Shown piece after piece: positions 1 to 64,000 of a DNA stretch of 64,000 bases. The notes under the pieces were generated by a model that worked only from the letters and a program-made list of their open reading frames with translations, searched no databases and had not been told where the DNA came from. The stretch covers positions 9,911-73,910 of the forward strand of contig JAZNFP010000059.1 in the NCBI GenBank assembly GCA_045576095.1. The letters run 5' to 3'. Made by a program: the position numbers and the translations under genes. Numbering within the stretch: position 1 is the stretch's first letter; each line of letters begins with the position of its first letter. Source of the stretch: Eubacteriales bacterium (lineage in GTDB: Bacteria > Bacillota > Clostridia > Oscillospirales > CAG-272).

Positions 1-187
1 TCCCGTGTTCGTCGAGCTTCTGATCACCGAGTGTGAGCCCGGTGTGAAGGGGAATACCGCAACCAACGTTCAGAAGACCGCAACCGTTGAGACCGGTGCA
101 ACGATCCGCGTTCCGATCTTCATCAACGAGGGAGATAAGATCCGTATTGATACCAGAGACGGCGGTTCCTACCTCGAGCGCGCATAA
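1..187 (+). CDS. efp: Elongation factor P, C-terminal fragment (5' end lies outside the window)
   Basis: ORF runs off the left edge. The translation ...[47 protein letters not shown] matches the conserved EF-P C-terminal OB domain. Stop TAA at 185-187. Confidence 0.9.
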
Positions 188-235
188 GCCTTACGCTTAT
201 CGTGTATCATAGTAACTTGAAAGGAAGGTGCGTCT

Positions 236-679
236 ATGAAAACCACTGAAAAGGCAGCATACGTAAAGGGACTCTACAAGGGAAGAGATATCAGCGATAA
301 CGAGATCGTTAAGGAGCTGATTGAGCTCGTTTCTCAGATGGCCGAGCAGATTGACGTTCTTTCCAATGAGTGCAAGGAGCTTCGTGAGTATATCGAGGAG
401 ATCGACGAGGATCTTGATGCCGTTGAGGAAGAAATCTACGGTGACGAGGATGAGGACGACGAAGAGGATGACGACGATGAGTTTGACTTCGACGAGGATG
501 ATGAGGATGCCAATTTCTATGAGGCAACCTGCCCCTCCTGCGGCGAGGTAGTCTGCTTCGACGACACACTCGATCCTGAGGACATCACCTGTCCCGCTTG
601 TGGCGAAAAATTCAGCTGCGTTTGTGACGGCGATTGCGAGGGCTGCTCCGATTGCTGCGACGAGGACGAGACCGAATAA
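236..679 (+). CDS. Acidic zinc-ribbon protein of unknown function (147 aa)
   Basis: RBS aaggaagg lies upstream of the ATG. A long D/E tract (EDEDDEEDDDDEFDFDEDDED) is followed by two CxxC pairs (CPSCGEVVC...CPACGEKFSC) and a Cys-rich tail. Confidence 0.7.
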   Translation: MKTTEKAAYVKGLYKGRDISDNEIVKELIELVSQMAEQIDVLSNECKELREYIEEIDEDLDAVEEEIYGDEDEDDEEDDDDEFDFDEDDEDANFYEATCPSCGEVVCFDDTLDPEDITCPACGEKFSCVCDGDCEGCSDCCDEDETE

Positions 680-749
680 TTTTTCCGGTTTACCAAAAAA
701 GGGAGCGCAATATGTTCGTGCCCCTTATCGATTTTAATTGAACCAATCA

Positions 750-784
750 GAAAGCTCGACTTTTAGTAAGTCGAGCTTTCTTTT
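750..784 (+). terminator. Intrinsic terminator after the zinc-ribbon gene
   Basis: Perfect 13-bp stem GAAAGCTCGACTT / AAGTCGAGCTTTC with a 5-nt loop, followed by TTTT. Confidence 0.8.
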
Positions 785-794
785 ATCACGTAAA

Positions 795-830
795 ACAAAA
801 GGAAAGACGGCACGCAGATTGCGTACCGTC
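795..830 (-). terminator. Intrinsic terminator of rplA
   Basis: On the minus strand, GACGGTACGC-aatct-GCGTGCCGTC (one G-U pair) is followed by TTTCCTTTTGTTTT, directly after the rplA stop. Confidence 0.7.
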
Positions 831-844
831 TTTTATACGATCAA

Positions 845-1534
845 TTAACCAAGCTTGGAATAGTTGATCTTGACGCCGGGGCCCATCGTCGAAGCGATGA
901 CGCAGGACTTGACGTACTGACCCTTTGCGGAAGCGGGACGAGCCTTGATAACGGCACCGACAAGTGCGTTAAAGTTCTCACCAAGCTTCTCGGGACCGAA
1001 CGAAGCCTTACCGATGGGGCAGTGGATGATGTTGGTCTTATCGAGACGGTACTCGATCTTACCTGCCTTTGCCTCCTTAACAGCACGGGCAACGTCGGGA
1101 GTAACGGTTCCTGCCTTGGGGTTCGGCATCAGTCCCTTCGGACCGAGAACCTTACCGAGACGACCGATGACACCCATCATATCGGGGGAAGCGATGACGA
1201 CATCGAAGTCGAACCATCCGCCCTGAATCTTGGTTACGAGCTCCTCAGCACCGACGTAATCAGCGCCTGCAGCCTCAGCTGCGGCAGCCTTGTCACCTCT
1301 TGCAAAAACAAGGGTCTTCACGGACTTACCGGTACCGTTCGGAAGAACGATTGCGCCTCTGACCTGCTGGTCAGCGTGACGGGAGTCAACGCCGAGGCGG
1401 ATATGAATCTCAATGGTCTCGTCAAACTTTGCCTTAGCGGTCTGGCAAACGAGTGCGAGTGCCTCAGCGGGATCATAGAGCTTGCTACGCTCAATCAGCT
1501 TGGAGCTTTCAGTATATTTCTTTCCCATTTTCAT
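845..1534 (-). CDS. rplA: 50S ribosomal protein L1
   Basis: [27 protein letters not shown]...[28 protein letters not shown] is typical L1. GGAGG lies upstream. An alternative ATG at 1528 is possible. Confidence 0.95.
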
Positions 1535-1554
1535 CTTACAATCTTCCTCCTAAA

Positions 1555-1983
1555 TTAGTCGTCGGCAACCGTGATGCCCATGCTGCGGGCAGTGCCGGCG
1601 ATCATGCTCATTGCAGCCTCAACAGAAGCAGCATTGAGGTCGGGCATCTTCTGCTCGGCGATCTTGCGAACCTGATCCTTGGTCAGCTGAGCAACTTTGG
1701 TCTTGTTCGGAGCAGCGGAAGCAGTCTCGATGCCGCAAGCCTTCTTGATCAGGACAGGGGCGGGAGGAGTCTTGGTGATGAAGGAGAAGGAACGGTCAGC
1801 GTAAACCGTAATGACAACGGGGATAATCAGACCCATGTCGTTCTTGGTTCTCTCGTTGAACTCCTTGGTGAAGTTCGGGATCGAAACACCGTACTGACCG
1901 AGTGCGGGACCTACGGGGGGAGCAGGAGTTGCCTTACCTGCGGGCAGCTGAAGCTTAATATATCCGGAAATCTTTTTAGCCAT
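1555..1983 (-). CDS. rplK: 50S ribosomal protein L11
   Basis: [47 protein letters not shown] is the canonical L11 N-terminus. It sits in the rplK-rplA gene order. Confidence 0.95.
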
Positions 1984-2081
1984 AATAAACCTCCAAATGT
2001 GGTATGATACGGGAGAAGCAAATATTTTCTCCCTCCCACGGATGCGCGTTAGCGCCGGGAAAGCGAAAAATCAGACAGCAA

Positions 2082-2624
2082 TCAGTCGGTGACTCGAATA
2101 TCCTTCGAATCAACGATGATCGGAATGTCTCGCGTTTCGGTCGAGGCGAGAACCGTGACGGTCTTCTTATCGTCACTGATCTCACGGACTGTGCCGTGAT
2201 AGCCCTCGAACATACCCGAAACGATCGAAACCTTGTCGCCAATCGAGAACGCAACGCTCTCGGTACGCATCTCGATGTTGAAGGCCTCAACCTCCTCATC
2301 GGTCAGCGGGACAGGTCTTGATCCGGGACCCACAAATCCGGTAACACCCGTGATGTTGCGGATCACGTGCCAGCTCTCGTCGTTCATCGTCATCTTCACG
2401 AGAACGTAACAGGGAAACACCTTCGTTTCAACTTCCTTCTGCTCGCCCTTCTCGTTTGTAGTGACCGAAATTTCAACGGGGATCTTCACGTCATAGATCA
2501 GATGACCGAGGCCTCTGTTCTCGACGATCTTTTCAATGCTGGCCTTCACCTTGTTCTCGTAGCCCGAGAACGTGTGAGCTACATACCATCTGGGACCGAG
2601 ATTCATCTCATTGATGTCACTCAT
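2082..2624 (-). CDS. nusG: Transcription termination/antitermination factor NusG
   Basis: WYVAHTFSGYENKVKASIE... NGN domain and C-terminal KOW (GDKVSIVSGMFEGYHGTVREI). Conserved secE-nusG-rplK synteny. Confidence 0.95.
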   Translation of the reverse strand: MSDINEMNLGPRWYVAHTFSGYENKVKASIEKIVENRGLGHLIYDVKIPVEISVTTNEKGEQKEVETKVFPCYVLVKMTMNDESWHVIRNITGVTGFVGPGSRPVPLTDEEVEAFNIEMRTESVAFSIGDKVSIVSGMFEGYHGTVREISDDKKTVTVLASTETRDIPIIVDSKDIRVTD

Positions 2625-2636
2625 GATACACTCAAA

Positions 2637-2936
2637 TTAACCGATCAGACCGGCAATACCGCCGATCACCTCGGAGAAGATAAAATCAACGAAGCCGATT
2701 GCAACACCCATCGACACGACCATCGCGCAAACGAGAACGGTGCTCTTCTTGACGTCCTTGCCGGACATCCAGACGACCTTCTTCATTTCGCTGATATAAT
2801 CGCGCCAGACCTTCGCAATACGACGACCGATTCGAGCGAAAAAGCCGGGCTTCTTCTGAGAAGCGGACTTTTCCTTCTTTGCAGAAGCTGCAGACTTGGT
2901 TTCGGTGGTCCGCAGATCGTTATCGTGCTCAGCCAT
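2637..2936 (-). CDS. secE: Preprotein translocase subunit SecE
   Basis: Basic N-terminus, then the conserved ...SEMKKVVWMSGKDVKKSTVLV... and a single C-terminal TM helix. Located between rpmG and nusG. Confidence 0.85.
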   Translation of the reverse strand: MAEHDNDLRTTETKSAASAKKEKSASQKKPGFFARIGRRIAKVWRDYISEMKKVVWMSGKDVKKSTVLVCAMVVSMGVAIGFVDFIFSEVIGGIAGLIG

Positions 2937-2953
2937 AATCGTACCTCGTCTCC

Positions 2954-3103
2954 TTACTTCGCTTCCTTATGAAGCGTGTGCTTGCGGCAGAAGCGGCAGT
3001 ACTTGTTTTTTTCAAGTCTGTCCGGATCGTTCTTCTTGTTCTTTTTTGTGTCATAATTTCTCTGCTTGCACTCCGTGCATGCGAGCGTAATTTTGACTCT
3101 CAT
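2954..3103 (-). CDS. rpmG: 50S ribosomal protein L33 (49 aa; below the ORF-track length cutoff)
   Basis: Hand translation of the minus strand gives [49 protein letters not shown], with the L33 zinc-ribbon Cys pairs. AGGAGG lies 7 nt upstream of the ATG. Confidence 0.9.
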
Positions 3104-3208
3104 AACGGCACCTCCTAATCGAAAATTATACCTCCCTCATGGCGACGGTTCGTGTCCTTCGTCCCAGAAAAAGACACGAAAAAAACACCTCGCAACAGAG
3201 GTAAGCCC

Positions 3209-3237
3209 ATTTTACCACATTTTGAGGTGCTTGTCAA
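3209..3237 (-). promoter_or_regulatory. Sigma-A-type promoter of rpmG-secE-nusG
   Basis: Minus strand TTGACA (3232-3237), 17 nt, TGgTAAAAT (-10 at 3209-3214). Confidence 0.7.
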
Positions 3238-3351
3238 TAGCAATATTCAATAAATTTCAAATATATTATATATTAAGTTTTGTTGGTACAATGGAATGGC
3301 GAGAATTCGGCAGTAGGCCGTGGAGCTTTAAGCCCCACGGCCGGATTATCG

Positions 3352-4482
3352 TCATTTAAGAATTTCGGCGTTGTCTCGGTCGGTAACCTTCATAAAACCG
3401 ATATAGGAGCTTCCGCGATTGACAGTCAGCGGATTTCCGTCGGCATCAAAGAAGGAGAGCGTTCCGTTGTCATAGGTCCACATGATCTCACGTGCCGTTC
3501 CGTCGGTAACGTAGGTTCCGCTGCCGCTGCCGAGCATCAGCGAAAACGAGCTGCCGTTTGCCGTTTCGTAGGTCGCGCTGTCAGAGAAAAGAACCAGAAG
3601 ATTCTTAAAGGATACGGCACCGGCGGTATTTGCATCGAGATGCGTCTCACCGAGCTGATACCGAGTGTATTCTCCGGTTGCTGCATCGTAAACGAACTTC
3701 GCGTTGTGGCTCGGGGAATAGGTAAGCATCAGCTGCGTGCAGGTGCGATCGCCCGAGAGCACCGATTCGCCGTACTCAACGAAGCGATAAGGAAGTGCGA
3801 GCGACTCGGAAATCTCCCGACGGTAGCCGAGACGGACGATCTCCGAAGCAGTAAGAGCTCCCGTCGTCATCAGATTATGAGGCATCACGCGAGAGGTATC
3901 GCGGTAGCAAAGCGACTGCAGATTCTGGGTCAGATAGTCAAGCGTATCGTACTGCGGAAAGAGAACCGACGACGTTTGATCGCTTGTCCCCGCATAAAGC
4001 TGGATTGCGTCAAATGCGCCGACGATATCAGCGATGTAATCTCTTGTCGAACGAATCGGACCGATTTTTTCGATCGTCTCATAATCCGTCGTCAGCATCA
4101 CGAGTCGAGTAGCCCCGTTTTCAATCGGAAATTCGAGCAAAACGTCGGACGAACCGATGCCAAACTGGGGAAGTGAATAGGCCGTATTGCCAAGACAGAA
4201 GGCAACAGGTCTCGAAATCGACAGTGCTTCCGTCGTTTCAAGACCTGTAAGCGGGTTAAAGTAGCGGACGACCGGCACAGGCGGCTCTTCGGGAACGGTC
4301 GTCGTGGGGGGCGTCGTTACGGGCGGAGTTTGAACCTGATTGTTGTTGCTTCCCGGATCCTTCAAAACAGGAATCAGAGAAGCCATCTCGCATCCGGCAA
4401 AGCTCACCGTAATCAGCAGAGTTAAAATCAATGCGGCAATAGCCGTCAGAGACGACGTTCCGTGTCTCTTTGGGGATTTCAT
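3352..4482 (-). CDS. DUF3048-family lipoprotein (YerB-like)
   Basis: Signal peptide with lipobox ...VSFAGC. A Pro/Thr-rich linker is followed by ...YFNPLTGLETTEALSISRPVAFCLGN...VLLEFPIENGATRLVMLT..., as in DUF3048 proteins. Confidence 0.8.
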   Translation of the reverse strand: MKSPKRHGTSSLTAIAALILTLLITVSFAGCEMASLIPVLKDPGSNNNQVQTPPVTTPPTTTVPEEPPVPVVRYFNPLTGLETTEALSISRPVAFCLGNTAYSLPQFGIGSSDVLLEFPIENGATRLVMLTTDYETIEKIGPIRSTRDYIADIVGAFDAIQLYAGTSDQTSSVLFPQYDTLDYLTQNLQSLCYRDTSRVMPHNLMTTGALTASEIVRLGYRREISESLALPYRFVEYGESVLSGDRTCTQLMLTYSPSHNAKFVYDAATGEYTRYQLGETHLDANTAGAVSFKNLLVLFSDSATYETANGSSFSLMLGSGSGTYVTDGTAREIMWTYDNGTLSFFDADGNPLTVNRGSSYIGFMKVTDRDNAEILK

Positions 4483-4506
4483 ATCGTACCTCCTTAAGTT
4501 CCGAAA

Positions 4507-4797
4507 TCAAGATGCTAAAGCTCTTTCCAGCCAGGCGCATCCGAGATCGAAGGCCTCAAAAAGGCTTTTATCGACCATTTTTTGCTTGAGAATCGAATTG
4601 TCAGCAGAGGAGATCACCTGCACCAGAATCTTGTCCGGAAGCTTTACGCTGTTCTTCTCGGTCTCGGACATGATCATCATAAACAGATAGCACTTGTCCG
4701 AAAGATCGCCGTAGTAGATCTCGTTACCGTGACGGACAAGGGGCTTTCCGTTGTAGGTAAGGTATTTTCCTTTGATTCCGATTTCTTTCATTTTCAA
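4507..4797 (-). CDS. Hypothetical protein (96 aa)
   Basis: ORF with RBS aaaggag 7 nt upstream of the ATG and its own promoter. I recognise no family. Confidence 0.55.
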   Translation of the reverse strand: MKMKEIGIKGKYLTYNGKPLVRHGNEIYYGDLSDKCYLFMMIMSETEKNSVKLPDKILVQVISSADNSILKQKMVDKSLFEAFDLGCAWLERALAS

Positions 4798-4837
4798 ACT
4801 CCTTTCTTTTAGATTTTTGCGCCCGATCTGTCGATGA

Positions 4838-4867
4838 CATGATACCGAATCAGGTAAAATTTGTCAA
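4838..4867 (-). promoter_or_regulatory. Sigma-A-type promoter for the 96-aa ORF
   Basis: Minus strand TTGACA (4862-4867), 18 nt, TATCAT (4838-4843). Confidence 0.5.
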
Positions 4868-4922
4868 TGGAATCGACAAAAACAGAACCTCAAAATCGGT
4901 CGGGCAAAATCGCCAAAATCCA

Positions 4923-6164
4923 TTATTCGGCGCGTTCCGAGAGGATTTGACGGGGTGTGCCGCGATATGCGTCGGAGGCAGGGCGCGGCCGAGGCATTGC
5001 CATAAAGCAAAAGCGATCGGCCGAAAGCGCACGCTGCGCCTGACGGGCGGCAAGCTCGGGGAGGGAAGCATAATCCGCCGTCTTCGTCAGAAGAGAGACG
5101 GAGCCATTCCTCTTGGCGATTCGAAGAATCGTGCGACCGCGCTCGGAAAACCCGAGAACGCGCGTGTACGCAGGCCTTGTGCGAAGCTCGGAGGAGGTAA
5201 CGCCGAGAAAGGTTCGCAAAAGAACGCGGCGGACGTACGCATCGGTATAAGACCGTGCGGAGACACGACGAAGCAGATCGTCAAGATCAAGCGAATCCCG
5301 AGCGGCGACAGAAAGCCGACGGACGAGATCCTCCTCAGCTTCATCACAGACGCAAAGCGACGGTGCGGGAGCCTCGGAGAGTGCTATGAAAAATGCCAAA
5401 ACGGCATCGGAAAGCCTACGGGAAAGACGAACCGGAGCATATCCGTTCTCCAGATCCCGAAGAATCGGCTTCAGGGCTTCTGCCCCGATATATGGTATTA
5501 TTTTTTCTATATTTTCGAGCTGTAAAAGTGGTCGAATTGCGCCGGCAGAGGTGGTTGTCGGATGCCTTGGAGTCAGGCTTTCGAAGCCGTCGCCGACACG
5601 CGGAATCGCTAAAGGCTCTAACTTTGCTCCCTGTCTTTGAATGGCACGAAGATACTCAACGGCAAGCGTCACGTTGGGTGGCATCTCAAGAGTCGGATCT
5701 CCTGAAAGCTCACGCATTGCTTCTCTTGCCAGGGCGGCGTAACCGAGTTTCCGACCTTGCTCGGTCAGACGAAGCTTCTGAATCGTAGCGTCAAACGCAT
5801 CGCTCGCGCGAAGCTCGGCAAGGCGAAGCAGCGACCGCAGCTCCTTGGTTTCGCAGCCGAATGCAAGCGTGTCAAAGCATGCAAGCCGATCGGCAATTGA
5901 AACACCGGCGTCGGCAAAATCCGCCGCGCTTGAAATTGAATAGGGAAAGGGAAGCTCAAGAACCAGATCAAAGCCGGCTCGTAGGGCGGATTCGGCTCGT
6001 GTATAGGGATTGGCGATTGCGACGTCCCCTCTTTGAACGTACCATCCGCTCATGATTGCGGTAACGGCAGTATCCTCGCCGCAAGCCCGCCGTATCTCGG
6101 AAAGAAGGTGAGCGTGCCCGTTATGAAAGGGGTTGAATTCTGAAATTACGGCAACCGATTTCAA
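4923..6164 (-). CDS. tmcAL: tRNA(Met) cytidine acetate ligase (YlbM/UPF0348 nucleotidyltransferase)
   Basis: N-terminus MKSVAVISEFNPFHNGHAHLLSEIRR... carries the HxGH nucleotidyltransferase motif. The ~410-aa size is typical of TmcAL. Confidence 0.85.
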   Translation of the reverse strand: MKSVAVISEFNPFHNGHAHLLSEIRRACGEDTAVTAIMSGWYVQRGDVAIANPYTRAESALRAGFDLVLELPFPYSISSAADFADAGVSIADRLACFDTLAFGCETKELRSLLRLAELRASDAFDATIQKLRLTEQGRKLGYAALAREAMRELSGDPTLEMPPNVTLAVEYLRAIQRQGAKLEPLAIPRVGDGFESLTPRHPTTTSAGAIRPLLQLENIEKIIPYIGAEALKPILRDLENGYAPVRLSRRLSDAVLAFFIALSEAPAPSLCVCDEAEEDLVRRLSVAARDSLDLDDLLRRVSARSYTDAYVRRVLLRTFLGVTSSELRTRPAYTRVLGFSERGRTILRIAKRNGSVSLLTKTADYASLPELAARQAQRALSADRFCFMAMPRPRPASDAYRGTPRQILSERAE

Positions 6165-6212
6165 TTTAGCCGCCCCCTTTCAAAGTATTTTTCTCGAATT
6201 TCGCTTTTGATA

Positions 6213-6241
6213 TTGAAAAAAGTTCTGAACTGTTATATAAT
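6213..6241 (+). promoter_or_regulatory. Sigma-A-type promoter of ackA
   Basis: TTGAAA (6213-6218), 17 nt, TATAAT (6236-6241). GGAGG RBS precedes the ATG at 6274. Confidence 0.7.
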
Positions 6242-6273
6242 AGAGCGTAATAAATTTACTTTGGAGGAAAAAC

Positions 6274-7479
6274 ATGAACGTACTCGTTATCAACGCAGGC
6301 AGCAGCTCTTTGAAGTATCAGCTTTTCGATACCTCAACGAACGAGGTTAAGGCCAAGGGAAACTGTGAGAGAATCGGCATCGACGGCCGTATCGTCCACA
6401 AGGTTCCCGGGAAAGATGAATATGCAGCGGATCTTCCGATGCCCAACCACTCCGAGGCAACCAAGATTCTGGTCGCAACTCTGACCGATCCCGTGTACGG
6501 CTGCATCGGAAGCATGAACGAGATCGAGGCTGTCGGGCACCGCATCGTCCACGGCGGTCCTTACTTTTCCGAGTCTGTGATCGTTGACGACGAGGTTCTC
6601 GCAAATCTCGAGCTTTGCCGCGATCTTGCTCCGCTTCACACCGTTCCGCATCTGATGGGCATCAGAGGCTGCATGGATGCAATGCCCGGCATCCCTCAGA
6701 TTCTCGTATTCGATACGGCATTCCATCAGACCATGCCTGAGGAGGCGTACACCTACGCAATTCCGAAGGAGCTGGTCGAAAAGCACAAGATCCGTCGCTA
6801 CGGCTTTCACGGAACCTCGCACAGATACGTCAGCGGCGAGATGCTGAAGCTTTTGGACAAGCCCGTCGAGGAGACCAAGATCGTAACCTGCCACCTTGGA
6901 AACGGCTCGTCGATTTCCGCCGTGAAGGGAGGAAAGGTTATGGATACCACCATGGGCTTTACGCCTCTTGCCGGTACCATCATGGGTACCCGTTGCGGAA
7001 GCATCGACCCGGCGATTGTTCCCTTCCTGATGGAGAAGGAAAACATTCCGGTATCCGAGATGAGCAATTTCATGAACAAGAAGTGCGGCTTCCTCGGTGT
7101 GTCGGGAGTTTCGTCCGACTGCCGCGATATTGCCGCCGCAAGAGATGCCGGTAACAAGGATGCGGCGCTTGCCATGAAGATCCTTTGCTACCAGATCAAG
7201 AAATACATCGGTTCGTTCGCGGCCGCAATGGGCGGACTTGACGCCGTCGTATTTACTGCCGGAATCGGCGAGAACACGCCCGAGATCCGCGAAGGCGGAA
7301 CCAAGGGACTTGAGTTCCTCGGTATCGAGATTGATACCGAGATCAATAACAATATCCCGCGACCGATCGCAACCACCTGCATCTCCAAGCCGAGCTCGAA
7401 GGTCAAGGTATACGTCATTCCGACCAACGAAGAGCTGGTCATCGCTCGCGATGCCGAGCGACTTGCTTCGAAGAAGTAA
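6274..7479 (+). CDS. ackA: Acetate kinase
   Basis: MNVLVINAGSSSLKYQLFD..., ...RRYGFHGTSHRYV..., ...VFTAGIGENTPEIRE... are canonical AckA motifs. Confidence 0.97.
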   Translation: MNVLVINAGSSSLKYQLFDTSTNEVKAKGNCERIGIDGRIVHKVPGKDEYAADLPMPNHSEATKILVATLTDPVYGCIGSMNEIEAVGHRIVHGGPYFSESVIVDDEVLANLELCRDLAPLHTVPHLMGIRGCMDAMPGIPQILVFDTAFHQTMPEEAYTYAIPKELVEKHKIRRYGFHGTSHRYVSGEMLKLLDKPVEETKIVTCHLGNGSSISAVKGGKVMDTTMGFTPLAGTIMGTRCGSIDPAIVPFLMEKENIPVSEMSNFMNKKCGFLGVSGVSSDCRDIAAARDAGNKDAALAMKILCYQIKKYIGSFAAAMGGLDAVVFTAGIGENTPEIREGGTKGLEFLGIEIDTEINNNIPRPIATTCISKPSSKVKVYVIPTNEELVIARDAERLASKK

Positions 7480-7596
7480 GCCGTGCTGTCCGAGCAATCG
7501 GATATGCTATTATACCACGAGCCGAGCGCTTTGTCAACGATTCCTCGACGGAAGCTTGTGCGTCGTGATGAATTTTTCGATTGGAGGATGCCCCAT

Positions 7597-8199
7597 ATGA
7601 TCACGATCGGTCTTGCCGGAGGCAGCGGAAGCGGCAAGGGGTGCGTCTGCAGACAGCTCCTTGCCGAGGGCATCCCCTCCTTTGATTGCGATGCGGTTTA
7701 TCATGAGATGATCTCGCAGGATTCCGGGGTCAGTCGGGAGCTGATTTTAGCCTTTGGCCCCTCGGTCGGCAAGCATAACGGAGGAATTGACCGCGCCGCC
7801 CTTCGCACCGTCGTTTTCGCCGACGGCGACAAATCCGCTCTCCAAGCGCTTAACGAGATTACGCACAAACACATCCGCGCGGCTTGTCTTACGTGGCTTC
7901 GTGAAATGCGTGAAAAGCGAATGCTTGCTGCAATCGTTGACGCTCCGCTTCTTTTTGAATCGGGCTTTGATGCCTTTTGCGATTTGAAGGTTTCGGTTGT
8001 TGCAAGCGAAGAAATCCGCGTTAATCGCATCATGCTGAGAGATTCGCTCACGAAGGCAGAGGCTCTTCGGCGCATACGTCTGCAAATGACCGAGCAGGAG
8101 CTGAGACGTCGTTCGGATTTTGTAATTGTCAACGACGGGGATGCTCTGACCCTGGTCCGACAGATCGGGCAACTAATGAATCTGATAAGGAGTATATAA
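7597..8199 (+). CDS. coaE: Dephospho-CoA kinase
   Basis: MITIGLAGGSGSGKG P-loop at the N-terminus. GGAGGA lies 7 nt upstream of ATG 7597. The ORF-track start at 7483 is an unlikely upstream extension. Confidence 0.9.
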   Translation: MITIGLAGGSGSGKGCVCRQLLAEGIPSFDCDAVYHEMISQDSGVSRELILAFGPSVGKHNGGIDRAALRTVVFADGDKSALQALNEITHKHIRAACLTWLREMREKRMLAAIVDAPLLFESGFDAFCDLKVSVVASEEIRVNRIMLRDSLTKAEALRRIRLQMTEQELRRRSDFVIVNDGDALTLVRQIGQLMNLIRSI

Positions 8200-8202
8200 G
8201 TC

Positions 8203-9606
8203 ATGTGTAACGAAGTTTCATCGGCAAAGGAGCTTGCCGAGCGTCTTCTGCTGAAGAAGCGCAACATTTTTGAAGAGAGCGAGCCCTCCAAAATCAAAAC
8301 GATGTTCGAATACGCCGAGGGCTACAAGCACTTTCTTGATGCTGCAAAAACCGAGCGTGAAGCCGTTACCGAGCTGATTGCCATGGCAGAGAAGGCCGGC
8401 TATCTGCCTTATGAGCTCGGCATGGAGCTCAAGGTCGGAGGAACCTACTACTACAACAACCGTGCAAAAAACCTTTTTCTCTTCAGAATCGGCTCCGCGC
8501 CTCTCGAGAGCGACGGCATCCGCATTATGGCGGCACACATCGACTCGCCCCGTATCGACCTGAAGCAGGTTCCGCTTTACGAGGACAGTGGGATGTGCTT
8601 TCTCAAAACGCATTACTACGGCGGAATCAAGAAGTATCAGTGGACCGCAATTCCTCTTGCACTGCACGGCATCGTCGTGCTTGCCGACGGAAGTGAGGTT
8701 TCGGTTACGGTCGGCGAGGATGAGAACGACCCTGTCTTCTATATTAACGATCTTCTTCCGCATCTCGGTGCCGAGCAGGCGCAGAAGCCCCTTGGAAGCG
8801 CAATTCCCGGAGAGAAGCTCAATATTCTTATCGGCGGTCTCCCTTATCCCGACAAGGACGTTGACGGCAAAATCAAGCTGAACGTTCTCGCGATTCTCAA
8901 CGAGAAATACGGGATTACGGAAGAGGACTTCATCAGTGCCGAAATCAGCGCTGTTCCCGCCTTCAAGGCAAAGGATATCGGCTTTGACCGCGCGTTTATC
9001 GGTGCTTACGGGCATGACGATCGCGTTTGCGCTTACCCGATCGCCACGGCACTCTTTGACACGGATGACACCGAGCATACCGTCGTTGTCATCCTTGCCG
9101 ATAAGGAAGAGACGGGAAGCGACGGAAATACCGGCATGAACTCGATCATTCTGAAGGATATGATCGATTCGATTTCGGCATCCTTCGGAGCCGATCCGAT
9201 CCGCGTGCGTGCGGCGTCTATGTGTCTTTCTGCCGACGTAAACGCGGCATACGATCCCAATTTCGCCGACGTTTACGAGATTAAGAACAGCGCTATGATT
9301 TCCTGCGGCACAACGATGTCCAAGTATACCGGGGCCAGAGGCAAATCCTCTACCAACGACGCTTCTGCTGAATTCGTCGGAAAAATTCGTCGGATTTTTG
9401 CACAAAACGGTGTCAAGTGGCAGACCTCGGAGCTCGGCAAGGTTGACATCGGGGGCGGCGGAACGGTTGCGAAATATATTTCCGCAATCAATATTGATAC
9501 GGTTGACCTCGGCGTGCCGGTCATTTCGATGCACGCTCCTTACGAGGTCATCTCAAAGGCCGATCTCTATTCCACCTACGAAGCCTTCGTCGCCTTCTGT
9601 AAGTAA
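8203..9606 (+). CDS. M18-family aminopeptidase
   Basis: ...IMAAHIDSPRIDLKQVPLYEDSGMCFLKTHYYGGIKKYQW... and ...AYGHDDRVCAY... match aspartyl/M18 aminopeptidase signatures. Confidence 0.85.
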   Translation: MCNEVSSAKELAERLLLKKRNIFEESEPSKIKTMFEYAEGYKHFLDAAKTEREAVTELIAMAEKAGYLPYELGMELKVGGTYYYNNRAKNLFLFRIGSAPLESDGIRIMAAHIDSPRIDLKQVPLYEDSGMCFLKTHYYGGIKKYQWTAIPLALHGIVVLADGSEVSVTVGEDENDPVFYINDLLPHLGAEQAQKPLGSAIPGEKLNILIGGLPYPDKDVDGKIKLNVLAILNEKYGITEEDFISAEISAVPAFKAKDIGFDRAFIGAYGHDDRVCAYPIATALFDTDDTEHTVVVILADKEETGSDGNTGMNSIILKDMIDSISASFGADPIRVRAASMCLSADVNAAYDPNFADVYEIKNSAMISCGTTMSKYTGARGKSSTNDASAEFVGKIRRIFAQNGVKWQTSELGKVDIGGGGTVAKYISAINIDTVDLGVPVISMHAPYEVISKADLYSTYEAFVAFCK

Positions 9607-9611
9607 GCTCG

Positions 9612-10697
9612 ATGCTTTCACAGATCGAAAAGGCTGATCAAAGATTTCGGGAGATTGACATCCTGCTGTCGTCTCCCGAAATTCATAGCGATCGCGAGCA
9701 AGTCTCGCGACTGCTGAAGGAGAGAAAGCAGCTTCTTCCAATTTCAGAAAAATACCAGGAATATATCAAGGCAGAAGAAACAATTGCCGATGCCTGCACC
9801 TTGCTTTCCACCGAAGACGATGCAGAGCTTCGCTCGCTTGCCGAGGCCGAAATTCGAGATGCAAAGGCGGATCGGGAGCGCGTTCTCGGAGAGATTCGCT
9901 TGCTCCTTTTAGCGAGCGATCCGAGCGACGAGCGGAATGTCATTTTGGAAATTCGCGCCGGTGCCGGCGGCGATGAGGCCGCGCTCTTTGCGGCGGATCT
10001 CTTTCGTATGTATACGATGTACGCGGAGCGGCGGGGATTTAGCGTTGAGCTGCTTGAGGCAAACGGCACGGAGCTCGGAGGCTTTCGCCAGGTCTCGTTC
10101 CTCGTATCGGGAGACTCGGTGTTCGGAACGCTCAAATTCGAAAGCGGCGTGCATCGGGTCCAGCGTGTTCCCAAAACGGAATCCCAAGGAAGAATACAGA
10201 CCTCCACCGTGACGGTAGCCGTGCTTCCCGAGGTTGAGGCGGTTGAAGTTGAAATTTTGCCGTCCGATCTTCGCTTCGAATCCTGCAAGAGCAGTGGAGC
10301 GGGCGGACAACATATTAATAAAACCGAATCTGCCGTACGACTCACGCATATTCCGAGCGGTATCGTCATCGAATGCCAGGAGGAGAGAAGTCAATTTAAA
10401 AACCGAGATAAGGCAATGAAGCTTCTGATGGCGAAGCTGTTTGAGATCAAGCAACGGGAGCAGAGCGACTCAATCGCCGAGCAGAGGCGCACGCAGGTTG
10501 GCACGGGAGACAGAAGCGAGCGTATCCGCACCTATAATTTTCCGCAAGGGCGTGTGACCGACCACCGTATAGGACTGACCGTTCATAAGCTGGATGCCTT
10601 TATGGATGGAGATATTTCCGAGATTCTCGATGCTCTGCGTTCGCGAGAGCTTGCCGAAAAACTAAAAACGCAATCCGAACGAGGAACCATCTTATGA
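9612..10697 (+). CDS. prfA: Peptide chain release factor 1
   Basis: GGQ motif (SGAGGQHINKTESAVRLTHIPSG) and a PxT-type tripeptide (PKT) rather than SPF. No frameshift site. Confidence 0.95.
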   Translation: MLSQIEKADQRFREIDILLSSPEIHSDREQVSRLLKERKQLLPISEKYQEYIKAEETIADACTLLSTEDDAELRSLAEAEIRDAKADRERVLGEIRLLLLASDPSDERNVILEIRAGAGGDEAALFAADLFRMYTMYAERRGFSVELLEANGTELGGFRQVSFLVSGDSVFGTLKFESGVHRVQRVPKTESQGRIQTSTVTVAVLPEVEAVEVEILPSDLRFESCKSSGAGGQHINKTESAVRLTHIPSGIVIECQEERSQFKNRDKAMKLLMAKLFEIKQREQSDSIAEQRRTQVGTGDRSERIRTYNFPQGRVTDHRIGLTVHKLDAFMDGDISEILDALRSRELAEKLKTQSERGTIL

Positions 10698-11752
10698 AAA
10701 CGACCGAATATATCCTTCAAAAGGACCTAATCGGCTCTGAGCGAACCGTCAAGCTTTCGCGCGCCGCCGACTGTATCAGACGCGGCGGACTCGTCGTTTT
10801 CCCAACCGAAACCGTTTACGGACTTGGCGCAAATGCGCTTGATCCGAATGCTGCCGCCGCGATCTATGCGGCGAAAGGCAGACCCTCGGATAATCCGTTA
10901 ATTATTCATATTGCCGAGCCGTGCGACGCCGAACGATACACCGAGACAACGCCGCTCTTTTGGAGACTTGCCGAGCGGTTTATGCCGGGACCTTTAACCG
11001 TCGTGCTCCGCGCGAAAAGTATCATTCCAAAAACCGTTACGGCAGGACTTCCGACGGTTGCCGTCAGATGTCCGTCTCATCCGGTCGCACACGATCTGAT
11101 CTCGCTGGCAGGAGTCCCGATTGCCGCCCCCTCTGCCAATCTTTCCGGAAGCCCCTCTCCGACCTGCTTCCGACACGTATTGGATGACATGGATGGGCGA
11201 GTTGACATGATTGTTGATGGCGGAGACTCTTCGATAGGCTTAGAATCCACGATCATTCAGCTTTCGGAAAGCGGGGAAGCCACGCTTCTCCGCCCAGGAC
11301 GAATCACCCCAAGCGAGTTGCGTCAGGTGCTTCCGGAGCTCAAGATTTCAAACGCTGTTACCGAGGCGTTGAAAGAGGGGGAGACCGTCCTCTCGCCCGG
11401 CATGAAATACCGTCATTATGCCCCCGAATCGCCTTTGGTTTTGATAAAATCGAGTGAAAAAGCGCGGCAGAAGTACATATCAGAAAAAAGCGGCCGACTT
11501 GCCGTGCTTTCCTATTCCGAATACGTAAGCGACTACAAGAATCTCGTGTCTCAACCGACCGTGTACGATCTCGGTCCTCTCGGAGACCCCGAACTGCAGG
11601 CCCACAGATTGTTTTATTTGCTTCGCGAGATTGACAAAATCGGTTATGACTGCATCTATGCCCCTCTTCCGTCAGGAGACGGCGTTGAGCTCGCGCTCTA
11701 CAACCGGATGATCCGTGCAGCAGCGTATACCATCGTGGAGATCAAAGAATAA
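10694..11752 (+). CDS. tsaC: L-threonylcarbamoyladenylate synthase (Sua5/YwlC type, with C-terminal Sua5 domain)
   Basis: ...VVFPTETVYGLGANALDPNAAAAIYAAKGRPSDNPLIIHI... The 4-nt ATGA overlap with prfA suggests translational coupling. Confidence 0.9.
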   Translation: MKTTEYILQKDLIGSERTVKLSRAADCIRRGGLVVFPTETVYGLGANALDPNAAAAIYAAKGRPSDNPLIIHIAEPCDAERYTETTPLFWRLAERFMPGPLTVVLRAKSIIPKTVTAGLPTVAVRCPSHPVAHDLISLAGVPIAAPSANLSGSPSPTCFRHVLDDMDGRVDMIVDGGDSSIGLESTIIQLSESGEATLLRPGRITPSELRQVLPELKISNAVTEALKEGETVLSPGMKYRHYAPESPLVLIKSSEKARQKYISEKSGRLAVLSYSEYVSDYKNLVSQPTVYDLGPLGDPELQAHRLFYLLREIDKIGYDCIYAPLPSGDGVELALYNRMIRAAAYTIVEIKE

Positions 11753-11770
11753 CGTTTGAAGGATTACAGC

Positions 11771-13972
11771 ATGGCAAAGAAGAAAAGATCAAGCGGACTT
11801 CCGGCATTTTCGGCGATGGCGGAGGTAACGCCCCAGCCGATCACCGAAACGATTGAAACCAACTATATGCCGTACGTCATGAGCGTCATCGTCTCGCGAG
11901 CAATTCCCGAGATCGACGGCTTCAAGCCCGCTCATCGCAAGCTTCTCTATACTATGTACAAGATGGGACTGCTTTCCGGACCAAGGCAGAAGAGTGCCAA
12001 CGTTGTCGGTCAAACGATGCGCCTTAATCCCCACGGGGATGCATCTATCTACGAAACGTTGGTGCGCCTTACCCGAGGGCACGATGCGCTTTTGCACCCT
12101 TTTATTGATTCGAAGGGCTCTTTTGGAAAGCAGTACAGCAGAGATATGGCATACGCGGCCTCGCGCTATACCGAGGTGCGACTCGATCCGATCTGCAACG
12201 AGCTTTTTTCGGGAATCGAGAAGGGAAGCGTCGAGCTTGTTCCGAACTATGACAACACGACCACCGAGCCGAAGCTTTTGCCGACGACCTTCCCGAACAT
12301 TCTCGTTTCCCCGAATCTCGGAATTGCGGTCGGTATGGCATGCTCGATCTGCTCGTTCAACCTTGCCGAGGTTTGCGACGGCACGATCGCCCTTCTGAAA
12401 AATCCGAACGTTACGCTCGAGAGAATTCTGGATCTGATTAAGGCGCCCGACTTTTCCGGCGGAGGGATTTTGATTTACGACCGCGAGCAAATGCGCGATA
12501 TTTATGCGAATGGCGTCGGCTCCATCCGTCTGCGTGCACGCTACCGCTACGATAAGGACGAAAACGCGATCGACATACTGCAAATCCCATACTCCACGAG
12601 CATCGAAGCCATCATTAAGAAGATTACGGATCTGATCAAGGAAGGGAAGCTCCGGGAGATTACGGATATCCGAGATGCAATTGATCTGAGCGGCTTTAGG
12701 CTGACGATTGATCTGCGGCGCGGAACCGACCCCGATCGCTTGATGGAGAAGCTCTACTGTCTGACGCCGCTCGAAGATACCTTTGATTGCAACTTCAATA
12801 TTCTCGTAAACGGCACGCCGCGTCAGCTCGGCGTTCTCGATATTCTCAAGGAATGGGTTTCGTTCCGTATCGACTGCATTCGCCGCGAGCTTCGTTACGA
12901 TCTGAACAAGAAGCAGGATAAGCTTCATCTGCTCCTCGGACTCGGTTCCATCCTTCTCGATATTGATAAGGCGATTCGTATCATCCGCAACACCGAAGAC
13001 GAAAAGCTGGTTGTCCCCAACCTGATGAGCTCGTTCTCGTTATCCGAAAAGCAGGCGGAATATATTGCTGACATCAAGCTACGCCACCTGAACCGCGAGT
13101 ATATCCGAAACCGCGTTGAGGAAATTGCCGGACTGGAAAAGGAGATCGCCGAGCTTGACGAGATTATCCGAGATGATTTGAAAATTCGCGCAAGGATTGC
13201 CTCAGATCTTCAGGCTATTAAAAAGCGTTATCCGTCCGCCAGGCGAACCCAAATCATATCCGCCGATGAAATTCAAGAAACCGATCGCGCTCTTTTGGTC
13301 GATGACTATCCGGTTCGTGTCCTGATGACGAGGCAGGGATATTTCAAAAAGCTCTCTCTGCAGGCGGGGCGTTCCGATGAGCAAAAGCTCAAGGACGGCG
13401 ACGAAATTCTATCGGTTACGGATGCAAGCAACGCGGATTCGGTTGTGTTTTTGACCGACCGTGCCCGACTTTACACCGCAAGGCTTGCCGATTTTGACAC
13501 CTCGCGTCCGTCGCTTCTTGGAGATTATCTGTGTGCCAAGCTCACAATGGAAAAAGCGGAAAAGCCGATTGCCTATGCGATTCTCGGGGCTAAAGCCGAG
13601 GATACCGACGCCGTCGTCGCTTTTGCTGACGGAAGTGCTGTCAAGTATTCTCTTGACAACGTTCGAGCGCAGGTGAAACGGATGAAGCTTCTTCCGGCGG
13701 TCAAGCTACCGCCGTTGCCGGTTTCGATCGTGACGGTCGGAAAGGATGCCGACGACCTCTTCTTCACGACAAGTGAGCAACGCTACGCCCGGATCTCGTC
13801 GAGCTTGATCGATCGATCCGACGCATCACATCTGAATATTGCCGATATACTTCAGCTCAAACGCGGAGTAACGGTTCTTAGCGCACTTCGTGAGGTGCCG
13901 GCGGAAATCTCCGATCCGGAGCTCTATCGCAGGAGAACGCTTCCGGCGCTTCCCATCTCCAAAAAGAAATGA
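11771..13972 (+). CDS. Type IIA DNA topoisomerase subunit A (ParC/GyrA-like)
   Basis: ...YMPYVMSVIVSRAIPEIDGFKPAHRKLLYTMY..., ...NPHGDASIYETLVRL..., catalytic-Tyr context AASRYTEVRL. ATG 11771 has a GAAGGA RBS. The track start at 11756 is TTG. Confidence 0.85.
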   Translation: MAKKKRSSGLPAFSAMAEVTPQPITETIETNYMPYVMSVIVSRAIPEIDGFKPAHRKLLYTMYKMGLLSGPRQKSANVVGQTMRLNPHGDASIYETLVRLTRGHDALLHPFIDSKGSFGKQYSRDMAYAASRYTEVRLDPICNELFSGIEKGSVELVPNYDNTTTEPKLLPTTFPNILVSPNLGIAVGMACSICSFNLAEVCDGTIALLKNPNVTLERILDLIKAPDFSGGGILIYDREQMRDIYANGVGSIRLRARYRYDKDENAIDILQIPYSTSIEAIIKKITDLIKEGKLREITDIRDAIDLSGFRLTIDLRRGTDPDRLMEKLYCLTPLEDTFDCNFNILVNGTPRQLGVLDILKEWVSFRIDCIRRELRYDLNKKQDKLHLLLGLGSILLDIDKAIRIIRNTEDEKLVVPNLMSSFSLSEKQAEYIADIKLRHLNREYIRNRVEEIAGLEKEIAELDEIIRDDLKIRARIASDLQAIKKRYPSARRTQIISADEIQETDRALLVDDYPVRVLMTRQGYFKKLSLQAGRSDEQKLKDGDEILSVTDASNADSVVFLTDRARLYTARLADFDTSRPSLLGDYLCAKLTMEKAEKPIAYAILGAKAEDTDAVVAFADGSAVKYSLDNVRAQVKRMKLLPAVKLPPLPVSIVTVGKDADDLFFTTSEQRYARISSSLIDRSDASHLNIADILQLKRGVTVLSALREVPAEISDPELYRRRTLPALPISKKK

Positions 13973-14013
13973 AAAAGAGATACCGCACACATCGGTTGCG
14001 GTATCTCTTTTTT
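13972..14013. terminator. Bidirectional intrinsic terminator
   Basis: AAAAAGAGATACCGCA-loop-TGCGGTATCTCTTTTTT lies between convergent genes, with an A-tract upstream and a T-tract downstream. Confidence 0.8.
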
Positions 14014-14024
14014 GATCAAAACAG

Positions 14025-14963
14025 TTATATCAGCTTCATCCAAAGCGCAACGAGCGGCATGGTTCCAACCGAGAGAATCGTTGAGACCGATACCAGCTTT
14101 GCTGCATAACGGGCGTTGCCGCCGAACTTTTCGGCGAACATAGAGGTTGCCGTGGCTCCCGGTGTCGAAGCGCAGATAAAGAGAGCCGATGCCGCAACGG
14201 GATCCCGGAAGCCGAAAAGGGCTGCAAGCTTCAGGATTGCAAAGCAAGCGCTCGGAATCATGAGCATCCGAATGATCAGAAACTCATACAGATAAAGATC
14301 GCGGAAAAAGCCCTTGAGGTTCAGATCAGCCAAGCCGAAGCCGATGATGAACATCGAAAGCGGCGCGACAAGATTGTTCATCAGCGTGAGAAAATTGATG
14401 GGAAGTGCCGGAAGATAGCGGCTGACCGAAGTCACAAGGCAGAGGAATCCAACGGCGATAGAAATGGTCGCGGGGTTTAAAAACGCCTTGCGAAGCGAAA
14501 TGTAGCTGCGGTCGTGCGTGAAAATATAGCAACCGAGAGTCCAGACGAAAATATTGAAGAACACGACGTAAAAGGTTGCAAAGATTACTGCCTCGTCTCC
14601 GAAAAGTGCCTGAATCAAAGGGATCCCCATGTATCCCGCATTGGTGAAAACGGTTGAAAAACGAAGAACTCTTTGAACATCCGTCCTCGCGCGGCGATAG
14701 AGAACCAGCGACAGCAAAAAATACAGGACGTGAAACAAAAGGCAAAAGAGTGCAACGACGGCGGCACGAAGCATGAGCTTCGCATCAAACTCCCGCAAAA
14801 AGGAAAGCACGATCATGGCGGGGGTTGCAACGTAAAGAACGATATTGGAAAGTCCAACGCCGAAATCGCCACCTACGAGCCGCGTTTTTTTCAAAAGCAC
14901 GCCGGGAATCACGCACAAAACCAGAAGCAGCACCTGCTGAAATAAAACGAGTATGTCGATCAA
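14025..14963 (-). CDS. AEC-family (auxin efflux carrier) transporter
   Basis: About 10 predicted TM segments. N-terminus MIDILVLFQQVLLLVLCVIPGVLLKK... resembles AEC permeases. TTG start with a GGAGG RBS. Confidence 0.8.
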   Translation of the reverse strand: MIDILVLFQQVLLLVLCVIPGVLLKKTRLVGGDFGVGLSNIVLYVATPAMIVLSFLREFDAKLMLRAAVVALFCLLFHVLYFLLSLVLYRRARTDVQRVLRFSTVFTNAGYMGIPLIQALFGDEAVIFATFYVVFFNIFVWTLGCYIFTHDRSYISLRKAFLNPATISIAVGFLCLVTSVSRYLPALPINFLTLMNNLVAPLSMFIIGFGLADLNLKGFFRDLYLYEFLIIRMLMIPSACFAILKLAALFGFRDPVAASALFICASTPGATATSMFAEKFGGNARYAAKLVSVSTILSVGTMPLVALWMKLI

Positions 14964-14998
14964 GATTACGCCTCCAAGCTGATTTTCAAAACGGATAC

Positions 14999-15027
14999 AT
15001 TATACATTCTTTTTCGCGAATATGCAA
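14999..15027 (-). promoter_or_regulatory. Sigma-A-type promoter of the AEC transporter gene
   Basis: Minus strand TTGCAT (15022-15027), 17 nt, TATAAT (14999-15004). Confidence 0.65.
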
Positions 15028-15092
15028 TAGGGAATCGCAAAAAACGTGCAATTTTCTTTTTTACATTTTTTGCGAATTCTGATAAAAAACTA

Positions 15093-15122
15093 TTGACAAT
15101 TCACCGACTGTCATGCTATAAT
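15093..15122 (+). promoter_or_regulatory. Sigma-A-type promoter of rplU-prp-rpmA
   Basis: TTGACA (15093-15098), 18 nt, TGcTATAAT (-10 at 15117-15122). Confidence 0.75.
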
Positions 15123-15199
15123 ATTTCGACGCTTGCGAAAGGCTTAAGTGCATATGCCGCCTTATGCAGCGATTTTAAAAGGAAAGAGAGGTGCTTTTC
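15123..15199 (+). promoter_or_regulatory. Candidate ribosomal-protein L21 operon leader
   Basis: A ~75-nt 5' UTR containing hairpin TGCATA-tgccgcct-TATGCA, in the position of the Firmicute L21 leader. I could not align it to the family consensus by eye. Confidence 0.3.
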
Positions 15200-15508
15200 G
15201 TGTTCGCAATTTTTGAAACGGGTGGAAAGCAGTACAAGGTATCTGAAGGCGACGTCATTAAGGTTGAGAAACTCGCAGTCGTTGCCGGTGAGACGATTAC
15301 GTTCTCTAAGGTACTCGCAGTCGGTGCCGACAGCGTTACTGTCGGGGCTCCTTACGTTGACGGAGCATCGGTTGTCGCCGACGTAGTCGAGTGCGGCAAG
15401 TCGAAGAAGATCTATGTCTTCCGTTATAAGGCAAAGAAGAACGAGAAGAAGAAGATCGGCCACAGACAGAGCTACACCAAGGTACAGATCAAGAAGATCG
15501 AGTGCTGA
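15200..15508 (+). CDS. rplU: 50S ribosomal protein L21
   Basis: (GTG)[24 protein letters not shown]... is the canonical L21 N-terminus. GTG at 15200 fits the RBS better than the track start at 15191. Confidence 0.95.
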
Positions 15509-15509
15509 A

Positions 15510-15872
15510 ATGACCAAGGTTATCTTTTATAAGTCCAACGGAATCTTCTACGGATTCGAGGAGCAGGGACATACCGGGTACGGCGAAGAGGGAAACGACG
15601 TCCTTTGTGCCGCACTTTCATCCATGACGATGCTCCTGATTAACGCGATCGAGGTCTCGTATGCGTGTGACGTGAGCTACACGATCCATGAGGAGACCAC
15701 GGATATTCGCGTAATCGCGCGTTCGGCTCTGCCGTCCTATGAAAAGGACGAGAAAAAGCAGTTCGCAGTTTCTGGACTTATCTCCGCTTACTATTTCCAG
15801 CTCATGGAGCTGCTGGAGGAATATTATGATTTCCTCGACGTAGAAGCAGTGGAACGTGATCCGGAGGCGTAA
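15510..15872 (+). CDS. prp: Ribosomal-processing cysteine protease Prp (YsxB)
   Basis: [38 protein letters not shown]... contains the His/Cys dyad context and lies between rplU and rpmA. The Arg-rich N-terminal extension in the track overlaps rplU and is spurious. Confidence 0.9.
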
Positions 15873-15900
15873 GCATCCAATGATTTATGGAGGTAAAAAA

Positions 15901-16179
15901 ATGCTCAAGCTCAGTTTACAGTTCTTTGCTCATAAGAAGGGCGTTGGCTCTACGAGAAACGGCCGTGACAGCGAGTCCAGGCGTCTCGGTGTTAAGAGAG
16001 CAGATGGGCAGGCGGTTGTCGCCGGTAACATCCTTGTCAGACAGCGCGGGACTAAGATTCATCCCGGTGTTAACGTCGGACGCGGATCGGACGATACTCT
16101 GTTTGCTCTGACCGACGGTTTCGTCAAATTCGAGACCTCGAGAGATCGCAAGCGGGTCAGCGTTTACGCTGAGAAGTAA
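15901..16179 (+). CDS. rpmA: 50S ribosomal protein L27 with N-terminal propeptide
   Basis: MLKLSLQFF|[23 protein letters not shown]... GGAGG lies 7 nt upstream of ATG 15901. Confidence 0.95.
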
Positions 16180-16187
16180 AAAATTAC

Positions 16188-16229
16188 CGTTGTGTTCATT
16201 GGGGTGCCGATGAACACAACGTCTTTTTC
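16188..16229 (+). terminator. Intrinsic terminator after rpmA
   Basis: 12-bp stem CGTTGTGTTCAT / ATGAACACAACG followed by TCTTTTTC. Confidence 0.85.
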
Positions 16230-16255
16230 TAATATCATTTAAGGAGTTTCGTGCT

Positions 16256-17302
16256 ATGGCAGTTCTCGTAACCGGCGGAACCGGATATATTGGATCGCAC
16301 ACGACGGTTGAGCTGATCAAATCGGGCTATGATGTTGTCGTGGTTGACAATCTTATCAACAGTAAGGCAAGTTCTCTTCTTCGCATTGAGGAGATCACCG
16401 GAAAACGTCCGGAATTTTACGAAATCGATATGCTCGACCGAGACGCGCTTTTTTCGGTTTTCAGACAAAATAAAATCGATGCCGTCATACACTTTGCAGG
16501 ACTCAAGGCTGTTGGCGAATCAGTCTCGGCTCCTTTGCTGTACTATCAAAACAACCTGCAAAGCACGCTGAATCTCCTTGATGCGATGATTGCCTTTTCA
16601 TGCAACCGTATCGTTTTCAGTAGCTCTGCAACGGTATACGGCCGTCCCGAAACCGTTCCGATCCGCGAGGATTTTCCGCTTTCGGCTACCAATCCTTACG
16701 GTCAAACCAAGCTCATGATTGAGCAGATCCTTCGGGATACCGCACATGCCAACCCGCAGCTTTCGGTTTCGATTCTTCGCTACTTCAACCCTATCGGCGC
16801 TCATGAAAGCGGACTGATCGGCGAGGATCCCAAGGGCATTCCGAACAACCTTGTCCCATACGTTGCAAAGGTTGCCGCAGGTCAGCTGAAGTGCCTGCAC
16901 GTTTTCGGTGATGACTATCCGACGCCCGACGGCACGGGAGTTCGCGACTACATTCACGTCGTTGATCTTGCACGCGCACATATTGCAGCGCTTCGCCGCG
17001 TCGAGAAGGTAAACGGAGCAGAGTGCTTCAATATCGGTACCGGAAACGGATATTCGGTTCTGGAAATCGTCAAGGCGTATGAGCAGGCGTCGGGCGTCAG
17101 GATTCCGTATCAAATCGATCTTCGCCGTCCCGGTGATATTGCAATCTGCTATGCCGATCCGAGCAAGGCACGCGAGGTGCTTGGCTGGGAAGCCGAGTAT
17201 GATCTCAAGAAAATGTGCGAGGATACCTACCATTGGCAAAGCATGAATCCCGAGGGGCTTCCCTCCGTGTATCCCGAAAATTTCCCACCGAAAAAAGCAT
17301 AA
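16256..17302 (+). CDS. galE: UDP-glucose 4-epimerase
   Basis: MAVLVTGGTGYIGSHTTVEL... Rossmann motif, ...YGQTKLMIEQIL... (YxxxK). The length is typical. Confidence 0.93.
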   Translation: MAVLVTGGTGYIGSHTTVELIKSGYDVVVVDNLINSKASSLLRIEEITGKRPEFYEIDMLDRDALFSVFRQNKIDAVIHFAGLKAVGESVSAPLLYYQNNLQSTLNLLDAMIAFSCNRIVFSSSATVYGRPETVPIREDFPLSATNPYGQTKLMIEQILRDTAHANPQLSVSILRYFNPIGAHESGLIGEDPKGIPNNLVPYVAKVAAGQLKCLHVFGDDYPTPDGTGVRDYIHVVDLARAHIAALRRVEKVNGAECFNIGTGNGYSVLEIVKAYEQASGVRIPYQIDLRRPGDIAICYADPSKAREVLGWEAEYDLKKMCEDTYHWQSMNPEGLPSVYPENFPPKKA

Positions 17303-17307
17303 AATCA

Positions 17308-17338
17308 GGAGCCGAAAGCAACGCTTTCGGCTCCTTTT
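17308..17338. terminator. Bidirectional terminator between galE and the desulfurase gene
   Basis: 12-bp stem GGAGCCGAAAGC-aac-GCTTTCGGCTCC followed by TTTT. It overlaps the stop of the convergent gene. Confidence 0.8.
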
Positions 17339-18455
17339 ATCTTAAGATTTTGCAAAGCGCCGTATAAAGGGAATCCAGCTCCTTTTCGGTGTTGGTAATA
17401 CCAAAGCTGATGCGAAGCGCGCCGCCGGATACTCCGACCTGAGATGCATGTGCAAGCGGAGCGCAGTGAAAACCGCCACGTACGCAAATTCCGTAGCCGT
17501 CAAGTTCATCCGCAAGGTACTCCGATGGCAAATCCTCGTGTGAAAAGGAAAGCAGACTTCCTAGGCCGTCCTCACGACAATAGATGCGAATTTTGGAAAA
17601 CTTCGACAGAATCTCACGGCAACGGCAGACCAATCCGCTCTCATGCGCTTCGATCTCTTCAAGTCCGATTTTACGCACATATTCGATTCCGGCGCGAAGC
17701 GATACGATCGCGGGGGTTGAGAGCGTTCCTGCCTCAAATCGCTCGGGGGCCTTTTCGGGCATGCCTCGACTTTGCGATTCGGTTCCGCTTCCGCCGTATA
17801 GGAAGGGGGGGAGTTCTCCGGCATTTTTTAAATAGACGAAGCCGCTGCCTTGAATTCCGTACAGCCCCTTGTGTCCTGGAGCGCAAATTGCATCTGCCTC
17901 GGCGATCTCGGGCGGTACGGCGTGATGACCGAGCCATTGAGAGGCATCAAGAATCAGATACAGGCCTTTTCGCCTTGCAACCGAAAGCAACGCCTGCACG
18001 GGAACGGTATTCCCGGTAACGTTTGAGGTGAGATTGCATACGAGAATATCTGTCGTCGGGTGCAAGCAACGCTCAATCGCCTCGGCATTACACCGAGCTG
18101 CCGAGAAAAAATCATATTCGATCAATCCCTCATCCCGAAGTGCGTATACGACCCTAAGGGTTGCGTTGTGCTCCTGATCGCTGAGCAAAATCCGAGTACC
18201 CTTCCTTGCGCGCGTTCGTATTGCCAGATTCAGCGCCATGGTTGCATTTTGCGTAAACACAATCTGCTCGGGCATAACATAGAGAAGCCTTGCAATTTCT
18301 TCTCTGCATTCGTATACTGCCTCGGATGCTCGGAGCGAAAGCTGATGACCGCCTCTCCCGGGGTTTCCACAGAAGCTTCGAATGCAGTCTGTCAGAGCTT
18401 CAACGACGCTTTCCGGTTTCGGAAAGCTCGTTGCTGCATGGTCAAAATAGATCAT
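17337..18455 (-). CDS. Class V aminotransferase-fold cysteine desulfurase family protein (SufS/CsdA-like)
   Basis: MIYFDHAATSFPKP..., PLP-lysine context ...APGHKGLYG..., group-II active-site Cys context ...VRGGFHCAPLAH... Confidence 0.85.
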   Translation of the reverse strand: MIYFDHAATSFPKPESVVEALTDCIRSFCGNPGRGGHQLSLRASEAVYECREEIARLLYVMPEQIVFTQNATMALNLAIRTRARKGTRILLSDQEHNATLRVVYALRDEGLIEYDFFSAARCNAEAIERCLHPTTDILVCNLTSNVTGNTVPVQALLSVARRKGLYLILDASQWLGHHAVPPEIAEADAICAPGHKGLYGIQGSGFVYLKNAGELPPFLYGGSGTESQSRGMPEKAPERFEAGTLSTPAIVSLRAGIEYVRKIGLEEIEAHESGLVCRCREILSKFSKIRIYCREDGLGSLLSFSHEDLPSEYLADELDGYGICVRGGFHCAPLAHASQVGVSGGALRISFGITNTEKELDSLYTALCKILR

Positions 18456-18670
18456 CTCCGATCGGACTTCCGTTGATAGGAAATTCCGAGCTCGTCAAGA
18501 TAGGAGTAGATGCGGAACCGTTCGCTTGCCTCAATCTCAATGGCGTAGGTGCATCCCGTTGATTGCTTTTGCGATGCTTTGACAACCCGCGTTCGGACTC
18601 CTTTCTGTCCGAGCTCCTTCTTCGCCTTCATGGCGTAGGTTACGGAGCCGATAACGATCTTTTCCTTCAT
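18452..18670 (-). CDS. Small DUF3343-like protein (putative S/Se carrier)
   Basis: 72-aa ORF with a GGAGGAG RBS and a 4-nt overlap with the downstream desulfurase gene. The family assignment is from memory of this gene pairing, not an alignment. Confidence 0.5.
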   Translation of the reverse strand: MKEKIVIGSVTYAMKAKKELGQKGVRTRVVKASQKQSTGCTYAIEIEASERFRIYSYLDELGISYQRKSDRR

Positions 18671-18755
18671 TGTCTCCTCCTTTTCTTTCCTTGCAAACTC
18701 ATTAACAGGCTATGCCTAAATCGTCTCTTTTGATATTCTTTTTTAAGAATATCGG

Positions 18756-18784
18756 TAGACAAAAGACTCGTTTTGTGCTATAAT
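18756..18784 (+). promoter_or_regulatory. Sigma-A-type promoter of the MBL-fold hydrolase gene
   Basis: TAGACA (18756-18761), 17 nt, TGcTATAAT (-10 at 18779-18784). Confidence 0.6.
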
Positions 18785-18833
18785 AAATCAATAATGACAA
18801 AAAAGGCGCTCAAACGGGAAGGGAAGTGGGGAT

Positions 18834-19454
18834 TTGACCGTAAAAAGCATCTGTAGCATGGGACTTGCCTCAAATTGCTACGTCGTCCTCGATGATTCTC
18901 TGCGAAACGCCGTCGTCGTCGATCCGTCAGTCTCCTATGAGTGCGTCGTTGCATCACTTGGATTTGAGCCCGTCTTTTGCGGTATCCTTTTAACGCACGG
19001 GCACGCCGATCATCTCCTTGCTCTTGACGACTGGAAAAGAAAAACGCGAGCGCCCGTTATGATCGGGCAGTGCGATGCCTATGCGCTCAATCATCCCGAG
19101 GCAAGCTGTGCGAATCTGCTTGGACTCGGCGATCTTCGCTTTGGGGAGCCCGACGTCATCCTCTCGGACGGTGACCTGATTGACGTAGGGAACGCCCGGC
19201 TTCGTGCCATTTCGACACCCGGGCATAGCTGTGGCTCATTCTGCTTTTATTCCGAGGGGCATCTTCTTTCGGGAGATACGCTTTTTGCCGGCGGCGGCAT
19301 CGGACGAGCGGATCTTTTCGGAGGTGATGAGAGCGCTCTTTTGTCGTCGGTTGCGGCGCTCGTCACTCTTGCGCCGGATACGGTTGTCTATCCCGGTCAC
19401 GGACCGCAAACGTCGATCGGTGCCGAGGCGCATTTTCATAAAAATTACCGTTGA
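18834..19454 (+). CDS. MBL-fold metallo-hydrolase (glyoxalase II-like)
   Basis: ...LLTHGHADHLLAL... HxHxDH motif and later ...TPGHSCGS... The start is uncertain: TTG 18834 or ATG 18855. Confidence 0.85.
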   Translation: MTVKSICSMGLASNCYVVLDDSLRNAVVVDPSVSYECVVASLGFEPVFCGILLTHGHADHLLALDDWKRKTRAPVMIGQCDAYALNHPEASCANLLGLGDLRFGEPDVILSDGDLIDVGNARLRAISTPGHSCGSFCFYSEGHLLSGDTLFAGGGIGRADLFGGDESALLSSVAALVTLAPDTVVYPGHGPQTSIGAEAHFHKNYR

Positions 19455-19492
19455 ACATTATTCTTTTTTGAAGAGGAGCTTACACCTGCTTT

Positions 19493-21145
19493 ATGGAAGA
19501 AACGAAGAACCATTTTATTCATGACATTATTGACGAGGATCTGAAGGAGAATCCCTCTCTGAAGATTCATACGCGCTTCCCGCCGGAGCCGAACGGATAT
19601 CTGCATATCGGAAGTGCGAAAGCGATCTGGATTAACAGCCAGACCGCAAAGAAATACGGCGGGCTTTTCAATCTCCGTTACGACGATACCAATCCCGCCA
19701 AGGAAGGGGACGAGTTTGTCCGTTCCATCTATGAGGATCTCACGTGGCTTGGCGCAACCCCGACCGGAGGTGTTTTTTACGGATCGGATTATTTCGACAA
19801 ATGCTATGAGTTCGCTCTCAAGCTGATCCGTCAGGGAGATGCGTACGTTTGCGATCTTTCGGCTGATGAGATGCGAGAATATCGAGGCACGCTCACCGAG
19901 CCGGGACGCCCGAGCCCCTACCGCGATCGCACGGTTGAGGAAAATCTTAAGCTGTTTGAGGCAATGAAAAACGGGGAATACCCCGACGGTGCAAAAACTC
20001 TTCGTGCAAAGATCGATATGGCATCGCCGAACATCAATCTCCGCGACCCGGCGATCTATCGCATCGTGCACACGCAGCATCACCGTCAAGGTGATAAGTG
20101 GTGCATCTATCCCCTGTACGACTACGCGCATCCGATCCAGGACGCGCTTGAGGGGATTACGCACTCGCTTTGCTCAATCGAGTTTGAAAACCACCGACCG
20201 CTGTACGATTGGGTCATCCGGCACGTCGGCTTTGATCTTCCGCCGCATCAGTACGAATTCGCAAGGCTGAACGTTACCCACACTGTCATGAGCAAGCGCT
20301 ATCTGCGTCAGCTTGTCGAAACGGGACTCGTTGACGGATGGGACGATCCGCGCATGCCTACCATCTGCGGTCTTCGCAGACGCGGGTATACGCCCTCTGC
20401 AATTTTCGATTTCGTCGCCCGTGCAGGAGTTGCCAAAGCCTACAGCGTCGTCGATTACGAGCTTCTTGAGCACTGCATCCGCGAGGAGCTCAACGCAAGC
20501 GCTCCGAGACGAATTGCAGTTCTGAATCCGGTTAAGGTTACGGTCACCAACTATCCCGAGGACAAAACCGAGTACTTCCATCTTCCGAACAATCCGCAAC
20601 ACCCCGAGGAAGGTACGCGCGCCCTTCCGTTCTCGCGTACCCTTTGGATCGATGCAGACGATTTTGCGGAGGTTCCGCCGCCTAAGTTTCACCGCTTAAA
20701 GCCGGGCGGTGAGGTTCGTCTCATGGGTGCATATATTATCCGTTGCGACGAAATCAAAAAGAATCCCGACGGTTCGATCGCCGAGCTACTTTGCACGGCG
20801 GATCTTGAGACGGGCTCCGGCATGCCCGCCGACGGAAGGAAGATTAAAGGAACGATTCATTGGCTCAGCGCAAAAGAAGCAATTTCTGCTGACGTTAAGC
20901 TCTTTGACTATCTCTTTACGATCGAGAACGTCTCTGACATCCCCGAGGGAAAGGGATATGGCGACTATCTGAACACCGAGTCGGTAAATACGATTACGGG
21001 AGCGTACCTTGAACCGACGTTAAAGGATGCCGAACCGGGCGAGCGCTTCCAGTTCGTTCGAATCGGATATTTTGTCAAGGATACGAAGTACGACTCGACC
21101 TTCAACCGTATCGTCGGACTGAAGGACAGCTTTCCAAAATCCTAA
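19493..21145 (+). CDS. glnS: Glutamine--tRNA ligase
   Basis: ...RFPPEPNGYLHIGSAKA... (HIGH) and ...VMSKRYL... (KMSKS-like). The ~550-aa size and C-terminal beta-barrel region are typical of GlnRS. Confidence 0.92.
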   Translation: MEETKNHFIHDIIDEDLKENPSLKIHTRFPPEPNGYLHIGSAKAIWINSQTAKKYGGLFNLRYDDTNPAKEGDEFVRSIYEDLTWLGATPTGGVFYGSDYFDKCYEFALKLIRQGDAYVCDLSADEMREYRGTLTEPGRPSPYRDRTVEENLKLFEAMKNGEYPDGAKTLRAKIDMASPNINLRDPAIYRIVHTQHHRQGDKWCIYPLYDYAHPIQDALEGITHSLCSIEFENHRPLYDWVIRHVGFDLPPHQYEFARLNVTHTVMSKRYLRQLVETGLVDGWDDPRMPTICGLRRRGYTPSAIFDFVARAGVAKAYSVVDYELLEHCIREELNASAPRRIAVLNPVKVTVTNYPEDKTEYFHLPNNPQHPEEGTRALPFSRTLWIDADDFAEVPPPKFHRLKPGGEVRLMGAYIIRCDEIKKNPDGSIAELLCTADLETGSGMPADGRKIKGTIHWLSAKEAISADVKLFDYLFTIENVSDIPEGKGYGDYLNTESVNTITGAYLEPTLKDAEPGERFQFVRIGYFVKDTKYDSTFNRIVGLKDSFPKS

Positions 21146-21175
21146 AATTCACAACTCTCTCGAAGGAGCAGTGCC

Positions 21176-22447
21176 ATGAAGATCAATACAAAATGCATTC
21201 AATCGGGTTATCAGCCGAAAAACGGGGAAGCGCGTATTCTTCCCATCTGGCAGTCAACGACCTATAAGTATGATTCGAGTACCGAGATGGGAATGCTCTT
21301 TGACCTTGAAAAGTCGGGATATTTTTACTCGCGTCTGCAGAATCCTACCTGTGACGCCGTAGCCGCAAAGATCTGCGATCTTGAGGGCGGAATTGCCGCA
21401 ATGCTTACCTCTTCGGGGCAAGCCGCTAATTTCATCGCGCTCTTTAACATCTGTCCTGCAGGAAGCCATATCGTTGCTTCCTCGGCAATCTACGGCGGAA
21501 CCTTCAATCTGCTTGGCGTTACCATGAAGAAGATGGGCATTGACGTCACCTTCGTTGATCCTGACGCCGATGAGCAGACGCTTTCTGCGGCGTTTCGTCC
21601 CGAAACCCGCGCCGTATTTGCCGAGTCGATCGCTAATCCCGCTCTGACGGTTCTTGATTTTGAAAAATTCGTCCGGCTCGCGCATCAAAACGGAGTCCCC
21701 GTCATCGTTGACAACACCTTCCCGACACCGATCAACTGCCGTCCCTTCGAATTCGGGGTTGATATCGTCACGCATTCGACGACAAAATACATGGACGGAC
21801 ACGCTATGACGGTCGGAGGTGCCATCGTTGACAGCGGTAGCTTTGACTTTTCGGCACATGCCGACAAGTACCCCGGGCTTTGCACGCCGGACGATTCCTA
21901 TCACGGCATTATCTATACCGAGAAATTCGGGAAGCTCGCTTATATTCAAAAGGCAACGGCGCAGATGATGCGAGATCTCGGCTCAATCCAGTCGCCTCAG
22001 AATGCATTTCTTCTGAACGTCGGTCTCGAAACTCTCGCGCTTCGTATGCAAAGACACTGCGAGAATGCACAGAGAGTCGCCGAGTTTCTCGCATCGCATC
22101 CGAAGGTCACCTGGGTGAATTTCCCGGGGCTTGCAAGCAGTCCGTACTATGAGATTGCAAAGAAGTATATGCCGGGCGGCACCTGCGGCGTCGTTTCCTT
22201 CGGTGTCAAGGGCGGTAGGGAAGCCGCAACTCTGTTTATGGACTCGCTCAAGCTTGCGGCGATCGTTACGCACGTAGCCGACGCGCGCACCTGCATCCTT
22301 CATCCCGCCAGCACAACGCATCGTCAGCTGACCGACGAGCAGCTCGCCGAGTGTAAAACGCCCGCAGATCTTCTGCGTCTTTCGGTTGGTATCGAGGATT
22401 CCGACGATATCATCGCCGACCTCGCACAGGCACTTGATCTCCTCTGA
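21176..22447 (+). CDS. metY: O-acetylhomoserine aminocarboxypropyltransferase / sulfhydrylase
   Basis: ...IWQSTTYKYDS...YFYSRLQNPT... and ...HSTTKYMDGH... (PLP Lys), Cys/Met-metabolism PLP family. Confidence 0.88.
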   Translation: MKINTKCIQSGYQPKNGEARILPIWQSTTYKYDSSTEMGMLFDLEKSGYFYSRLQNPTCDAVAAKICDLEGGIAAMLTSSGQAANFIALFNICPAGSHIVASSAIYGGTFNLLGVTMKKMGIDVTFVDPDADEQTLSAAFRPETRAVFAESIANPALTVLDFEKFVRLAHQNGVPVIVDNTFPTPINCRPFEFGVDIVTHSTTKYMDGHAMTVGGAIVDSGSFDFSAHADKYPGLCTPDDSYHGIIYTEKFGKLAYIQKATAQMMRDLGSIQSPQNAFLLNVGLETLALRMQRHCENAQRVAEFLASHPKVTWVNFPGLASSPYYEIAKKYMPGGTCGVVSFGVKGGREAATLFMDSLKLAAIVTHVADARTCILHPASTTHRQLTDEQLAECKTPADLLRLSVGIEDSDDIIADLAQALDLL

Positions 22448-23247
22448 TGGCTCTGTTTTCAAACGCCGCCAAGAAGCTTAAGCGCTTGCTTGGCGGCGTT
22501 CTTCCTTTGCTGTATCCCGATGCGTGCGTTGGCTGTGGGGAGTTGCTTTTCACACACGAGGAGATCTTCTGCACTCGCTGTGAGCGTACCTACGTTGAGG
22601 CACTTGAGCGCGAATGCGGACGATGCTTTCGCCCCCGCTACCGCTGCATCTGCTCACGAAAATCCCTTGAGGAAGCGAAAATTCCGCGTCTCGTCAAGCT
22701 TTTCAGCTATCGGGCGAGACAGGTGGAGCTTCCGCAGAACCGGCTGATCTTTTCACTTAAGCACCATCATCGAACCGACGTGCGAAAATTCCTCTCTTCC
22801 GAGATCTGCGATGCCATCCGAGAGGGAATCCCGAAATACGGACAATTCGTCATAACCTATGCACCGCGCGGAAGCAGATCGGTCATTCTGGATGGATACG
22901 ACCATATCCGTGAGCTTTCGCTTGAGATGTCAAGAGAGCTGAATCTACAGCACCTTTCGGTGATCGGCCGCCGCAGAGGCGGTAAAATTCAAAAGAAGCT
23001 CAACTATCAGGAGCGTCAAAAGAATATGGCCAATCGCTTTTATCTGAAAAGCGAGGCGGAGATAAAAGGGAGATCTGTCTTGCTTGTCGATGACGTTGTC
23101 ACAAGCGGAGCAACGCTGATTGAGGCGTCACGCATCCTCTACCTTGGCGGAGCAAAAGAGGTTGTTGGAGTTGTAATCGCCGCAACCGGTCGTGATGAGC
23201 TTCGCAAGCCGCGCCGGTATTCAGTCAAATACCGAACGATGAAATAA
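22447..23247 (+). CDS. comFC: ComF-family phosphoribosyltransferase-like protein
   Basis: N-terminal zinc-finger Cys pairs (CVGCGELL...CTRCE) and a C-terminal PRT motif VLLVDDVVTSGATL. Confidence 0.8.
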   Translation: MALFSNAAKKLKRLLGGVLPLLYPDACVGCGELLFTHEEIFCTRCERTYVEALERECGRCFRPRYRCICSRKSLEEAKIPRLVKLFSYRARQVELPQNRLIFSLKHHHRTDVRKFLSSEICDAIREGIPKYGQFVITYAPRGSRSVILDGYDHIRELSLEMSRELNLQHLSVIGRRRGGKIQKKLNYQERQKNMANRFYLKSEAEIKGRSVLLVDDVVTSGATLIEASRILYLGGAKEVVGVVIAATGRDELRKPRRYSVKYRTMK

Positions 23248-23250
23248 AAT

Positions 23251-23288
23251 AAGAGACTGCTTCAAACGAAACAGTCTCTTTCAATTTT
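23251..23288. terminator. Terminator between convergent comFC and the 140-aa ORF
   Basis: AAGAGACTG-12 nt-CAGTCTCTT followed by TCAATTTTT. Confidence 0.7.
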
Positions 23289-23293
23289 TATAA

Positions 23294-23716
23294 TTACTTC
23301 AGCTGTCCGAGAACGCGCTCGGTCCACTCAAGTACAGCCGTCTCCTCATCGGGCGTATACTTCTTTGCAAACTTGAAAGGAAGACCGCCATTGATGTACA
23401 GCACGTCCTCAATAACGTTGACACCGGTATTTTTGAGTGTCTGCAGGATCTGCGAGGCGTGCTCGGGCTTTCCGTCAACGATCAGCGCCACGTTCGTCGC
23501 CATCTCACGCGAAAGGCGGCTTCCGCAGAAGCGAGTAAAGGTTTCGGGCATGGATGCCTTTGCGGAGACGACAATGACGATCAGACGCTCACGCTCGCAG
23601 GGATAAGCCGGAGGGATCTGATCAACCTTGTAGGAGGATTCTGCCTTCTCGGCAACCTTTGCGGCAAGGCTCAAGAGCTTACCTTTGTTTGTCGCAGTAA
23701 GAACGCGCATTTTCAT
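23294..23716 (-). CDS. Hypothetical protein (140 aa)
   Basis: ORF with an AAGGAG RBS. The alternating beta/alpha pattern suggests a flavodoxin-like fold, but I see no FMN-loop motif. No family recognised. Confidence 0.6.
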   Translation of the reverse strand: MKMRVLTATNKGKLLSLAAKVAEKAESSYKVDQIPPAYPCERERLIVIVVSAKASMPETFTRFCGSRLSREMATNVALIVDGKPEHASQILQTLKNTGVNVIEDVLYINGGLPFKFAKKYTPDEETAVLEWTERVLGQLK

Positions 23717-23777
23717 AGTGTATGTACTCCTTCGTTTTTAATCATCACGGAAGCTCGTCCGTGAGCTGTACGTAAAT

Positions 23778-23806
23778 ATTATATCATATGCGTGCGGAAA
23801 ATGGAA
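23778..23806 (-). promoter_or_regulatory. Proximal promoter of the 140-aa ORF
   Basis: Minus strand TTCCAT (23801-23806), 17 nt, TGaTATAAT (-10 at 23778-23783). The 5' UTR then contains hairpin TCACGGA/TCCGTGA (23745-23764). Confidence 0.5.
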
Positions 23807-24063
23807 GTCTTTTTTTGTTTTTGAAAAAAACTTTATACATAGGCTCCGCAAAGCAAAATATTCAATCCTTCAGCCAAATCCGATTCATTTATTCGTCTGC
23901 ATCGCATTATCCGCTGATTTTTTCGTTTTTACCTTCCCTGAATTATATAAAATATGTATTATGTATAATTGTGTCAATTGCATTTGAGAAGGTAACCGGT
24001 GCATGACGTTTATTTAAAAATCGCTTGCACCGATTATTTTGCATTGGAATTCCCTGCGCGAAC

Positions 24064-24092
24064 TTGCAAAAGGAATCCCGTCGTGATATAAT
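24064..24092 (+). promoter_or_regulatory. Near-consensus sigma-A promoter pointing into the 3' end of spoIIID (antisense)
   Basis: TTGCAA (24064-24069), 17 nt, TGaTATAAT (-10 at 24087-24092). The next plus-strand gene starts only at about 24432. Confidence 0.55.
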
Positions 24093-24119
24093 GAATCAGG
24101 AAAGCGACAAGCAGTAAGC

Positions 24120-24389
24120 TCAAACCGCCTTTTCCCGACGTCTTTGCAAATATTTGATCCGCGTTGCTTCACCGCCACGCAGATGCCGCTCGGATTTGTT
24201 TTGATCGAGCACTTTTTTTACACGGTCGTACAGATCGGGATTGACCGTCATGAGCTTTGCGGTAACGTCCTTATGTACCGTGCTTTTACTGACCGCAAAA
24301 ACGCGCGCCACGGCACGGACGGTACACTCTCTTTCGATCAGATATTCCGCTAGGATCTCACACCGTTCCTTTTGGCTCTGCTGATACAT
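24120..24389 (-). CDS. spoIIID: Sporulation transcriptional regulator SpoIIID
   Basis: ...CTVRAVARVFAVSKSTVHKDVTAKLMTVNPDLYDRVKKVLDQNKSERHLRGGEATRIKY... closely follows the SpoIIID HTH and basic-tail pattern. GGGGAGGG RBS. Confidence 0.93.
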   Translation of the reverse strand: MYQQSQKERCEILAEYLIERECTVRAVARVFAVSKSTVHKDVTAKLMTVNPDLYDRVKKVLDQNKSERHLRGGEATRIKYLQRRREKAV

Positions 24390-24426
24390 GACTATCCCTC
24401 CCCCGCTCCTTTTGAGCTTTCACCAC

Positions 24427-24459
24427 ATTATATGAAAGGCAAGGTCAGATTCATGATGA
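24427..24459 (-). promoter_or_regulatory. Candidate sigma-E-type promoter of spoIIID
   Basis: Minus strand CATATAAT (24427-24434) resembles the CATAcA-T -10 of mother-cell promoters. TCATCAT lies 18 nt upstream (24453-24459). This is a match by eye only. Confidence 0.35.
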
Positions 24460-25241
24460 AAGAATCGGAGAAATTTTCGAACTCGTCTCTGCTCGAGGGG
24501 ATGACTTCCCTACGTGCGGTACTCCGCGGTGTTGATCGGCAAATCAACGACCGTCGGGTGCTTCGAGTATTTTATGCGTCCGAGCGAAAAAGGAAGCTGC
24601 AGCGAGAGATCGCCTTTCTCAATTCCGCTCGTGAAAAGTACGGATTTTCTCTCATCGAAACCTCGCTTTCCGAAATTGAAGCCAGAACGCTCGGGTCAAG
24701 TCACGGCGGCGTTATCTCCGAGTGCTCCGAGCGTTCCTTTCCGCTTCTTTCAAATTTCACGGATCAACTTTCAAGTAACGGCTTTTACGTCATGCTCGAG
24801 GGAATCGAAGATCCCTATAATTTCGGTTACGCCCTCAGATCGCTTTATGCAACCGGGGTTGACGGGATCATTCTCGGTCCAAGGAACTGGATGAGTGCAG
24901 CAGGAGTTGTTGCCCGCGCCTCGGCGGGCGCATCCGAGCTCTTCCCTGTTTATATTGCCGAGCCGGGCGAGGCAGCTGAGCTGTTTCATCGCCTCGGTTA
25001 TCAAATCGTTTGCGCCGACATCCGTACTGAGCATCTGCTGGAGGAGACCGATATTCCCTATCCCGTGCTCCTTGTTGTCGGGGGTGAAAAAAGAGGAATT
25101 TCACGAACCGTCCTTGATCTGGCGGATCTGAAGGTACGCATCTCTTACGGGAGAGAATTTCATGCTTCGCTTTCGGCGGCCTCCGCCGCAACGATTCTCT
25201 CCTATGAAATTTTCCGTCAGAACAGACATTCCAAAAAATAA
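24432..25241 (+). CDS. TrmH/SpoU-family RNA 2'-O-methyltransferase (RlmB-like)
   Basis: ...YVMLEGIEDPYNFGYALRSLYATGVDGIIL... and ...LLVVGGEKRGISRTVLDLADLKVRI...SLSAASAATILSYEI are SPOUT motifs. The start is ambiguous: 24432, 24453 or 24456. The track start at 24372 overlaps spoIIID. Confidence 0.85.
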   Translation: MKGKVRFMMKESEKFSNSSLLEGMTSLRAVLRGVDRQINDRRVLRVFYASERKRKLQREIAFLNSAREKYGFSLIETSLSEIEARTLGSSHGGVISECSERSFPLLSNFTDQLSSNGFYVMLEGIEDPYNFGYALRSLYATGVDGIILGPRNWMSAAGVVARASAGASELFPVYIAEPGEAAELFHRLGYQIVCADIRTEHLLEETDIPYPVLLVVGGEKRGISRTVLDLADLKVRISYGREFHASLSAASAATILSYEIFRQNRHSKK

Positions 25242-25255
25242 TCCTATTTGCAAAC

Positions 25256-25298
25256 AAGAGCTCGGCGTGCCATACTTTTCGGCAAGTCGAGCTCTTTT
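25256..25298 (+). terminator. Intrinsic terminator after the methyltransferase gene
   Basis: AAGAGCTCG ... CGAGCTCTT with an inner TGCC/GGCA pairing, followed by TTTGA. Confidence 0.7.
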
Positions 25299-25331
25299 GA
25301 CGAAATCTGTCGCGTTTGTTAATAAAATTCA

Positions 25332-25360
25332 TTGACAAGGCTTTTGAGATACGATATAAT
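25332..25360 (+). promoter_or_regulatory. Consensus sigma-A promoter of the LtaS-like / YidC::TagF operon
   Basis: TTGACA (25332-25337), 17 nt, TATAAT (25355-25360), followed by an AT-rich tract. Confidence 0.75.
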
Positions 25361-25403
25361 ATATAATATATATATTATTATTTAATTACAAAAAGGTACG
25401 AAA

Positions 25404-27206
25404 ATGAGTATAAAGAAAACCGACTGCTTTTTGACCGAACGAAAATCGAGAATTGCAGCATCCGCTCTTCTTGCTTTAACGGTTTCAATCATGATTTTTG
25501 TCGTCATACCCTTTGAAATTTACTGTAACAATCTTCCGGAACTGACCTTCTCAGTCTCCGACTTCATTGGGATACAGCTGCTTTTGGCGCTTGCTCTCTC
25601 ACTTCTCATCTTTTCTCTGCTGTTTTTTTCACCGCATGTCGTTTATGAGTACGTCTATCCCGCGTTGGTAGGCGTTCTCCTGATGTTCTTTTTGCAGGGG
25701 AATTATCTTAACGTCGGTCTTTCCTCGCTTGACGGCGATGAGCTCGGCGGCGGTGTCCCCCCCTCAACGTACGTGTGGAATACGGCGGTTTGGTTGCTCG
25801 TTATCGGCGGCTCTGTCCTTGCTTACCGACTCATCAAGCAAAAGAGCACGGTGAAGCTCGCCGCCATCATCGTGTCGGTTGCCGTTTTGGCAACCCAGCT
25901 GATGAATTTTTCCGTCAGCTCACTGTCCACAGAGGGGGCGTACGATTCTGCGATTGACCGTGTTTATGGGAAATATGCGGAGAATCCGCGCTTCCTTACC
26001 AACAAGGGTATCGGAACGGTCGGCTCGCAGAAGAACGTGATTGTGATCTGTGTTGATCGCTTTGATACGCTGCTCTACGTAGAGCCTGCCATGCAGAAGT
26101 ACCCTAAATCCTTTGAAGCGCTCGATGGCTTTACCTTCTACAGAGATGCCGTATCTCTTTACGGATACACCTTCCCCTCCGTTGCCTATATGATGTCCGC
26201 GATCGAATACGACCACTCGGGCGACCGCCTTGCGTACTTTGATCGCGTATATCAAGAGAATCAAACGATCTCGCGTCTTCACGAGCTTGGCTATTCGGTT
26301 CATCTTTTCAGCGAAGCCTACTACGACTATTCCAACGCCAACGAGCTTCCGAATTACGTCGAAAATGCGATTGAAACCGACCGCGAGTCGCTTGAGACCA
26401 AAAATCGCTTCCCCGATCGCTTCGCGCTTGCCATTACAAAGATGTCGTTGTACCGCATTTTTCCCTTCGTTTTGAAATCCACGGTTGGCGGTGTCAGCTC
26501 GGATACCTGCAACGAATATATCCTCTATACCAGCCGGGATCTTTCGGGATATCATGCATATTCCTATGATATGAAGGACGTATACAAGGATATTCTGCGC
26601 CGCCTCAAAGTCGGCTTTGAAGCGAAGGGAGAAAAAAACTTCACTTTTCTTCATATCAGCGGATGCCATAACGCAAAATACGACGAGAACTGGGAAAAAT
26701 CCGGGCATAAGAAAGACGTTCTTGTGTCGGCAAAGAACAGCATGGAGCTGATATCCTCTTATTTAAACGGCATCAAGGCAATCTCCGAGGATCTTTATCG
26801 AGATTCCACCATCATCATTATGGGCGATCACGGTAAGGTTCTTCATCCGTTAAAGGACTTTTCCGCTCCCATGATGACGGCGTTTTTCGTCAAGCCCTCC
26901 GGAGAGGCCGGCACCGAGCTTCGGATCTCTGATGCCCCGGTTGCACAGGAGAACCTTTGGGCAACCATCTTTGAGTCCGAGGGCATTGACTACGATTCTA
27001 CCGCCTTTGCTCCGTCGGTCTTTACGGTTGAACAGAATTTCCTGGAAAGCGGTGACTATCCCGAACGAAAATTTATCTGGACAGCGCGCAAGGTCGGCAT
27101 GGCCTCTTACGATACCGTTGAATATAAGATTACGGGTCCCGCGCGCGACTTTTCAAGCTGGCATGTGGATGCACGGAACCACTACGACAATACGCTATTC
27201 CATTGA
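25404..27206 (+). CDS. LTA-synthase-family (sulfatase-fold) membrane phosphotransferase
   Basis: About 190 aa of N-terminal TM helices, then an extracytoplasmic alkaline-phosphatase-superfamily domain (...NVIVICVDRFDTL..., ...GYTFPSVAYMMSA..., ...IIIMGDHGK...). Confidence 0.8.
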   Translation: MSIKKTDCFLTERKSRIAASALLALTVSIMIFVVIPFEIYCNNLPELTFSVSDFIGIQLLLALALSLLIFSLLFFSPHVVYEYVYPALVGVLLMFFLQGNYLNVGLSSLDGDELGGGVPPSTYVWNTAVWLLVIGGSVLAYRLIKQKSTVKLAAIIVSVAVLATQLMNFSVSSLSTEGAYDSAIDRVYGKYAENPRFLTNKGIGTVGSQKNVIVICVDRFDTLLYVEPAMQKYPKSFEALDGFTFYRDAVSLYGYTFPSVAYMMSAIEYDHSGDRLAYFDRVYQENQTISRLHELGYSVHLFSEAYYDYSNANELPNYVENAIETDRESLETKNRFPDRFALAITKMSLYRIFPFVLKSTVGGVSSDTCNEYILYTSRDLSGYHAYSYDMKDVYKDILRRLKVGFEAKGEKNFTFLHISGCHNAKYDENWEKSGHKKDVLVSAKNSMELISSYLNGIKAISEDLYRDSTIIIMGDHGKVLHPLKDFSAPMMTAFFVKPSGEAGTELRISDAPVAQENLWATIFESEGIDYDSTAFAPSVFTVEQNFLESGDYPERKFIWTARKVGMASYDTVEYKITGPARDFSSWHVDARNHYDNTLFH

Positions 27207-27233
27207 TAGCGATACCGAAAAGAAGGATAGTAT

Positions 27234-29339
27234 ATGGATACGGTCATCAGTTATATCTGCATTCCGCTCGGACTGCTTATGAAGTGGTGTTGGCTTGCGG
27301 TCAAGGACTATGGACTTGCCATACTCCTTTTCACGCTGGCGACGAAGGTTGTTCTGCTTCCCCTTTCGATCTGGATCCAAAAGAACTCGATTCAGATGGT
27401 CAAGCTTCAGCCTGAGATTAATTTTCTCAAGGTCAAGAACCTCGGGAACGGAGATCTGATTGCGGAGGAGCAGGCAAAGCTCTTTAAGCGCGAGCATTAT
27501 CATCCGATGCTCTCTCTCATTCCTCTGCTTCTTCAGATTCTGCTTCTGCTTGGAGTCGTTCAAATCATCTATCATCCTCTGACGTACCTCTTCGGCGTAT
27601 CTGCAGCCGATGTCAAGCTGCTTGCAGAGGCAATCGGTGCGAATACCGCCGAGAGCTCGTTTCAGCTTGCCATCGTCGATGCATTCAAATCGGGCGAGCT
27701 TTCTTCGGCAACGGTAATTTCGGGTATAGATCCTGCCTATCTCGCTTCTCTTGCCGAGCGCGTTTCGGCATTTGATCTTGCATTTTTGGGACTCAATCTT
27801 TCGGTCGTTCCAATGGGGACCTGGGCAAAGTACACCTGGATTCCTCTGCTTGCCGGCCTCTCCTCCTGGATTCTCTGTCAAACGCAGAATATGTCAAACG
27901 TTCTGCAACACGAGCAGAGCCCCTGGAACAAGTACGGCATTATGATCTTCAGCGTCCTTCTCTCGCTCTATCTCGGCGTTTTCGTTCCGATCGGTATTGC
28001 GATTTACTGGATCCTAAGCAATCTCTTCTCGGTGATTCAGATGTATCTTCTGAATGTCCTAATCAACCCCAAAAAGCACGTTGACTACAAGGCGCTTGAG
28101 GAAAGCCGTGTTGCACTCGCAAATTTGAAGGCGTTTGGCGAGGAGGACAAAAAGAGTGAGGAGCACAGAATAAATCGCCAAAGAGAACGCGAGGACATCA
28201 AGCGCTTTAAGAAGATTGTCAATAAGCACGTCGTGTTCTATTCCGAACGTGGCGGCTTCTATAAATACTATAAGGATCTGATTGCCGAGCTGTTAAGGCG
28301 CTCCAACCTCTCGATCCATTACATCACAAACGATCCGGATGACTCGATCTTTGATATCGCAAAAACCGAGCCGAAAATCAAGCCGTACTACGTTTCGCTG
28401 AAGAAAACGGCAACCCTGATGATGCTCATGGAATGCGATATGTTCGTCATGACAACCCCCGATCTCAATAAATTCTACCTCAAGCGCTCCTTTATCAAAT
28501 CCGATATTGAATACGTTTACGTACCGCACGATATGATGAGCGTACACATGAGCTTCCGTGAGGGTGCATTTGACGCCTTTGATACGGTGTTTTGCGTCGG
28601 GCCTCACGTTGAGCGAGAGCTGCGTGAAATAGAGCGCGTATACGGACTGAAGGAAAAGAAGCTCGTGCGGTTCGGATATCCTCTTGCCGACCTTCTTTCG
28701 GTCGAGGGGAAAAAGGCCGCTGACGAAAAGAAGGACTCGTCGGTTAAGGAAATTCTGATCGCGCCTTCCTGGCAGGAGGACAATCTTCTCGACAGCTGTA
28801 TCGACGACATAATTTCGGCGCTTTACGGCACCGGGAATCATATCATCGTCCGTCCCCACCCCGAGTATGCAAAGCGCTTCCCAAACGCCCTTGCCGAGCT
28901 GACACAGCGTTACCGCGAGTATGACGAGAGCAAGCTGAGCTTTGAGTTCAACTTTTCGGTCAATCGCTCGATTTATGCATCCGACGTTTTAATTACCGAC
29001 TGGTCGGGTGTTGCAACCGAGTTCTGCTTTGCTACGGGGCGTCCCGCCATCTTCATTAACACGAAGATGAAGTGTCCCAATCCCAACTACACGAAGATCC
29101 CTCTTACCCCCGTTGAAATTTCCCTTCGAAGCACCGTCGGTGTCGCGCTTGACAAGACCGAGCTATCCACCCTCCCCGAGGTCCTCAAGCAGCTTGGCGA
29201 GAGAGGTGATGAATATCGCACCGTCATCCGCGAAACCGAGTCCTCCCTGATCTTCAACCACGGCACAGCTGCAAAATGCGGCGCCGACTATATTCTCCGC
29301 TCGCTTTCTGCCCGTCAGAGCAAATCTAAAAACAAGTAA
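27234..29339 (+). CDS. Fusion protein: N-terminal YidC/Oxa1-type insertase domain + C-terminal CDP-glycerol glycerophosphotransferase (TagB/TagF) domain
   Basis: aa 1-280: ...DYGLAILLFTLATKVVLLPLSIW...MVKLQPE... and ...PIGIAIYWILSNLFSVIQMYLLN (YidC hallmarks). aa 281-330: K/E/R-rich linker. aa 331-701: ...ILIAPSWQEDN..., ...IIVRPHPEY..., ...VLITDWSGVATEF... (Glyphos_transf hallmarks). No in-frame stop. Confidence 0.8.
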   Translation: MDTVISYICIPLGLLMKWCWLAVKDYGLAILLFTLATKVVLLPLSIWIQKNSIQMVKLQPEINFLKVKNLGNGDLIAEEQAKLFKREHYHPMLSLIPLLLQILLLLGVVQIIYHPLTYLFGVSAADVKLLAEAIGANTAESSFQLAIVDAFKSGELSSATVISGIDPAYLASLAERVSAFDLAFLGLNLSVVPMGTWAKYTWIPLLAGLSSWILCQTQNMSNVLQHEQSPWNKYGIMIFSVLLSLYLGVFVPIGIAIYWILSNLFSVIQMYLLNVLINPKKHVDYKALEESRVALANLKAFGEEDKKSEEHRINRQREREDIKRFKKIVNKHVVFYSERGGFYKYYKDLIAELLRRSNLSIHYITNDPDDSIFDIAKTEPKIKPYYVSLKKTATLMMLMECDMFVMTTPDLNKFYLKRSFIKSDIEYVYVPHDMMSVHMSFREGAFDAFDTVFCVGPHVERELREIERVYGLKEKKLVRFGYPLADLLSVEGKKAADEKKDSSVKEILIAPSWQEDNLLDSCIDDIISALYGTGNHIIVRPHPEYAKRFPNALAELTQRYREYDESKLSFEFNFSVNRSIYASDVLITDWSGVATEFCFATGRPAIFINTKMKCPNPNYTKIPLTPVEISLRSTVGVALDKTELSTLPEVLKQLGERGDEYRTVIRETESSLIFNHGTAAKCGADYILRSLSARQSKSKNK

Positions 29340-29364
29340 AACAAGAAGAAAGAGGTACCTGATT

Positions 29365-29604
29365 ATGTATTTGAGCATGCTTTACATCGATCCTGCAGCA
29401 ACCACCGCCCTCCTCTCCTCGGTTACGGCGATCGCCGTTGCCTGCGGCGCCACCTTTATTATCCTTTGGCGCAAGCTGAAAAAGGGCGCAAAGAACGTTC
29501 TTCATATTGATGAAAACGCCGGAAAAGAGGTTGAGTCCGAGCTCGTTATCATCGACGAGGAAACCGCAGAGCCTGCTGTCAAGGAAACCGTTGAAAGCAA
29601 TTAA
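29365..29604 (+). CDS. Small membrane protein (79 aa), last gene of the operon
   Basis: AAGAGG RBS. One hydrophobic helix (AATTALLSSVTAIAVACGATFIILW), then a KK stop-transfer and an acidic tail. Confidence 0.5.
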   Translation: MYLSMLYIDPAATTALLSSVTAIAVACGATFIILWRKLKKGAKNVLHIDENAGKEVESELVIIDEETAEPAVKETVESN

Positions 29605-29619
29605 ATCGCGCAAAACCAA

Positions 29620-29654
29620 GGGAGCTCCCATGCTGATCAGCACGGGAGCTCCCC
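29620..29654. terminator. Long palindromic hairpin between convergent genes
   Basis: GGGAGCTCCCATGCTGA / TCAGCACGGGAGCTCCC (17 bp, one mismatch). The T-tract is weak (CCTTATACTTTT). Confidence 0.55.
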
Positions 29655-29667
29655 TTATACTTTTAGT

Positions 29668-30984
29668 TTACTTCACAAATTCGGAATAGATACACTTGAG
29701 CGCATTGACGTAATCCCCCTCATCAACGCCGACGATGATGTTGAGCTCGCTCGAGCCCTGGTCGATCATCTTGATGTTGATCGAAGCATCGGCAAGCGCA
29801 CGGAAGATTCTCGCGGCAGTTCCCTTAGCTTTAACCATCGAGCGTCCGACGATTGCAATCAAGGCAAGATTATCCTCAATATCAATGGCATCCGGCTCGG
29901 TCATGCGACAGATTTCGGTGAGAAGAAAATCACGCTTGCCGATGATATCGTTTGAATTAACGACGACCGACATCGTGTCGATTCCGGAGGGAAGATGCTC
30001 AAAGCAGACCTCGCATTTCTCAAGCGCCTCAAGGAGACGGCGACCGAAGCCAATCTCGGAATTCATCATGTCCTTTTCAACCGTTACGACAGAAAAGCCG
30101 CGCTTACCTGCAATTCCAGTGATGACGTGCTCCGAGATTGCATCGGTGGAATGCGCAACGATCATCGTTCCTCTATCCTCGGGACGGTTCGTATTGCGGA
30201 TATTAATCGGGATCCCGGCGTAACGGACGGGGAAAATGGCATCCTCGTGCAGAACGGTTGCGCCCATGTATGAAAGCTCGCGCAGCTCCTTATAGGTAAT
30301 GGTGTCAATAACGCGAGGATTCTCAATCAATCGGGGATCCGCCATTAAAAATCCCGAAACGTCGGTCCAGTTCTCGTATAGATCGGCATTCACCGCACGA
30401 GCAACAATCGAGCCAGTAATATCAGAGCCACCGCGCGAAAAGGTCTTGATCGTACCGTTCGGCATGCTGCCGTAGAACCCGGGAATAACTGCCTGATAAT
30501 GCTCCTTTAAGATCGCCGATAGGATGATGTTGGTTTTCTCGGAATCAAAATTTCCATCCTCACGGAAGAAGATATACTTCTGAGGATCGATAAAATCAAA
30601 GCCGAGATAATTCGCAAGGATGATACCGTTCAAATACTCTCCGCGGCTTGCAATATAGTCACGGCCCGCACAGTGCAAAATAGCGGTGCGGATCGTTTCA
30701 AACTCCTTTTCCAGGGAAAGATCCAGCCCAAGCTCCTCGATGATCGAGCGGTAACGAGCCTCAATTTTAGAGAAGGTCTCATCGATCCCCTGGTCCGCAA
30801 GTGCGAGCTCAAAGCAACGGTACAAAAGATCCGTCACCTTCTCATCCTCGGAAAAACGCTTTCCGGGGGCTGACGGGATCACGTAACGGCGGCAGGACTC
30901 CGCACGGACGATCTCCCCGACTCTGCGAAAATGCTCGGCATCGGCAAGCGAGCTGCCTCCGAATTTCAAAACCTTAAGTTGCAC
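29668..30984 (-). CDS. lysC: Aspartate kinase
   Basis: (GTG)QLKVLKFGGSSLADAEHF... and C-terminal ACT domains (...LALIAIVGRSM...INIKMIDQGSSELNIIVGV...). GAGGT RBS. Confidence 0.93.
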   Translation of the reverse strand: MQLKVLKFGGSSLADAEHFRRVGEIVRAESCRRYVIPSAPGKRFSEDEKVTDLLYRCFELALADQGIDETFSKIEARYRSIIEELGLDLSLEKEFETIRTAILHCAGRDYIASRGEYLNGIILANYLGFDFIDPQKYIFFREDGNFDSEKTNIILSAILKEHYQAVIPGFYGSMPNGTIKTFSRGGSDITGSIVARAVNADLYENWTDVSGFLMADPRLIENPRVIDTITYKELRELSYMGATVLHEDAIFPVRYAGIPINIRNTNRPEDRGTMIVAHSTDAISEHVITGIAGKRGFSVVTVEKDMMNSEIGFGRRLLEALEKCEVCFEHLPSGIDTMSVVVNSNDIIGKRDFLLTEICRMTEPDAIDIEDNLALIAIVGRSMVKAKGTAARIFRALADASINIKMIDQGSSELNIIVGVDEGDYVNALKCIYSEFVK

Positions 30985-31012
30985 AGCTTTAACCTCGATT
31001 CATAGTCATATA

Positions 31013-31042
31013 TCAAAAATGAGTACCACCGGAGTGGTACTC
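31013..31042 (-). terminator. Intrinsic terminator after tRNA-Ser
   Basis: Minus strand GAGTACCAC-tccg-GTGGTACTC followed by ATTTTTGA. Confidence 0.8.
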
Positions 31043-31045
31043 AAA

Positions 31046-31137
31046 TGGCGGAGAGAGTGAGATTCGAACTCACGGAACGGTATTAGCGTTCACACGATTT
31101 CCAGTCGTGCGCCTTAGACCAGCTCAGCCATCTCTCC
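31046..31137 (-). tRNA. tRNA-Ser (anticodon GGA), CCA encoded
   Basis: Reverse complement GGAGAGATGGCTGAGCTGGTCTAAGGCGCACGACTGGAAATCGTGTGAACGCTAATACCGTTCCGTGAGTTCGAATCTCACTCTCTCCGCCA. It has a 7-bp acceptor stem, anticodon stem CACGA/TCGTG with loop CTGGAAA, a long variable arm and T-loop GTTCGAATC. Confidence 0.93.
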
Positions 31138-31149
31138 AGCGACTTTTGT

Positions 31150-31178
31150 ATTATAGCATACTTATTCAGAAAAATCAA
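31150..31178 (-). promoter_or_regulatory. Sigma-A-type promoter of tRNA-Ser
   Basis: Minus strand TTGATT (31173-31178), 17 nt, TGcTATAAT (-10 at 31150-31155), 12 nt before the mature 5' end. Confidence 0.7.
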
Positions 31179-31229
31179 TACCTTTTCCGAAATTTCGCCT
31201 ATTATTTTCTGAAAAGTAAGGGATAACGT

Positions 31230-31262
31230 GCGAGACCGTGCAAGCACGGTCTCGCAAAAAAA
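31230..31262 (-). terminator. Stem-loop immediately 3' of the Cys-rich gene (non-canonical: the U-tract precedes the stem)
   Basis: Minus strand: stop TAA, TTTTTTT, then GCGAGACCGTG-cttg-CACGGTCTCGC (11 bp). No U-tract follows the stem. Confidence 0.4.
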
Positions 31263-32168
31263 TTACTTTCCGTTTCCGCAACCGCATCTTCCGGCAAGGT
31301 TGCTCAAGCCGGTTGCATTTGCACTTGAGGTCGAAAGAAGGGCTCTCGCGTTGCCGTTGCCGTTGCCGTTCTGGGCACAGTTCGTTCCGGCAAACTCTCC
31401 CGTCGGAAACGCCATCGTTCGGAAAAGGCTGCAGGGATCGTCCTGCTCGGCCGTAACGCTCTCCTTATCCGGAACGCTGTAGTCGCTTGCACTGATCAAA
31501 AGCTGCGCGGGGCGCTTTAAGCGAATGACCGAGAAGATACCGAGGGAAACGTACAGACGGTTACCGCAGTCGGGATCAACGAGCGGCCCGATCAAGGAAG
31601 AGCAAACCGCCTCGGGAATCTCGTCACAGCGACAGAAGCAACAGCCGCACTGAAGATTTCTCTCGCAGATCTTCACCGAGAGCGCGATCGGATCAACAAC
31701 CTCGACAACGCCTACGGGGAGATTGGAGGCAGCCTCGGCGGGACTGAAGTCGCACAGCCCCGTATCGCTGCTGCTCGTAAAGATTTTGACACTTCCCTCG
31801 CCGCCGTACAGAACGGCACGCTTTTCAAGGACTGCGATTCCCGCAAAATCCTGACTTCTTCCGGTTGCAACGCACCCCTCAAAGGAAAGCTTGACGTAGT
31901 ATCTCGCCGTAAGCTGATAGAAGCCGCAGTTGAAGGGAATGGGATCAACGCTGATCTGTGTCCAAACAACCTCGGCGCTGCGAACTCTTACCGTGCAGGT
32001 ATTGTCAATAACCTCCTGACCAAGCGCTGTCAGATAGATTCTGACGTCCTCGTAGCAATCGCGATCGCGAGAGGAATCAAGGATACGGTAAGTATCAATG
32101 CAGACCGTCTCCCGTCCGCCAAGCGCACCGTTCCCCTGGGCACATCTGTTTTCTGCCATACAGAACAT
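31263..32168 (-). CDS. Cysteine-rich hypothetical protein (301 aa, 20 Cys)
   Basis: ORF with RBS TAGGAG. Features: CIDTYRILDSSRDRDC, CGCCFCRC cluster, NGNGNGN repeat, C-terminal GRCGCGNGK. No signal peptide or TM helix. I recognise no family. Confidence 0.65.
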   Translation of the reverse strand: MFCMAENRCAQGNGALGGRETVCIDTYRILDSSRDRDCYEDVRIYLTALGQEVIDNTCTVRVRSAEVVWTQISVDPIPFNCGFYQLTARYYVKLSFEGCVATGRSQDFAGIAVLEKRAVLYGGEGSVKIFTSSSDTGLCDFSPAEAASNLPVGVVEVVDPIALSVKICERNLQCGCCFCRCDEIPEAVCSSLIGPLVDPDCGNRLYVSLGIFSVIRLKRPAQLLISASDYSVPDKESVTAEQDDPCSLFRTMAFPTGEFAGTNCAQNGNGNGNARALLSTSSANATGLSNLAGRCGCGNGK

Positions 32169-32175
32169 CTCCTAT

Positions 32176-32211
32176 AACACAAAGTATCGAGGCTCCGCAG
32201 AACCTCGATAC
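32176..32211 (-). terminator. Intrinsic terminator after the mini P-loop gene
   Basis: Minus strand GTATCGAGG-ttctgcggag-CCTCGATAC followed by TTTGTGTT. Confidence 0.65.
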
Positions 32212-32242
32212 CATGATATGCACAGATATTTTTTTTGCTAAA

Positions 32243-32650
32243 TCAAACGAGAGAGCGCATCTCCTCGGAGCAATCCTCAATCGGTGCAGAAACCGTCATA
32301 ACGAAATTGAAGCCGTAGGTGTCCGAAAGCTTACGGACACGGGAAACGACCGATTCAACGCCCGCCATATCGTACTTACAAATCTTCAGTGCCGCATCTA
32401 CGAAAATATCGGTAATATCGTGATCGCTTGCAGCAAGACCGGCAATAAAACCGTAAAGTGCATCTGCGCTCTCGATGCCGAACGCCGTCGTATCGACAAG
32501 TCGAGCCTTGTATGTAACGTCAAAATTCAGGGTGTTTCCATACTCGACACAAATGACCGAGCCCTTCGTCGCTGCCGCTGCAGCATTGACCTGCTCAATC
32601 AGATTCTTGGTTTTTCCGGAGCCTCTTGCGCCGATGATTAACTTAACCAC
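32243..32650 (-). CDS. Minimal Walker-A (P-loop) protein, 135 aa
   Basis: GTG start at 32650, 7 nt after AGGAGG. (M)VKLIIGARGSGKTKNLIEQ... Walker A. A possible Walker B is DITDIFVDAA. The track ORF start at 32731 lacks an RBS. Confidence 0.6.
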   Translation of the reverse strand: MVKLIIGARGSGKTKNLIEQVNAAAAATKGSVICVEYGNTLNFDVTYKARLVDTTAFGIESADALYGFIAGLAASDHDITDIFVDAALKICKYDMAGVESVVSRVRKLSDTYGFNFVMTVSAPIEDCSEEMRSLV

Positions 32651-32690
32651 TGTTTCTTCCTCCTGAAATCTGGATTTTGTACCCAAGTAC

Positions 32691-32719
32691 ATTATACACG
32701 ATTCCCGCGAAAAAAACAA
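32691..32719 (-). promoter_or_regulatory. Sigma-A-type promoter of the mini P-loop gene
   Basis: Minus strand TTGTTT (32714-32719), 17 nt, TATAAT (32691-32696). Confidence 0.55.
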
Positions 32720-32743
32720 TACCTTTTGCACAAAAAGTCGGGC

Positions 32744-34081
32744 TTATTTCATCCTTTTACGGAGAATTTTACCCTCTTCCTCGTAGCCGGGCTTGCCGAG
32801 AAGCGCAAACATATTCTTTTTGTAGGACTCGACACCGGGCTGATTAAAGGGATTGACGCCAAGCAGATAGCCGGAAACCGCGCAGGCGAGCTCAAAGAAG
32901 TAGATCAGATAACCGAGCGAATAGGGAGTGCGATCCTTGATCTCAATGAGATTGTTCGGAACGCCGCCGTCGTTGTGAGCAAAGAGCGTAGCGACCATCG
33001 CGGTTTTATTGACCTCGTCAAGCTCCTTTCCGGCAAGGAAATTCAGCCCGTCAACATTCGCATCGTCCTCGGGAATCACAAAGGATGCTCCCGGATTCTT
33101 CACGCAAAGCACCGTTTCAAAGAGGTCGCGTCTGCCCTGCTGAATATACTGACCGAGCGAATGAAGATCGGTCGAAAAAACCACCGAATCGGGCAGGATT
33201 CCCTTATTGTCCTTCCCCTCACTCTCACCGAACAGCTGTTTCCACCACTCGTTGAGCATCAGCATATACGGCTCATAGCCAACCATGATCTCGATGCTCT
33301 TGCCGCGACGGTATAGGATGTTTCTCGCCGCTGCATATTTCAAAACGTCGTTCTTAAAGAGATTCTCCGAAGCATAGGCAGCGCGCGCCTCCGAGGCACC
33401 GCGCATCAGCTCACGGATATCAATACCGGCAACTGCGATCGGAAGAAGACCGACGGCAGTGAGAACCGAGAAGCGACCGCCGACGTCGTCGGGAACCACG
33501 AAAGTCTCAAAGCCACACTGATCGGCGTACTTCTTGAGCGTTCCGCGCGAGCGATCGGTGGTAGCGAAGATGCGGCTCTTGGCGCCCTCGACACCGTAAC
33601 GGTCGGTAAGAAGCTTCTTAAAGACGCGGAAGGCGATCGCCGTTTCGGTCGTTGTTCCGGACTTTGAGATGACGTTAACGCAAACATCCTTGCCCTCACA
33701 GATCGAAAGAAGCTCGGTCAAAGCAGTCGGGCTGATATTGTTACCCGCAAAATAGATGTCGGGCGTATCCTTCTTGAGATTATTGTAGAGCGGAGATTTT
33801 ACGAACTCGATTGCAGCGCGTGCGCCAAGGTACGAGCCACCGATTCCGAGAACGACGAAAATATCGCAGGAACTCTTAATGCGCTCGGCTGCGGCCTCAA
33901 TCCGAACGAACTCCTCGCGATCGTAATCATCGGGCAGGGATACCCAGCCGAGGAAATCGCTTCCTGCGCCGCTTCCCTTCTTCACCATACGAAGCGCCTC
34001 CTTGGCAAAGGGCGCCATTGACTTCCATTCTTCCTTTGAGATCACCTCGGAAAGAAAATCGGTATTATACTGAACAGCCAT
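32744..34081 (-). CDS. pgi: Glucose-6-phosphate isomerase
   Basis: ...[15 protein letters not shown]..., ...[13 protein letters not shown]..., ...[11 protein letters not shown]..., ...[11 protein letters not shown]... are canonical Firmicute-type PGI motifs. Confidence 0.95.
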
Positions 34082-34132
34082 TGTTATCCTCCGTTTTTTT
34101 GTCGAATTTCCTCACAAATTGACAACATGAAC

Positions 34133-34161
34133 ATTATACATCCTAACAGCGATAAAAGCAA
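34133..34161 (-). promoter_or_regulatory. Sigma-A-type promoter of pgi
   Basis: Minus strand TTGCTT (34156-34161), 17 nt, TATAAT (34133-34138). Confidence 0.6.
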
Positions 34162-34169
34162 GGTCTTTT

Positions 34170-35372
34170 TTAAAATTCTCGTGAAAAAACGACCCTTTGT
34201 AAAAGTTTTATCACAACCTGCCAATAGTTCATCTTGCGGCTTTCGGTCGATGAGCGGATAGGAATCGCTCCAAGCTCTGTATTCCCAATTCGAAAGCGCG
34301 CAAAACCGATCTCGTCACCGATTGAAAGAGGAGCGGAAATCCGCTCGGGAATGGAAATCTCACAGACAACGCCGGAAAGCTCGCTCTTTTTTATAACCGC
34401 CGAAAAGCCATCGAGCGTTGCCTCGGCAAATTGCTCGGTTCCGCCGACAATCGGAATCGACGACCATTTTTTCGGCTCAGAGCGATAGAGTGCGTAGTTG
34501 GCAAACCCATAGTCGAGCAAGCGCCTCGCGGCATCGTTGCGAACGTCACGGGTCGGAGCACCCATAATCACCGCAATCAAGGTCATTCCGCCGCGAGTTG
34601 CAGTCGTGCTGATACAGAACTTCGCCTTTTCGGTTGAGCCGGTTTTGAGTCCCGTTGCGCCCTCGTAGTAACGGATGAGGCGGTTGGTATTCGTCAGAGT
34701 GAACGCCCCGTCCCGAATGCTGTCCATCCAAACCGAGCTGTATTTGAGGATCAGCTCGTGCTGAATCAGCTCACGCGACATTTTCGCAATATCGGCGGCG
34801 CTCGTAACGTGATTCTCGGTCGTATCGTCAAGCCCCGTCACATTTTCAAAATGGGAGCTCGTCATACCGAGCTCCGCCGCCCTGCGGTTCATGTCGGCAA
34901 CGAACGCACTTTCACTCCCCGATACGAATTCCGCAAGTGCGACCGCCGCATCGTTCGCCGAAGCAATCACCGTGCATTTAATCATTTCTTCGACGGTCAT
35001 AAGCTCACCTACCTCTAAAAAGACCTGTGAGCCTCCCATGGATGCTGCATGCTCGCTGACCGAAACTTTGTCGTTCAAGCCGATCTTTCCGCTTTCAAGC
35101 GCTTCCATGACAAGAAGCAGCGTCATAATTTTCGTCACCGACGCGGGAGAATACGCTGCATCCGCATTTTGCTCAAACAGAACCGTCCCCGTCTCCGCCT
35201 CCATGAGTATCGCGCCGCGAGCATCGACGGAAAATCCGTAATCGGTGCTTCCGGTCGGCTCACTTTCACCTGAATCGGAAGCAGAAACGGGATTTGCGAA
35301 AAGCATTGCAAAAAGCAAAAGGATCGAAATGAGGGCCATTTTCATACGTATCCGAGCGTTCATGGTAATCAT
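34170..35372 (-). CDS. D-alanyl-D-alanine carboxypeptidase (PBP5/DacB/DacF type)
   Basis: Signal peptide, SxxK (SPASVTKIMT), SxN (ASANDAA) and KTG (LKTGST) motifs. Confidence 0.9.
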   Translation of the reverse strand: MITMNARIRMKMALISILLLFAMLFANPVSASDSGESEPTGSTDYGFSVDARGAILMEAETGTVLFEQNADAAYSPASVTKIMTLLLVMEALESGKIGLNDKVSVSEHAASMGGSQVFLEVGELMTVEEMIKCTVIASANDAAVALAEFVSGSESAFVADMNRRAAELGMTSSHFENVTGLDDTTENHVTSAADIAKMSRELIQHELILKYSSVWMDSIRDGAFTLTNTNRLIRYYEGATGLKTGSTEKAKFCISTTATRGGMTLIAVIMGAPTRDVRNDAARRLLDYGFANYALYRSEPKKWSSIPIVGGTEQFAEATLDGFSAVIKKSELSGVVCEISIPERISAPLSIGDEIGFARFRIGNTELGAIPIRSSTESRKMNYWQVVIKLLQRVVFSREF

Positions 35373-35433
35373 CCTTTCATACCTTTTTCGCTCTATCCTA
35401 TGACGGCCTTTTTTCTTCTATGACTTTTGTGCG

Positions 35434-36006
35434 TTACGGGATAAATTCCTCTGCAACAGCTCCGTAAACGGCAATCGTTTCGTATTTGCCATTTACAAGC
35501 AACGCATCCCGAAGGCTCCCCTCATACCGCATTCTGCATTTCTCCATGACGCGACGACTGGCAGCATGGCTCTCAAAGCATCGAGCCTCGACACGGTGAA
35601 GGTGCAGGTCTATGAACGCAAAGGACAACAGAAGCTCAAGCACCTCGGTTGCGTATCCCTTCCCCCAAAAATCGGGATGGAGAACGTATCCGACCTCAGC
35701 CGATCGGTTCAGCTCGGAAATCAAAGGGAATCCGCAGGTGCCGATCATTTTTCCGCTTGCTCTGTCAACGATCGCCCAATCGTAAAATTCGCCGTTCCGA
35801 TAGAGCTTTTCGGCGTATGAAAGATATTGCCTCGTGTATTCCGGATTCGGATGCGGCAGCCAGAGAAGATACTGCGTAACCGACTCAAGGCGTGCATAAT
35901 CGTACATATCCGCCGTGTCGCCTACACAAAGCCGCCGGAGCAACAACCGATCGCCATTCAGCTCGGGAATTTTTCTGAAAATTTTTCTTATCGAATTGCT
36001 CTTCAA
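35434..36006 (-). CDS. GNAT-family N-acetyltransferase (RimJ/RimL-like)
   Basis: ...VGYVLHPDFWGKGYATEVLELLLSFAF... is the acetyl-CoA binding motif A pattern. Confidence 0.85.
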   Translation of the reverse strand: MKSNSIRKIFRKIPELNGDRLLLRRLCVGDTADMYDYARLESVTQYLLWLPHPNPEYTRQYLSYAEKLYRNGEFYDWAIVDRASGKMIGTCGFPLISELNRSAEVGYVLHPDFWGKGYATEVLELLLSFAFIDLHLHRVEARCFESHAASRRVMEKCRMRYEGSLRDALLVNGKYETIAVYGAVAEEFIP

Positions 36007-36116
36007 TGCGTACAGCCCCGTTTCTCATCTATCTTTAACAGTATATCACACTTTGATGCGAGGCGCAATTGTTTGTAAATATTTTGCAAATAGGTGCAGG
36101 CTCTTCACGAAACGTC

Positions 36117-36145
36117 TTGCATTTTTTGTTGAAATATGCTACACT
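36117..36145 (+). promoter_or_regulatory. Sigma-A-type promoter of the DUF624-like gene
   Basis: TTGCAT (36117-36122), 17 nt, TGcTACACT (-10 at 36140-36145). Confidence 0.5.
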
Positions 36146-36178
36146 TATTTTTGTAGCATACGAAAGGAGCTCTCTGCC

Positions 36179-37180
36179 TTGCAAGACCGCCAGAACCCCA
36201 AAAAAGGATTTCGTCTGTTCGACTCTCAACGTGAGGGAAAGGGCGTCGAAAAATCCGAAATCGACAAAAGCCCAACCTTAAAGCGCTTTTTTCGCTTGTA
36301 TAAGGATAACCTTAACAAGCTTCTGTCCTTGAATATCATGATGGTGCTCGGGCTCTTCCCCGTCATTTTCCTGGTTCTCGGGCTCTCTAACGTTATGACA
36401 ATTGATTTTCTTACCCCCACCTCGGACGTTTATTCGATGCTCCGTGCCATCCTTTTGACCAAGGATTCGCTCTCCCCCTCCGAGCTCATCTCTCTCGGAA
36501 TCGACGGCCTGCAGATCGGAGAAAGCGCGCGCACCCTCTGGAACTATATTTTCCTCGGTCTTTCTCTTCTGACCTTCTTCACCTTCGGCTTTGTCAACGT
36601 CGGGGCGGCTTACGTAACGAGAAACATCTGCATGGGTGATCCCGTGTTCGTCTATTCCGATTTCATCTATGCGATTCGCCGAAACTGGAAGCAGGCTCTC
36701 CCGTTTGGAATGCTGGATCTCTTTCTTTCGGTTCTGATTTTCTTCAATCTTTTTACGATGCTTCAGTCCGGTGGCGGACTTTTTAACGGGATCCTTTTCT
36801 GGGCTAATCTGATTTTCGGCTTGATCTATCTGTTCATGAGAAATTATTTCTACGTTCAGATGGTAACCTTTGATCTCAAGGGATTTAAAATTATCAAAAA
36901 CTCGCTCATCTTTGCGCTCATCGGATGGAAGCGAAACTTTCTTGCCTTCTTCGGATTACTTCTGCTTCTCTTCTTTAACCTGATCTTTGTCTTCGGCTTT
37001 GGCGGCGTTCTGCTTCCCATCGGTATCGCCTTTCCTCTCATCGCCCTGCTCTCGCATTCCACCTTCATGGGAACCTACGCCTCGTATTACAAGATCAAAG
37101 AGATAATGATTGATCCCTATTACGATGAGGACGGAAACGACCTGACGGAGAGCCTTGAGAGCATCAATGCCGAAGCATGA
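36179..37180 (+). CDS. YesL/DUF624-like polytopic membrane protein
   Basis: TTG start 9 nt after AAAGGAG. ...FFRLYKDNLNKLLSLNIMMVLGLFPVIFLV... and 6-7 TM segments. The track start at 35915 overlaps the divergent GNAT gene. Confidence 0.6.
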   Translation: MQDRQNPKKGFRLFDSQREGKGVEKSEIDKSPTLKRFFRLYKDNLNKLLSLNIMMVLGLFPVIFLVLGLSNVMTIDFLTPTSDVYSMLRAILLTKDSLSPSELISLGIDGLQIGESARTLWNYIFLGLSLLTFFTFGFVNVGAAYVTRNICMGDPVFVYSDFIYAIRRNWKQALPFGMLDLFLSVLIFFNLFTMLQSGGGLFNGILFWANLIFGLIYLFMRNYFYVQMVTFDLKGFKIIKNSLIFALIGWKRNFLAFFGLLLLLFFNLIFVFGFGGVLLPIGIAFPLIALLSHSTFMGTYASYYKIKEIMIDPYYDEDGNDLTESLESINAEA

Positions 37181-37223
37181 CGTGAGCGTCTGAATTCTGA
37201 TATCCGCATCAGCCTACAACAAA

Positions 37224-37259
37224 AACCGCCTCTAATCTGCAGAGGCGGTTTTGTTTTTT
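37224..37259 (+). terminator. Intrinsic terminator after the DUF624-like gene
   Basis: AACCGCCTCT-aatctgc-AGAGGCGGTT followed by TTGTTTTTT. It overlaps the last codons of the convergent deacetylase gene. Confidence 0.8.
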
Positions 37260-37915
37260 AGCTCTTCCACCGTAACGAAGCGATAGCCACGGTGCAAAAG
37301 CTCGGGGATCAGACGGTCAAGAGCTTGTATCGTGTTTCCGTTCGGACAGGTATAATCGTGGAAAAGTATAACGTCGTTACCGCGAACCGTGGAAAGCACG
37401 GACTGTACGATTCTATCGGGAGATTTTCCGCGCCAATCCTCCGAGTCAATCGTCCAAAAGACTGCCTCATAGCCAAGTGTGGCAAGAGCCTCGGAGAGCG
37501 CAGGCGGACATTTTCCCTCAGGCGGTCGAAAATAGCGCGGGCGCCGACCGGAAAGCGCATTAATCAGCCCTCCCGTTTTCTCGATTTCATCAGCAAGATC
37601 TGCGGCGCTTTTGTTGTTCGTCTTGTGATCAAAGGAGTGATTTTCAATTTCGTGCCCCTCTGAGATCGCACGCCGAAGCGGCTCCGGATAGTAGCCGACG
37701 TTGCAGCCGAGAACGAAAAAGGTCGCGTGAACGCCGTATTTTTTCAGTACGTCAAGGACTTTTCCCGTATTGCCCGGGTGGGGACCGTCGTCAAAGGTCA
37801 GGGCAATCATCTCCATCCCCTCGCCGACAACGTCAGACGTCTGCGCGCGCACCGAAAGCACGGGCGTCAGAGTCATCGCCGCAAGCACGAGCAGCGCACA
37901 AATCGAGCGCTTCAC
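37232..37915 (-). CDS. Secreted polysaccharide deacetylase (NodB/CE4 domain)
   Basis: Signal peptide, ...IALTFDDGPHPGNTGKVLDVLKKYGVHATFFVLG..., ...HEIENHSFDH... Confidence 0.88.
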   Translation of the reverse strand: MKRSICALLVLAAMTLTPVLSVRAQTSDVVGEGMEMIALTFDDGPHPGNTGKVLDVLKKYGVHATFFVLGCNVGYYPEPLRRAISEGHEIENHSFDHKTNNKSAADLADEIEKTGGLINALSGRRPRYFRPPEGKCPPALSEALATLGYEAVFWTIDSEDWRGKSPDRIVQSVLSTVRGNDVILFHDYTCPNGNTIQALDRLIPELLHRGYRFVTVEELKNKTASAD

Positions 37916-38703
37916 TTCTCCACCGCCGTCAGCTCGTCAAGCGTTCCAAAGGTATATCCGAGATCTCTCCAAGCGCGAATCAGCTCAGGGAGAATTTTTG
38001 CATTCGTTTCCGACGTCGGATGCAAAAGCAAGACCGCGCCCGGATGCGTATGCAAAAGGATCTTCTCTATGGCAGCCTTCGGATCCGGCTGATGCTTGTT
38101 GTCCCAATCGGCATAGGCGAAGCTCCAGAAAACCGTACGGTATCCCATCTCGCACGCCGTACGGAGATTGTCGATCGAAAAAGCTCCCTCGGGCGGTCGA
38201 AAATAACGAGCGATTTCGCACCCGACGGTATCTCTGTAAATCTTCTCCATCCGCTCAAGCTCCGCTTTAAATTCTGCGGCACTTGATCTTGAAAGATTTT
38301 TGTGGCTTGCCGTATGGTTACAAACGAGATGCCCCTCATCAAGCATTCGGCGGACGAGCGGCGTTTCTGCAGTCACCAGATGCTCTAAGATAAAGAATGC
38401 GCAAGGAACCTGCTCGGCCTTCAACACGTCGAGAATTTTCTCAATATTTCCGTTCTCATATCCTGCGTCAAAGGTCAGATACAGCTTTTTTTCAGGATTC
38501 GGGCGGATATCGCAGTACCATCCGCTATGCTCACTCAGAAAAGAGAATTCTCCGGGAAGAACCGGCGTTTTGTGCTCGTCGTTGCGCTTGACGTACCATC
38601 GGTAAGCACCTTCTCCCGAATGTGTGGGAGCGCTATCACAAATACCAAACGGCGCCGTACAAAAACAAGCGCAGGTCAATAACAAAGAAATAAGGGTCTT
38701 CAC
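37912..38703 (-). CDS. pdaA: CE4 polysaccharide deacetylase, PdaA-like (delta-lactam de-N-acetylase type)
   Basis: GTG start 38703 gives signal sequence (M)KTLISLLLTCACFC. ...LYLTFDAGYENGNIEKILDVLKAEQVPCAFFIL... and ...NHTASHKNLS... resemble PdaA. 4-nt overlap with the next deacetylase gene. Confidence 0.7.
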   Translation of the reverse strand: MKTLISLLLTCACFCTAPFGICDSAPTHSGEGAYRWYVKRNDEHKTPVLPGEFSFLSEHSGWYCDIRPNPEKKLYLTFDAGYENGNIEKILDVLKAEQVPCAFFILEHLVTAETPLVRRMLDEGHLVCNHTASHKNLSRSSAAEFKAELERMEKIYRDTVGCEIARYFRPPEGAFSIDNLRTACEMGYRTVFWSFAYADWDNKHQPDPKAAIEKILLHTHPGAVLLLHPTSETNAKILPELIRAWRDLGYTFGTLDELTAVEK

Positions 38704-38803
38704 TTGACACCTCTTGCAGCAAGGATTACGGTCAGATAACCGCAATCTCATTTTGCACCGAGGTGCCGAAGCAAAAACCCGGAAATATTTTGGGGAAACG
38801 ACA

Positions 38804-39319
38804 CTATTCGGAAGAGGAAACAGCAAAAACAAGTGCGCGCATATTGTCGGTAATCTCGCCCCCGTCAACGTCAACCGTAATGTCAGCGTATCGCTCATAG
38901 AGCGGAACGCGCTCGCGGTAAAGATCGTCAATTGTCATACCGCTCGGCATAACAATTCCCCTTTGGCTGTAATCCTTGAGATTTTCCTTAATACGGGAGA
39001 GAGAGGAACGAAGATAAACGACCCGTCCGGTTTTGTAAAGATGCTCCATCGCGTCGGGATAATAGACGGCGCTCCCTCCTGTTGCAATCAAGGTCTCTGA
39101 TGGCGACAGCGAGAGAAGAAGATTACGTTCAAGACGGCGAAAGGCAACAAGTCCCTTTTCTGCAATGATTTCCTGAAGCGGACTTCGGGCACTCTGCTGC
39201 AGGAGAATGTCGGTATCAAGAAATGACAGGCAAAGCACCTTTGCCGCAAGAATGCCGATCGTGCTTTTTCCGCAACCCGGCATCCCGATCAAAATGATAT
39301 TTTTTGATTTCTCACTCAT
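38804..39319 (-). CDS. aroK: Shikimate kinase
   Basis: MSEKSKNIILIGMPGCGKSTIGILAAK...LDTD... The start at 39319 overlaps the GH13 stop by 8 nt. Confidence 0.88.
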   Translation of the reverse strand: MSEKSKNIILIGMPGCGKSTIGILAAKVLCLSFLDTDILLQQSARSPLQEIIAEKGLVAFRRLERNLLLSLSPSETLIATGGSAVYYPDAMEHLYKTGRVVYLRSSLSRIKENLKDYSQRGIVMPSGMTIDDLYRERVPLYERYADITVDVDGGEITDNMRALVFAVSSSE

Positions 39320-41240
39320 TTTCCCTTGCCTTTCGTTCGTTTGAGACCGTAAATACCGCAAACCCGTCCGGCTCAATCGCAATCGTCCGAAAATCCTTTC
39401 TGCCCCCGATCAAGTTTCGAATTTTTCCATTAAACGTCTGCTCGAAAGTGGAATCGGAGCGATTGATTATCAAAAATACGCGCTCATTTTCATCAGATCT
39501 CTCAAAAATCAAACCGTCACTGTCAAGGCGATGCACCGAAAGCTTGCCGCTCCTCAGCGCAGAGCGCTGACGGCGCCACTGTCCAATGGATTTATAAAAA
39601 GACAGCAACGAACGGTTCTCCTTTCCCCACGGAAACGGAAGCCGGTTAAAGGGATCCGAATACCCCTGCATACCCGCCTCATCACCGTAATAGATCATCG
39701 GAAGACCCGGCATAACCGAAAGGATCGCCATCGCCTGCTTCATGCGTTTGATCCCAAGCCGATATCGTTTTTCCGTCAGCCTTTTTGCAAAGAGCTCTGC
39801 GTTCGAATATCCCTCGGGGGAGTCGTCGACAAGCGCCGTGATAGCGCGCGGGGTATCGTGTGTCCCGATAAGATTCATTTGCACGTCAAGGATTCTGCGC
39901 GGCATATTCGGCATAACCTCGTCGAGCAGATAGTGCATCGGCAGAACATCGCCGCCTCGCAGATATTTGATCACAGCCTCTCGGAGCGGATAGTTCATCA
40001 CGCCGTCAAGCTCTTTTCCGAGATAATAGCGCTTACGCTTGCCGTATGCGATCTTGTTCGACGCATCCTCCCAAACCTCGCCGTAAAGAAGCGACTGGGA
40101 ATTCGTTTTCGCAAGGCGTTGCTTTATCCGTGCGATAAATTCGTCGGGGAGCTCGTCGGCAACGTCAAGACGCATTCCGACAATCCCAAACGACGCCCAG
40201 CGGTCAATGATTCCGCCCTCACCGACGAAATACTCAGCACAGCTCGGCTCCGTAAGACGGATGCGCGGAAGAATGTCAATATTCCACCAGCATTCGTAGG
40301 AATCGGGATAATCGTAGAAATGATACCAGGGATAGTAAGGGGACTCCGGGCTTTGCGCTGCGCCAAGCGACGGGAACCTTCCTTTGCAATTGAAATAAAC
40401 GCTATCCGAGCCGGTATGATTGAATACACCGTCAAGAAGAATCCCGATTCCCCGCTGTGATGCCTCGTCAATCAGACGCTTGAGGGAGGCTTCATCACCG
40501 AAAAGAGGATCGATCGACTCATAATCAGCCGTATCGTATTTATGATTGGAGGGGGACGAAAAAATCGGCGTCAGATACAGAAGCGTAACACCAAGAGAAG
40601 CAAGATAGTCAAGGCGCTGTCGGATGCCATCCAGATTTCCACCGTAAACGATATTATTTTTCATCGGCGCGCCGGGATACTCGGGATACTCAAGACACAG
40701 CTCATTCCAATCCGAAACGAGCTCCATTCCGCTTGGCGTCACACGACTCTCACCGCGCGCAAAGCGATCAACGAAGATCTGATATACGACTCCGCCAAGG
40801 TGCTCGGTGGGCGCCGCATAGGCAAAGTCAGAGATCAAAAGCTGATATGCCCTGCCGCCGTCGCTCGCAGTGAGACGGAAGGCGTCGGGGGAAATTCGGT
40901 CGGAATACGCAAGTCCGATGGGTGTCACACAAACGACCGAAAAAAAGCAAAGACCTACCCCGATCGCCTCGGTATCGAGCGAAAGCTCATAAACGTCGCT
41001 TGAACCAATCGAACGACACCAAATGAACGGAATCTCGTGGGTGGCTCCCTCGGTTTCGTTATAAACGCGCAGCAGTGCAACCGAAACGCCGCATCTCCGA
41101 GGAATCTCGACCTTGAAGGATATGGGTTCGCCAAGCTCGGCAGCACGTCGGTCGGCATAGGCTTCATCACCTACGCGACCGACAATTCTGCAGCTTGGGT
41201 TAAAAATGGAATCCGCTGATATATGCTGCTCGTTGCTCAT
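39312..41240 (-). CDS. GH13 alpha-amylase-family glycoside hydrolase (neopullulanase/cyclomaltodextrinase-like)
   Basis: GH13 conserved regions VYQIFVDRFARG, GILLDGVFNHTGSDS, GMRLDVADELPDEF, YGEVWEDAS, NLIGTHDTPR. Confidence 0.88.
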   Translation of the reverse strand: MSNEQHISADSIFNPSCRIVGRVGDEAYADRRAAELGEPISFKVEIPRRCGVSVALLRVYNETEGATHEIPFIWCRSIGSSDVYELSLDTEAIGVGLCFFSVVCVTPIGLAYSDRISPDAFRLTASDGGRAYQLLISDFAYAAPTEHLGGVVYQIFVDRFARGESRVTPSGMELVSDWNELCLEYPEYPGAPMKNNIVYGGNLDGIRQRLDYLASLGVTLLYLTPIFSSPSNHKYDTADYESIDPLFGDEASLKRLIDEASQRGIGILLDGVFNHTGSDSVYFNCKGRFPSLGAAQSPESPYYPWYHFYDYPDSYECWWNIDILPRIRLTEPSCAEYFVGEGGIIDRWASFGIVGMRLDVADELPDEFIARIKQRLAKTNSQSLLYGEVWEDASNKIAYGKRKRYYLGKELDGVMNYPLREAVIKYLRGGDVLPMHYLLDEVMPNMPRRILDVQMNLIGTHDTPRAITALVDDSPEGYSNAELFAKRLTEKRYRLGIKRMKQAMAILSVMPGLPMIYYGDEAGMQGYSDPFNRLPFPWGKENRSLLSFYKSIGQWRRQRSALRSGKLSVHRLDSDGLIFERSDENERVFLIINRSDSTFEQTFNGKIRNLIGGRKDFRTIAIEPDGFAVFTVSNERKARENE

Positions 41241-43702
41241 TTTCCGACCGGTTCCATACGCCAGATTTTATTTGCGTAGGTGCGAATGCTGACGTCTGAA
41301 GAGAATCTGCCCGATCTTGCAATGTTGATCAAAGAGCGACGGTTCCAATCCTCGTTCTGCTTGTAATCACCGAGTGCCTTTTCATATGCAAGGCAGTAGG
41401 AATCGAAATCGGCAAGGCACATGAATGGATCGGCAACGGTATAGCCGCCATTAAGGAGATAATCGGCAATCGACGAGAAATTCTCGCCGCCGATCGGATA
41501 TCCGAGACGGTCAACCGTACGGCGCAGACGCTCGGAGTGATGATAGAATTCGCGTGCGATATAGCCGTGTCTCCAGAGCTCATCCACCTCATAGGTGTTG
41601 AGACCGAAGATATAAACGTTCGGGTCGCCTACCGCATCAAGAATCTCGACGTTGGCTCCGTCAAGAGTACCGAGCGTGAGCGCGCCGTTCATCATCAGCT
41701 TCATATTACCGGTACCGGAAGCTTCCTTACCGGCAAGCGAAATCTGCTCGCTGATGTCGGCGGACGGAATCAGAACCTCGGCAAGACTGACGTTGTAATC
41801 CTCCATGAACACAAGCTTAAGACGGTCGCGCGTCAAGGGGTTCGATTCGAGCTCGCGGCCCAGGAAATACAGGAATTTGATCAGCTTCTTTGCCATCTGA
41901 TAGCCGGGAGCCGCTTTGGCGCCGAAAATAAAGGTTTGTGCGGGGATGTCGGCATTCGGATTCTCGCAAAGCTCCTGATACATGGAAAGGATTTTCAGAC
42001 CGTTAAGCAGCTGACGCTTATATTCGTGCATTCTCTTTACCTGCACGTCAAAGATCGAGGACGAATCGAGGATACGGCCGGTTTTCTCAAGAACGTACTT
42101 GGCAAAGCGCTCCTTATTGGCGTGCTTGACCTCGCCTACCCTTTTCAGCATCTCGGAATCGTTCGTAAAGCGCTCAAGCTCCGCGAGCTTCTCGGGATTC
42201 TCAATAAAGCCGTCGCCAATGCTCTCGGTAATGAGCGAGGTGAGCCCGGGGTTGGCAGAGGCAAGCCAGCGACGGTGGAAAACGCCGTTGGTAACGTTTG
42301 TGAATTTCCAAGGCGTCATTTTGTAGAAGTCGTGAAAAACAGTCTTCTTAAGAATATCGCTGTGCAACGCCGAAACGCCGTTGACGGTATGAGAGCCGAC
42401 GACCGAAAGGTTCGCCATTCTTACCTGACCGTAAGCGACGATCGCCATGCGGGAAATACGGTCCCAGTCACCCGGATACAGTTCCCAAAGATTCGCGCAG
42501 AAGCGGCGGTTGATCTCCTCAACAATCGTGAAGATACGCGGCAGACGAAGACGGAAAAGATCAACTCTCCAGCATTCCAGCGCCTCGGGAAGCACCGTAT
42601 GGTTGGTGTAGCTGACCGTTTTCACAACGGTTTCCCAAGCATCCTCCCAGGAATAGGAGTACACGTCCATCAGAATCCGCATCAGCTCGGGAACGCAAAG
42701 TGCCGGATGCGTATCGTTGATGTGTATTGCAATCTTATCCGAGAAGCCTGCAAGCGATCCGTAGGTTGCGTAATAATCGCTGAAAATGCTCTGCAGCGAT
42801 GCAGAAACGAGGAAATACTGCTGCGTCAGGCGCAGAAGCTTGCCTTCGTCATAGTTATCCGGCGGATAGAGCTGACGGGTAATTTCCTCCGCCTTGTTTT
42901 TCCCCTCAAGCGACTTGACGTAATCCCCCTGCGTCCCAAACGGGAGACCGGGAACCGATACGTCTTTTGCGCGCCAAAGGCGGAGCGTATTCACAGCATT
43001 GGTTTGGGTGCCCGGGATCATCAGATCGTACGCAACGGCACGAACCTCGTCGTACTCGGTATTTTCAACCGTCAGACGACCGTTTTTCCACTCCTCCTTG
43101 ATCTGTCCGCCGAAACGAACGCTAACGCTCTTTTCGGGGCGCGGAACCAGCCAAGCGCCTCCCTTTTCGATCCACTCATCGGGAATCTCTACCTGCTCAC
43201 CGTCTACCAGCTTCTGACGGAAGAGACCGTTTTCGTAAAGCAAGGAATATCCGCTTGCGAAATAGTCGAGCGCGGTCAGCGAATCCATAAAGCAGGCAGC
43301 AAGCCGACCGAGTCCGCCGTTCCCGAGTCCGGGGTCAATCTCACAGGCAAAGACCTCGTCAAAGGTGCGACCGTATTTGCCGAGAACCGTCTTTAGAGAA
43401 TCGAACATACCGAGATTTCGAAGGTTGTTCTGAAGCGAACGGCCAATCAAAAACTCCATACAAAGATAGCAAACGCGCTTGCTTTCCGATGCTTTGGTAC
43501 GGCGCTTGAACTCGGTGCGGTTCTTGTTCAAAACGTCCTTGACGACGTACACGACCGCGTGATAGAGCTGCTCGGGAGTTGCCGACGCAGGGTCGGTTAC
43601 ACCTCTTGAAAGAAGCTTTGCAGCAAGCTTCTTTTCAAGCTCCTCGATGTTCATAGAACGATGTTTGCTTGCAATCTGCTTAGGGGATGCTTTGGTGCTC
43701 AT
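41237..43702 (-). CDS. glgP: Glycogen/alpha-glucan phosphorylase
   Basis: ...YLCMEFLIGRSL..., ...GLGNGGLGRLAACF..., PLP site ...EASGTGNMKLMMNGALT... Confidence 0.95.
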   Translation of the reverse strand: MSTKASPKQIASKHRSMNIEELEKKLAAKLLSRGVTDPASATPEQLYHAVVYVVKDVLNKNRTEFKRRTKASESKRVCYLCMEFLIGRSLQNNLRNLGMFDSLKTVLGKYGRTFDEVFACEIDPGLGNGGLGRLAACFMDSLTALDYFASGYSLLYENGLFRQKLVDGEQVEIPDEWIEKGGAWLVPRPEKSVSVRFGGQIKEEWKNGRLTVENTEYDEVRAVAYDLMIPGTQTNAVNTLRLWRAKDVSVPGLPFGTQGDYVKSLEGKNKAEEITRQLYPPDNYDEGKLLRLTQQYFLVSASLQSIFSDYYATYGSLAGFSDKIAIHINDTHPALCVPELMRILMDVYSYSWEDAWETVVKTVSYTNHTVLPEALECWRVDLFRLRLPRIFTIVEEINRRFCANLWELYPGDWDRISRMAIVAYGQVRMANLSVVGSHTVNGVSALHSDILKKTVFHDFYKMTPWKFTNVTNGVFHRRWLASANPGLTSLITESIGDGFIENPEKLAELERFTNDSEMLKRVGEVKHANKERFAKYVLEKTGRILDSSSIFDVQVKRMHEYKRQLLNGLKILSMYQELCENPNADIPAQTFIFGAKAAPGYQMAKKLIKFLYFLGRELESNPLTRDRLKLVFMEDYNVSLAEVLIPSADISEQISLAGKEASGTGNMKLMMNGALTLGTLDGANVEILDAVGDPNVYIFGLNTYEVDELWRHGYIAREFYHHSERLRRTVDRLGYPIGGENFSSIADYLLNGGYTVADPFMCLADFDSYCLAYEKALGDYKQNEDWNRRSLINIARSGRFSSDVSIRTYANKIWRMEPVGK

Positions 43703-43741
43703 GGGTAAGTGAAACCTTTCTTTGAAATATCATTCGGAAGC

Positions 43742-45154
43742 TTAAAGCTGCCGATAAAGCTCGCCGTACCGAACGGCAGAGGACGACCACGTAAAATCGC
43801 TGGACATGGCACCCTTTCTCAGAGCGCTCCAGCCATCTTCGCTTCTGTAAAGCGAAACGGCATCCTTGATTCGGTAAAGAAGCTCGTGTGCATTGAAATT
43901 CTTGAACACGAAGCCGTTGACCTCGGGCTTGATCGTGTCGTAAAGTCCGCCGACGGCACGTACAATCGGAACCGTACCGTATGCGCAGGCGATCATCTGT
44001 GCGAGACCGCAGGGCTCGGATTTTGAGGGCATCAGAAATACGTCAGCCGCTGCATAAATGCGCTTGGAAAGCGATCGGTCAAAGCGAATTTCGGCCTTTG
44101 CCTTTCCCGGATAGCGCGAGCAGAGCTCGGAGAAGAGTCGCTCATACTCTGCATCTCCCGTTCCGAGAAGGACGAAACGGACGTTTTCCGCCATCATTTC
44201 ATCAAAGATGTGCAATAGCAGATCAACGCCCTTTCCGTGCGTTAGGCGCGTAATCATCGCAACAAGGGGCGCACTCGGATCATCGTCGAGTCCGAGCTCG
44301 GCACAAAGTGCGGCTCGGTTTTTCCTCTTTCCCTCGGCCACGCTTGCCGCATCGTACGGAAAAGGAATATCTCCGCCTGTGCTCGGCGAGAAATACGCAG
44401 TATCAATGCCGTTGATAATGCCGCTGAGCTTATAGCCGTACAGATTGATGATGTGCTGAAGTCCATAGGCAAAAAACGCCTGGCGGATCTCGCCCGCATA
44501 ATTCGGACTGACGGTAGTAACGCGATCGGCACATACGATCGCACCCTTCATCAGATTGATGCAGCCGTCATACTCAACGATTCCCGTAAAAGCATAATCC
44601 AGCGCAAAAATATCGCCGAGAATGGAAAGATCGTATTTCCCCTGATACTCAATATTATGAATCGTGAAAACCGTTCGGATACCCGAAAGTTGTCCTACGG
44701 CTCTGAATTTGGTCTTGAGATACACGACGGTCAGCGCCGTCTGCCAATCGTTTGCATGCAGAACGTCGGGACGGAAATCCGATCGAATTAAAAACTCAAG
44801 CACGGCAAGTGAAAAATAGGCAAATCGCTCGCCATCGTCAAACTGTCCGTAAAGATTCGGGCGATCAAAATACTGCTCGTTATCAACGAAGTAATAAACA
44901 ACGCCTTGAAAATCAAGAGAATAAACGGCACAGTATGCGGTTCTCCAGCCGTATGAAAAATGAAATTCCAAGACTTTTTTCAAGGCAGAAGCATATTTTT
45001 CTGCCATTTTCTTTTTGTAATACGGCAAAATGACACGAACGTCATCCGTGGGGGAAACGCGCTTCATTTCGGGAGGAAGAGCCCCCATGACGTCGCCAAG
45101 TCCCCCGCTTGCCGCAAAGGGGGCGGCCTCGCTCGTTACGTACAAAAGCTTCAT
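43742..45154 (-). CDS. glgA: Glycogen synthase (ADP-glucose type)
   Basis: MKLLYVTSEAAPFAASGGLGDVMGALP... (KxGGL-type motif variant) and ...PSKSEPCGLAQM... Confidence 0.95.
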   Translation of the reverse strand: MKLLYVTSEAAPFAASGGLGDVMGALPPEMKRVSPTDDVRVILPYYKKKMAEKYASALKKVLEFHFSYGWRTAYCAVYSLDFQGVVYYFVDNEQYFDRPNLYGQFDDGERFAYFSLAVLEFLIRSDFRPDVLHANDWQTALTVVYLKTKFRAVGQLSGIRTVFTIHNIEYQGKYDLSILGDIFALDYAFTGIVEYDGCINLMKGAIVCADRVTTVSPNYAGEIRQAFFAYGLQHIINLYGYKLSGIINGIDTAYFSPSTGGDIPFPYDAASVAEGKRKNRAALCAELGLDDDPSAPLVAMITRLTHGKGVDLLLHIFDEMMAENVRFVLLGTGDAEYERLFSELCSRYPGKAKAEIRFDRSLSKRIYAAADVFLMPSKSEPCGLAQMIACAYGTVPIVRAVGGLYDTIKPEVNGFVFKNFNAHELLYRIKDAVSLYRSEDGWSALRKGAMSSDFTWSSSAVRYGELYRQL

Positions 45155-45165
45155 AGTCCCTCCTG

Positions 45166-46296
45166 TCAGACGTGCTTACCCTTACCGACGTAGAACGGAT
45201 GTGTATCGTGTCCCGAGAGATGGCAGGAATCGGAGATCGTGACCGACTTATCGGCAACGATACAGTTCACAGAACTGTTTTCACCGATGATACAATTTCC
45301 AAACAGAATCGAATTCTTTACAACGGCGCCGCGCCCAACCTTAACTCCGCGAAACAGAATCGAGTTCTCAACGTGTCCCATAATCACGCAGTCATCAGCA
45401 ATCATGCTGTTGACAACGTCCGCTTTCCCTTTATAAAGGCACGGAGCAGAATTGTGAACGCGCGTATAGATCGGGCGCTCACGGCAACCGAGCAGCGAGA
45501 TGCGCGCATCGGGATCGGTTGCAAGACGAATGCTGCTTTCATAGTAATCCATGAAGGTTCCGACGGGGGCGACGAATCCACGGTAGCAATAGGTATAGAA
45601 ATTGGATTTTCCGGGTTCCTTCATCATAATATCGTCGGTCATGCTGCGGTAATTATGCGCCTTGGCAATTTCAACGATCTGCTGAAGGTATACTGTGTCC
45701 ACAACGTAGATATTGAGCGAACGCTCGGGATGAGAGGCGGTTTGACGGGTCGATTTCACGATATCCAGGATCTTTCCGTCCTCATCGGTCTGCAGCATCA
45801 TTTGGGGAACCTTGGCAAGATAAGTAGGCGTGCAGGGCGCAGTCACCACCGTGAGATCCGCACCGTTCGCGCGATGGACCGAGATGACGGCATTCAGATC
45901 AATATTCAGAAGATTGTCGCAGTCCGAGAGAACGACGACGTCGCTTTTCATACCGAAAATATGCTCCGACATGCTGAGGATCGCCTCAAGCCTGTGAGAA
46001 TACATCGGGGCATCTGCCGAATGTGCGCACTGATAAGGCGAGATGGTTTTGATACCGCCGTCACGGCGCGCGAGATCCCAGTCCTTACCGCTTCCGATAT
46101 GCTCTGCAAGCGAGCGATAGTTATAGTTGGCAACGATGCTGATATCGACGATATCAGAGTTAACCATATTGGAAAGCGCAAAATCGACGAGACGGTAGCG
46201 ACATCCGAACGGGATGGCCGCTACGGTTCTGTCAGGAGTAAGACGCGAGAGGGTGTTATCGTTCAGATTGGAGAAAATAATTCCGCTGGTGCTCAT
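45166..46296 (-). CDS. glgD: Glucose-1-phosphate adenylyltransferase, GlgD subunit
   Basis: A GlgC paralogue lacking the GGxGxRL motif (...[39 protein letters not shown]...). 4-nt overlap with glgC. Confidence 0.9.
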
Positions 46297-47471
46297 GCAA
46301 TGGTTCCTCCCTTCCCGTTATTTTCGGACGCCGTGAGCCGACTTCCCTTTGCTACGACCGTAATATCGCTTCTGTCAGCATCCTCCTTGCCAACCGTTAC
46401 GCCGGCACCGATGACCGAATCGCTGTCAACGATACTGTAACAAACTCTGGCACCCGATTCTATCTTGACGTCTGCCAAAATAACCGAGTTGGAAACGTAT
46501 GCATCGCGAGCAATCTCAACACCGCCCGAAATCACCGAATTTTCAACCTGACCGTGGATTACACAGCCCTCGGAGATCATCGAATTGCGTATAACGGCAC
46601 TCGGACCGACAAACTGCGGCGGCCTTGCCGTGTTCTTCGAATAAATGCGGAGAGACTTATCGCTGAGATTCAGCTCCGGAGAGTCGGCAAGCAGATCCAT
46701 GTTTGCTTCCCAGAGACTGCTGATGGTTCCGACGTCCTTCCAGTATCCCGAAAAAGGATAGGCAAAAAGTCTCTCGCCCGAACGAAGCAGGTTCGGAATC
46801 ACGTTCTTTCCGAAATCCTTTGAGGAGTTCGGGTCGGCCTCATCAAGAACTAAGTAATCAATCAGCGTTTTCGTGTTGAAGATGTAAATGCCCATCGATG
46901 CCTGATCGTTTTTAGGCTGCGCGGGCTTTTCCTCAAACTCGTAAATCGAGCCGTCGGGATTGGTATTGCAAATGCCGAAGCGAGATGCCTCCTCGATCGG
47001 CACGGTGATGGTCGCGACCGTACAAGCGGCGTTATGCGCCTTGTGATAAGCGAGCATCTTTCGGTAGTCCATCTTATAAATATGATCCCCTGAGAGAATC
47101 AAAACGTAATCGGGATCAAATTTTCGGATAAAATTGATATTTTGGAATATGGCGTTCGCCGTTCCTTTATACCAGTCTGCGTTACGCCCGTTCTGATACG
47201 GCGGAAGCACACTGAGACCTCCGCGTGCGCGGTCGAGATCCCACGGCGCACCGTTGCCGATATATTCATTGAGCGCAAGCGGCTCGTACTGGGTCAGGAC
47301 GCCAACCGTATCAATTCCCGAATTGATACAGTTGGAAAGCGGGAAATCAATAATTCGATACTTTCCTCCGTAGCTGACCGCCGGCTTTGCCGTCTGCTTG
47401 GTAAGATCGTAGAGACGACTTCCCTGACCTCCTGCCAGCAGCATGGCGATACATTCCTTTTTACAGTACAT
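46293..47471 (-). CDS. glgC: Glucose-1-phosphate adenylyltransferase
   Basis: ...[44 protein letters not shown]... Confidence 0.95.
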
Positions 47472-47503
47472 GGTCCACCTCCAACATCACGATTTTTGTT
47501 GAT

Positions 47504-49417
47504 TCATAAAGACGATTTTACTTTGCGCTGTCGCTTAATCACCACGCCGGCAAACGGCGGAAGATCTAGTGAAAGAGACCCGTTCTCTCCCTCGGCACAG
47601 TACGGAAGCGGCGCACGCGCTCCACCCCCGAAGGAGTCAAAAACGATGCGGTATTCCCCTTTCTCAAAAACCGGAATACGGTATCCGTGAAGCTCCGCGC
47701 CGGAAAAGGAAAGTACGATGATCAGCTCCTCACCGCCAATCGCTCGCCGCCGAAAGGAAACGAGATTGTGTCCGGCATCGTCCGGGTCAATCCAAGAAAA
47801 GCCTTCCTCGACGAAATCCTGCTCCCAAAGCGCCGGTTGAGAAAGATAGAACTGGCCAAGCGAGGCCACGTATTCGCGCATGGCATAATGGTTTGGATAC
47901 TCAAGCATAAACCATTCGAGCGAATCGTCGAAATTCCACTCGCGGTACTGAGCAAATTCCGTTCCCATAAACAAAAGCTTTTTACCGGGATAAGTCATCT
48001 GCAAGAGGAGCGCGGTTCTCATCTGCTTGAATTTATCTTCGTTATTTCCGCTGATTTTCCCGATCAGCGACTGCTTTCCATGTACAACCTCATCGTGTGA
48101 AATCGGCAGAACGTAGTTCTCACCAAAGGCATACATTAGCGGAAAATTGAGTGCCGAATGATGATATTTGCGATAAACGGGATCCAAAGCAAGATAAGCG
48201 TAGAAATCGTTTGCCCATCCCATATTCCATTTCAGCCCAAACCCGAGTCCGCCGCTTGAAACGGGATGTGTCAGACGACCGAACGCGGTCGACTCCTCCG
48301 CGATCATCAGCGCATCGGGGAACTCGCTGTATACCGTTTGATTGAGCTTCTGAAGGAAAGCGATCGACTCGAGATTCAGGTTCCCTCCGTATGCGTTGGG
48401 AATCCATTCCCCCGGCATGCGGTCGTAATCCAGATAAAGCATCGAGGAAACGGCGTCGACGCGAAGACCGTCAATATGATACTCTCTGAGCCAGAACATC
48501 GCCGACGATACAAGAAAGCTCTGCACCTCCTCGCGACCGACGTCGAAAAATCGCGTTCCCCACGAGCGAGACTCCATGCGATCCCGCCCCTGATATTCGT
48601 AGAGCGGCCGCCCGTCAAACTCATAGAGCCCCCACGCATCCTTCGGAAAATGCGCCGGAACCCAGTCGAGGAGCACGCCAACGCCCGCGCAGTGAAAAGC
48701 GTTCACGAAGGCTCTGAACTCATCCGGCGTTCCAAAGCGCGACGTCGGAGCAAAAAAGGCTCCGACCTGATAGCCCCAAGACCCGTCATAGGGAAACTCG
48801 GTAATCGGGAGAATCTCAATATGCGTATATCCGAGAGATTTGACGTACGGAACGAGTCGTTCCGCCAGCTCGGTGTAGCTCAAATACGAACCGTCCTCAT
48901 GACGGGCAAAGGAGCCGAGATGGAGCTCGTAGATATTGATCGGCGTCGGAAGATATCTTCCTTTTTTCGAGCAAATCGTCTTTTTCCTCTCGGAAAGCCA
49001 CCGAGCGTCCTCCCAGACAAACGAACTGTCCCCAACAATGATCGATGCCCCGTCGTCCGCACCCTTGGAGGCACGCGCATAAGGATCGCCCTTCAGATGA
49101 ATTCCGTGCGGCGAGGCAATCCGTAGCTTATACGACGCCCCGATATAGCTTTTCCCGGAAAAAAGTACAAGCTCCCAGACGCCGCCTTCTGTAACGCGCG
49201 ACATAGGAAGCCCGCTTTGCCAATCACAAAAATCTCCGACAACAGAAACCTGCTCCGCTCCGGGCGCCCAAGTACGAAATGTATAACAATACCCATTTTC
49301 ATCCTCGGTCACAAAGCATCCCAGATAATCGTATGCACGCGAATGTGTCCCCTGATGGAAAAAAAATGCATCCAAGGAGCGGTCAGCCGTTCTTTTCTTC
49401 GTCCGTTCTTTTGCCAT
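47504..49417 (-). CDS. glgB: 1,4-alpha-glucan branching enzyme
   Basis: ...GYTHIEILPITEFPYDGSWGYQ..., ...VLLDWVPAHFPKD..., ...GLRVDAVSSMLY..., ...MIAEEST..., ...LPISHDEVVHGK... Confidence 0.95.
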   Translation of the reverse strand: MAKERTKKRTADRSLDAFFFHQGTHSRAYDYLGCFVTEDENGYCYTFRTWAPGAEQVSVVGDFCDWQSGLPMSRVTEGGVWELVLFSGKSYIGASYKLRIASPHGIHLKGDPYARASKGADDGASIIVGDSSFVWEDARWLSERKKTICSKKGRYLPTPINIYELHLGSFARHEDGSYLSYTELAERLVPYVKSLGYTHIEILPITEFPYDGSWGYQVGAFFAPTSRFGTPDEFRAFVNAFHCAGVGVLLDWVPAHFPKDAWGLYEFDGRPLYEYQGRDRMESRSWGTRFFDVGREEVQSFLVSSAMFWLREYHIDGLRVDAVSSMLYLDYDRMPGEWIPNAYGGNLNLESIAFLQKLNQTVYSEFPDALMIAEESTAFGRLTHPVSSGGLGFGLKWNMGWANDFYAYLALDPVYRKYHHSALNFPLMYAFGENYVLPISHDEVVHGKQSLIGKISGNNEDKFKQMRTALLLQMTYPGKKLLFMGTEFAQYREWNFDDSLEWFMLEYPNHYAMREYVASLGQFYLSQPALWEQDFVEEGFSWIDPDDAGHNLVSFRRRAIGGEELIIVLSFSGAELHGYRIPVFEKGEYRIVFDSFGGGARAPLPYCAEGENGSLSLDLPPFAGVVIKRQRKVKSSL

Positions 49418-49444
49418 TGTTCTGCCCCTCCTTCATTTTTGAAT

Positions 49445-49473
49445 ATTTTAGCACAAAAATATGAATTTGTCAA
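49445..49473 (-). promoter_or_regulatory. Consensus sigma-A promoter of the glycogen operon
   Basis: Minus strand TTGACA (49468-49473), 17 nt, TGcTAAAAT (-10 at 49445-49450). The leader to the glgB ATG is short. Confidence 0.7.
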
Positions 49474-49614
49474 TGTTTAAGCAACTTTTCTTGTGTATTT
49501 TTGCTCAAAAATTTGTCTTTTATACCCCAAAATCTGTATTTTCTATCAAACAAGTACGCGAGACCGCCCATTTCCCGTCTTCAAACGACGCGAAAGCGGC
49601 GGTCTCAGGATAGC

Positions 49615-50469
49615 TTAGAGCAAAATCGAGCAATGACGAGCAACGTGACAATTGATATTGACGGCGACGGGAAGCCCGGCAATATGAGTCGGAGCCGCCT
49701 CGATATGTACCGCAAGCGCCGTTGTACTGCCGCCAAAGCCCTGGGGACCGATTCCAAGACGATTAATCTCCTCGAGCATGCGCGCCTCAAGTGCCGCATA
49801 TCTCGGATCCGATGACGGTTCACCGAGCGTACGGGTAAGCGCGTGCTTTGCAAGAATCGCGCATCCTTCAAAATCAGAGCCGATTCCGATCCCAACCGTG
49901 ATCGGTGGGCAGGGGTTGCTCCCGGCAAGCCGAACCGAATCCAAAACGAATCGAACGACATCGTCCTCGGTTGCAGACGGTGTCATCATCGAAATTCGGC
50001 TCATATTCTCGCTGCCAAAGCCCTTAGGCGCCGCCGTGAGACGAAGCTTGTCACCGAAAACGGTCTTGATATGCAAAATCGCCGGGGTGTTATCTCCGGT
50101 ATTTTCTCTCCGATAAAGCGGATCATTAACGACCGACATCCGCAGCTTACCCGAGGTATAAGCGTCGCGCACGCCCAAATTAACGGCATTCTCAAGCGTA
50201 TCGCCCTCCACGTGAACCAGCGATCCAAGCTCCGCGAACAGAACGGCCATTCCGGTATCCTGACAGATGGGCACGCCGCGCGTTGCCGCAATCGAGAGAT
50301 TCTCACGAAGCGAGGAAAGAACGCTCTTGGCAATCGGCGTTTTTTCGGCGGCCTCTGCCCGTTCAAGTGCCGACTCGACGTCTGCCCCGAGACAATGATT
50401 TGCCTCGGCAAAAAGCCGACTCACAGCTGCTCTGATTTCGTCGGCCGGGATTCGCCTGATCTCGTCCAT
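49615..50469 (-). CDS. Class I (Fe-S) fumarate hydratase / tartrate dehydratase, alpha subunit only
   Basis: ...RGVPICQDTGMAVLFAELG..., ...AAPKGFGSENMS..., ...NINCHVARH... The ~284-aa size is typical of the alpha subunit. Confidence 0.85.
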   Translation of the reverse strand: MDEIRRIPADEIRAAVSRLFAEANHCLGADVESALERAEAAEKTPIAKSVLSSLRENLSIAATRGVPICQDTGMAVLFAELGSLVHVEGDTLENAVNLGVRDAYTSGKLRMSVVNDPLYRRENTGDNTPAILHIKTVFGDKLRLTAAPKGFGSENMSRISMMTPSATEDDVVRFVLDSVRLAGSNPCPPITVGIGIGSDFEGCAILAKHALTRTLGEPSSDPRYAALEARMLEEINRLGIGPQGFGGSTTALAVHIEAAPTHIAGLPVAVNINCHVARHCSILL

Positions 50470-50515
50470 CGATGCATCCTTCCGTCAAGTGATAGATTAA
50501 AAAGAAGGGAGAGCG

Positions 50516-51085
50516 TCAAACTGTCAGATCATGCGGAAGAAACGCTCCTTGCGCTAACCCGAGCTGACCTGCCGTGTATCTCCGAATAGCCCTCTTCGCC
50601 TTTAGTTTAGCACATTTTCCGCGACAAATCAATAGTATACGGCACAACAGACGGAAAATTTTTGATAAAAGCAACCGAATCGGATAAAGAATCAATCCGA
50701 CGGGAAGCAAAAGCAATTCCAGGGCAATTGATAGAAGGGGGGAGACTATGCGAACCGAAAATCTCCCGTAAATCCTCCTGACGCAAATGAACCCCAAAAG
50801 GAAGCACCCGACGTGCGGTAACCCCATCATGCCACCCAGAACGCCGAAATCGTACACCGTCAGCAAACCGAAAACAAGCAGCACGGCGAGCAGGTCCGCT
50901 CCAAAGGATGCAAAGGCGCCAAGCGGCCGCGGGCATCGGAGCCGAGGCATGCAGCTCAGCTTCAGATATCTTGGGGCATAGCCGTTTCTAAGCAACGCAG
51001 CAAGCGAAAAGAAAAGCAGCAGAATTGCATATCCGATTGCTCCGAGCAAAAGCGAAGTCGCAAGCTCTCTCAAGGTCTGCATCAT
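50516..51085 (-). CDS. yabQ: Spore cortex biosynthesis protein YabQ-like membrane protein
   Basis: Polytopic membrane ORF overlapping the yabP stop by 4 nt. Assigned mainly from the conserved yabP-yabQ synteny. Confidence 0.55.
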   Translation of the reverse strand: MMQTLRELATSLLLGAIGYAILLLFFSLAALLRNGYAPRYLKLSCMPRLRCPRPLGAFASFGADLLAVLLVFGLLTVYDFGVLGGMMGLPHVGCFLLGFICVRRIYGRFSVRIVSPLLSIALELLLLPVGLILYPIRLLLSKIFRLLCRILLICRGKCAKLKAKRAIRRYTAGQLGLAQGAFLPHDLTV

Positions 51086-51351
51086 TTCCTGCGAAAAAGT
51101 CCGCCCTTTCCCTTTTCTGATCCGGCAAGATACTGAACCGACAGGATTTCACCGTCTGCTGTCACAATTCGGTTCCCAACCGAAAGCTCACCGATGTGAA
51201 GTGAATTCCCTTCAATCAGAAGCTTCCCCTCAGCAAGTCGGAGAAGAATCATCTCCTCGTCAAAGCTATCAACGGAATCGACTCCGCTGATCTCAATTCT
51301 CTTCCTGTCACGGATTACGACCGAATGATTCTCCCGCATCTTCTCTTCCAT
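51082..51351 (-). CDS. yabP: Sporulation protein YabP
   Basis: MEEKMRENHSVVIRDRKRIEISGVDSVDSFDEEMILLRLAEGKLLIEGNSLHIGELSV... matches the YabP/YqfC pattern. The track start at 51444 is an upstream extension. Confidence 0.85.
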   Translation of the reverse strand: MEEKMRENHSVVIRDRKRIEISGVDSVDSFDEEMILLRLAEGKLLIEGNSLHIGELSVGNRIVTADGEILSVQYLAGSEKGKGGLFRRK

Positions 51352-51412
51352 AAAAACAGCCCCCGCATTCGTTGTAATACAACTTATGCGGGGGAAAATC
51401 GCAATATTCCGA

Positions 51413-51655
51413 TTATGAGAGCACCTCGTACATATCCGCAGCATCGGACTTTTTCGTACTGTCGAGTATCGCAGTCACGCGGACACGAAGCGGCTTGGAA
51501 CCAAATCCAATCTCGATAATGTCACCGAGCTTGACGTCATACGAAGCCTTCGCCACACGACCGTTCACGGTAATGTGCGAGGCGTCGCACGCATCGTTCG
51601 CAACCGTTCTGCGCTTAATGATGCGAGACACCTTCAAATACTTATCAAGCCTCAC
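51413..51655 (-). CDS. S4-domain RNA-binding protein (YabO/Hsp15-like)
   Basis: [49 protein letters not shown]... Confidence 0.85.
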
Positions 51656-51671
51656 GGATTCGTACCGTATC

Positions 51672-51947
51672 TCAACCGTTGAGCTTTGCCTTCAGAGCCT
51701 TGCTGGCAGTAAAGGTGGGGCGCTTGGAAGCGGCGATCTTAATCTTCTCCTGAGTCTGAGGATTGATACCCTCGCGCTCCTTGGTCTCCTTAACCTCGAA
51801 GTTACCAAAGCCGATCAGCTGAACGCGATCGCCATCAACGAGCGCATCCTCGATTGCCTTCAAAGCGGCGTTCACTGCAGCCTCGGCCTCTTTCTTCTTC
51901 AGTCCGGACTCGTTAGCAACGACGTCAATAAGTTGGGTCTTGTTCAT
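51672..51947 (-). CDS. hup: HU-family DNA-binding protein
   Basis: [65 protein letters not shown]... Confidence 0.95.
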
Positions 51948-51983
51948 GGTTATATCACCTTTCTTTTATTTATTTCCATGTGC

Positions 51984-52012
51984 ATTATAGCATCCGAAAA
52001 TTGAAATAGCAA
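51984..52012 (-). promoter_or_regulatory. Sigma-A-type promoter of hup
   Basis: Minus strand TTGCTA (52007-52012), 17 nt, TGcTATAAT (-10 at 51984-51989). Confidence 0.7.
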
Positions 52013-52161
52013 GCCCTTTTCAGATGTTTTTTTTATTTTTTTGCTAAAATACACCATCTTTTAAGGATTAAAACCAATTCTTTCCTGTTTTTTGTTCCAA
52101 AATTCACAAAAATGCGCTTGATTTCGACCGTTTTGTACATTCTGCATAATCAAATCGGGCT

Positions 52162-53772
52162 TTAATCCTTTGAAAGCTTCGAGGCGACTATCTTTGAAAA
52201 GAATGGCAAATGTACCAAATCCCTCGGCAAAATCGCCCGAAACAAGGGCAATAACACAAGATAACTGAGACAGGAAAACGTCAGAAGCGTGAGCGTGAGC
52301 GCAACACCGGTAAGTCGATCACCGAGCCCCCTCAAAAACAGAACCGAAAGGAACGCCGAGAGCGATGCGGCGAGAAAGGGTCTGGTAAAGAAATCAAGAA
52401 TGGACGGAAGCTCACCGAGCGTTCTTCTGATCTCAAGCAAATTCAGAACGGCGGCGGTTGCATAGCAGGCAACGCTACCGATAACCGCACCGTATATTCC
52501 GAAAACAGGATTCCCGATTAGAAGGAATCCGATGCTCACCTTAACCGCGGCACCGACCGACATGGAACGCAAGGTGGCGCCGCATTTCCCGTTTGCTTCA
52601 AGAATGGCACTCGTCACGTTGCAAAGTCCGAAAAAGAAGATGGATGGAGAAAGTGCTGCAAGGATCGGTGCCGCGACAGCGGCGCTTGTGGGGTCAAAAA
52701 CGAGCGAGAGAATGCGTTTTCCGAAAAGCGCCAAAAGCATCATGGCAGGCAAGGTCAGTATGGAAACGAAGCGGAGCGCGGTTGCGGACAGCTCCCCTGC
52801 CCTTTCACGGTTTCCTCTCGCCAGCTCTGCGGAAAGATAAGGGACGAGCGATGACGTGATCGGCGAAATCAGAATCGCGGGAACGTGCGATACGGGAACA
52901 ACGAGCGTCGAATAGTTTCCGAACAGAGCGGTTGCCTCCTTAACGCTGTATCCGGCCTTGGGAAGAAGATTCATGATGAAGGTCAGATCGATCAGGTTCG
53001 TCAGTCCTGCAACCGACGCGCTGAGTGTGATCGGAAGCGCAATCACAAGCAGTGCCCGAAGCTCGCCGCCTTCGGTGCGGACCTCTCCCCCTGCCTTAGG
53101 CGTACATACCGTTCTTCCGTCAAGGAAGGCGAGGATGGCAAGATACGCGGTTCCGAGCATCGTACCGAGGGTGACACCGAGAATCGCATATGCGGCGATG
53201 ACGCTTACGCTTTCACCGCGACGGGCTGCGTAACTGCCGAAAAGCATCCCGAGCACAAGTTTTCCGCCCGCCTCGAGAAGCTGCGACACGGCGGTTGGCA
53301 GCATCTGCCGACGGCCTTGAAAATATCCGCGTATCCCACCGGAGATTGCTACGAACAGCAAGGTAGGGGCGATCGCAAAGATTGACGCTCGACTGCCGAC
53401 ACTTCCAATGCTCCCGGCAAGCCATCCGGAAAACAGGAGCATTCCGAGACTCCCGATCGCCCCCACGAAAAACAGTGTCAGCATCGCAACGCGGAAGATG
53501 GATCGAACGCGAGCTTCGTCGCCTCTCTCACTCGCATTGGAGATCAGAATGGACAGAGCGACGGGAAGCCCTGCCGTGGCTATGATATACAGCCATCCGT
53601 AAATCGTGTATGCGGAATTGAAATAGCCCATCCCCTCGTCTCCGAGAAGATGCGAGAGCGGAATCTTAAAGAGCAGACCGATCATCTTGACCGATAAGCT
53701 TGCAGCGGATAAAACGAGAACGCCGGAAAGAAGGGACGGTCCGTTTCTCTTTCGATCAGACATAAAAAGCAC
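52162..53772 (-). CDS. MOP-superfamily polysaccharide/lipid-II-type flippase (SpoVB/YabM-like)
   Basis: About 14 TM segments. ...SVKMIGLLFKIPLSHLLGDEGMGYFNSAYTIYGWLYIIATAGLPVALSILIS... It sits in a yabM-like position upstream of hup-yabO-yabP-yabQ. Confidence 0.85.
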   Translation of the reverse strand: MLFMSDRKRNGPSLLSGVLVLSAASLSVKMIGLLFKIPLSHLLGDEGMGYFNSAYTIYGWLYIIATAGLPVALSILISNASERGDEARVRSIFRVAMLTLFFVGAIGSLGMLLFSGWLAGSIGSVGSRASIFAIAPTLLFVAISGGIRGYFQGRRQMLPTAVSQLLEAGGKLVLGMLFGSYAARRGESVSVIAAYAILGVTLGTMLGTAYLAILAFLDGRTVCTPKAGGEVRTEGGELRALLVIALPITLSASVAGLTNLIDLTFIMNLLPKAGYSVKEATALFGNYSTLVVPVSHVPAILISPITSSLVPYLSAELARGNRERAGELSATALRFVSILTLPAMMLLALFGKRILSLVFDPTSAAVAAPILAALSPSIFFFGLCNVTSAILEANGKCGATLRSMSVGAAVKVSIGFLLIGNPVFGIYGAVIGSVACYATAAVLNLLEIRRTLGELPSILDFFTRPFLAASLSAFLSVLFLRGLGDRLTGVALTLTLLTFSCLSYLVLLPLFRAILPRDLVHLPFFSKIVASKLSKD

Positions 53773-53818
53773 CGCCTCTCGATGAATTTACATCAAGTAT
53801 ATGCGGTGCCAATAGAAA

Positions 53819-54730
53819 TTAACCGATAAATTCTCTGAATAATGAATCGGAAGGAAGATACGCGTCGGAGATTTCGGGCAAGGCGGAAAGAATCTCAAGG
53901 TACCTTGTCGCAGCCTCTGCATGTCGACTCTTTTGGGGAATCGTTTGCAGCAGCACCTTTGCCATCGGCGCAATCATATAAAGCTCATACTCAAGATAAG
54001 AGTTAATCCGATACTGTACGTCAAAAAGATTCGGAAAAATATTCTTCTCCTCATTGGCGCGCACCGTCTCCCAAATGGTGAAGGTGAATTCAGGCGTTGC
54101 GCTTCGGAATTTTGAATCTCGTACAAGACGGCGCAAGAACCGAACGTCGGTTGCACAAAGGGGTCTGTCACCGACCGAAAGCTCAATCTCCGGGCAAACG
54201 AAAAGAGAAACGAAGGGAGTGCCCCGAAAGCAGGCTGTAACCTCGGGATATACCGCTTGAATTCCCTCAATTAAATATATGTCTCGCTCCGAGGTCGCTT
54301 CGAGTTCACGAAACCCGACGCGCTTGCCCTCCCGGAAGCTAAAGATCGGAATCCGATGACTTCGCTTGGAAACGATCGCACCGATTGCCTCGGAAAGCGC
54401 CTGAAAGTCAATCGTATCGGGAGAATCAAAGTCGGGGACTTCCCCGTTTTCCCGAGCGCGCCGGATCAAAAAATTACGGTCGAGAAAAAAGTCGTCAATT
54501 GAGATCACGTGTACCGAGTAGCCATGCTCCTCAAGCGCTTGCTCGAGCTTTGCCGAGCTCGTTGTCTTTCCGGCACAGCTCGGTCCCGAAACTGTTATCA
54601 GTCGGAGATTCTTTTGCTCGGCAATCCGATTAACGGTCTCGGAAAGGCGCGTGCGAAAGGCGCTCTCTCCCGATGCAACGATCGCTTTTTTCTCTTCCTC
54701 GCTTCGAAATTCCGTATATAGCTCTTTCAT
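53819..54730 (-). CDS. Uridine-kinase/PRK-family nucleoside kinase-like protein
   Basis: P-loop ...ITVSGPSCAGKTTSS... followed by ...ISIDDFFLDRN... and ...DIYLIEGIQAV... Confidence 0.7.
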   Translation of the reverse strand: MKELYTEFRSEEEKKAIVASGESAFRTRLSETVNRIAEQKNLRLITVSGPSCAGKTTSSAKLEQALEEHGYSVHVISIDDFFLDRNFLIRRARENGEVPDFDSPDTIDFQALSEAIGAIVSKRSHRIPIFSFREGKRVGFRELEATSERDIYLIEGIQAVYPEVTACFRGTPFVSLFVCPEIELSVGDRPLCATDVRFLRRLVRDSKFRSATPEFTFTIWETVRANEEKNIFPNLFDVQYRINSYLEYELYMIAPMAKVLLQTIPQKSRHAEAATRYLEILSALPEISDAYLPSDSLFREFIG

Positions 54731-54764
54731 TTACGGTAGCATACGCGAGAGATTTCGGTTGCTT

Positions 54765-56270
54765 TCAGGATTCCCTAAAAAAATCGATGATCTGACGAGC
54801 CTGCCGCTCTCGCTCCTCCTCAGAATATTTTTGCGCTTGTTCAAGATACTCATATGGATACTTCGGAGTGAAAAGGCGGACGATTCGACTCCGTCCGTCT
54901 CCGGGACGGCGGTAATCAACAAGCTTGGTGACAGCACCGGCGCCGACGGCAAAGATTGAATGCAGCTCCTCCATCATAAAGATATTGTACATTCCCTCCG
55001 AGCCTTCCCTGGCATATCCGACGTTCTCAAGGTTGCCGACCGTATTTTTTTGGCGATACATATAATAAGGTTTGTACCCTGCGAACTTTGTCTTCAGCTG
55101 TGAGTAGGAAACGCATTTTGCCGCATCCCCTCCCAAAAGCGAATACACACCGCTGTTTTCCCGAAGCACATCCGCCGCCTTTTTGACACAGAAGGTATGT
55201 ACCGTGATATTAGAGGGTCCAAGCTCGATGATCTTATCTACAGAATATGCAAAATTTGCAAAATTGTCGTTCGGAAGTCCTGCGATCAAATCGACGTTGA
55301 TATCCTTGATTCCCGATTCCAGCGCAATTTCATAGGCACGGAAGAAATCACTCACGGTATGTCTGCGTCCGATTGAGTCCAAAATGTCGTCCGAAAGAAT
55401 CTGGGGATTGACGCTGATCCTTGTAACACCGTATTCCCTTGCAATCGCGAGCTTCTCCGCGGTAATGGTATCGGGGCGTCCCGCCTCGAGCGTAAACTCC
55501 ATCAACGATGCGGGATCCACGTGTCTTGAAATCTCGGAGAGCAAATAGCGGAGCTGATCCGGGGAGAGCGTTGTCGGCGTTCCGCCGCCAATATAAACGG
55601 TGGCCACTCGCTTTCCGAGTACCCGAATCGTCTCGAACATTCTTGCCATATCGGCGGCAAGGGTTTTAAGATAGTCGGGAATCAAAGACAAAAGCTTTCC
55701 GGACGTGTAAGAAACGAAAGAGCAATACGCGCATCTGGACGGACAGAACGGGATAGAAACGTAAACGCTGCACAGGTCGCTTGCAAGATTCTTCGTGAGC
55801 TTCATCTCATTGGATGCAACGCTGACGGCAAGATTTGCCTTCTGCGGATTTAAGAAATACTCGTCGCGCAGAATCTTTCTGGATTTCAGAATTCCCCGTC
55901 CCGTATACAGAAGCTCCGAGGCAACCTTCGACGGACGGACACCGGTTAAAATCCCCCAGGGCGGAATATGCCCGAACATCGCCTTTCCCGCACCGAAAAC
56001 GGCACGCCCCTCGGCAACCTTTGCAACACGGTCACCGACGATATTCTCGTCGGGAAAAACCGTTTCCTGCGCCTCGGTTGTCTTCCCTCGGTAGGTCATG
56101 ACGGCGTGCGCGTGCTTTCCGTTTGGCAAAACGTCGCTGACGTCAAGTGAAACGATCGGCGTATCGGGCGTAACCTCCTCGCCCTCGGAGAACTTTGCGC
56201 CGGGAAAAAACACCATACAAAGCGTCTGGACGTAGTAACGATTGATCTCGCCTGTCAGATGCAGAATCAT
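54765..56270 (-). CDS. hemZ: Radical-SAM coproporphyrinogen-dehydrogenase-family protein (HemZ-like)
   Basis: CxxxCxxC radical-SAM cluster motif in ...YVSIPFCPSRCAYCSFVSY... The ~500-aa length and N-terminal extension are typical of HemZ. Confidence 0.8.
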   Translation of the reverse strand: MILHLTGEINRYYVQTLCMVFFPGAKFSEGEEVTPDTPIVSLDVSDVLPNGKHAHAVMTYRGKTTEAQETVFPDENIVGDRVAKVAEGRAVFGAGKAMFGHIPPWGILTGVRPSKVASELLYTGRGILKSRKILRDEYFLNPQKANLAVSVASNEMKLTKNLASDLCSVYVSIPFCPSRCAYCSFVSYTSGKLLSLIPDYLKTLAADMARMFETIRVLGKRVATVYIGGGTPTTLSPDQLRYLLSEISRHVDPASLMEFTLEAGRPDTITAEKLAIAREYGVTRISVNPQILSDDILDSIGRRHTVSDFFRAYEIALESGIKDINVDLIAGLPNDNFANFAYSVDKIIELGPSNITVHTFCVKKAADVLRENSGVYSLLGGDAAKCVSYSQLKTKFAGYKPYYMYRQKNTVGNLENVGYAREGSEGMYNIFMMEELHSIFAVGAGAVTKLVDYRRPGDGRSRIVRLFTPKYPYEYLEQAQKYSEEERERQARQIIDFFRES

Positions 56271-56305
56271 ATTTTCGCTATCCTTCCGTAGAAAAATGAA
56301 TATCC

Positions 56306-56764
56306 TTATCTCTTTTTCTGTTTCAGAACGTCCGTGTCCATCACGACGGTCACGGGACCGTCGGCAAGCATATCAAGCTGCATATCCGCACCGAACTCCC
56401 CCTGCGCACACGGCAGCATTTCCGATAGGATCTCGGTGAATCGGTGATAGAGCTTATTGGCAATTTCGGGTGCCGCACCCGAAAAATAATCGGGGCGATT
56501 TCCATGCGTATAGTTTGCCGCAAGCGTGAAATTTGATACAACGAGTGCGCTTCCGCCAACGTCAAGAAGCGATCGGTTCAGACGACCGGCATCATCCGAA
56601 AAAATCCGAAGACGGGCGATTTTTTCGGCAAGCATACGTGCCTCGCCGTCGCCGTCGCCCTCCATGACACCGAGAAGAATGAGAAGACCGAAGCCGATCT
56701 CTCCAACGGCTTCCCCACGGACGTCAACTCTTGCGCGTCGAACTCTCTGAAGAACTGCTCGCAT
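56306..56764 (-). CDS. dtd: D-aminoacyl-tRNA deacylase
   Basis: MRAVLQRVRRARVDV...GFGLLILLGV...SNFTLAANYTHGNRPDF-like... An alternative GTG start is at 56773. Confidence 0.93.
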   Translation of the reverse strand: MRAVLQRVRRARVDVRGEAVGEIGFGLLILLGVMEGDGDGEARMLAEKIARLRIFSDDAGRLNRSLLDVGGSALVVSNFTLAANYTHGNRPDYFSGAAPEIANKLYHRFTEILSEMLPCAQGEFGADMQLDMLADGPVTVVMDTDVLKQKKR

Positions 56765-56765
56765 A

Positions 56766-58982
56766 TCAGGCACCGAATCCGCGCGAAACGGATACCACTC
56801 CTTGTACGGTTTTCAGCTTGGAGACGATCGAGTGGAAATGCCCGACGTTTTTACAGCCGACCTTCAGATTGATGATCGTCAGGCTTCCGTCCCCCTTTTG
56901 CGAGGAGGAAATGCTCATGATCGACACCTTCATATCGGCAAGCGCCTTTGTGATGCTCGCAAGAACGCCAATCTCGTCGTGGACAAAGACCTGAAGATTC
57001 GCCTCAAAGAGGTCGGCGGTACCGAGAATCCCAACGTCACTTTCCCAACGCGTATCCACCCAGCGCCCGTCATTTTCGGCCTTCCGTTTTCCGAGTGCAA
57101 CGTTCGGGCAGTCGGACTTGTGAACCGAAATACCGTATCCCTTTGTAACGAAGCCGATAATCTCGTCCCCGGGCAAAGGATTGCAGCATTTTGCGAACTT
57201 GACCTCGCATCCGTATTCACCGTCAATGATAATCCCGCTTTTTCTTTTCAGATTTCGAGGAGCCTCCACCGTACGAACGGCGAGCTCCTTCGGCTCCTCC
57301 GGCTCAACCGACTTGACAACCTTATCAAACTCATCCTTCAGACGTGTCGCAAGTCGGGAGATGGAAAGTCCGCCAAAGCCGATTGTGTTGTATAGATCAT
57401 CTGCTCCCTGAACGCCGACACGCTTGGCAACCGCCTCAACGACCTCGGTCCGTTCGGCATCCGTAAAGGGGCGGCCGTAGCGCTTAAGCTCCTTTTCCAC
57501 CTCGGCGCGGCCAAACTCGATATTCTCTGCTCTTTGCTCCTTTTTAAACCAGGAACGAATCTTGTTGCGCGCCTCACCCGTGCGGACAATTTTAAGCCAA
57601 TCGCGACTCGGTCCCCTTGAAGCGTTCGAGGTGATGATCTCAACGATCTCCCCGTTTTGAGGTACGCGTTCGATCGGAACGATCATACCGTTGATCTTGG
57701 CACCGACCATTTTGTTTCCGACCGCCGAATGAATGGCATAAGCGAAGTCAATGACCGTCGCGCCCTGCGGCAAGGAGATAACGTCGCCCTTCGGGGTAAA
57801 AACGAAGGTCTCGTCCTGAAAGATGTCGGTTTTGAAGGAATGCAGGAACTCGTCCGGGTCGCGCGTGCTGTCATCGGCCTCGAGAAGCTGGGAAATCCAA
57901 CGAAGCTTTGCGTCAATTTCCTCCTTGGCTGTCGTTCCCGACTTATACTTCCAATGCGCGGCGATACCGTATTCCGCAACCTGATGCATTTCGTGTGTGC
58001 GAATCTGAACCTCAAAAGGAATTCCGTCGTGCCCGATAACCGTCGTATGCAGTGAACGGTACATATTTGGCTTCGGAGTCGAGATATAGTCCTTAAAACG
58101 GCCGGGCATAGAATTGAACAGCTCGTGAATCAGCCCCAGAACCGTGTAGCACTCAAGCTCGGTTTCCACGATGATGCGAAGCGCGTAAAAATCGTAGATT
58201 TCATCCAGGCTTTTATTCTGCTTATACATCTTCCGATAGAGGCTGTAGACCGATTTCACTCGCCCCTCAAGGAGATATTCTATCCCGTTTTCGTCAAGGC
58301 GCTCGGAAATATTCCGCTTTGCATTCTCGATAAGATCCCGATTCTGCCCATATTTGGCATCAACCGAATCACTGATCTCGCCGTAGCCGATCGGATCAAG
58401 ATAGGAAAGGCTGAGATTCTCAAGCTCCTGCTTAATTCTTTGCATACCGAGACGGTGCGCCAGGGGGGCGTAGATATACATCGTCTCAAGGGCAATATCA
58501 CGGCGACGCTCCTCGCGCTTAACCCCCAACGTTCTCATGTTATGCAGACGATCGCAAAGCTTGATAAAAATCACGCGGATGTCCTTGGTCATGGCAAGGA
58601 GCATCTTGCGGATATTCTCAATATGCGCCTCCTCCTTATCAACCACCTGTACGCTGACAATCTTCGTCAGACCGTCAACGAGAAGCGCAACATCCTCCCC
58701 AAACATCTCGCAGATCGTCGAGAGATTGGTTTTGTCCGAGCAATCCTCAACGGTATCGTGAAGAAGCGCGGCGCAAATCGAATCGGTATCAAGACCAAGC
58801 CCGAAGGCGATCTCGGCAACGGCGACGGGATGGCAAACGTACGGCTCGCCGCTGAGACGGAACTGACCGTCGTGAAGCTGCTTGGCATAGAGGAAGGCAC
58901 GCTTGATTTTTTCAATGTTGTATTTGCTCTCGTCGCTTGGAAGAGCGCTGAGCAAGGGCAGAAGTTCTGTATACATATTCAC
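56766..58982 (-). CDS. rel: Bifunctional (p)ppGpp synthetase/hydrolase (Rel/RSH)
   Basis: HD hydrolase (...HPVAVAEI...LLHDTVEDC...), synthetase (...YRSLHTTV...EVQIRTHEMH...), TGS and ACT regions. An alternative ATG start is at 58976. Confidence 0.95.
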   Translation of the reverse strand: MNMYTELLPLLSALPSDESKYNIEKIKRAFLYAKQLHDGQFRLSGEPYVCHPVAVAEIAFGLGLDTDSICAALLHDTVEDCSDKTNLSTICEMFGEDVALLVDGLTKIVSVQVVDKEEAHIENIRKMLLAMTKDIRVIFIKLCDRLHNMRTLGVKREERRRDIALETMYIYAPLAHRLGMQRIKQELENLSLSYLDPIGYGEISDSVDAKYGQNRDLIENAKRNISERLDENGIEYLLEGRVKSVYSLYRKMYKQNKSLDEIYDFYALRIIVETELECYTVLGLIHELFNSMPGRFKDYISTPKPNMYRSLHTTVIGHDGIPFEVQIRTHEMHQVAEYGIAAHWKYKSGTTAKEEIDAKLRWISQLLEADDSTRDPDEFLHSFKTDIFQDETFVFTPKGDVISLPQGATVIDFAYAIHSAVGNKMVGAKINGMIVPIERVPQNGEIVEIITSNASRGPSRDWLKIVRTGEARNKIRSWFKKEQRAENIEFGRAEVEKELKRYGRPFTDAERTEVVEAVAKRVGVQGADDLYNTIGFGGLSISRLATRLKDEFDKVVKSVEPEEPKELAVRTVEAPRNLKRKSGIIIDGEYGCEVKFAKCCNPLPGDEIIGFVTKGYGISVHKSDCPNVALGKRKAENDGRWVDTRWESDVGILGTADLFEANLQVFVHDEIGVLASITKALADMKVSIMSISSSQKGDGSLTIINLKVGCKNVGHFHSIVSKLKTVQGVVSVSRGFGA

Positions 58983-61171
58983 TCACTCTTTAAAAGTTGG
59001 CTTCGAATTCTGCGAAGCAGATGCGATTTTTCAAGATCGGTCCGTCCGCACTGTGGGTCCATGGAGAAGCGATAGGTCTCTTCGGAAATTTCATCAAAAT
59101 CAAGCAATCCAAGCTCCTGCAGAATGCGAAGGATCAGCTTCAGACGAACGTACCCGATCTCCCCGGGAAGAATGGGATACAGACGAGAAAGGAGCGCTCG
59201 GTGGCTCATGCAGTCAACCCCGGAGCGGATCGAGGCGCGAAGAATCGAATACACGGCTCCGAAATGCTCGCGAGTCGGAAGAACCTTCTCCTCGGCAGTG
59301 TATTTTCCTCCGCCCCAAATCTCCTCAAAACGAACGCGCTCCGCTGCTCTTTGACGCTCGGCATCATCGGAGCGGCGGATATCCTTAACGATCATCTGAA
59401 GCGACCGTCTTCCTGCCCACTCATTGACGTCAAGAGTAAACAAAAGATCGGCCGTATCGCCAACGAGAAGATCGAGCGACGACGAGGGCATCCCAAAGCA
59501 CATCGCCTGGAGCGACACTCCTCCGTCACCGACGAGAAGCTTGGTATGTTTTCCTCCGCTGATCGGTACCATTTCGTTCACAACGACACCGCGAAGAACG
59601 AACGTGGGAACCGGATTGCCGGTTCCGAAGGGCTCCAGATACGAAAGCTCTTTCGCGAGCTCCATCGTCATCTCGGAAACCGAAAGCTCCGCATCGGCGT
59701 GTACCGTCTGAACAATCGACTCCTCGTTCAGCTGCTCCCTTGCATAAGCGTTAATCTCGCGGCGGAAGGTGTCGAGCATCCCGCGTGTCACGCTGAGTCC
59801 CGCCGCCAGCTCATGTCCGCCGAATTTGACAAGATTCCTGCCAACAGCCATCAACGCAGAGGCGAGATTCATCCCCTTGATGCTCCGCCCCGATCCCTTC
59901 CCAACGTCGGACGGCGCCTGCACGAGAGGGTCACACCCCTCAAAGGAGATCAAAATGGCGGGCAAGCCGTATTTTTCGGTAATCCGTGAGGCAACGATTC
60001 CGATGACACCGTGATGCCACTCGTCGGATGCCAAAACGATCACGGGATCGTTTTCGAAATCGTGCTCCTCTTCGATCTGCCGGTATGCCTCCTGCATAAT
60101 GCGGTTTTCCTCTGCCTGGCGCTCGCGGTTTGCCTCGCAAAGTGCATTGGCAAGCACCTCGGCATCCTCGAGATCCTCCGCTAAAAACAGCTCGACCGCC
60201 ATCGAGGCAGAACGAATACGCCCCGCCGCATTGATACGGGGTGCGATCGTATAGCCGACGTAGCCCGAGGTAATCGGCGGTGTCTTCGTTGCCCCGGACC
60301 GTGCATCCGCTTTCTTTGATACCGAGCGAATCAGCGCACGAAGCCCCGCGCGCTCGGTCCTTGAAATCTTGGAGAGACCGCATTTAACGATCAGACGGTT
60401 CTCCTCCTTGATAGGCATCACGTCAGCAATCGTGCCGATCGAGATCAAATCAGAATATTCGGATACAATCTGCTTGACTGCGGATATGCGGTCGCCTCCG
60501 CAAAAGCGCTCCTCGAGCGCACAAAGCAGCTTGAAGACGACACCGACTCCCGCAAGGTCCTTGAAAGGATACGTGCAATCGGGACGATGGGGATTGACGA
60601 CGGCAACAGCCTTCGGGATCGCCTTTTGGCACTCGTGATGATCGGTCACCACGACGTCAATCCCGAGTGTTTTGGCAAATTCAACCTCATCAACCGCCGT
60701 AATTCCCGTATCAACCGTTATCACAAGGCTGGTTCCGAGCAACGAGATTTTCTCAAGCGCACCGACCGAAACGCCGTATCCCTCACCGCTTCGGTTTGGA
60801 ATGTAATAATCGACCACAGCGCCGTGAGAACGGAGATACAGAAGCAAGGTACATACGGAGGTAACGCCGTCAACGTCGTAATCACCGTAAATCGTTATTC
60901 GTTCCTTCGACTCGATCGCCTCGAGAATCCTCGATACCGCCGCCTCCATATCCTTTAGTCGGAACGGATCGCCGAGAATTTCATTTTCAAGGCGCAAAAA
61001 GGATCGTGCGGCATCCGACGTTCGGTAGCCGCGGTTATAAAGGAGCCGTGCCAGGATCTCACCAATCCCAAGCTCCCTCGAAATGCTCGCACAGCAAAGG
61101 GAGGCATCTCCCGAGGGGGCTTGGCTGACAATCCAGCGCTTCTCCTTTTCGCGAGGAAGATTTTTGAGCAT
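58979..61171 (-). CDS. recJ: Single-stranded-DNA-specific exonuclease RecJ
   Basis: DHH motifs (...ITIYGDYDVDGVTS..., ...ITVDTGI..., ...VVTDHHEC...) and DHHA1 (...GGHELAAG...). Confidence 0.93.
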   Translation of the reverse strand: MLKNLPREKEKRWIVSQAPSGDASLCCASISRELGIGEILARLLYNRGYRTSDAARSFLRLENEILGDPFRLKDMEAAVSRILEAIESKERITIYGDYDVDGVTSVCTLLLYLRSHGAVVDYYIPNRSGEGYGVSVGALEKISLLGTSLVITVDTGITAVDEVEFAKTLGIDVVVTDHHECQKAIPKAVAVVNPHRPDCTYPFKDLAGVGVVFKLLCALEERFCGGDRISAVKQIVSEYSDLISIGTIADVMPIKEENRLIVKCGLSKISRTERAGLRALIRSVSKKADARSGATKTPPITSGYVGYTIAPRINAAGRIRSASMAVELFLAEDLEDAEVLANALCEANRERQAEENRIMQEAYRQIEEEHDFENDPVIVLASDEWHHGVIGIVASRITEKYGLPAILISFEGCDPLVQAPSDVGKGSGRSIKGMNLASALMAVGRNLVKFGGHELAAGLSVTRGMLDTFRREINAYAREQLNEESIVQTVHADAELSVSEMTMELAKELSYLEPFGTGNPVPTFVLRGVVVNEMVPISGGKHTKLLVGDGGVSLQAMCFGMPSSSLDLLVGDTADLLFTLDVNEWAGRRSLQMIVKDIRRSDDAERQRAAERVRFEEIWGGGKYTAEEKVLPTREHFGAVYSILRASIRSGVDCMSHRALLSRLYPILPGEIGYVRLKLILRILQELGLLDFDEISEETYRFSMDPQCGRTDLEKSHLLRRIRSQLLKSE

Positions 61172-61221
61172 AGCGTATATGAAACCGTGCAGAAGCGAAT
61201 ATCCGCCTCCGCCTTCCTATT

Positions 61222-62829
61222 TTAATCAACGTAATCGGGAGCATAGGTCCCGAGAATGGCAAGCGCCGTACGGTATCCGTCGGCGGCAGAGGATGTAATG
61301 CCTCCGGCGTACCCCGCCCCCTCACCGATGGGATAGACGTTCTCGGTTCCTACGGCAAGGCGGTGCTCGCCTCGCGTAATCCGAACCGCACAGCTCGTGC
61401 GCGTCTCAACTCCGGTCAAAAGCGCTTCCCTGTCCGCAAAGCCAAAAATGCGACGGTCAAACGCCGTCAGAGCGTGGCGAATCGAAGCGACCGCAAAGGA
61501 CGGGAGATATCGTTCGGGGGAAACCATACGCACGTCGCCGTCAAGATAGCTCGGACGGACACGACCAATCGCTCCACCCTCGGTTCCGTCAAGGAAATCG
61601 CCAACCGTTGTGCAAGGAGCGACGTATCGACCTCCACCGGCGCAAAACGCGGCAGACTCAAGGGATTCGCGAAAGGCGATCGCCCCTTCGACACTTCTCC
61701 CGTAATCCTCCGGGAATATCGAAACGGCAACGGCGGAATTCGCATTTTTCCCGTCTCTTGCATGATTCGACATCCCGTTGACGACAACGGTATTCTCCTC
61801 ACTCGCCGCAGCAACGACTTCGCCGCCGGGGCACATACAGAAGGTGTAAACACCTCGCGTATCGGTATCGCACGACAGCTGATACTCGGCATGACCGAGT
61901 GCGGGATGCTCGGCAAACCGTCCGTACATCGCACGGTCGATTTCCCTTTGCAAATGCTCAATCCGCATACCGACGGAAAAAGGCTTTGGTTCAATCGCAA
62001 AGCCGTCCGTGAGGAGACGGCGAAAAAGCGGGTTAGCGCTGTTTCCAACCGCCAGGACCAGGAGACCGCAGGAAAAATAGCCGCGCGTCGTTGAAACGCC
62101 GCGGACGACAGCACCGTCTCGGTCGATCGAGGTAACGGTCGTTTGATAGCAGATTTCTCCACCGAGAGACGTGATCCGTTGACAGAGCGCATGAACGACG
62201 CTGCGGAGAACGTCGGTACCGACGTGCGGCTTTGCCTGCCAAAGAATTTCCTCGGGAGCACCGAGATCAACAAAGGTGCGTAGGATTCGGGAGACGGCGG
62301 GATCGGAAATACGCGTCACGAGCTTACCGTCCGAAAAGGTACCGGCACCGCCGGCACCGAACTGAATATTCGTCTCGGGACAAAGCACGCGACTTGAGCG
62401 AAAGCTCTCATAAATCCGAACGCGCTCCTCAACAGGCGCGCCGCGCTCAAGAATCAAGGGAGCATACCCCGCCTCCGCGAGGCGCAACGCACAAAAAAGA
62501 CCTGCAGGACCTGCGCCAACGATCAACACGCGCCCACGAAGGCGCTTGTTCGGGCAAAAATCCGGTTCTTCCGCTTCAACGAGAGGTGAAATCTCATTGC
62601 GACGAAGATGCTCGTCGGGATAACGCAAAAAGGAGCCCGTCACGGCAACCGAGGCGACAAAGCAGACCTCGCTTTTTCGCCGAGCATCGACCGAACGGCG
62701 ATAAAGACGGAACACGGCATCCGACGGTAACGCGCCGAGATGCCGCAGCCTTCGTTTTGCCGCTTCAAACGCATCCGATTCATCAGCATCAAGCGACAGG
62801 CGAATTCGGTTTACCAGATAGGTGATCAT
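61222..62829 (-). CDS. NAD(P)/FAD-dependent oxidoreductase (COG2509-like)
   Basis: Dinucleotide-binding motif VLIVGAGPAGLFCALRLAEAGYAPLILERG following an ~85-aa N-terminal domain. Confidence 0.8.
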   Translation of the reverse strand: MITYLVNRIRLSLDADESDAFEAAKRRLRHLGALPSDAVFRLYRRSVDARRKSEVCFVASVAVTGSFLRYPDEHLRRNEISPLVEAEEPDFCPNKRLRGRVLIVGAGPAGLFCALRLAEAGYAPLILERGAPVEERVRIYESFRSSRVLCPETNIQFGAGGAGTFSDGKLVTRISDPAVSRILRTFVDLGAPEEILWQAKPHVGTDVLRSVVHALCQRITSLGGEICYQTTVTSIDRDGAVVRGVSTTRGYFSCGLLVLAVGNSANPLFRRLLTDGFAIEPKPFSVGMRIEHLQREIDRAMYGRFAEHPALGHAEYQLSCDTDTRGVYTFCMCPGGEVVAAASEENTVVVNGMSNHARDGKNANSAVAVSIFPEDYGRSVEGAIAFRESLESAAFCAGGGRYVAPCTTVGDFLDGTEGGAIGRVRPSYLDGDVRMVSPERYLPSFAVASIRHALTAFDRRIFGFADREALLTGVETRTSCAVRITRGEHRLAVGTENVYPIGEGAGYAGGITSSAADGYRTALAILGTYAPDYVD

Positions 62830-63062
62830 AAGGAAATACAGGTGTCACTCATAACGAAGGAAGCGGACGGAACGGTACCGTCTCCCTCGCTCTTCAAATA
62901 TTCTGCGTAATGAACGGTCAGCCAGATTCCGATCGAAACGGCAACGCAGGCGAGAAACAGAAGGATGCGGAGCAAAACGAAATGTAGGCGTTGCTTTTTG
63001 GGGAGTGACTCCTGCTTTTCCGTGGCTATTTTTCCATTAATGCCGTGATGTCTCTTATTCAT
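62826..63062 (-). CDS. Small single-pass membrane protein (78 aa)
   Basis: Overlaps the cdaA stop by 8 nt and the next gene's start by 4 nt. One TM helix (FVLLRILLFLACVAVSIGIWLTV). It occupies the position normally taken by cdaR. Confidence 0.45.
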   Translation of the reverse strand: MNKRHHGINGKIATEKQESLPKKQRLHFVLLRILLFLACVAVSIGIWLTVHYAEYLKSEGDGTVPSASFVMSDTCISL

Positions 63063-63954
63063 TCGTCTCCTCCTCCTCTTCCTTCATCACAATCGCGTCA
63101 TCGGATTGGTTAAGCATGACCTTGTACAGGAACGCCTTTAGCGTAGAATAGGTAAAATTGCGCGTAATCTGACGACGGTACGCCACGGAAATGATCCCGG
63201 TTTCCTCGCTGACGACGATCACGATCGCATCACTGTTCTCGCTCATGCCGATTGCCGCGCGGTGACGTGTTCCGAGAGAGGGATCAAGGTCGCTTCGGCG
63301 AGAAAGCTGAAGCAGGCAGCCGGCAGCGCAAATGCGCCGGTCGCGGATGACCACCGCTCCGTCGTGAAGCGGAGATTTATCAAAGAAAATGTTACGGAGC
63401 AAATACGAGGTAACCTTGGCGTCGATCTCGATTCCCGAGCGGACGACGTCCCCCAGCTGATCATTTCTCTCGAAGACGATCAGAGCACCGGTTTTCAGAC
63501 GGGAAAGCTCGGCAGTCGCCTGGGCAATCGCATCAATCGACTCGTCCTGCATCGGCGTTTTATGCTGCTTTTCGGCAGAAAACGTCGTGTAAATGCTTCG
63601 GAAGGAGTCGGTTCCCATCCGACCGAGCATTTGACGCAGCTCGGGCTGAAACAGAATGAGGATCGCGAGCACTCCAATTGAAAATACCGAGCCGAGGATC
63701 GTGCGAACGGCAGTAAAGTCGAGAAGACAGCTGACGCCGTAGATCACGCCCCAAACGAGAATACCGACGAAGGCTCCCCCGATATGCCGCTCAATCACGT
63801 AGCAAACGAGGAAAAACAAAATAACAGACAAATACAGAACGTCAAATACGTCGACCGCTCCCATCGAAGCAAAGCATCTCGGAACGAAGGAAAAAAATCC
63901 CCGGAAGCTCTCAAAAGCCGTCGTCAAGAAGATATGATTCATTTCTCTCTCCAC
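63055..63954 (-). CDS. cdaA: Diadenylate cyclase CdaA (DisA_N/DAC domain, membrane-anchored)
   Basis: Three N-terminal TM helices, then ...TGALIVFERNDQLGDVV...SPLHDGAVVIRDRRICAAGCLL...LGTRHRAAIGMSENSDAIVIVVSEETG... Confidence 0.9.
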   Translation of the reverse strand: MEREMNHIFLTTAFESFRGFFSFVPRCFASMGAVDVFDVLYLSVILFFLVCYVIERHIGGAFVGILVWGVIYGVSCLLDFTAVRTILGSVFSIGVLAILILFQPELRQMLGRMGTDSFRSIYTTFSAEKQHKTPMQDESIDAIAQATAELSRLKTGALIVFERNDQLGDVVRSGIEIDAKVTSYLLRNIFFDKSPLHDGAVVIRDRRICAAGCLLQLSRRSDLDPSLGTRHRAAIGMSENSDAIVIVVSEETGIISVAYRRQITRNFTYSTLKAFLYKVMLNQSDDAIVMKEEEEETNE

Positions 63955-64000
63955 GGGGGCAAGGATCTACGCCCCAAAATAAATTTACAAACATTATAGC

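Follow-up and report, generated by a model that had tools for sequence, protein, structure and literature searches.

When displayed on bacterial surfaces, phosphocholine, phosphoethanolamine and aminoethylphosphonate (AEP) influence how the cell is recognised by the immune system, how well it withstands antimicrobial peptides and how it colonises; to our knowledge LicD-type enzymes are the only well-described cytoplasmic transferases for such small zwitterionic decorations. One known route is the Lic pathway of S. pneumoniae and H. influenzae (LicB, LicA, LicC and LicD, with the flippase TacF in pneumococcus), which comprises uptake of a small amino-alcohol phosphate, its CTP-dependent activation by a LicC-type enzyme and later transfer to an envelope glycan. 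The clusters described for the related Pnt pathway, which uses the LicC-type enzyme PntC, carry LicD-like transferases or glycosyltransferases (PMC6697681).

Other envelope enzymes are built differently. LtaS, EptA/MCR-1, OpgB and PbgA/YejM have five transmembrane (TM) helices followed by an extracytoplasmic domain of alkaline-phosphatase (AP) fold, in which a Thr is the nucleophile and Asp and His residues are the metal ligands. Lipids serve as donors for LtaS, EptA/MCR-1 and OpgB. The PF04464 family, which includes TagF, TarF, TarL and FtaD of C. difficile, has a GT-B fold; since the TagF-like FtaD uses CDP-N-methylthreonine (bioRxiv 10.64898/2026.02.12.704994), the range of donors open to this family includes a CDP-activated amino-acid alcohol. 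The membrane insertase YidC and other members of the Oxa1 family were shown to scramble glycerophospholipids in vitro (bioRxiv 10.1101/2023.09.01.555937).

Here we analyse an operon from an uncultured gut bacterium of the Eubacteriales (class Clostridia) that joins an AP-like enzyme, a YidC::TagF-like fusion and a small membrane protein. It had been predicted to encode a compact pathway for a glycerol-phosphate (GroP) glycopolymer. The evidence now leans towards a different function: the operon would encode the membrane core of a pathway that needs no LicD and through which the envelope acquires a small phospho- or phosphono-head group.

Organization of the operon

The operon occupies positions 25332 to 29654 of a 64,000-nucleotide stretch of DNA (GCA_045576095.1, JAZNFP010000059.1:9911-73910), the whole of which is referred to as the window. 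Its features and immediate surroundings are:

25257-25295, + strand: hairpin 3′ of a SpoU-like methylase gene (predicted fold)
25332-25360, + strand: sigma-70-type promoter, TTGACA-17-TATAAT
25404-27206, + strand: g1, open reading frame (ORF) of 600 aa
27234-29339, + strand: g2, ORF of 701 aa, YidC::TagF-like
27234-28073, + strand: YidC/Oxa1-like core of g2 (aa 1-280)
28074-29339, + strand: linker helices and TagF-like domain of g2 (aa 281-701)
29365-29604, + strand: g3, ORF of 79 aa
29620-29654, no strand assigned: hairpin between g3 and the aspartokinase gene (predicted fold)
29668-30984, - strand: aspartokinase gene, convergent with g3

The layout given in the original prediction was reproduced. 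The three same-strand genes are tightly spaced, with gaps of 27 nt (g1/g2) and 25 nt (g2/g3) and a purine-rich, RBS-like stretch 5′ of each. The promoter matches the consensus at 12 of 12 positions, and its hexamers and 17-nt spacing stay unchanged across four orthologous upstream regions, where other bases diverge; weaker promoter-like sites in the operon region are no more frequent than in shuffled sequence. Downstream of g3 the strong hairpin at 29620-29654 was recovered (-27.7 kcal/mol, z = -5.6). It has no clean T-run and was not called in a terminator scan, and a relative (L010, 83% identity) has an unrelated hairpin at the equivalent position; we regard it as probably a bidirectional terminator. 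The hairpin at 25257-25295 is of similar strength (-27.2 kcal/mol, z = -4.9, with no shuffle as good), and its arms GAGCTCGGC...GCCGAGCTC are also found in L010. It probably terminates the transcript of the SpoU-like gene and shields the operon from upstream transcription, so that the two hairpins would insulate the operon on both sides.

The region had further been described as AT-rich, which proved to be a marginal effect: GC content is 0.496 in the operon, 0.517 in the window and 0.557 in the genome, placing the operon at the 4th percentile, but g1-g3 (0.60-0.63) and the genes on either side (0.53-0.64) do not differ in GC3. There is thus no clear foreign signature, and the patchy distribution described below is the sole remaining hint of mobility; no plasmid copies of the module were found.

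Conservation and permuted fusions

Among uncultured gut Clostridia, at least 412 species genomes contain the YidC::TagF fusion, and the module has at least 596 protein clusters (50% identity, E ≤ 1e-30). In comparisons across relatives, as had been suggested for the triplet, g1 was an adjacent gene in 68 of the 73 loci, g3 came immediately after g2 in 77 of 78, and the trio persists at 36-49% identity of g2, even where gene order differs. Within the host's order the module is patchy (about 4.5% of genomes) and missing from two genomes of the same genus. All carriers are uncultured MAGs.

The same modules also occur in other covalent arrangements. In loci that we call type B, a gene for a YIDP-TM::TagF-like protein stands beside one for a YidC::AP-like protein. 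A stand-alone TagF-like gene was identified in 10 genomes of a 401-genome sample, and in all ten it adjoins a YidC::5TM-AP fusion of 916-984 aa (the fusion of genome G191 is cut at the contig end, and one further stand-alone TagF-like match represents a truncated contig). In 8 of 9 type-B loci, the TagF-like protein in turn opens with a g3-like YIDPGTGS+TM module. Finally, all three large domains are found in single chains, either as AP::YidC::TagF (P0323, P0336) or as YidC::TagF::AP (P0321, P0326). Such permuted fusions argue for one physical machine.

Synteny over 80 loci and the alternative fusions strongly indicate, at the level of genome comparison, that g1-g3 act together as a conserved and self-contained unit. 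They also bear out the earlier views that an inside TagF-type enzyme is paired with an outside LtaS/EptA-like enzyme and a YidC-like module, and that this layout differs from the classic loci for LTA and WTA. A literature search yielded no description of a YidC-TagF or YidC-sulfatase fusion, or of a TagF-type transferase for phosphocholine or AEP.

The predicted transferases

The product of g1 has a basic N-terminus, then five TM helices (aa ~5-175) and an AP-superfamily domain (aa ~195-600) that would therefore be extracytoplasmic; its AlphaFold2 (AF2) model has a pLDDT of 90.3. The affiliation of this domain is distant. It matches Pfam Sulfatase weakly (33.6 bits), none of the NCBIfam models and no PDB entry by phmmer, and a profile of the family reaches LtaS (E = 8e-7) in the C-terminal third alone, level with sulfatases. 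In Foldseek searches sulfatases, PbgA, LtaS and MCR-1 match equally, all at 12-14% identity, a range that covers every one of the characterised five-TM enzymes, to which there is no family-level HMM match either. Unlike those enzymes, g1 always travels with YidC-like and TagF-like partners, to which it is sometimes fused.

Invariant residues of the g1 family are N211, D218, T256, H417, H422, D475 and H476. T256 aligns with the nucleophilic Cys of the phosphonate monoester hydrolase 4upk, and the GDH motif aligns with that of LtaS; Thr-256 is the predicted nucleophile. A formylglycine-type sulfatase was considered and rejected, as the C/S-x-P-x-R signature is missing and the invariant Thr lies in G-Y-T-F-P-S-V with no Arg. 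The enzyme is of the Thr-nucleophile phosphotransferase type and not a sulfatase, and it forms its own clade apart from LtaS. The designation LtaS-like thus holds for architecture, nucleophile and the GDH alignment, but not for family membership, and the concern originally attached to it, that g1 might fall into an unrelated sulfatase or phosphoethanolamine-transferase clade, is borne out as to the separate clade and not as to the sulfatase. The search that had been proposed for a canonical ltaS did find two canonical LtaS-like genes elsewhere in the genome, with scores (114-125 bits) far stronger than that of g1.

The C-terminal part of g2 (aa 281-701) begins with linker helices on the cytoplasmic side and continues into a GT-B phosphotransferase domain (aa ~331-701); aa 330-608 match Glyphos_transf PF04464 with 45.5 bits (cut-off 22.1). 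In Foldseek searches with the AF2 model (pLDDT of g2 80.6) the top hit is TagF (3L7K, E = 5e-9, 18% identity), followed by the capsule polymerases 8QOY and 8A0C and then by generic GT-B enzymes. Solved TagF was not retrieved by sequence, either with the domain alone or with a profile, and the assignment is therefore one of fold and Pfam family. Invariant residues of the g2 family include H432-D433, APSW (510-513), RPHPE (H542) and TDWSG (588-592). H432 and H542 may correspond to the H444/H584 pair of TagF, an equation made from motifs and family invariance, with no residue-level alignment to TagF obtained. Judged by these motifs, the catalytic cores of the module appear intact. Compared with TagF, TarF and TarL, the g2 domain, which is not alignable to solved TagF by sequence, is covalently joined to a YidC core and is encoded in a genome that offers no supply of CDP-glycerol or CDP-ribitol.

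Probable supply of the head group

Both the gene neighbourhoods and the co-occurrence data link the module to cytidylyltransferases of the LicC/PntC type, which activate small amino-phosph(on)ate head groups. A LicC-like gene lies 3′ of g3 in 20 of 80 loci, and genes for PhnS2/T2/U2-like importers are found upstream of the module in 14-16 of 80. Among 401 genomes, 20 contain both the module and a LicC-like gene, 7 the module alone, 27 a LicC-like gene alone and 347 neither (odds ratio 37, p = 2e-15, uncorrected for phylogeny); in two of the seven module-positive genomes with no LicC-like match (E ≤ 1e-10), another nucleotidyltransferase is adjacent. The composition of the supply genes varies between loci. 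In L096, g1-g2-g3 are followed by an HTH-LicC-choline-kinase fusion and a BCCT transporter, and in L098 and L099 LicC-like and choline-kinase genes stand beside the module, the kinases being of the LicA type. In L097, L103 and L104 the neighbours are nucleotidyltransferases, accompanied by aminotransferases in L097 and L104.

In the genome under study an HTH-fused LicC-like gene is clustered with a PhnS2/T2/U2-like ABC importer on contig C46, a contig other than that of the operon. The best PDB match of the enzyme is 1JYK (E = 1e-25), and the best models for the ABC components are PhnS2/T2/U2 (putative AEP transporters), below curated cut-offs. At both specificity positions the enzyme has Glu, like Tde-PntC, where Spn-LicC has Asp, a rule derived from these two enzymes only (PMC6697681). 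Searches of the genome revealed no LicD (PF04991), no LicA, LicB, choline kinase or BCCT transporter, and no PEP mutase. Unlike in the Pnt pathway, a phosphonate would therefore need to be imported, and with neither kinase nor PEP mutase present the substrate probably enters the cell already phosphorus-bearing. AEP or phosphoethanolamine fits this genome better than phosphocholine.

These observations bear directly on the GroP glycopolymer, in which the TagF-like domain would prime or polymerise GroP with CDP-glycerol as donor inside the cell and g1 would add GroP from phosphatidylglycerol outside. Such a pathway agrees with the PF04464 match above cut-off and with TagF as the best structural match of g2, as well as with the LtaS architecture, Thr nucleophile and LtaS-aligned GDH of g1, and the presence of PgsA makes phosphatidylglycerol available. 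Yet the search for tagD, which had been suggested for this purpose, gave no TIGR01518 match at E ≤ 0.01 in a genome that is 97% complete, and g2 contains the sole PF04464 domain of the genome, leaving no TagB. Nor does the genome's only IspD homologue qualify as TarI for CDP-ribitol, being directly followed by an IspF-like ORF and belonging to the MEP pathway. The recurrent neighbours of the module are LicC-type enzymes, choline kinase, aminotransferases and AEP-type importers, while a TagD-like domain occurs in just 6 of 80 loci, there fused to an oxidoreductase and adjoining an aminotransferase. With g1 lacking a match to LtaS models and two canonical LtaS-like genes present elsewhere, we consider GroP polymerisation very improbable, and this part of the original prediction gives way to the LicC/PntC linkage. 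One LCP ligase is encoded in the genome.

The YidC-like domain and g3

As predicted, g2 is a YidC::TagF fusion and g3 a membrane protein of 79 aa. The N-terminal part of g2 is a five-helix membrane core that retains the core helices and the cytoplasmic hairpin, matching 60KD_IMP/YidC PF02096 (aa 26-274, 99 bits) and TIGR03592 (88.3 bits, cut-off 84.3). It aligns to the structures of B. halodurans YidC2 (3WO6) and E. coli YidC (3WVF), with K38, invariant in the g2 family, opposite the groove residues R72/R366. By sequence the domain and the housekeeping YidC of this genome (contig C61) are paralogues, 27% identical over the whole core and sharing an insertion in the TM2-TM3 loop; the insertase activity of the g2 domain is putative. 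Unlike characterised YidC/Oxa1/Alb3 proteins, the g2 domain is a second copy, fused to an enzyme, and has neither a lipoprotein signal nor a basic C-terminal tail.

No family match was found for g3 among Pfam and NCBIfam profiles, but it has 163 homologues, 60-87% identical among the matches listed. An invariant N-terminal LYIDPAAT motif precedes its single TM helix, which is followed by WRKLKKG, a cytoplasmic HIDENA.KEVE..LV motif and an acidic tail. With its short N-tail containing Asp, one TM helix and ensuing basic residues, it presumably resembles a classic small YidC substrate.

We tentatively suggest that the YidC/Oxa1 fold and the YIDP helix might form a conduit specialised in moving a lipid-linked zwitterionic phospho(n)-head group across the bilayer and so couple the TagF-like enzyme to the ecto-transferase, though we regard this as doubtful. 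A salt bridge between Asp-9 of g3 and Lys-38 of g2 was considered as a zwitterion site, but this idea is weakened by the type-B fusions, in which the groove Lys/Arg position is Asn and YIDP is kept, so that a common charge-based mechanism is not apparent. The pTM of the g2 model (0.58) leaves the relative placing of its domains undefined.

With the same head-group chemistry, the YidC-like domain might instead be a mere anchor or scaffold, or a private insertase or chaperone for g1 or g3, with translocation left to an unrelated flippase or occurring spontaneously. The preserved insertase features of g2, the substrate-like appearance that we ascribe to g3, the groove charge not kept in type B and the membrane anchor that TagF enzymes normally need are all consistent with such a role. 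However, the genome already has a housekeeping YidC, a plain anchor needs no core of ~280 aa conserved about as well as the catalytic domain, every permutation of the fusions retains the YidC fold, be it on the inside or the outside enzyme, and no dedicated flippase gene recurs in the module neighbourhoods. We therefore judge the anchor or private insertase unlikely.

Proposed pathway

For the favoured LicD-independent decoration of the envelope, gene linkage suggests that a LicC/PntC-type cytidylyltransferase, here the HTH-fused enzyme of contig C46, would activate a small amino-phosph(on)ate. By homology, the TagF-like domain of g2 would then take the head group off its CMP/CDP donor and attach it to a hydroxyl of a membrane-bound lipid or lipid-linked glycan, releasing CMP. 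The YidC-like domain and g3 may act as a membrane hub and, more speculatively, as a conduit to the outer leaflet, where Thr-256 of g1 would take over the head group, again by homology, and pass it to a final acceptor, e.g., teichoic acid, wall glycan or protein. CTP-dependent activation, uptake of the substrate and later transfer to an envelope glycan would be common to this route and the Lic pathway, from which it differs in the absence of LicD, LicA and LicB from the genome, in the TagF-like candidate transferase and in g1, the YidC-like domain and the YIDP-motif protein as obligatory extra partners. With the Pnt pathway it would share a PntC-like activating enzyme, but not the LicD-like transferases or glycosyltransferases of the described clusters, whose place is taken by the TagF/YidC/AP-like trio.

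An improbable variant is a role of the module in making or remodelling a bulk membrane lipid that is zwitterionic, for example of the phosphono- or phosphocholine type, with g1 as an enzyme remodelling or hydrolysing head groups. In some spirochaetes, phosphatidylcholine synthesis draws on LicC-type activation, and the weak profile matches of g1 include phosphonate monoester hydrolase and choline sulfatase. Scrambling of glycerophospholipids by YidC-family proteins (bioRxiv 10.1101/2023.09.01.555937) would also suit a lipid product. The patchy, accessory spread of the module, with its absence from two same-genus genomes, better fits a variable surface trait, however, and a Thr-nucleophile ecto-transferase that is obligatorily coupled and even fused to the other components is hard to place in the synthesis of a bulk lipid.

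If envelope decoration is indeed the function, the module would represent a second route, unrelated to LicD and with swappable cassettes for head-group supply, among hundreds of species of uncultured Clostridia from gut and rumen, and three large families annotated merely as "YidC", "hypothetical" and "sulfatase-like" would gain a testable role. Should the conduit also exist, it would be the first insertase-fold protein to move small molecules or lipids natively for envelope decoration, and the present genome would show scavenged 2-aminoethylphosphonate on a Gram-positive surface. The module in this sense offers a natural test of whether evolution has put the lipid scrambling of YidC/Oxa1 proteins seen in vitro to dedicated transport use.

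The genome also encodes, on contig C12, a small, unassigned CDP-alcohol phosphatidyltransferase (168 aa) in an uninformative neighbourhood, which might use the activated head group in place of the module.

Operon Structure and Regulatory Signals

Three ORFs on the same strand were found exactly where the original prediction had placed them, separated by gaps of 27 and 25 nt and each preceded by an RBS-like purine-rich stretch:

25404-27206, + strand: g1, 600-aa ORF, LtaS/EptA-like enzyme with alkaline-phosphatase (AP) fold
27234-29339, + strand: g2, 701-aa ORF, YidC::TagF-like fusion
29365-29604, + strand: g3, 79-aa ORF, small membrane protein

The proposed promoter, TTGACA-17-TATAAT, is a perfect consensus match, and its hexamers and spacing are kept in four orthologous upstream regions which have otherwise diverged. 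The strong hairpin thought to close the operon was also recovered 3' of g3 between convergent genes (-27.7 kcal/mol, z = -5.6); it was not called by the terminator scan, and we infer that it acts as a terminator. A relative has a different hairpin at the same place. A further strong hairpin comes after the gene upstream of the operon, and the unit is thus self-contained. The suggested AT-richness proved marginal (GC 0.496 vs. 0.517 for the window) and does not extend to GC3, which equals that of the neighboring genes.

The Predicted Outside Enzyme

The product of g1 gave a weak match to Pfam Sulfatase (33.6 bits) and none to NCBIfam models. Its confident AF2 model (pLDDT 90) consists of five long N-terminal helices and an AP-fold domain that is equally far (12-14% identity) from sulfatases, PbgA/YejM, LtaS and MCR-1. 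Residues D218, T256, H417, H422, D475 and H476 are invariant in the family, and in alignments T256 falls on the nucleophile Cys of a phosphonate monoester hydrolase and the GDH on that of LtaS. A formylglycine motif is lacking. Taken together, these features mark g1 as a predicted Thr-nucleophile phosphotransferase that shares the LtaS/EptA architecture but forms its own clade. The earlier label LtaS-like thus holds for architecture and GDH motif but not for the clade, and the search for a canonical ltaS elsewhere in the genome returned two canonical LtaS-like genes away from the operon.

The Proposed Membrane Hub and Inside Enzyme

That g2 is a YidC::TagF fusion was borne out by matches to PF02096 (99 bits) and TIGR03592 (88.3 bits, cut-off 84.3) in the YidC core and to PF04464 (45.5 bits) in the TagF-family domain. 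By sequence, the YidC half is paralogous to the genome's housekeeping YidC (contig C61), with 27% identity over the full core and a common loop insertion, but it lacks the lipobox and basic tail of the latter. The C-terminal half is a GT-B domain with TagF and TagF-like capsule polymerases as top structural matches; its invariant blocks comprise His, APSW, RPHPE and TDWSG, the invariant His being putative TagF-type catalytic residues assigned by invariance rather than by alignment to a solved structure. From the YidC topology, this domain would be cytoplasmic. No family matched g3 in the domain search. Its N-terminus carries the invariant motif LYIDPAAT, and a single TM helix is followed by a basic stretch of stop-transfer type and, on the cytoplasmic side, by the conserved motif HIDENA.KEVE.

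Conservation and Distribution

The fusion family comprises more than 2,400 matches in a 90%-identity database, whose most specific annotation is "YidC," and at least 596 clusters (50% identity, E ≤ 1e-30); at least 412 species genomes carry the fusion. Fusion-bearing relatives are all uncultured gut/rumen Clostridia (labeled Christensenellaceae, Ca. Scatosoma, Ca. Borkfalkiaceae and similar), and all module carriers are MAGs. The triplet, whose synteny in relatives was to be checked, is kept: among 80 fetched loci, g1 immediately precedes g2 on the same strand in 68 of the 73 with room for it (and is displaced nearby in the remainder), and g3 is the next gene after g2 in 77 of 78. Flanking genes vary among more distant carriers, and an 83% relative has the flanks of the window. 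Conservation is high for g2 (57-77% identity) and g3, whereas g1 diverges quickly (30-60%), a frequent pattern in exposed domains. Because the full fusion occurs in only 18 of 401 genomes drawn evenly from the order and is missing from two genomes of the same genus, the module is a patchy, accessory trait.

Permuted Fusions

A stand-alone TagF-like paralogue (~415 aa) was found in ten genomes of the 401-genome sample, and we predicted that in these YidC would be joined to the outside enzyme. In 10/10 its gene lies beside one encoding a YidC::5TM-AP-fold fusion of 916-984 aa. This fusion is absent from the rest of the sample, one truncated contig excepted; in genome G191 it is cut at the contig end. 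In 8/9 loci the stand-alone protein opens with YIDPGTGSMLF and a TM helix, by sequence a fused g3-like module. All three enzymes are also found combined in a single chain, either as AP::YidC::TagF or as YidC::TagF::AP, and both orders are topologically coherent. The four modules always co-occur, each can be joined covalently to a neighbor, and the YidC fold is attachable to either the inside or the outside enzyme. This co-occurrence and permutation, the strongest evidence here, argue that the components work together in a single complex spanning the membrane. Lys-38 of g2 occupies the groove Arg position of YidC; charge at this Lys/Arg position is not conserved in the architecture with YidC::AP-like fusion and separate TagF-like protein (type B, as opposed to type A of the window).

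One representative (P0333, 861 aa) carries a signal peptidase I (Peptidase_S26) domain at the N-terminus of YidC::TagF, and in locus L104 an S26 gene of its own (9226-9747) is found near the module, which may hint that some component is processed. Locus L098 (4176-9710) has two tandem YidC::AP-fold paralogues (923 and 910 aa, ~60% identical) after one TagF-like gene. Both architectures occur in genome G236 (loci L100, L113), where the type-A copy on C17 is flanked by genes for an AraC-type regulator and a Gfo/Idh/MocA oxidoreductase and the type-B copy lies on C23; this genome gave no LicC-like match at E ≤ 1e-10.

Probable Head-Group Supply

The operon had been read as a compact glycerol-phosphate glycopolymer pathway, a candidate which fails on supply: the genome (1.47 Mb, 97% complete) contains neither the TagD that was to be sought nor a PF04464 protein besides g2, and its sole IspD homologue adjoins an IspF-like ORF.

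Recurrent neighbors of the module are instead head-group activation cassettes. An HTH-fused LicC-like cytidylyltransferase lies directly 3' of g3 in 20/80 loci, a PhnS2/T2/U2-like ABC importer nearby in 14-16/80, and a 2-aminoethylphosphonate (AEP)-aminotransferase-like gene with a TagD-like cytidylyltransferase::oxidoreductase in 6/80. Single neighborhoods contain an HTH-LicC-choline-kinase fusion and a BCCT transporter (L096), LicC-like and choline-kinase genes (L098, L099), or nucleotidyltransferases (L097, L103, L104), accompanied by aminotransferases in L097 and L104. Across the 401 genomes, the module and LicC-like genes are associated in their occurrence (odds ratio 37, p = 2e-15, phylogeny ignored).

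The window's genome has its LicC-like gene outside the window, 74% identical to module-adjacent ones and with LicC 1JYK as best solved match (E = 1e-25), in a cluster beginning ~190 nt from the contig end:

C46:23895-28219 (= L093 4842-9220), - strand: HTH(MarR)-LicC/PntC-like cytidylyltransferase, PhnS2-like binding protein, PhnT2-like ATPase, PhnU2-like fused permease

The cluster contains no kinase, and no LicD, choline kinase, BCCT or PEP mutase was found in the genome. Of two specificity positions, Spn-LicC, which prefers phosphocholine, has Asp at both, and Tde-PntC, which prefers AEP, has Glu at both (Rice et al., PMC6697681). The enzyme on C46 shares Glu/Glu with Tde-PntC, unlike Spn-LicC, while in the enzymes of kinase-linked relatives the first of these positions is Ser or Pro, so that different lineages probably use different head groups. 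Given the two reference enzymes and sub-threshold matches to PhnS2/T2/U2 transporter models, an imported small primary-amine phosph(on)ate, AEP or phosphoethanolamine, would fit best here.

Proposed Mechanism

The best-supported reading is a four-step decoration of the envelope. A LicC/PntC-type enzyme would activate the head group, the cytoplasmic TagF-like domain would move it onto a membrane-bound acceptor, the YidC-like/YIDP hub would present it across the membrane, and g1 would collect it outside via Thr-256 before final transfer. The TagF-like FtaD, which uses CDP-N-methylthreonine (bioRxiv 10.64898/2026.02.12.704994), is a precedent. Of the four steps, transport by the YidC fold has the least support; here the precedent is lipid scrambling in vitro by YidC and other Oxa1-family proteins (bioRxiv 10.1101/2023.09.01.555937). 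Our literature search turned up no paper on these fusions, nor any on a TagF-type enzyme that transfers head groups of this kind.

A CDP-activated head group could alternatively be used by a 168-aa member of the CDP-alcohol phosphatidyltransferase family (C12:17742-18248, - strand; no equivalog assignment), whose gene lies among others for XRE-type regulators and membrane proteins.

Other Features of the Window

Upstream of the operon, beyond a SpoU-type methylase gene, lies an 89-aa ORF (24120-24389, - strand) whose counterpart in the syntenic relative L010 has a SpoIIID Pfam match, which makes spore formation by the host probable. Downstream, a Cys-rich 301-aa ORF with a GNGNGN stretch (31263-32168, - strand) is similar in position to a 296-aa gene of L010 with no Pfam match on record. 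The sole Rfam match within the window is an 89-nt tRNA (31049-31137, - strand). The kilobase of lowest GC (36001-37000; GC 0.452, AT skew -0.22) overlaps a 421-aa ORF (35915-37180, + strand) surrounded by large ORFs mostly on the - strand.

Follow-up and report, generated by a model that had tools for sequence, protein, structure and literature searches.

A YidC–TagF-like fusion protein and its two conserved partners suggest a dedicated envelope-tailoring system in gut and rumen bacteria

The characterised TagB and TagF enzymes are peripheral cytoplasmic proteins that need membrane association, and teichoic-acid polymers are exported by a separate ABC transporter, TagGH. BcsG acts together with BcsF, a small protein with a single span, and all characterised enzymes of the EptA/LtaS/OpgB class known to us take phospholipid head groups as donors. 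Lipid scrambling by YidC is not known to be required by any cellular process. Scrambling of glycerophospholipids has been reported for purified E. coli YidC in vitro and for members of the Oxa1 family in simulations (PMC11047089). The LicC/PntC activation logic has also been described (PMC6697681). The locus presented here joins a YidC/Oxa1-type module to a TagF-like phosphotransferase in one protein, F, which is encoded together with two further membrane proteins, S and m (Table 1). It lies in a 64-kb stretch of DNA, the whole of which was analysed and is referred to below as the window.

Table 1. Features of the S–F–m locus, with positions given in the window
Feature	Position	Strand	Basis
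Putative promoter (TTGACA, 17 nt, TATAAT; 12/12)	25332..25360	+	Consensus match only
S, 600-aa polytopic membrane protein, EptA/MCR-1/PbgA/LtaS-like architecture	25404..27206	+	Pfam Sulfatase, AF2, Foldseek
F, 701-aa YidC–TagF-like fusion protein	27234..29339	+	Pfam, NCBIfam, homolog survey
F: YidC/Oxa1-type module, residues 1–280	27234..28073	+	Pfam, TIGR03592, PDB YidC matches, AF2, conservation
F: helical insertion of ~80 aa, residues 118–198, extracytoplasmic TM2–TM3 loop	27585..27827	+	Alignment
F: charged helical linker, residues 281–329	28074..28220	+	Alignment, conservation, AF2
F: cytoplasmic TagF-like GT-B phosphotransferase domain, residues 330–701	28221..29336	+	PF04464, TarL profile match, Foldseek
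m, 79-aa single-span protein, N-out/C-in	29365..29604	+	tblastn, family clustering
Self-complementary GGGAGCTCCC twice, 14 nt apart, then T-rich run	29621..29668	.	Read from sequence

The initial annotation had read F as a single ORF without an in-frame stop, and the frame does run uninterrupted for 701 codons from an ATG start, with an RBS-like AAGGA motif 8 nt upstream. Both halves scored above their Pfam cut-offs, and the domain boundaries drawn in that annotation are correct: 60KD_IMP (PF02096) matched residues 26–274 at 99 bits (cut-off 35) and Glyphos_transf (PF04464) matched residues 330–608 at 45.5 bits (cut-off 22.1; profile positions 13–292 of 367), while TIGR03592 of NCBIfam matched at 88.3 (cut-off 84.3). 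The AF2 model of the protein has a pLDDT of 86.4 and a pTM of 0.60, with no confidence in the inter-domain geometry. A sequencing error in 28070–28230 that merged two adjacent genes in assembly or gene-calling would produce the same ORF, and this reading has nothing in its favour beyond the a priori rarity of a YidC–TagF architecture. The same uninterrupted architecture is found in over 120 full-length homologs at ≥60% identity, in a second, diverse set at 40–62% identity and at no fewer than 580 loci confirmed in genomes that represent species, and a missed stop or frameshift is therefore excluded. The fusion also recurs in thousands of protein clusters and independent metagenome assemblies, and every region of F, the linker included, is under purifying selection (dN/dS 0.06–0.15 against the homolog of locus L003). 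An artefact, already refuted by the homolog survey, thus has a vanishingly small probability; the fusion is a real, common and uncharacterised architecture, neither rare nor already explained.

F is the middle gene of an operon with the order S–F–m, which in the window extends between the promoter-like site (25332) and a hairpin at ~29650; SpoU and aspartokinase genes are its other neighbours. The promoter-like site, 44 nt upstream of S, is the probable start of the operon, and the self-complementary repeat between the convergent m and aspartokinase genes is, judging from its nucleotides, probably a bidirectional terminator that closes it; a terminator scan made no call at this repeat, whose loop exceeds 8 nt. 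The initial annotation, right in its domain assignment of F, had overlooked both operon partners. Among 82 distinct F loci, S adjoins F in 69, mostly across operon-like S-to-F gaps of 3–36 nt, and m was found by F in 64 using tblastn, to which family clustering added six (70/82). One locus (L001) keeps the S–F pair in a wholly different neighbourhood. Hundreds of species encode F, S and m in one operon, and the association can be covalent. S, at full length and with its TM block, is fused to F in ~15 representative clusters in either order (8 S–F, 7–8 F–S), and m is embedded between them in four clusters (P0124, P0140, P0157 and P0164) with the arrangement F–(signal-like TM)–m–S. Coriobacteriia, the cultured Raoultibacter timonensis among them, encode F, m and S as a single polypeptide of 1361 aa; this cluster has 26 members, with complete genomes of R. 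timonensis in their number. All fusion junctions fit the topologies of the parts, F and m being N-out/C-in and S N-in/C-out.

The components also occur apart. The L092 operon consists of S, a cytidylyltransferase–PEP mutase, a phosphonopyruvate decarboxylase, an Fe-ADH, a stand-alone TagF-like protein (T), m and a stand-alone 224-aa YidC, a case in which the operon retains its YidC module although the TagF-like enzyme has a gene of its own. L086 holds an unfused T–m–S cluster without YidC, which adjoins a Wzx-type Polysacc_synt gene. The small protein m is a conserved partner of TagF-like enzymes of the F subfamily and is present by T in L086, L088, L092 and L093. It has an N-terminal LYIDPAATT motif outside, a TM helix, and then WRKLKKG and an acidic tail inside, and it gave no match in Pfam.

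S has helices over approximately its first 175 residues, followed by an extracytoplasmic domain of the alkaline-phosphatase superfamily (Sulfatase fold). Its Pfam Sulfatase match is marginal (33.6 bits, cut-off 25), searches of NCBIfam and, by sequence, of the PDB returned no match, and by sequence it belongs to none of the curated LtaS, EptA or OpgB families. Its AF2 model has a pLDDT of 90.8 and a pTM of 0.83, and the top full-length Foldseek matches were PbgA (6XLP), MCR-1 (9NWW) and EptA (5FGN). The residues invariant in the alignment of S, namely D218, T256 (in GYTFPS; codon 26169–26171) and D475–H476 (in GDHG), resemble the metal/nucleophile pattern of EptA, an equivalence drawn by motif order and not by residue superposition. 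We take their counterparts in EptA to be E240, T280, D452 and H453.

The YidC module of F consists of an N-terminal helix, TM1 with K38, a cytoplasmic C1 hairpin, TM2 (Q101), TM3, TM4 and TM5 (W259, N263), with helices modelled by AF2 at residues 26–68, 73–86, 91–113, 199–221, 230–250 and 253–276. Its N-terminus is outside and its C-terminus inside, which fits the fusion junctions in long homologs. TM1, C1, TM2 and TM5 align to the YidC proteins of E. coli and B. halodurans, and the F family profile matched PDB YidC entries with E=5.8e-22 at best. The groove cation reported in the initial annotation is kept: K38 (AAG, 27345–27347) aligns with R366 of E. coli YidC and with the groove Arg of B. 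halodurans YidC2. Of 371 sequences, 353 have K and 12 have R at this position, and Q101 (365/371), W259 (368/371) and N263 (364/371) are near-invariant too. The YidC core has a pN of 0.069 against 0.099 for the TagF-like half, and a dN/dS of 0.061 against 0.075. Since the core is under no less constraint than the enzyme half and has kept its groove residues, the YidC module is probably a dedicated component and more than an anchor. Its extracytoplasmic insertion is weakly conserved (0/81 invariant positions, dN/dS 0.145–0.34) and is missing from family members of ~630 aa, and the linker that follows the module ends in a conserved RExxD(I/Y)KRF helix that is also the N-terminal helix of stand-alone TagF-like homologs.

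The suggestion in the initial annotation that the YidC-like part may do no more than anchor the enzyme is disfavoured because a separate YidC is kept in L092, the core shows an evolutionary rate no higher than that of the enzyme half and the groove is near-invariant (K or R at position 38 in 365/371). Such YidC-derived helices would hold the TagF-like enzyme by S and m, with any role in transport or insertion lost. The need of TagF and TagB for membrane association, the positioning of the enzyme at the inner leaflet by the fusion and the variability of the extracytoplasmic insert and the linker would all suit a scaffold of this kind, yet stand-alone T homologs manage with an N-terminal helix alone ahead of the enzyme domain, invariant polar residues within the membrane would destabilise a simple anchor, and in L092 the YidC is maintained where T is a separate soluble protein. 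We consider this reading improbable.

Annotation pipelines name F homologs only "membrane protein insertase YidC", and the charged linker is similar to the basic C-tail that YidC2/Oxa1 proteins have; F might accordingly be a housekeeping YidC, general or a second, YidC2-like one, with an add-on enzyme tail that sites wall-polymer synthesis at insertion sites. That is very improbable in our view. All 18 YidC equivalog models scored far below their cut-offs (SpoIIIJ, for example, 55.5 against 377), the rnpA–yidC–jag context is absent from the window and no rnpA/jag-type family recurs among the 82 F loci. In the complete R. timonensis chromosome, F is part of the F–m–S protein, encoded at 2.91 of 4.02 Mb, and a general insertase would scarcely be expected to be covalently fused to a 600-aa exo-enzyme. 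The F family, moreover, has Lys at the groove position (353/371) where solved canonical YidCs have Arg.

The TagF-like half had been placed in the cytoplasm, correctly in our judgement. Its invariant residues are H432 (28527–28529), R540–P541–H542–P543 (H542 at 28857–28859), D589–W590–S591 and E596; H432, H542 and the D(Y/W)S motif formed by D589–W590–S591 are each present in 369/371 F sequences. The motifs quoted initially for both halves are all found in F, and ILIAPSWQ, IIVRPHPEY and VLITDWSG align to LFAPTF, KMHP and ISDYSS of S. aureus TarL (8VA1; profile match E=2.9e-6), RPH542P falling on KMHP and TD589WS591 on SDYS. H432 lies 42 profile positions before the TarL-aligned block, compared with 45 for TarL H300, in a half of the domain with no direct residue-level alignment. 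The catalytic base is H444 in TagF and H300 in TarL, and the diphosphate-binding His of TagF is H584. Single-sequence searches of the PDB with this domain gave no match, and likewise for NCBIfam. By structure, the top Foldseek matches of F were TagF 3L7L and 3L7K (E=7e-10, target-normalised TM 0.58), ahead of MurG and epimerases, with TarL and the Hib Bcs3 polymerase also matched.

CDP-glycerol and teichoic-acid chemistry had been assumed for F, and the genes around the module speak no less often for LicC/PntC-type activation and for phosphonates. TagD-like genes occur near the module in only 5/82 loci, and LicC-like or phosphonate genes are more frequent: an HTH-LicC-like NTP-transferase is found in 24–27 loci and PhnS2/PhnU2-like importer genes in 12–23, a PhnW-like aminotransferase also occurs, and L092 has bona fide Ppm and Ppd. 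The 64-kb window contains no tagD, tagGH or tagO and no donor-activation gene; the donor-synthesis genes for S–F–m must be elsewhere in the genome. Among the recurrent neighbours of the module there is no exporter or flippase, the only recurrent transporter being an SBP-dependent importer. With LicC/PntC-type activation, AEP-type importers and the PEP mutase link, the system may perform the transfer and export steps of phosphonate tailoring.

The recurrence of F with two partner genes across loci suggests that the three make up a self-contained machine. It would build a group linked through phosphate or phosphonate within the cell, carry it over the membrane and fix it to its target on the far side. 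We tentatively propose that F is the central subunit of a dedicated three-gene envelope-tailoring machine, S–F–m, a reading that we find credible but still somewhat short of probable, with a putative donor, acceptor and groove role. The cytoplasmic TagF-like domain, with H432 as its putative catalytic and H542 as its putative diphosphate-binding histidine, would take a CMP- or CDP-activated phospho- or phosphono-alcohol (according to lineage, CDP-glycerol, CDP-choline, CMP-2-aminoethylphosphonate or CMP-hydroxyethylphosphonate) and transfer the head group to a hydroxyl of an inner-leaflet membrane lipid. The groove of the YidC-type module (K38, Q101, Q218, W259, N263) would then pass the charged head group by a scramblase-like route, for which the scrambling by E. 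coli YidC in vitro is a precedent. On the outer face, the m–S pair would load the head group from the lipid onto Thr256 and hand it to the final envelope acceptor, and the free lipid would go back to the inner leaflet. The need for a conduit arises from the placement of the TagF-like domain in the cytoplasm and of S outside it, and the Wzx-type gene beside the YidC-less T–m–S cluster of L086 also speaks for such a need. The idea in the initial annotation of a one-polypeptide synthase/translocase is still hypothetical, and it has gained indirect support from the position of S on the opposite face, the fusion of S in both orders and the lack of a conserved exporter. That an Oxa1-superfamily fold has been recruited as a dedicated trans-bilayer conduit, with F, m and S as a self-contained 'charge, flip, transfer' machine, seems to us possible but doubtful.

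The conservation of the groove and C1 hairpin is equally expected of a working protein insertase. The YidC module could be a dedicated insertase or assembly chaperone in cis, one that inserts m and helps to fold or assemble S beside the TagF-like enzyme, in which case any lipid-linked intermediate would cross spontaneously or otherwise, or S would use ordinary phospholipid donors. Its groove cation, polar groove residues and C1 hairpin, all conserved, are canonical insertase features, and the N-out/C-in, Pf3-coat-like topology of m is typical of YidC substrates. Most Clostridial loci encode an m that lacks a signal peptide although its N-tail must be translocated, as in the classic YidC-only substrate class, and in the unfused systems L086, L088 and L093 m has a cleavable signal peptide instead. 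One metagenomic cluster has a signal peptidase S26 domain fused ahead of F, which also fits an insertase. However, m carries a signal peptide in L092 and in Lachnospiraceae-type loci despite the presence of the YidC module, which is therefore not there merely to replace the signal peptide. A permanent 1:1 fusion to the catalyst, up to an F–m–S chain, is odd for a factor of biogenesis only, and the housekeeping YidC could serve such substrates. We regard a dedicated insertase as unlikely, though a serious alternative. Several further points weigh against flipping by S–F–m: the Wzx-type flippase gene beside an unfused system was seen once, at the truncated contig of L086, the sole stand-alone YidC, that of L092, has Asn at the groove position (a single sequence), S could draw on bulk phosphatidylglycerol or phosphatidylethanolamine with no help from the TagF-like domain, and the window lacks a gene for donor activation.

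If the flipping model of S–F–m is true, lipid scrambling by an insertase would for the first time have a physiological role in a specific pathway, and bacterial phosphonate/phospho-alcohol surface tailoring would gain the transferase and export steps that it still lacks. F hard-wires YidC to a cytoplasmic, putatively lipid-facing transferase and to a putative outward head-group transferase, and so offers a natural test of YidC scrambling in the cultured R. timonensis. At least 580 species of Clostridia from gut and rumen carry the module, as do Coriobacteriia, and it is annotated only as "YidC" and "hypothetical protein"; a widespread envelope pathway of the gut microbiota would therefore be invisible in current annotation. 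Counting F proteins as housekeeping YidC, in turn, inflates and distorts insertase annotations.

Compared with the YidC/Oxa1/Alb3 insertases (E. coli YidC, 3WVF/6AL2; B. halodurans YidC2, 3WO6), F has in common the five-TM core, the C1 hairpin, the groove cation at the R366/R72 position and the conserved groove Gln, Trp and Asn, and, like YidC2/Oxa1, a charged cytoplasmic C-terminal extension. It differs in its groove Lys (95% of members, against Arg in solved canonical YidCs), its ~80-aa outer-loop insertion, the lack of a lipoprotein signal or P1 domain, the 370-aa enzyme in the place of a ribosome-binding tail, its location outside the rnpA context and its capacity to be covalently joined to S and m. 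With TagF, TarL and TagB (PF04464; S. epidermidis TagF 3L7I–3L7M, S. aureus TarL 8VA1), F shares a two-Rossmann GT-B-like fold, a cytoplasmic location and the APSW/APTF, (R/K)xHP and (T/S)D(W/Y)S motifs; of its two invariant histidines, H542 aligns with the KMHP His of TarL and H432 is, by spacing, a candidate counterpart of TarL H300. F is nonetheless very divergent from these enzymes in sequence, is membrane-integral through the fused YidC whereas they are peripheral, and is linked to S and m where they are linked to tagO, tagA, tagD or tagGH; the nearest stand-alone relative of its TagF-like domain, unlike them, sits in a phosphonate biosynthesis operon (L092).

S, for its part, has the polytopic N-terminal TM block and extracytoplasmic Sulfatase-fold domain of EptA/MCR-1, LtaS, OpgB, BcsG, GacH and the non-catalytic PbgA/YejM, together with a candidate Thr nucleophile and candidate Asp/His metal ligands in place of the Cys/Ser-x-Pro-x-Arg sulfatase signature. 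A coupling, or even fusion, like that of S with a YidC module and a putative CDP-alcohol transferase in the cytoplasm is not known for any characterised EptA/LtaS-type member. The Lic and Pnt tailoring pathways (LicB/LicA/LicC/LicD; Ppm/Ppd/PntC) would share with this system the logic of importing or making a phospho(no)alcohol, activating it with CTP and transferring it to the envelope, and LicC-like NTP-transferases, PhnS2/U2-like importers, a PhnW-like aminotransferase and bona fide Ppm and Ppd lie near the module; the transferase of F, though, is TagF-like and not LicD-like, and S, m and YidC are without counterpart in the described pathways. Finally, F resembles the synthases of synthase-dependent secretion (BcsA, hyaluronan synthase, chitin synthase) in the concept of a cytoplasmic transferase that shares one chain with the membrane module by which its product would cross. 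Those synthases, GT-2 glycosyltransferases with a channel of their own, are unrelated to F in fold, whereas the membrane module of F has the Oxa1-superfamily insertase fold and a putative role in translocation.

The reading frame of F, the 701-aa YidC–TagF-like fusion protein, runs uninterrupted through all 701 codons, and both halves proposed in the initial annotation were recovered by domain models: Pfam 60KD_IMP matches residues 26-274 (99 bits, cut-off 35) and Glyphos_transf matches residues 330-608 (45.5 bits, cut-off 22.1). K38, which had been named as the retained cation of the YidC groove, is indeed encoded by AAG at 27345-27347. In alignments it falls on R366 of E. coli YidC and on the YidC2 groove arginine of B. 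halodurans, while the conserved Gln, Trp/Tyr and Asn of the YidC groove correspond to Q101, W259 and N263, respectively. For the three C-terminal motifs that had been read as glycerophosphotransferase hallmarks, alignment with S. aureus TarL gave the counterparts LFAPTF, KMHP and ISDYSS; the observation on F was thus correct throughout. F narrowly exceeds the cut-off of the NCBIfam YidC core model TIGR03592 (88.3 against 84.3) and falls far under every cut-off of the NCBIfam YidC, SpoIIIJ and YidC2 equivalog models. No second YidC or TagF-like match was found in the window or in any examined locus.

We found more than 120 full-length F homologs at ≥60% identity in a large protein database, nearly all with both Pfam domains precomputed, and further diverse homologs (40-62% identity) by profile search. 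Searching 1.84 billion cluster representatives returned 596 matches to F at E≤1e-30, and scanning a single genome for each species confirmed at least 580 F loci. This homolog survey rules out a frameshift or misassembly as the source of F. The 80 loci kept from the species scan all belong to Clostridia, chiefly gut or rumen MAGs, and include Christensenellaceae, Oscillospiraceae, Acutalibacteraceae, Ruminococcus, Lachnospiraceae and Acetivibrionales. One full-length relative, P0286, is labelled 'MAG: Caulobacteraceae bacterium'; the other named matches and all 80 kept loci are Clostridia, and its contig is probably mis-binned. Named database entries call F "membrane protein insertase YidC". 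The initial annotation had raised the prospect of a common, already characterised architecture; common it is, and no description of it was found in the searchable literature, either in searches on YidC with TagF, glycerophosphotransferase, LtaS or phosphonate, or in the literature on TagF-like proteins and LtaS in Clostridia or on 2-aminoethylphosphonate with cytidylyltransferase and glycerophosphotransferase.

An AF2 model of F built on 64 homologs (mean pLDDT 86.4, pTM 0.60) runs from an N-terminal helix through TM1, the C1 hairpin and TM2 to an ~80-residue helical insertion in the outer loop between TM2 and TM3; past TM3, TM4 and TM5 follow two linker helices and a two-Rossmann domain. The pTM of 0.60 suggests that the inter-domain geometry of this model is uncertain. 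Among PDB folds it is closest to TagF, a teichoic-acid polymerase (3L7L; E=7e-10, TM 0.58 on the target); generic GT-B enzymes come next, ahead of E. coli YidC, the Hib capsule polymerase and TarL. A single-sequence PDB search with the TagF-like half gave no match, and the relation of this half to the PDB was seen via family profiles and the fold search. Since the C-terminus should be cytoplasmic as in canonical YidC, the TagF-like domain is predicted to lie on the cytoplasmic side, where nucleotide-activated donors occur.

Two partner genes not seen in the initial annotation flank F directly: S, an alkaline-phosphatase-superfamily membrane protein, upstream, and m, a single-span protein, downstream. 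S has a weak Pfam Sulfatase match, no NCBIfam family match and, by single-sequence search, no PDB match. AF2 modelled S with very high confidence (pLDDT 90.8, pTM 0.83), and over its full length the model matches the structures of PbgA/YejM, MCR-1 and EptA, in which a polytopic N-terminal membrane domain is likewise joined to an extracytoplasmic alkaline-phosphatase-superfamily domain. The invariant residues D218, T256 (GYTFPS) and D475-H476 (GDHG) would fit the pattern of a Thr-nucleophile phosphotransferase and not that of a formylglycine sulfatase. In m, which gave no match in a Pfam search, an N-terminal LYIDPAATT motif is followed by a single TM helix and, beyond it, by a WRKLKKG cluster and an acidic tail. 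Some m homologs carry a signal-peptide-like extension whose A-x-A end immediately precedes YIDPS, so the mature N-terminus is predicted to lie outside and the tail inside.

The three genes travel together. S adjoins F in 69 of 82 distinct loci, and 6 of the 13 loci that lack an S match (counted over all 84 loci, 2 of them duplicates) are truncated contigs; tblastn found m in 64 of the 82, and family clustering added another 6. Intergenic gaps are mostly 3-36 nt between S and F and about 0-90 nt between F and m. The trio is retained in one MAG (L001) although all remaining neighbours differ from those of the window, and even where S is inverted or relocated downstream. The window has a perfect TTGACA-17-TATAAT site, a putative promoter by consensus match, 44 nt upstream of S, and a self-complementary GGGAGCTCCC pair with a T-run 3' of m. 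F, S and m very probably form one dedicated system. In L001 a region of AIPR, Pepco, HTH and REP_ORF2-G2P genes downstream suggests that a mobile or defence region abuts the module.

Features of the window and of loci from other genomes
Locus	Position	Strand	Feature
Window	25404..27206		S, 600 aa
Window	27234..29339	+	F, 701 aa
Window	29365..29604		m, 79 aa
Window	236..679	+	ORF without Pfam match
Window	23294..23716	-	ORF without Pfam or NCBIfam match; same-sized counterpart at syntenic L003 position
Window	31263..32168	-	ORF without Pfam or NCBIfam match; same-sized counterpart at syntenic L003 position
Window	32213..32641	+	ORF without Pfam match
Window	24120..24389, 37232..38931	-	SpoIIID (syntenic in L003) and two polysaccharide deacetylases, PdaA/PdaB sporulation type
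Window	39312..49417	-	complete glycogen or alpha-glucan gene block
Window	52162..53772	-	Polysacc_synt/MatE/MurJ-family (MOP flippase) gene
L001	12582..22094		AIPR, Pepco, HTH and REP_ORF2-G2P genes
L087	8001..12427		stand-alone TagF-like relative P0204 and neighbours
L091	2,897,451-2,921,536 (AP025577.1)		Raoultibacter timonensis locus with F-m-S gene

In 15 or 16 representative clusters (1168-1545 aa), full-length S, its TM block included, is fused to full-length F, in the order S-F in 8 and F-S in 7 or 8. Four clusters are ordered F, signal-peptide-like TM, m, S, with a junction at which A-x-A is followed directly by Y-[IV]-D-P-S. All fusion junctions are consistent with the predicted topology, N-out/C-in for F and m and N-in/C-out for S. 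Gene-calling accidents do not account for these fusions: the 1361-aa form recurs as a 26-member cluster from many assemblies that includes two complete genomes of Raoultibacter timonensis, a cultured member of Coriobacteriia (WP_244386239.1); a 1386-aa form is present in Coriobacteriales bacterium OH1046. The F-m-S gene of R. timonensis lies at 2.91 Mb of the 4.02-Mb chromosome, directly downstream of a second m-S fusion (809 aa). That F is a housekeeping YidC with an add-on is very improbable given these single-chain F-m-S forms, the gene context and the equivalog scores. The TerB_N/TerB_C, BrxC/BrxD-like AAA and helicase genes directly downstream of F-m-S in R. timonensis look like a defence island. 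Among further architectures, P0139 (1545 aa) joins S, DUF7024, YidC and a TagF-like domain, and P0194 (658 aa) a GT2 glycosyltransferase and a TagF-like domain; in P0172 (815 aa), the TagF-like domain follows a YidC-like N-terminus that has diverged very far (Pfam E=2.8e-4) and whose groove position is occupied by Ser.

Many ~385-aa proteins are genuine stand-alone homologs of the F C-terminal domain (32-41% identity, Met start); P0180 was rejected as one, since a contig end truncates it. These stand-alone enzymes (T) are adjoined by m in L088 and L093 and by a LicC-like gene in L089, and lie between S and a LicC-like gene in L090. In L092, S is followed by a cytidylyltransferase-PEP mutase (TIGR02320, 387 bits against 320), a phosphonopyruvate decarboxylase (TIGR03297, 441 against 312), a phosphonate-type Fe-ADH, T (P0183, at 41% identity one of the stand-alone proteins nearest to the window's domain), m and a separate, complete 224-aa YidC. 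This YidC, which in this single sequence from one contig has Asn at the equivalent of groove position 38, indicates that the YidC module is part of the system in its own right; being unfused, it cannot serve there as an anchor of the enzyme. Another stand-alone relative, P0204 in L087, sits beside radical SAM, methyltransferase and NTP_transf_3/DUF6564 genes with neither S nor m found around it, so some relatives of the C-terminal domain stand outside the S-F-m system.

Constraint on the YidC core also bears on an anchoring role. Against L003 (an 83% identical ortholog), L005 and L007, pN is 0.069, 0.145 and 0.139 in the YidC core and 0.099, 0.196 and 0.196 in the TagF-like half; approximate dN/dS against L003, with dS near saturation, is 0.061 in the core, 0.075 in the TagF-like half and ~0.145 in the loop insertion and linker. 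Among 371 family sequences, Q101 is kept in 365, W259 in 368, and H432 and H542, both in the TagF-like domain, in 369 each. Of the 371, 353 have Lys and 12 have Arg at position 38, whereas solved YidCs have Arg there; Lys is a signature of the F family. With these data and L092 weighing against it, a role of the YidC module as an anchor or scaffold only (the initial annotation had proposed an anchor) is improbable.

We next consider the donor. The 64-kb window has no tagD, LicC-like, ppm, tagGH or tagO gene, the only weak match to a tagD/LicC-like search being the glgC-like gene; its remaining genes are housekeeping, glycogen-operon and sporulation genes. The glycogen block comprises genes for an alpha-amylase/GlgX-like protein, glycogen phosphorylase and starch/glycogen synthase (Glyco_transf_5), two NTP_transferase plus hexapeptide genes, one resembling glgD and the other glgC, and a CBM48 plus alpha-amylase gene of the branching-enzyme type. 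From its SpoIIID and deacetylase genes, the source organism is probably a spore-forming member of Clostridia. Beyond the window, 24-27 loci have an HTH-LicC-like NTP-transferase close to the module, often with an ABC importer between the two whose binding protein and permease best match, under the cut-offs, the "putative 2-aminoethylphosphonate" families PhnS2 and PhnU2. A PhnW-like aminotransferase occurs once near the module, and TagD-like genes occur in 5 loci. In Lic/Pnt-type surface tailoring, CTP serves to activate a small phospho- or phosphono-alcohol (PMC6697681). Together with L092, the gene-content clues of importer, LicC-like, PhnW-like and TagD-like genes place the F family, by predicted function, in this CTP-activation logic. 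CDP-glycerol is no more than one candidate donor for the window's F.

TagF-type enzymes move an alditol-phosphate from a CDP-donor onto a hydroxyl and release CMP, while EptA, LtaS, OpgB and BcsG draw phospho-head groups from outer-leaflet membrane phospholipids via a phospho-Thr intermediate. As judged from sequence and structure models, the module holds an apparently intact cytoplasmic TagF-like catalytic domain, an apparently intact YidC groove, an EptA/LtaS-like enzyme predicted outside and a small bitopic partner; the TagF-like domain, YidC, S and m are tightly coupled, genetically and physically. E. coli YidC, when purified, has glycerophospholipid-scrambling activity (PMC11047089). The most economical reading of this anatomy, held tentatively, is that T would charge a membrane lipid, the head group would cross via the YidC groove, m-S would pass it to the final acceptor, and the lipid would be recycled. 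No conserved exporter was found among the recurrent neighbours of the module in the 82 loci. In a single contig (L086), an unfused cluster without YidC, a LicC-like NTP-transferase gene, T, m (with signal peptide) and S are adjoined by a Wzx-type Polysacc_synt gene. The sole flippase-type gene of the window, the MOP flippase gene, lies 23 kb from the module and has no linkage to S-F-m in other loci. The Pf3-coat-like topology of m would suit a YidC module that is a dedicated insertase or assembly chaperone acting in cis for m and S, which we consider somewhat unlikely. In a two-member metagenomic cluster (P0136/P0461, 861-866 aa), signal peptidase I (Peptidase_S26) is fused ahead of the YidC-TagF-like protein; this could hint at protein export or m processing, or be read-through.

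Passage of the head group through the YidC groove, if true, would be categorically new. Every part of S-F-m is of a known kind; the combination is undescribed in the searchable literature and masked by generic database names. F belongs to both the YidC and the TagF fold. Unlike housekeeping YidC, it lacks equivalog-level scores and an rnpA context, and unlike canonical teichoic-acid TagF, it is not peripheral and lacks tagD/tagGH linkage. S shares the architecture of EptA and LtaS, and its invariant residues would fit their catalytic pattern, but it stands outside their curated sequence families. We file the S-F-m system with CTP-dependent envelope tailoring or teichoic-type synthesis.

Follow-up and report, generated by a model that had tools for sequence, protein, structure and literature searches.

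Profile-profile comparison identifies a cysteine-rich gene on the minus strand of the window (the whole 64,000-nt stretch of DNA analysed here) as a distant, previously unannotated relative of CsxA, and as a remote homologue over nearly its full length. [quoted passage not shown] The protein encoded here most likely builds a layer of the spore envelope in its host, an uncultured gut or rumen Clostridia bacterium with a small genome (1.47 Mb) that has never been seen to sporulate.

The cysteine-rich protein and its relationship to CsxA

The open reading frame at 31263..32168, which lies on the minus strand (a point left unstated in the preliminary description), encodes 301 aa with 20 cysteines (6.6%). 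The frame itself is real, but translation more likely starts at its fourth codon. M4 (ATG at 32159) is the common start of the family, found as M-x-(E/D) in 27 of 27 close homologues, and a Shine-Dalgarno sequence read from the DNA (AGGAGA, 32168-32173, minus strand) lies 8 nt upstream of this ATG and overlaps the alternative ATG at 32168. Given the starts of the homologues and the spacing and overlap of AGGAGA, the true product most likely contains 298 aa and 19 cysteines (31263..32159, minus strand, with the stop codon at 31263-31265), and the additional residues MFC of the longer form are probably untranslated. Cysteines make up 6.4% of the 298-aa form, and their positions are conserved. 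Kyte-Doolittle means over 19 residues peak at 1.62, with an average of -0.56 across the first 25 residues; these values fit with the absence of a transmembrane helix and of a signal peptide, as had been proposed.

All motifs highlighted in the preliminary description were recovered. CIDTYRILDSSRDRDC occupies residues 23-38 of the open reading frame, while the CGCCFCRC cluster (31626..31649, minus strand) corresponds to residues 171-178 of the 298-aa form and aligns with the CGGGCNCGCTC cluster of CsxA. This cluster is kept in close relatives (alignment A1) and is variable in length and sequence in distant ones (alignment A2). The C-terminal tail of approximately 46 residues (31266..31403, minus strand) is of low complexity and weakly conserved in both alignments; it carries the NGNGNGN repeat and ends in CGC, within the C-terminal GRCGCGNGK. 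The first cysteine of this terminal CGC (C297 in the 301-aa numbering) is nevertheless conserved in at least 90% of the sequences in both A1 and A2. Two other cysteines, Cys 30 and Cys 234, are conserved and covary across the rest of the family and are lost in the clade of this gene, so the cross-linking pattern in this clade may differ from that of the rest of the family.

Searches of Pfam, NCBIfam, and PDB sequences with the single protein, 33 family members, and the family profile returned no matches; the Pfam search of the protein found nothing at E values up to 10. Nothing in the analysis matched the protein to a characterised non-spore family. The earlier label "family-less" thus holds for these three databases and fails more widely, as the protein has >1000 homologues (891 clusters at 50% identity in a representative search) and the gene is conserved at 50–93% identity across hundreds of genomes. 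The statement that no family could be recognised is superseded by profile-profile comparison, one of the searches suggested at that stage, which ties the family to CsxA. With the CsxA sequence taken from the supplementary information of PMC4942563, hhalign matched the family profile (A2) to CsxA alone over 222 columns and CsxA residues 23-261 (probability 98.1%, E = 7e-14), and to a four-sequence CsxA alignment (A3) with a probability of 99.1% (E = 1.3e-18), with 19–22% of aligned columns identical between the family and CsxA. BLASTP with the cysteine-rich protein detected CsxA over a 63-residue segment containing the TLGxF...DPC block (E = 4e-5, 32% identity). In the reverse direction, the A3 profile matches only this gene in its own genome, giving a family copy number of one. 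Since the full-length match is visible to profile methods only, functional equivalence with CsxA is an extrapolation.

The two proteins share several features along their length. CsxA contains 299 aa and 25 cysteines (PMC4942563), and both proteins are approximately 300 aa long, very cysteine-rich, devoid of an export signal, and derived from spore-forming Clostridia. Common to both are an N-terminal C(I/V)xxxK(V/I)(F/Y)DxCxxxxC motif, a central cysteine cluster, and a C-terminal TLG(L/I)F(S/I)I(I/V)...QLL(I/V)P...DPCxxF...P..(F/Y)PP motif; the N- and C-terminal signatures align with CsxA in BLASTP and hhalign and were also seen in A1, A2, and Clostridium-type open reading frames. Unlike CsxA, the cysteine-rich protein does not contain the N-terminal leader FxPRPGxVNKQGxLPDP, and its Gly/Asn-rich tail ending in CGC stands where CsxA has an acidic one. 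The gene surroundings also differ: Clostridium csxA loci encode zapA, bcl, and glycosyltransferase genes, whereas the context here is dacB-pgi-ATPase, and the locus neighbours (aspartate kinase, a tRNA, a P-loop ATPase, pgi, and dacB) include no collagen-like (Bcl) or glycosyltransferase gene. Co-location with bcl and glycosyltransferase genes is frequent at many Clostridium csxA loci and not strictly defining (PMC7333573). A single collagen-like open reading frame was found in the whole genome, which is short and located on another contig.

The AlphaFold2 monomer model contains long beta-strands throughout (mean pLDDT 70, pTM 0.59), with pLDDT below 50 for residues 252–301. The structure search that had also been suggested yielded no solved fold: Foldseek of this model against the PDB gave nothing significant (TM ~0.1) and no SPOCS reference structure among the matches. 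Secretins, HA70, and astrovirus spikes headed the list and are uninformative. CsxA has been described with a SPOCS-like beta-rich fold and intertwined trimers (10.64898/2026.09.03.749163), and the model of the cysteine-rich protein is likewise made of long beta-strands. SPOCS/DUF3794 proteins (PF12673: SipL, SpoVID, and CotE) and CsxC are mother-cell spore-envelope proteins, as is proposed for the cysteine-rich protein. In hhalign comparisons, the family matched a SipL-like (SPOCS) alignment of 24 sequences from 24 genomes with a probability of 0.1% and CsxC with a probability of 0.05%. PF12673 matched neither the protein nor the family, and a Pfam search with CsxA itself returned no match. 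With no SPOCS signal in sequence, a SPOCS assignment would therefore depend only on the preprint claim for CsxA (10.64898/2026.09.03.749163).

Expression signals and association with sporulation

The gene is predicted to sit behind a conserved promoter of the mother-cell type. A sigma-K/sigma-E-like -10 box was predicted at 32213..32221 on the minus strand (G-CATATCAT), where it abuts the 5′ arm of a hairpin. CATAnnnT occurs 30–130 nt before the ATG in 76 of 78 distinct homologous upstream regions, compared with 10% of random windows. The -35 region (TCA/CAC, approximately 15 nt upstream) fits neither sigma-E nor sigma-K preferentially. Scanning this genome with a position weight matrix of the -10 motif uncovered further matches, of which those upstream of dpaA, an M14 peptidase gene, and a ClpP-like gene were followed up; the scan used crude open reading frame calls, in which the target's own frame was mis-called, and is supportive rather than a definition of a regulon. 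In B. subtilis, transcription of the spoVF (dpaA) operon depends on sigma-K.

The hairpin next to the -10 box, recovered in a terminator scan, has a 13-bp GC-rich stem and is followed by a T-rich stretch (32183..32212, minus strand). The simplest reading is that it serves the upstream P-loop gene as an intrinsic terminator, and the expected transcription start of the cysteine-rich gene falls within its 5′ arm. At 83% of 76 loci, the homologous leader can form a hairpin at least as strong as -8 kcal/mol; the hairpin begins directly after CATAnnnT in 42 of the 76, and the stem sequences covary. A second, strong hairpin lies immediately 3′ of the stop codon (31229..31256, minus strand; -22.7 kcal/mol, z = -5.3), with a U-run before it and not after it, and is probably a 3′-end or terminator element. 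As a terminator, it would make the cysteine-rich gene monocistronic.

Genomes carrying the family nearly all encode SpoIVA, a pattern that answers the earlier suggestion to map its distribution among spore formers. Strong family hits were found in 170 of 400 Clostridia genomes sampled, and SpoIVA is encoded in 163 of these 170 genomes compared with 144 of the 229 genomes lacking such a hit (odds ratio 13.7, p = 1e-16, a statistic that ignores phylogeny). When weak CsxA-type hits were included, a member was present in 221 of 307 SpoIVA-positive genomes and in 8 of 92 SpoIVA-negative ones. A superfamily member is therefore carried by 72% of the SpoIVA-encoding genomes sampled, across dozens of GTDB families.

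Proposed function and alternative explanations

We consider it probable that the gene encodes a remote representative of the CsxA superfamily, a group of cysteine-rich spore-envelope proteins, and that it acts as follows. Late in sporulation, it would be transcribed in the mother cell from the sigma-K/sigma-E-type promoter, and the protein would be synthesised in the mother-cell cytoplasm without export. By analogy with CsxA, the beta-rich core may then self-assemble into an ordered, oligomeric layer that surrounds the forespore. CsxA has been found by experiment to self-assemble into a disulfide-cross-linked exosporium lattice, in which trimers build a hexagonal two-dimensional array, and it is essential for the exosporium (PMC7333573; 10.64898/2026.09.03.749163). 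Following the same analogy, disulfides involving the N-terminal VCI...DC pair, CGCCFCRC, the DPC motif, and the terminal CGC would lock the layer, and the outcome would be a tough, semi-permeable coat or exosporium shell. For the cysteine-rich protein, we infer self-assembly, lattice geometry, disulfide cross-linking, and the spore layer from CsxA. The earlier proposal of a coat or exosporium structural protein made in the cytoplasm gains support from the CsxA homology (hhalign 98–99%), the SpoIVA restriction, the predicted mother-cell-type promoter, and the lack of an export signal, and no rival family was found.

A similar physico-chemical strategy is used by CotY, CotZ, and ExsY, which form crust and exosporium lattices in Bacillus, and by CdeC and CdeM of C. 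difficile; all are cytoplasmic cysteine-rich proteins whose self-assembly yields layers locked by disulfides (PMC7333573, PMC7677010). No homology between these proteins and the one studied here was detectable, and no Pfam family, including any of the CotY/CotZ type, matches. ExsY and CotY have also been described in the literature as analogous, and not homologous, to CsxA.

Membership in the CsxA superfamily would also be compatible with a role as a morphogenetic or scaffolding factor in coat assembly, like SipL and CotE, rather than as the crystalline disulfide-locked shell itself. The fold class has been argued to have split into structural (CsxA, CsxC, and CdeC) and morphogenetic (SipL and CotE) members (10.64898/2026.09.03.749163), and both the single family member in a tiny 1.47 Mb genome and the absence of bclA-like or glycosyltransferase genes nearby would suit a scaffolding role. 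We regard this role as unlikely, as the morphogenetic members SipL and CotE are cysteine-poor (10.64898/2026.09.03.749163), in contrast to the high content and conserved positions of cysteines here, and the genome already encodes a separate SipL-like protein. The suggestion, made in the preliminary description, that the protein binds metal or an Fe-S cluster appears more improbable still. In that case a metal-thiolate centre, with a role such as redox or metal storage in the spore, would be held by CGCCFCRC and the terminal CGC, and the dense vicinal cysteines as well as the strong conservation of C297 in A1 and A2 are what such a centre would call for. The central cluster, however, varies across the family in a way that a catalytic metal site would not, Pfam and NCBIfam yielded no matching family that binds Fe-S clusters or metals, and the best-supported homologue is CsxA, a structural lattice protein. 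Neither a supporting family nor an invariant ligand motif was found, and an identity as an Fe-S or metal protein was rejected; the cysteine cluster could still bind metal.

The immediate upstream neighbour raises a different explanation, in which the two genes form an ATP-dependent assembly module and the ATPase nucleates or chaperones the lattice. This neighbour (32243..32650, minus strand) encodes a minimal RecA/KaiC-like P-loop NTPase of 135 aa with the Walker A motif GARGSGKT, and its model (AlphaFold2 pLDDT 95) confidently identifies a RecA/KaiC-type core, which Foldseek matched to RecA, RadA, and KaiC (TMq 0.62–0.74). Strong local synteny prompted the idea of a pairing: among the 87 loci with a target hit (77 of which have at least 600 nt upstream), 65 have the ATPase gene next to the cysteine-rich gene and on its strand, representing 61 distinct proteins. 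Distribution largely refutes such a module, which we judge scarcely credible. Nearly the whole class carries the ATPase family, which was found in 315 of 400 genomes including SpoIVA-negative ones (such as G001, G021, G023, G025, G026, G029, and G037), and in most other lineages (for example G236, G259, and G183) it lies apart from the csxA-like gene. Nor does it occur among the open reading frames inspected at two Clostridium csxA loci (L092 and L096), and a predicted terminator lies between the ATPase and cysteine-rich genes. The ATPase was therefore rejected as a dedicated partner, and the arrangement is one of local synteny.

Implications for spore envelopes in Clostridia

Identification of the gene as a CsxA relative supplies a name for a very large family annotated everywhere as "hypothetical protein". 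For the field, this identification is unsurprising, as related cysteine-rich spore-envelope builders across Clostridia have already been argued for (10.64898/2026.09.03.749163). It also provides a candidate structural spore-envelope marker for uncultured Clostridia of the Oscillospiraceae type, the dominant group in metagenomes of the gut and rumen. Cultivable carriers of the family include Thermoclostridium stercorarium, with the orthologue Cst_c03400, as well as Petroclostridium sp. X23 and Monoglobus pectinilyticus, which makes the hypothesis directly testable.

A broader and more doubtful reading, which we offer tentatively, is that a disulfide-locked lattice protein of the CsxA type is an ancestral, near-universal building block of the endospore outer envelope across the class Clostridia, beyond Clostridium sensu stricto. 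If so, gut and rumen Clostridia with genomes of approximately 1.5 Mb that have never been seen sporulating would make spores enclosed in a crystalline CsxA-like shell, and clade-specific cysteine clusters would tune the cross-linking or the pore chemistry of that shell. If the CsxA mechanism transfers to this family, many lineages would offer self-assembling, disulfide-locked protein sheets, and the mechanism would explain how such Clostridia build resistant, transmissible spores.

The cysteine-rich ORF and its family

The cysteine-rich ORF lies on the minus strand at 31263..32168 and, in keeping with the preliminary description, is listed with 301 aa and 20 Cys. The motifs reported there were all recovered, namely CIDTYRILDSSRDRDC, CGCCFCRC (read in the DNA at 31626-31649, minus strand), NGNGNGN, and the terminal GRCGCGNGK, and hydropathy likewise shows neither a signal peptide nor a TM helix. 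Because homologues begin at M4 (an M-x-(E/D) start is found in 27/27 close homologues), and because the spacing of an AGGAGA at 32168-32173 (minus strand) fits the ATG 8 nt away at 32159 while overlapping the ATG at 32168, the actual product is most likely a 298-aa protein with 19 Cys.

The gene appears to be monocistronic, and a hairpin with a T-rich stretch (32183-32212, terminator scan) sets the upstream gene apart from it. A perfect 12-bp hairpin (31229-31256, minus strand; -22.7 kcal/mol, z = -5.3) directly follows the stop codon; since U7 precedes this hairpin and no U-run comes after, its sequence reads as an atypical terminator or a 3′-end stabiliser. Next downstream comes a tRNA gene (31049-31137, minus strand; Rfam RF00005, 55.5 bits), which sits between the cysteine-rich gene and an aspartate kinase gene, probably has a long variable arm given its length of 89 nt, and is flanked by a promoter-like site just upstream (TTGATT-17-TATAAT, 31150-31178) and a terminator-like hairpin just downstream (31020-31043).

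Neither the window protein, nor 33 diverse relatives, nor the family profile matched Pfam, NCBIfam, or PDB sequences. The protein is thus "family-less", as earlier described, with respect to these databases, but not more widely: 1053 homologues were recovered from a 90% cluster database, exhaustive searching gave 891 clusters at 50% identity, and at least 578 species-level genomes carry a member. The homologues are annotated as "hypothetical protein" throughout, and their hosts are Clostridia, Oscillospiraceae, or Eubacteriales MAGs. The window's subfamily also has cultured carriers, whose proteins bear the same annotation: Thermoclostridium stercorarium (Cst_c03400), Petroclostridium sp. X23 (WP_282864712.1), and Monoglobus pectinilyticus (AUO18793.1).

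Cysteines present family-wide (298-aa numbering) are 20, 30, 35, 96, 136, the 171-178 cluster, 234, 243, and 292. Both the central Cys cluster and the Gly/Asn tail vary across the family. The CGC at the C-terminus keeps its first Cys (C297 in 301-aa numbering) in at least 90% of sequences, in the alignment of close relatives as in that of the wider family. Across 222 sequences, Cys30 and Cys234 occur together in 165, are both absent in 35, and are discordant in 22, a covariation consistent with a disulfide or with a shared site but confounded by phylogeny. In the window's clade both residues are Ser (window ~32070-32072 and 31458-31460), which hints that a disulfide pair was lost together.

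Homology to the exosporium protein CsxA

Across 400 genomes of the class, a profile of the wider family gave 170 strong (E < 1e-20) and 59 weak matches. Where the weak matches fall in complete Clostridium-like genomes, the proteins have ~260-280 aa and begin MS(I/V)N..(F)xPRPG(L/I)VNKQGRLPDP, which is the N-terminus of CsxA. CsxA is a 299-aa protein with 25 Cys, identified in C. sporogenes exosporium material of very high molecular weight (PMC4942563, whose supplement supplied our reference sequence). Recombinant CsxA self-assembles into hexagonal 2D arrays, identical to the exosporium's native basal layer, and their disassembly requires harsh reducing conditions (PMC7333573).

BLASTP of the window protein against CsxA gave an E-value of 4e-5 on the TLGxF...DPC block, while hhalign of the family profile matched CsxA residues 23-261 over 222 columns (probability 98.1%, E 7e-14) and a four-sequence CsxA-type alignment at 99.1% (E 1.3e-18). 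In the reverse direction, the profile of that alignment found the cysteine-rich gene as its only match in the window's genome (E 4.5e-4). The N-terminal VCI...(Y/F)D.C....C motif of CsxA aligns with the window protein, as does its central Cys cluster CGGGCNCGCTC with CGCCFCRC, and in the C-terminal block VSLGIFSVIRL...QLLI...DDPCSLF...FP corresponds to ITLGLFIIIKC...QLMVP...HDPCKEF...LP..YPP of CsxA. Pairwise identity is low (32% over only 63 residues by BLASTP; 19-22% identical columns by hhalign), the N-terminal leader of CsxA is missing, and CsxA has an acidic tail in place of the terminal CGC; genomic context and host lineage also differ. Other divergent members, 215-384 aa in length, were found in further families, which makes the CsxA-related proteins a broad superfamily. 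Profile homology and shared motifs place the window protein in this superfamily, and we regard the CsxA identification as solid.

A September 2026 preprint (10.64898/2026.09.03.749163), in which Oscillospiraceae and Ruminococcaceae are unmentioned, reports that CsxA is essential for the exosporium, models it as an intertwined trimer, and, from Foldseek on AF3 models, assigns it the SPOCS/DUF3794 fold together with CsxC, CdeC, CotE, and SipL. Pfam searches found no match to PF12673 (SPOCS) in the window's family, no match for CsxA itself, and only a weak SipL match for CsxC; hhalign of the family gave no SPOCS signal against a SipL-like alignment (0.1%) or CsxC (0.05%). The AF2 model of the cysteine-rich protein consists of long beta-strands (mean pLDDT 70; 113 residues, most of them between 30 and 220, reach at least 90). 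Foldseek of this model against PDB gave no match.

In Clostridium saccharobutylicum, a 198-aa Cys- and Gly-rich ORF (locus L090, 2066-2662, plus strand) adjoins a Clostridium-type csxA paralogue, and a second csxA-like copy lies ~5 kb off (L096); their arrangement suggests a small spore-surface gene cluster.

Promoter, leader, and upstream gene

CATAnnnT occurs 30-130 nt before the ATG in 76/78 distinct upstream regions; for random windows drawn from these loci the figure is 10%. The family consensus is (T)GTCA/TCAC, ~15 nt, (G)CATAnnnT(A/G)nTA(T)CGAGG; the window's copy is GCATATCATGG (32211-32221, minus strand). Boxes of the CATA type are a hallmark of mother-cell sigma factors, the B. subtilis -10 elements being CATAnnnTA for sigma-K and CATAcAnT for sigma-E. 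The predicted promoter is of mother-cell type, with either sigma-E or sigma-K as its possible factor, and counts as support for a spore role. A scan of the window's own genome for the CATA core and flanks also found matches upstream of dpaA (best match NF006162, E 4.5e-48), an M14 peptidase gene (which matches NCBIfam MpaA weakly and in part, E 6e-7), and a ClpP-like protease gene, on contigs C3 (minus strand, near the contig end), C48, and C69. In B. subtilis, dpaA is part of a sigma-K operon. The motif may serve to mark the mother-cell regulon of this lineage.

Among 76 distinct leaders (from loci L001-L086), a hairpin directly 3′ of the -10 box has an MFE of -8 kcal/mol or stronger in 83%, its 5′ arm starting right after CATAnnnT in 42/76. 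Its stems covary (ATCGAGG/CCTCGAT, ATCGGAG/CTCCGAT, ACCGAGG/CCTCGGT), and a U-run often follows. This overlapping or abutting of a sporulation-type -10 with the 5′ arm of the upstream gene's presumed terminator (window 32183-32221, minus strand) is kept in most of the 76 loci. Transcription starting ~7 nt past the -10 would begin within the 5′ arm. On the simplest reading, the hairpin would terminate transcripts of the upstream gene, while those from the sporulation promoter, starting inside it and lacking the 5′ arm, would escape termination.

That upstream gene (32243-32650, minus strand) encodes a minimal, 135-aa P-loop NTPase with Walker A GARGSGKT, for which no Pfam or NCBIfam family was found. 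Its AF2 model (pLDDT 95) matches the RecA/RadA/KaiC ATPase core (TMq 0.62-0.74). Such a Walker-A protein is the immediate upstream neighbour, in the same orientation, in 65/87 target loci (77/87 with at least 600 nt upstream), and these loci yielded 61 distinct proteins. A role as dedicated partner of the cysteine-rich protein was rejected: the family is in 315/400 class genomes, including SpoIVA-negative ones (among them G001, G021, G023, G025, G026, G029, and G037), is encoded apart from the csxA-like gene in genomes such as G236, G259, and G183, and is missing among the ORFs of L092 and L096, the two Clostridium csxA loci inspected. Given its presence in 315 of the 400 genomes, it is a near-universal, unnamed mini-ATPase family of the class, non-sporulating members included.

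Distribution among spore formers

The 400 genomes were also searched for SpoIVA (PF09547), and 399 were scored in both searches. Strong family hits fell in SpoIVA-encoding genomes in 163/170 cases, and the 7 SpoIVA-negative exceptions are all fragmented assemblies (50-190 contigs); the 229 genomes with no strong hit divide into 144 with and 85 without SpoIVA (odds ratio 13.7, Fisher p = 1.3e-16, without phylogenetic correction). With weak hits included, a member is present in 221/307 SpoIVA-positive vs. 8/92 SpoIVA-negative genomes. Sporulation genes, among them dacB-like, pdaA-like, spoIIID, and spoVT, lie nearby in the window and related loci, and a SipL-like protein is encoded in the window's genome. 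The only collagen-like stretch in this 1.47-Mb genome, (G-X-Y)11 on contig C6 (~28996, plus strand), is unlinked to the csxA-like gene and is possibly part of a BclA-like nap protein. Together, the CsxA homology, the SpoIVA distribution, and the promoter support the original reading of the cysteine-rich protein as a coat or exosporium component.
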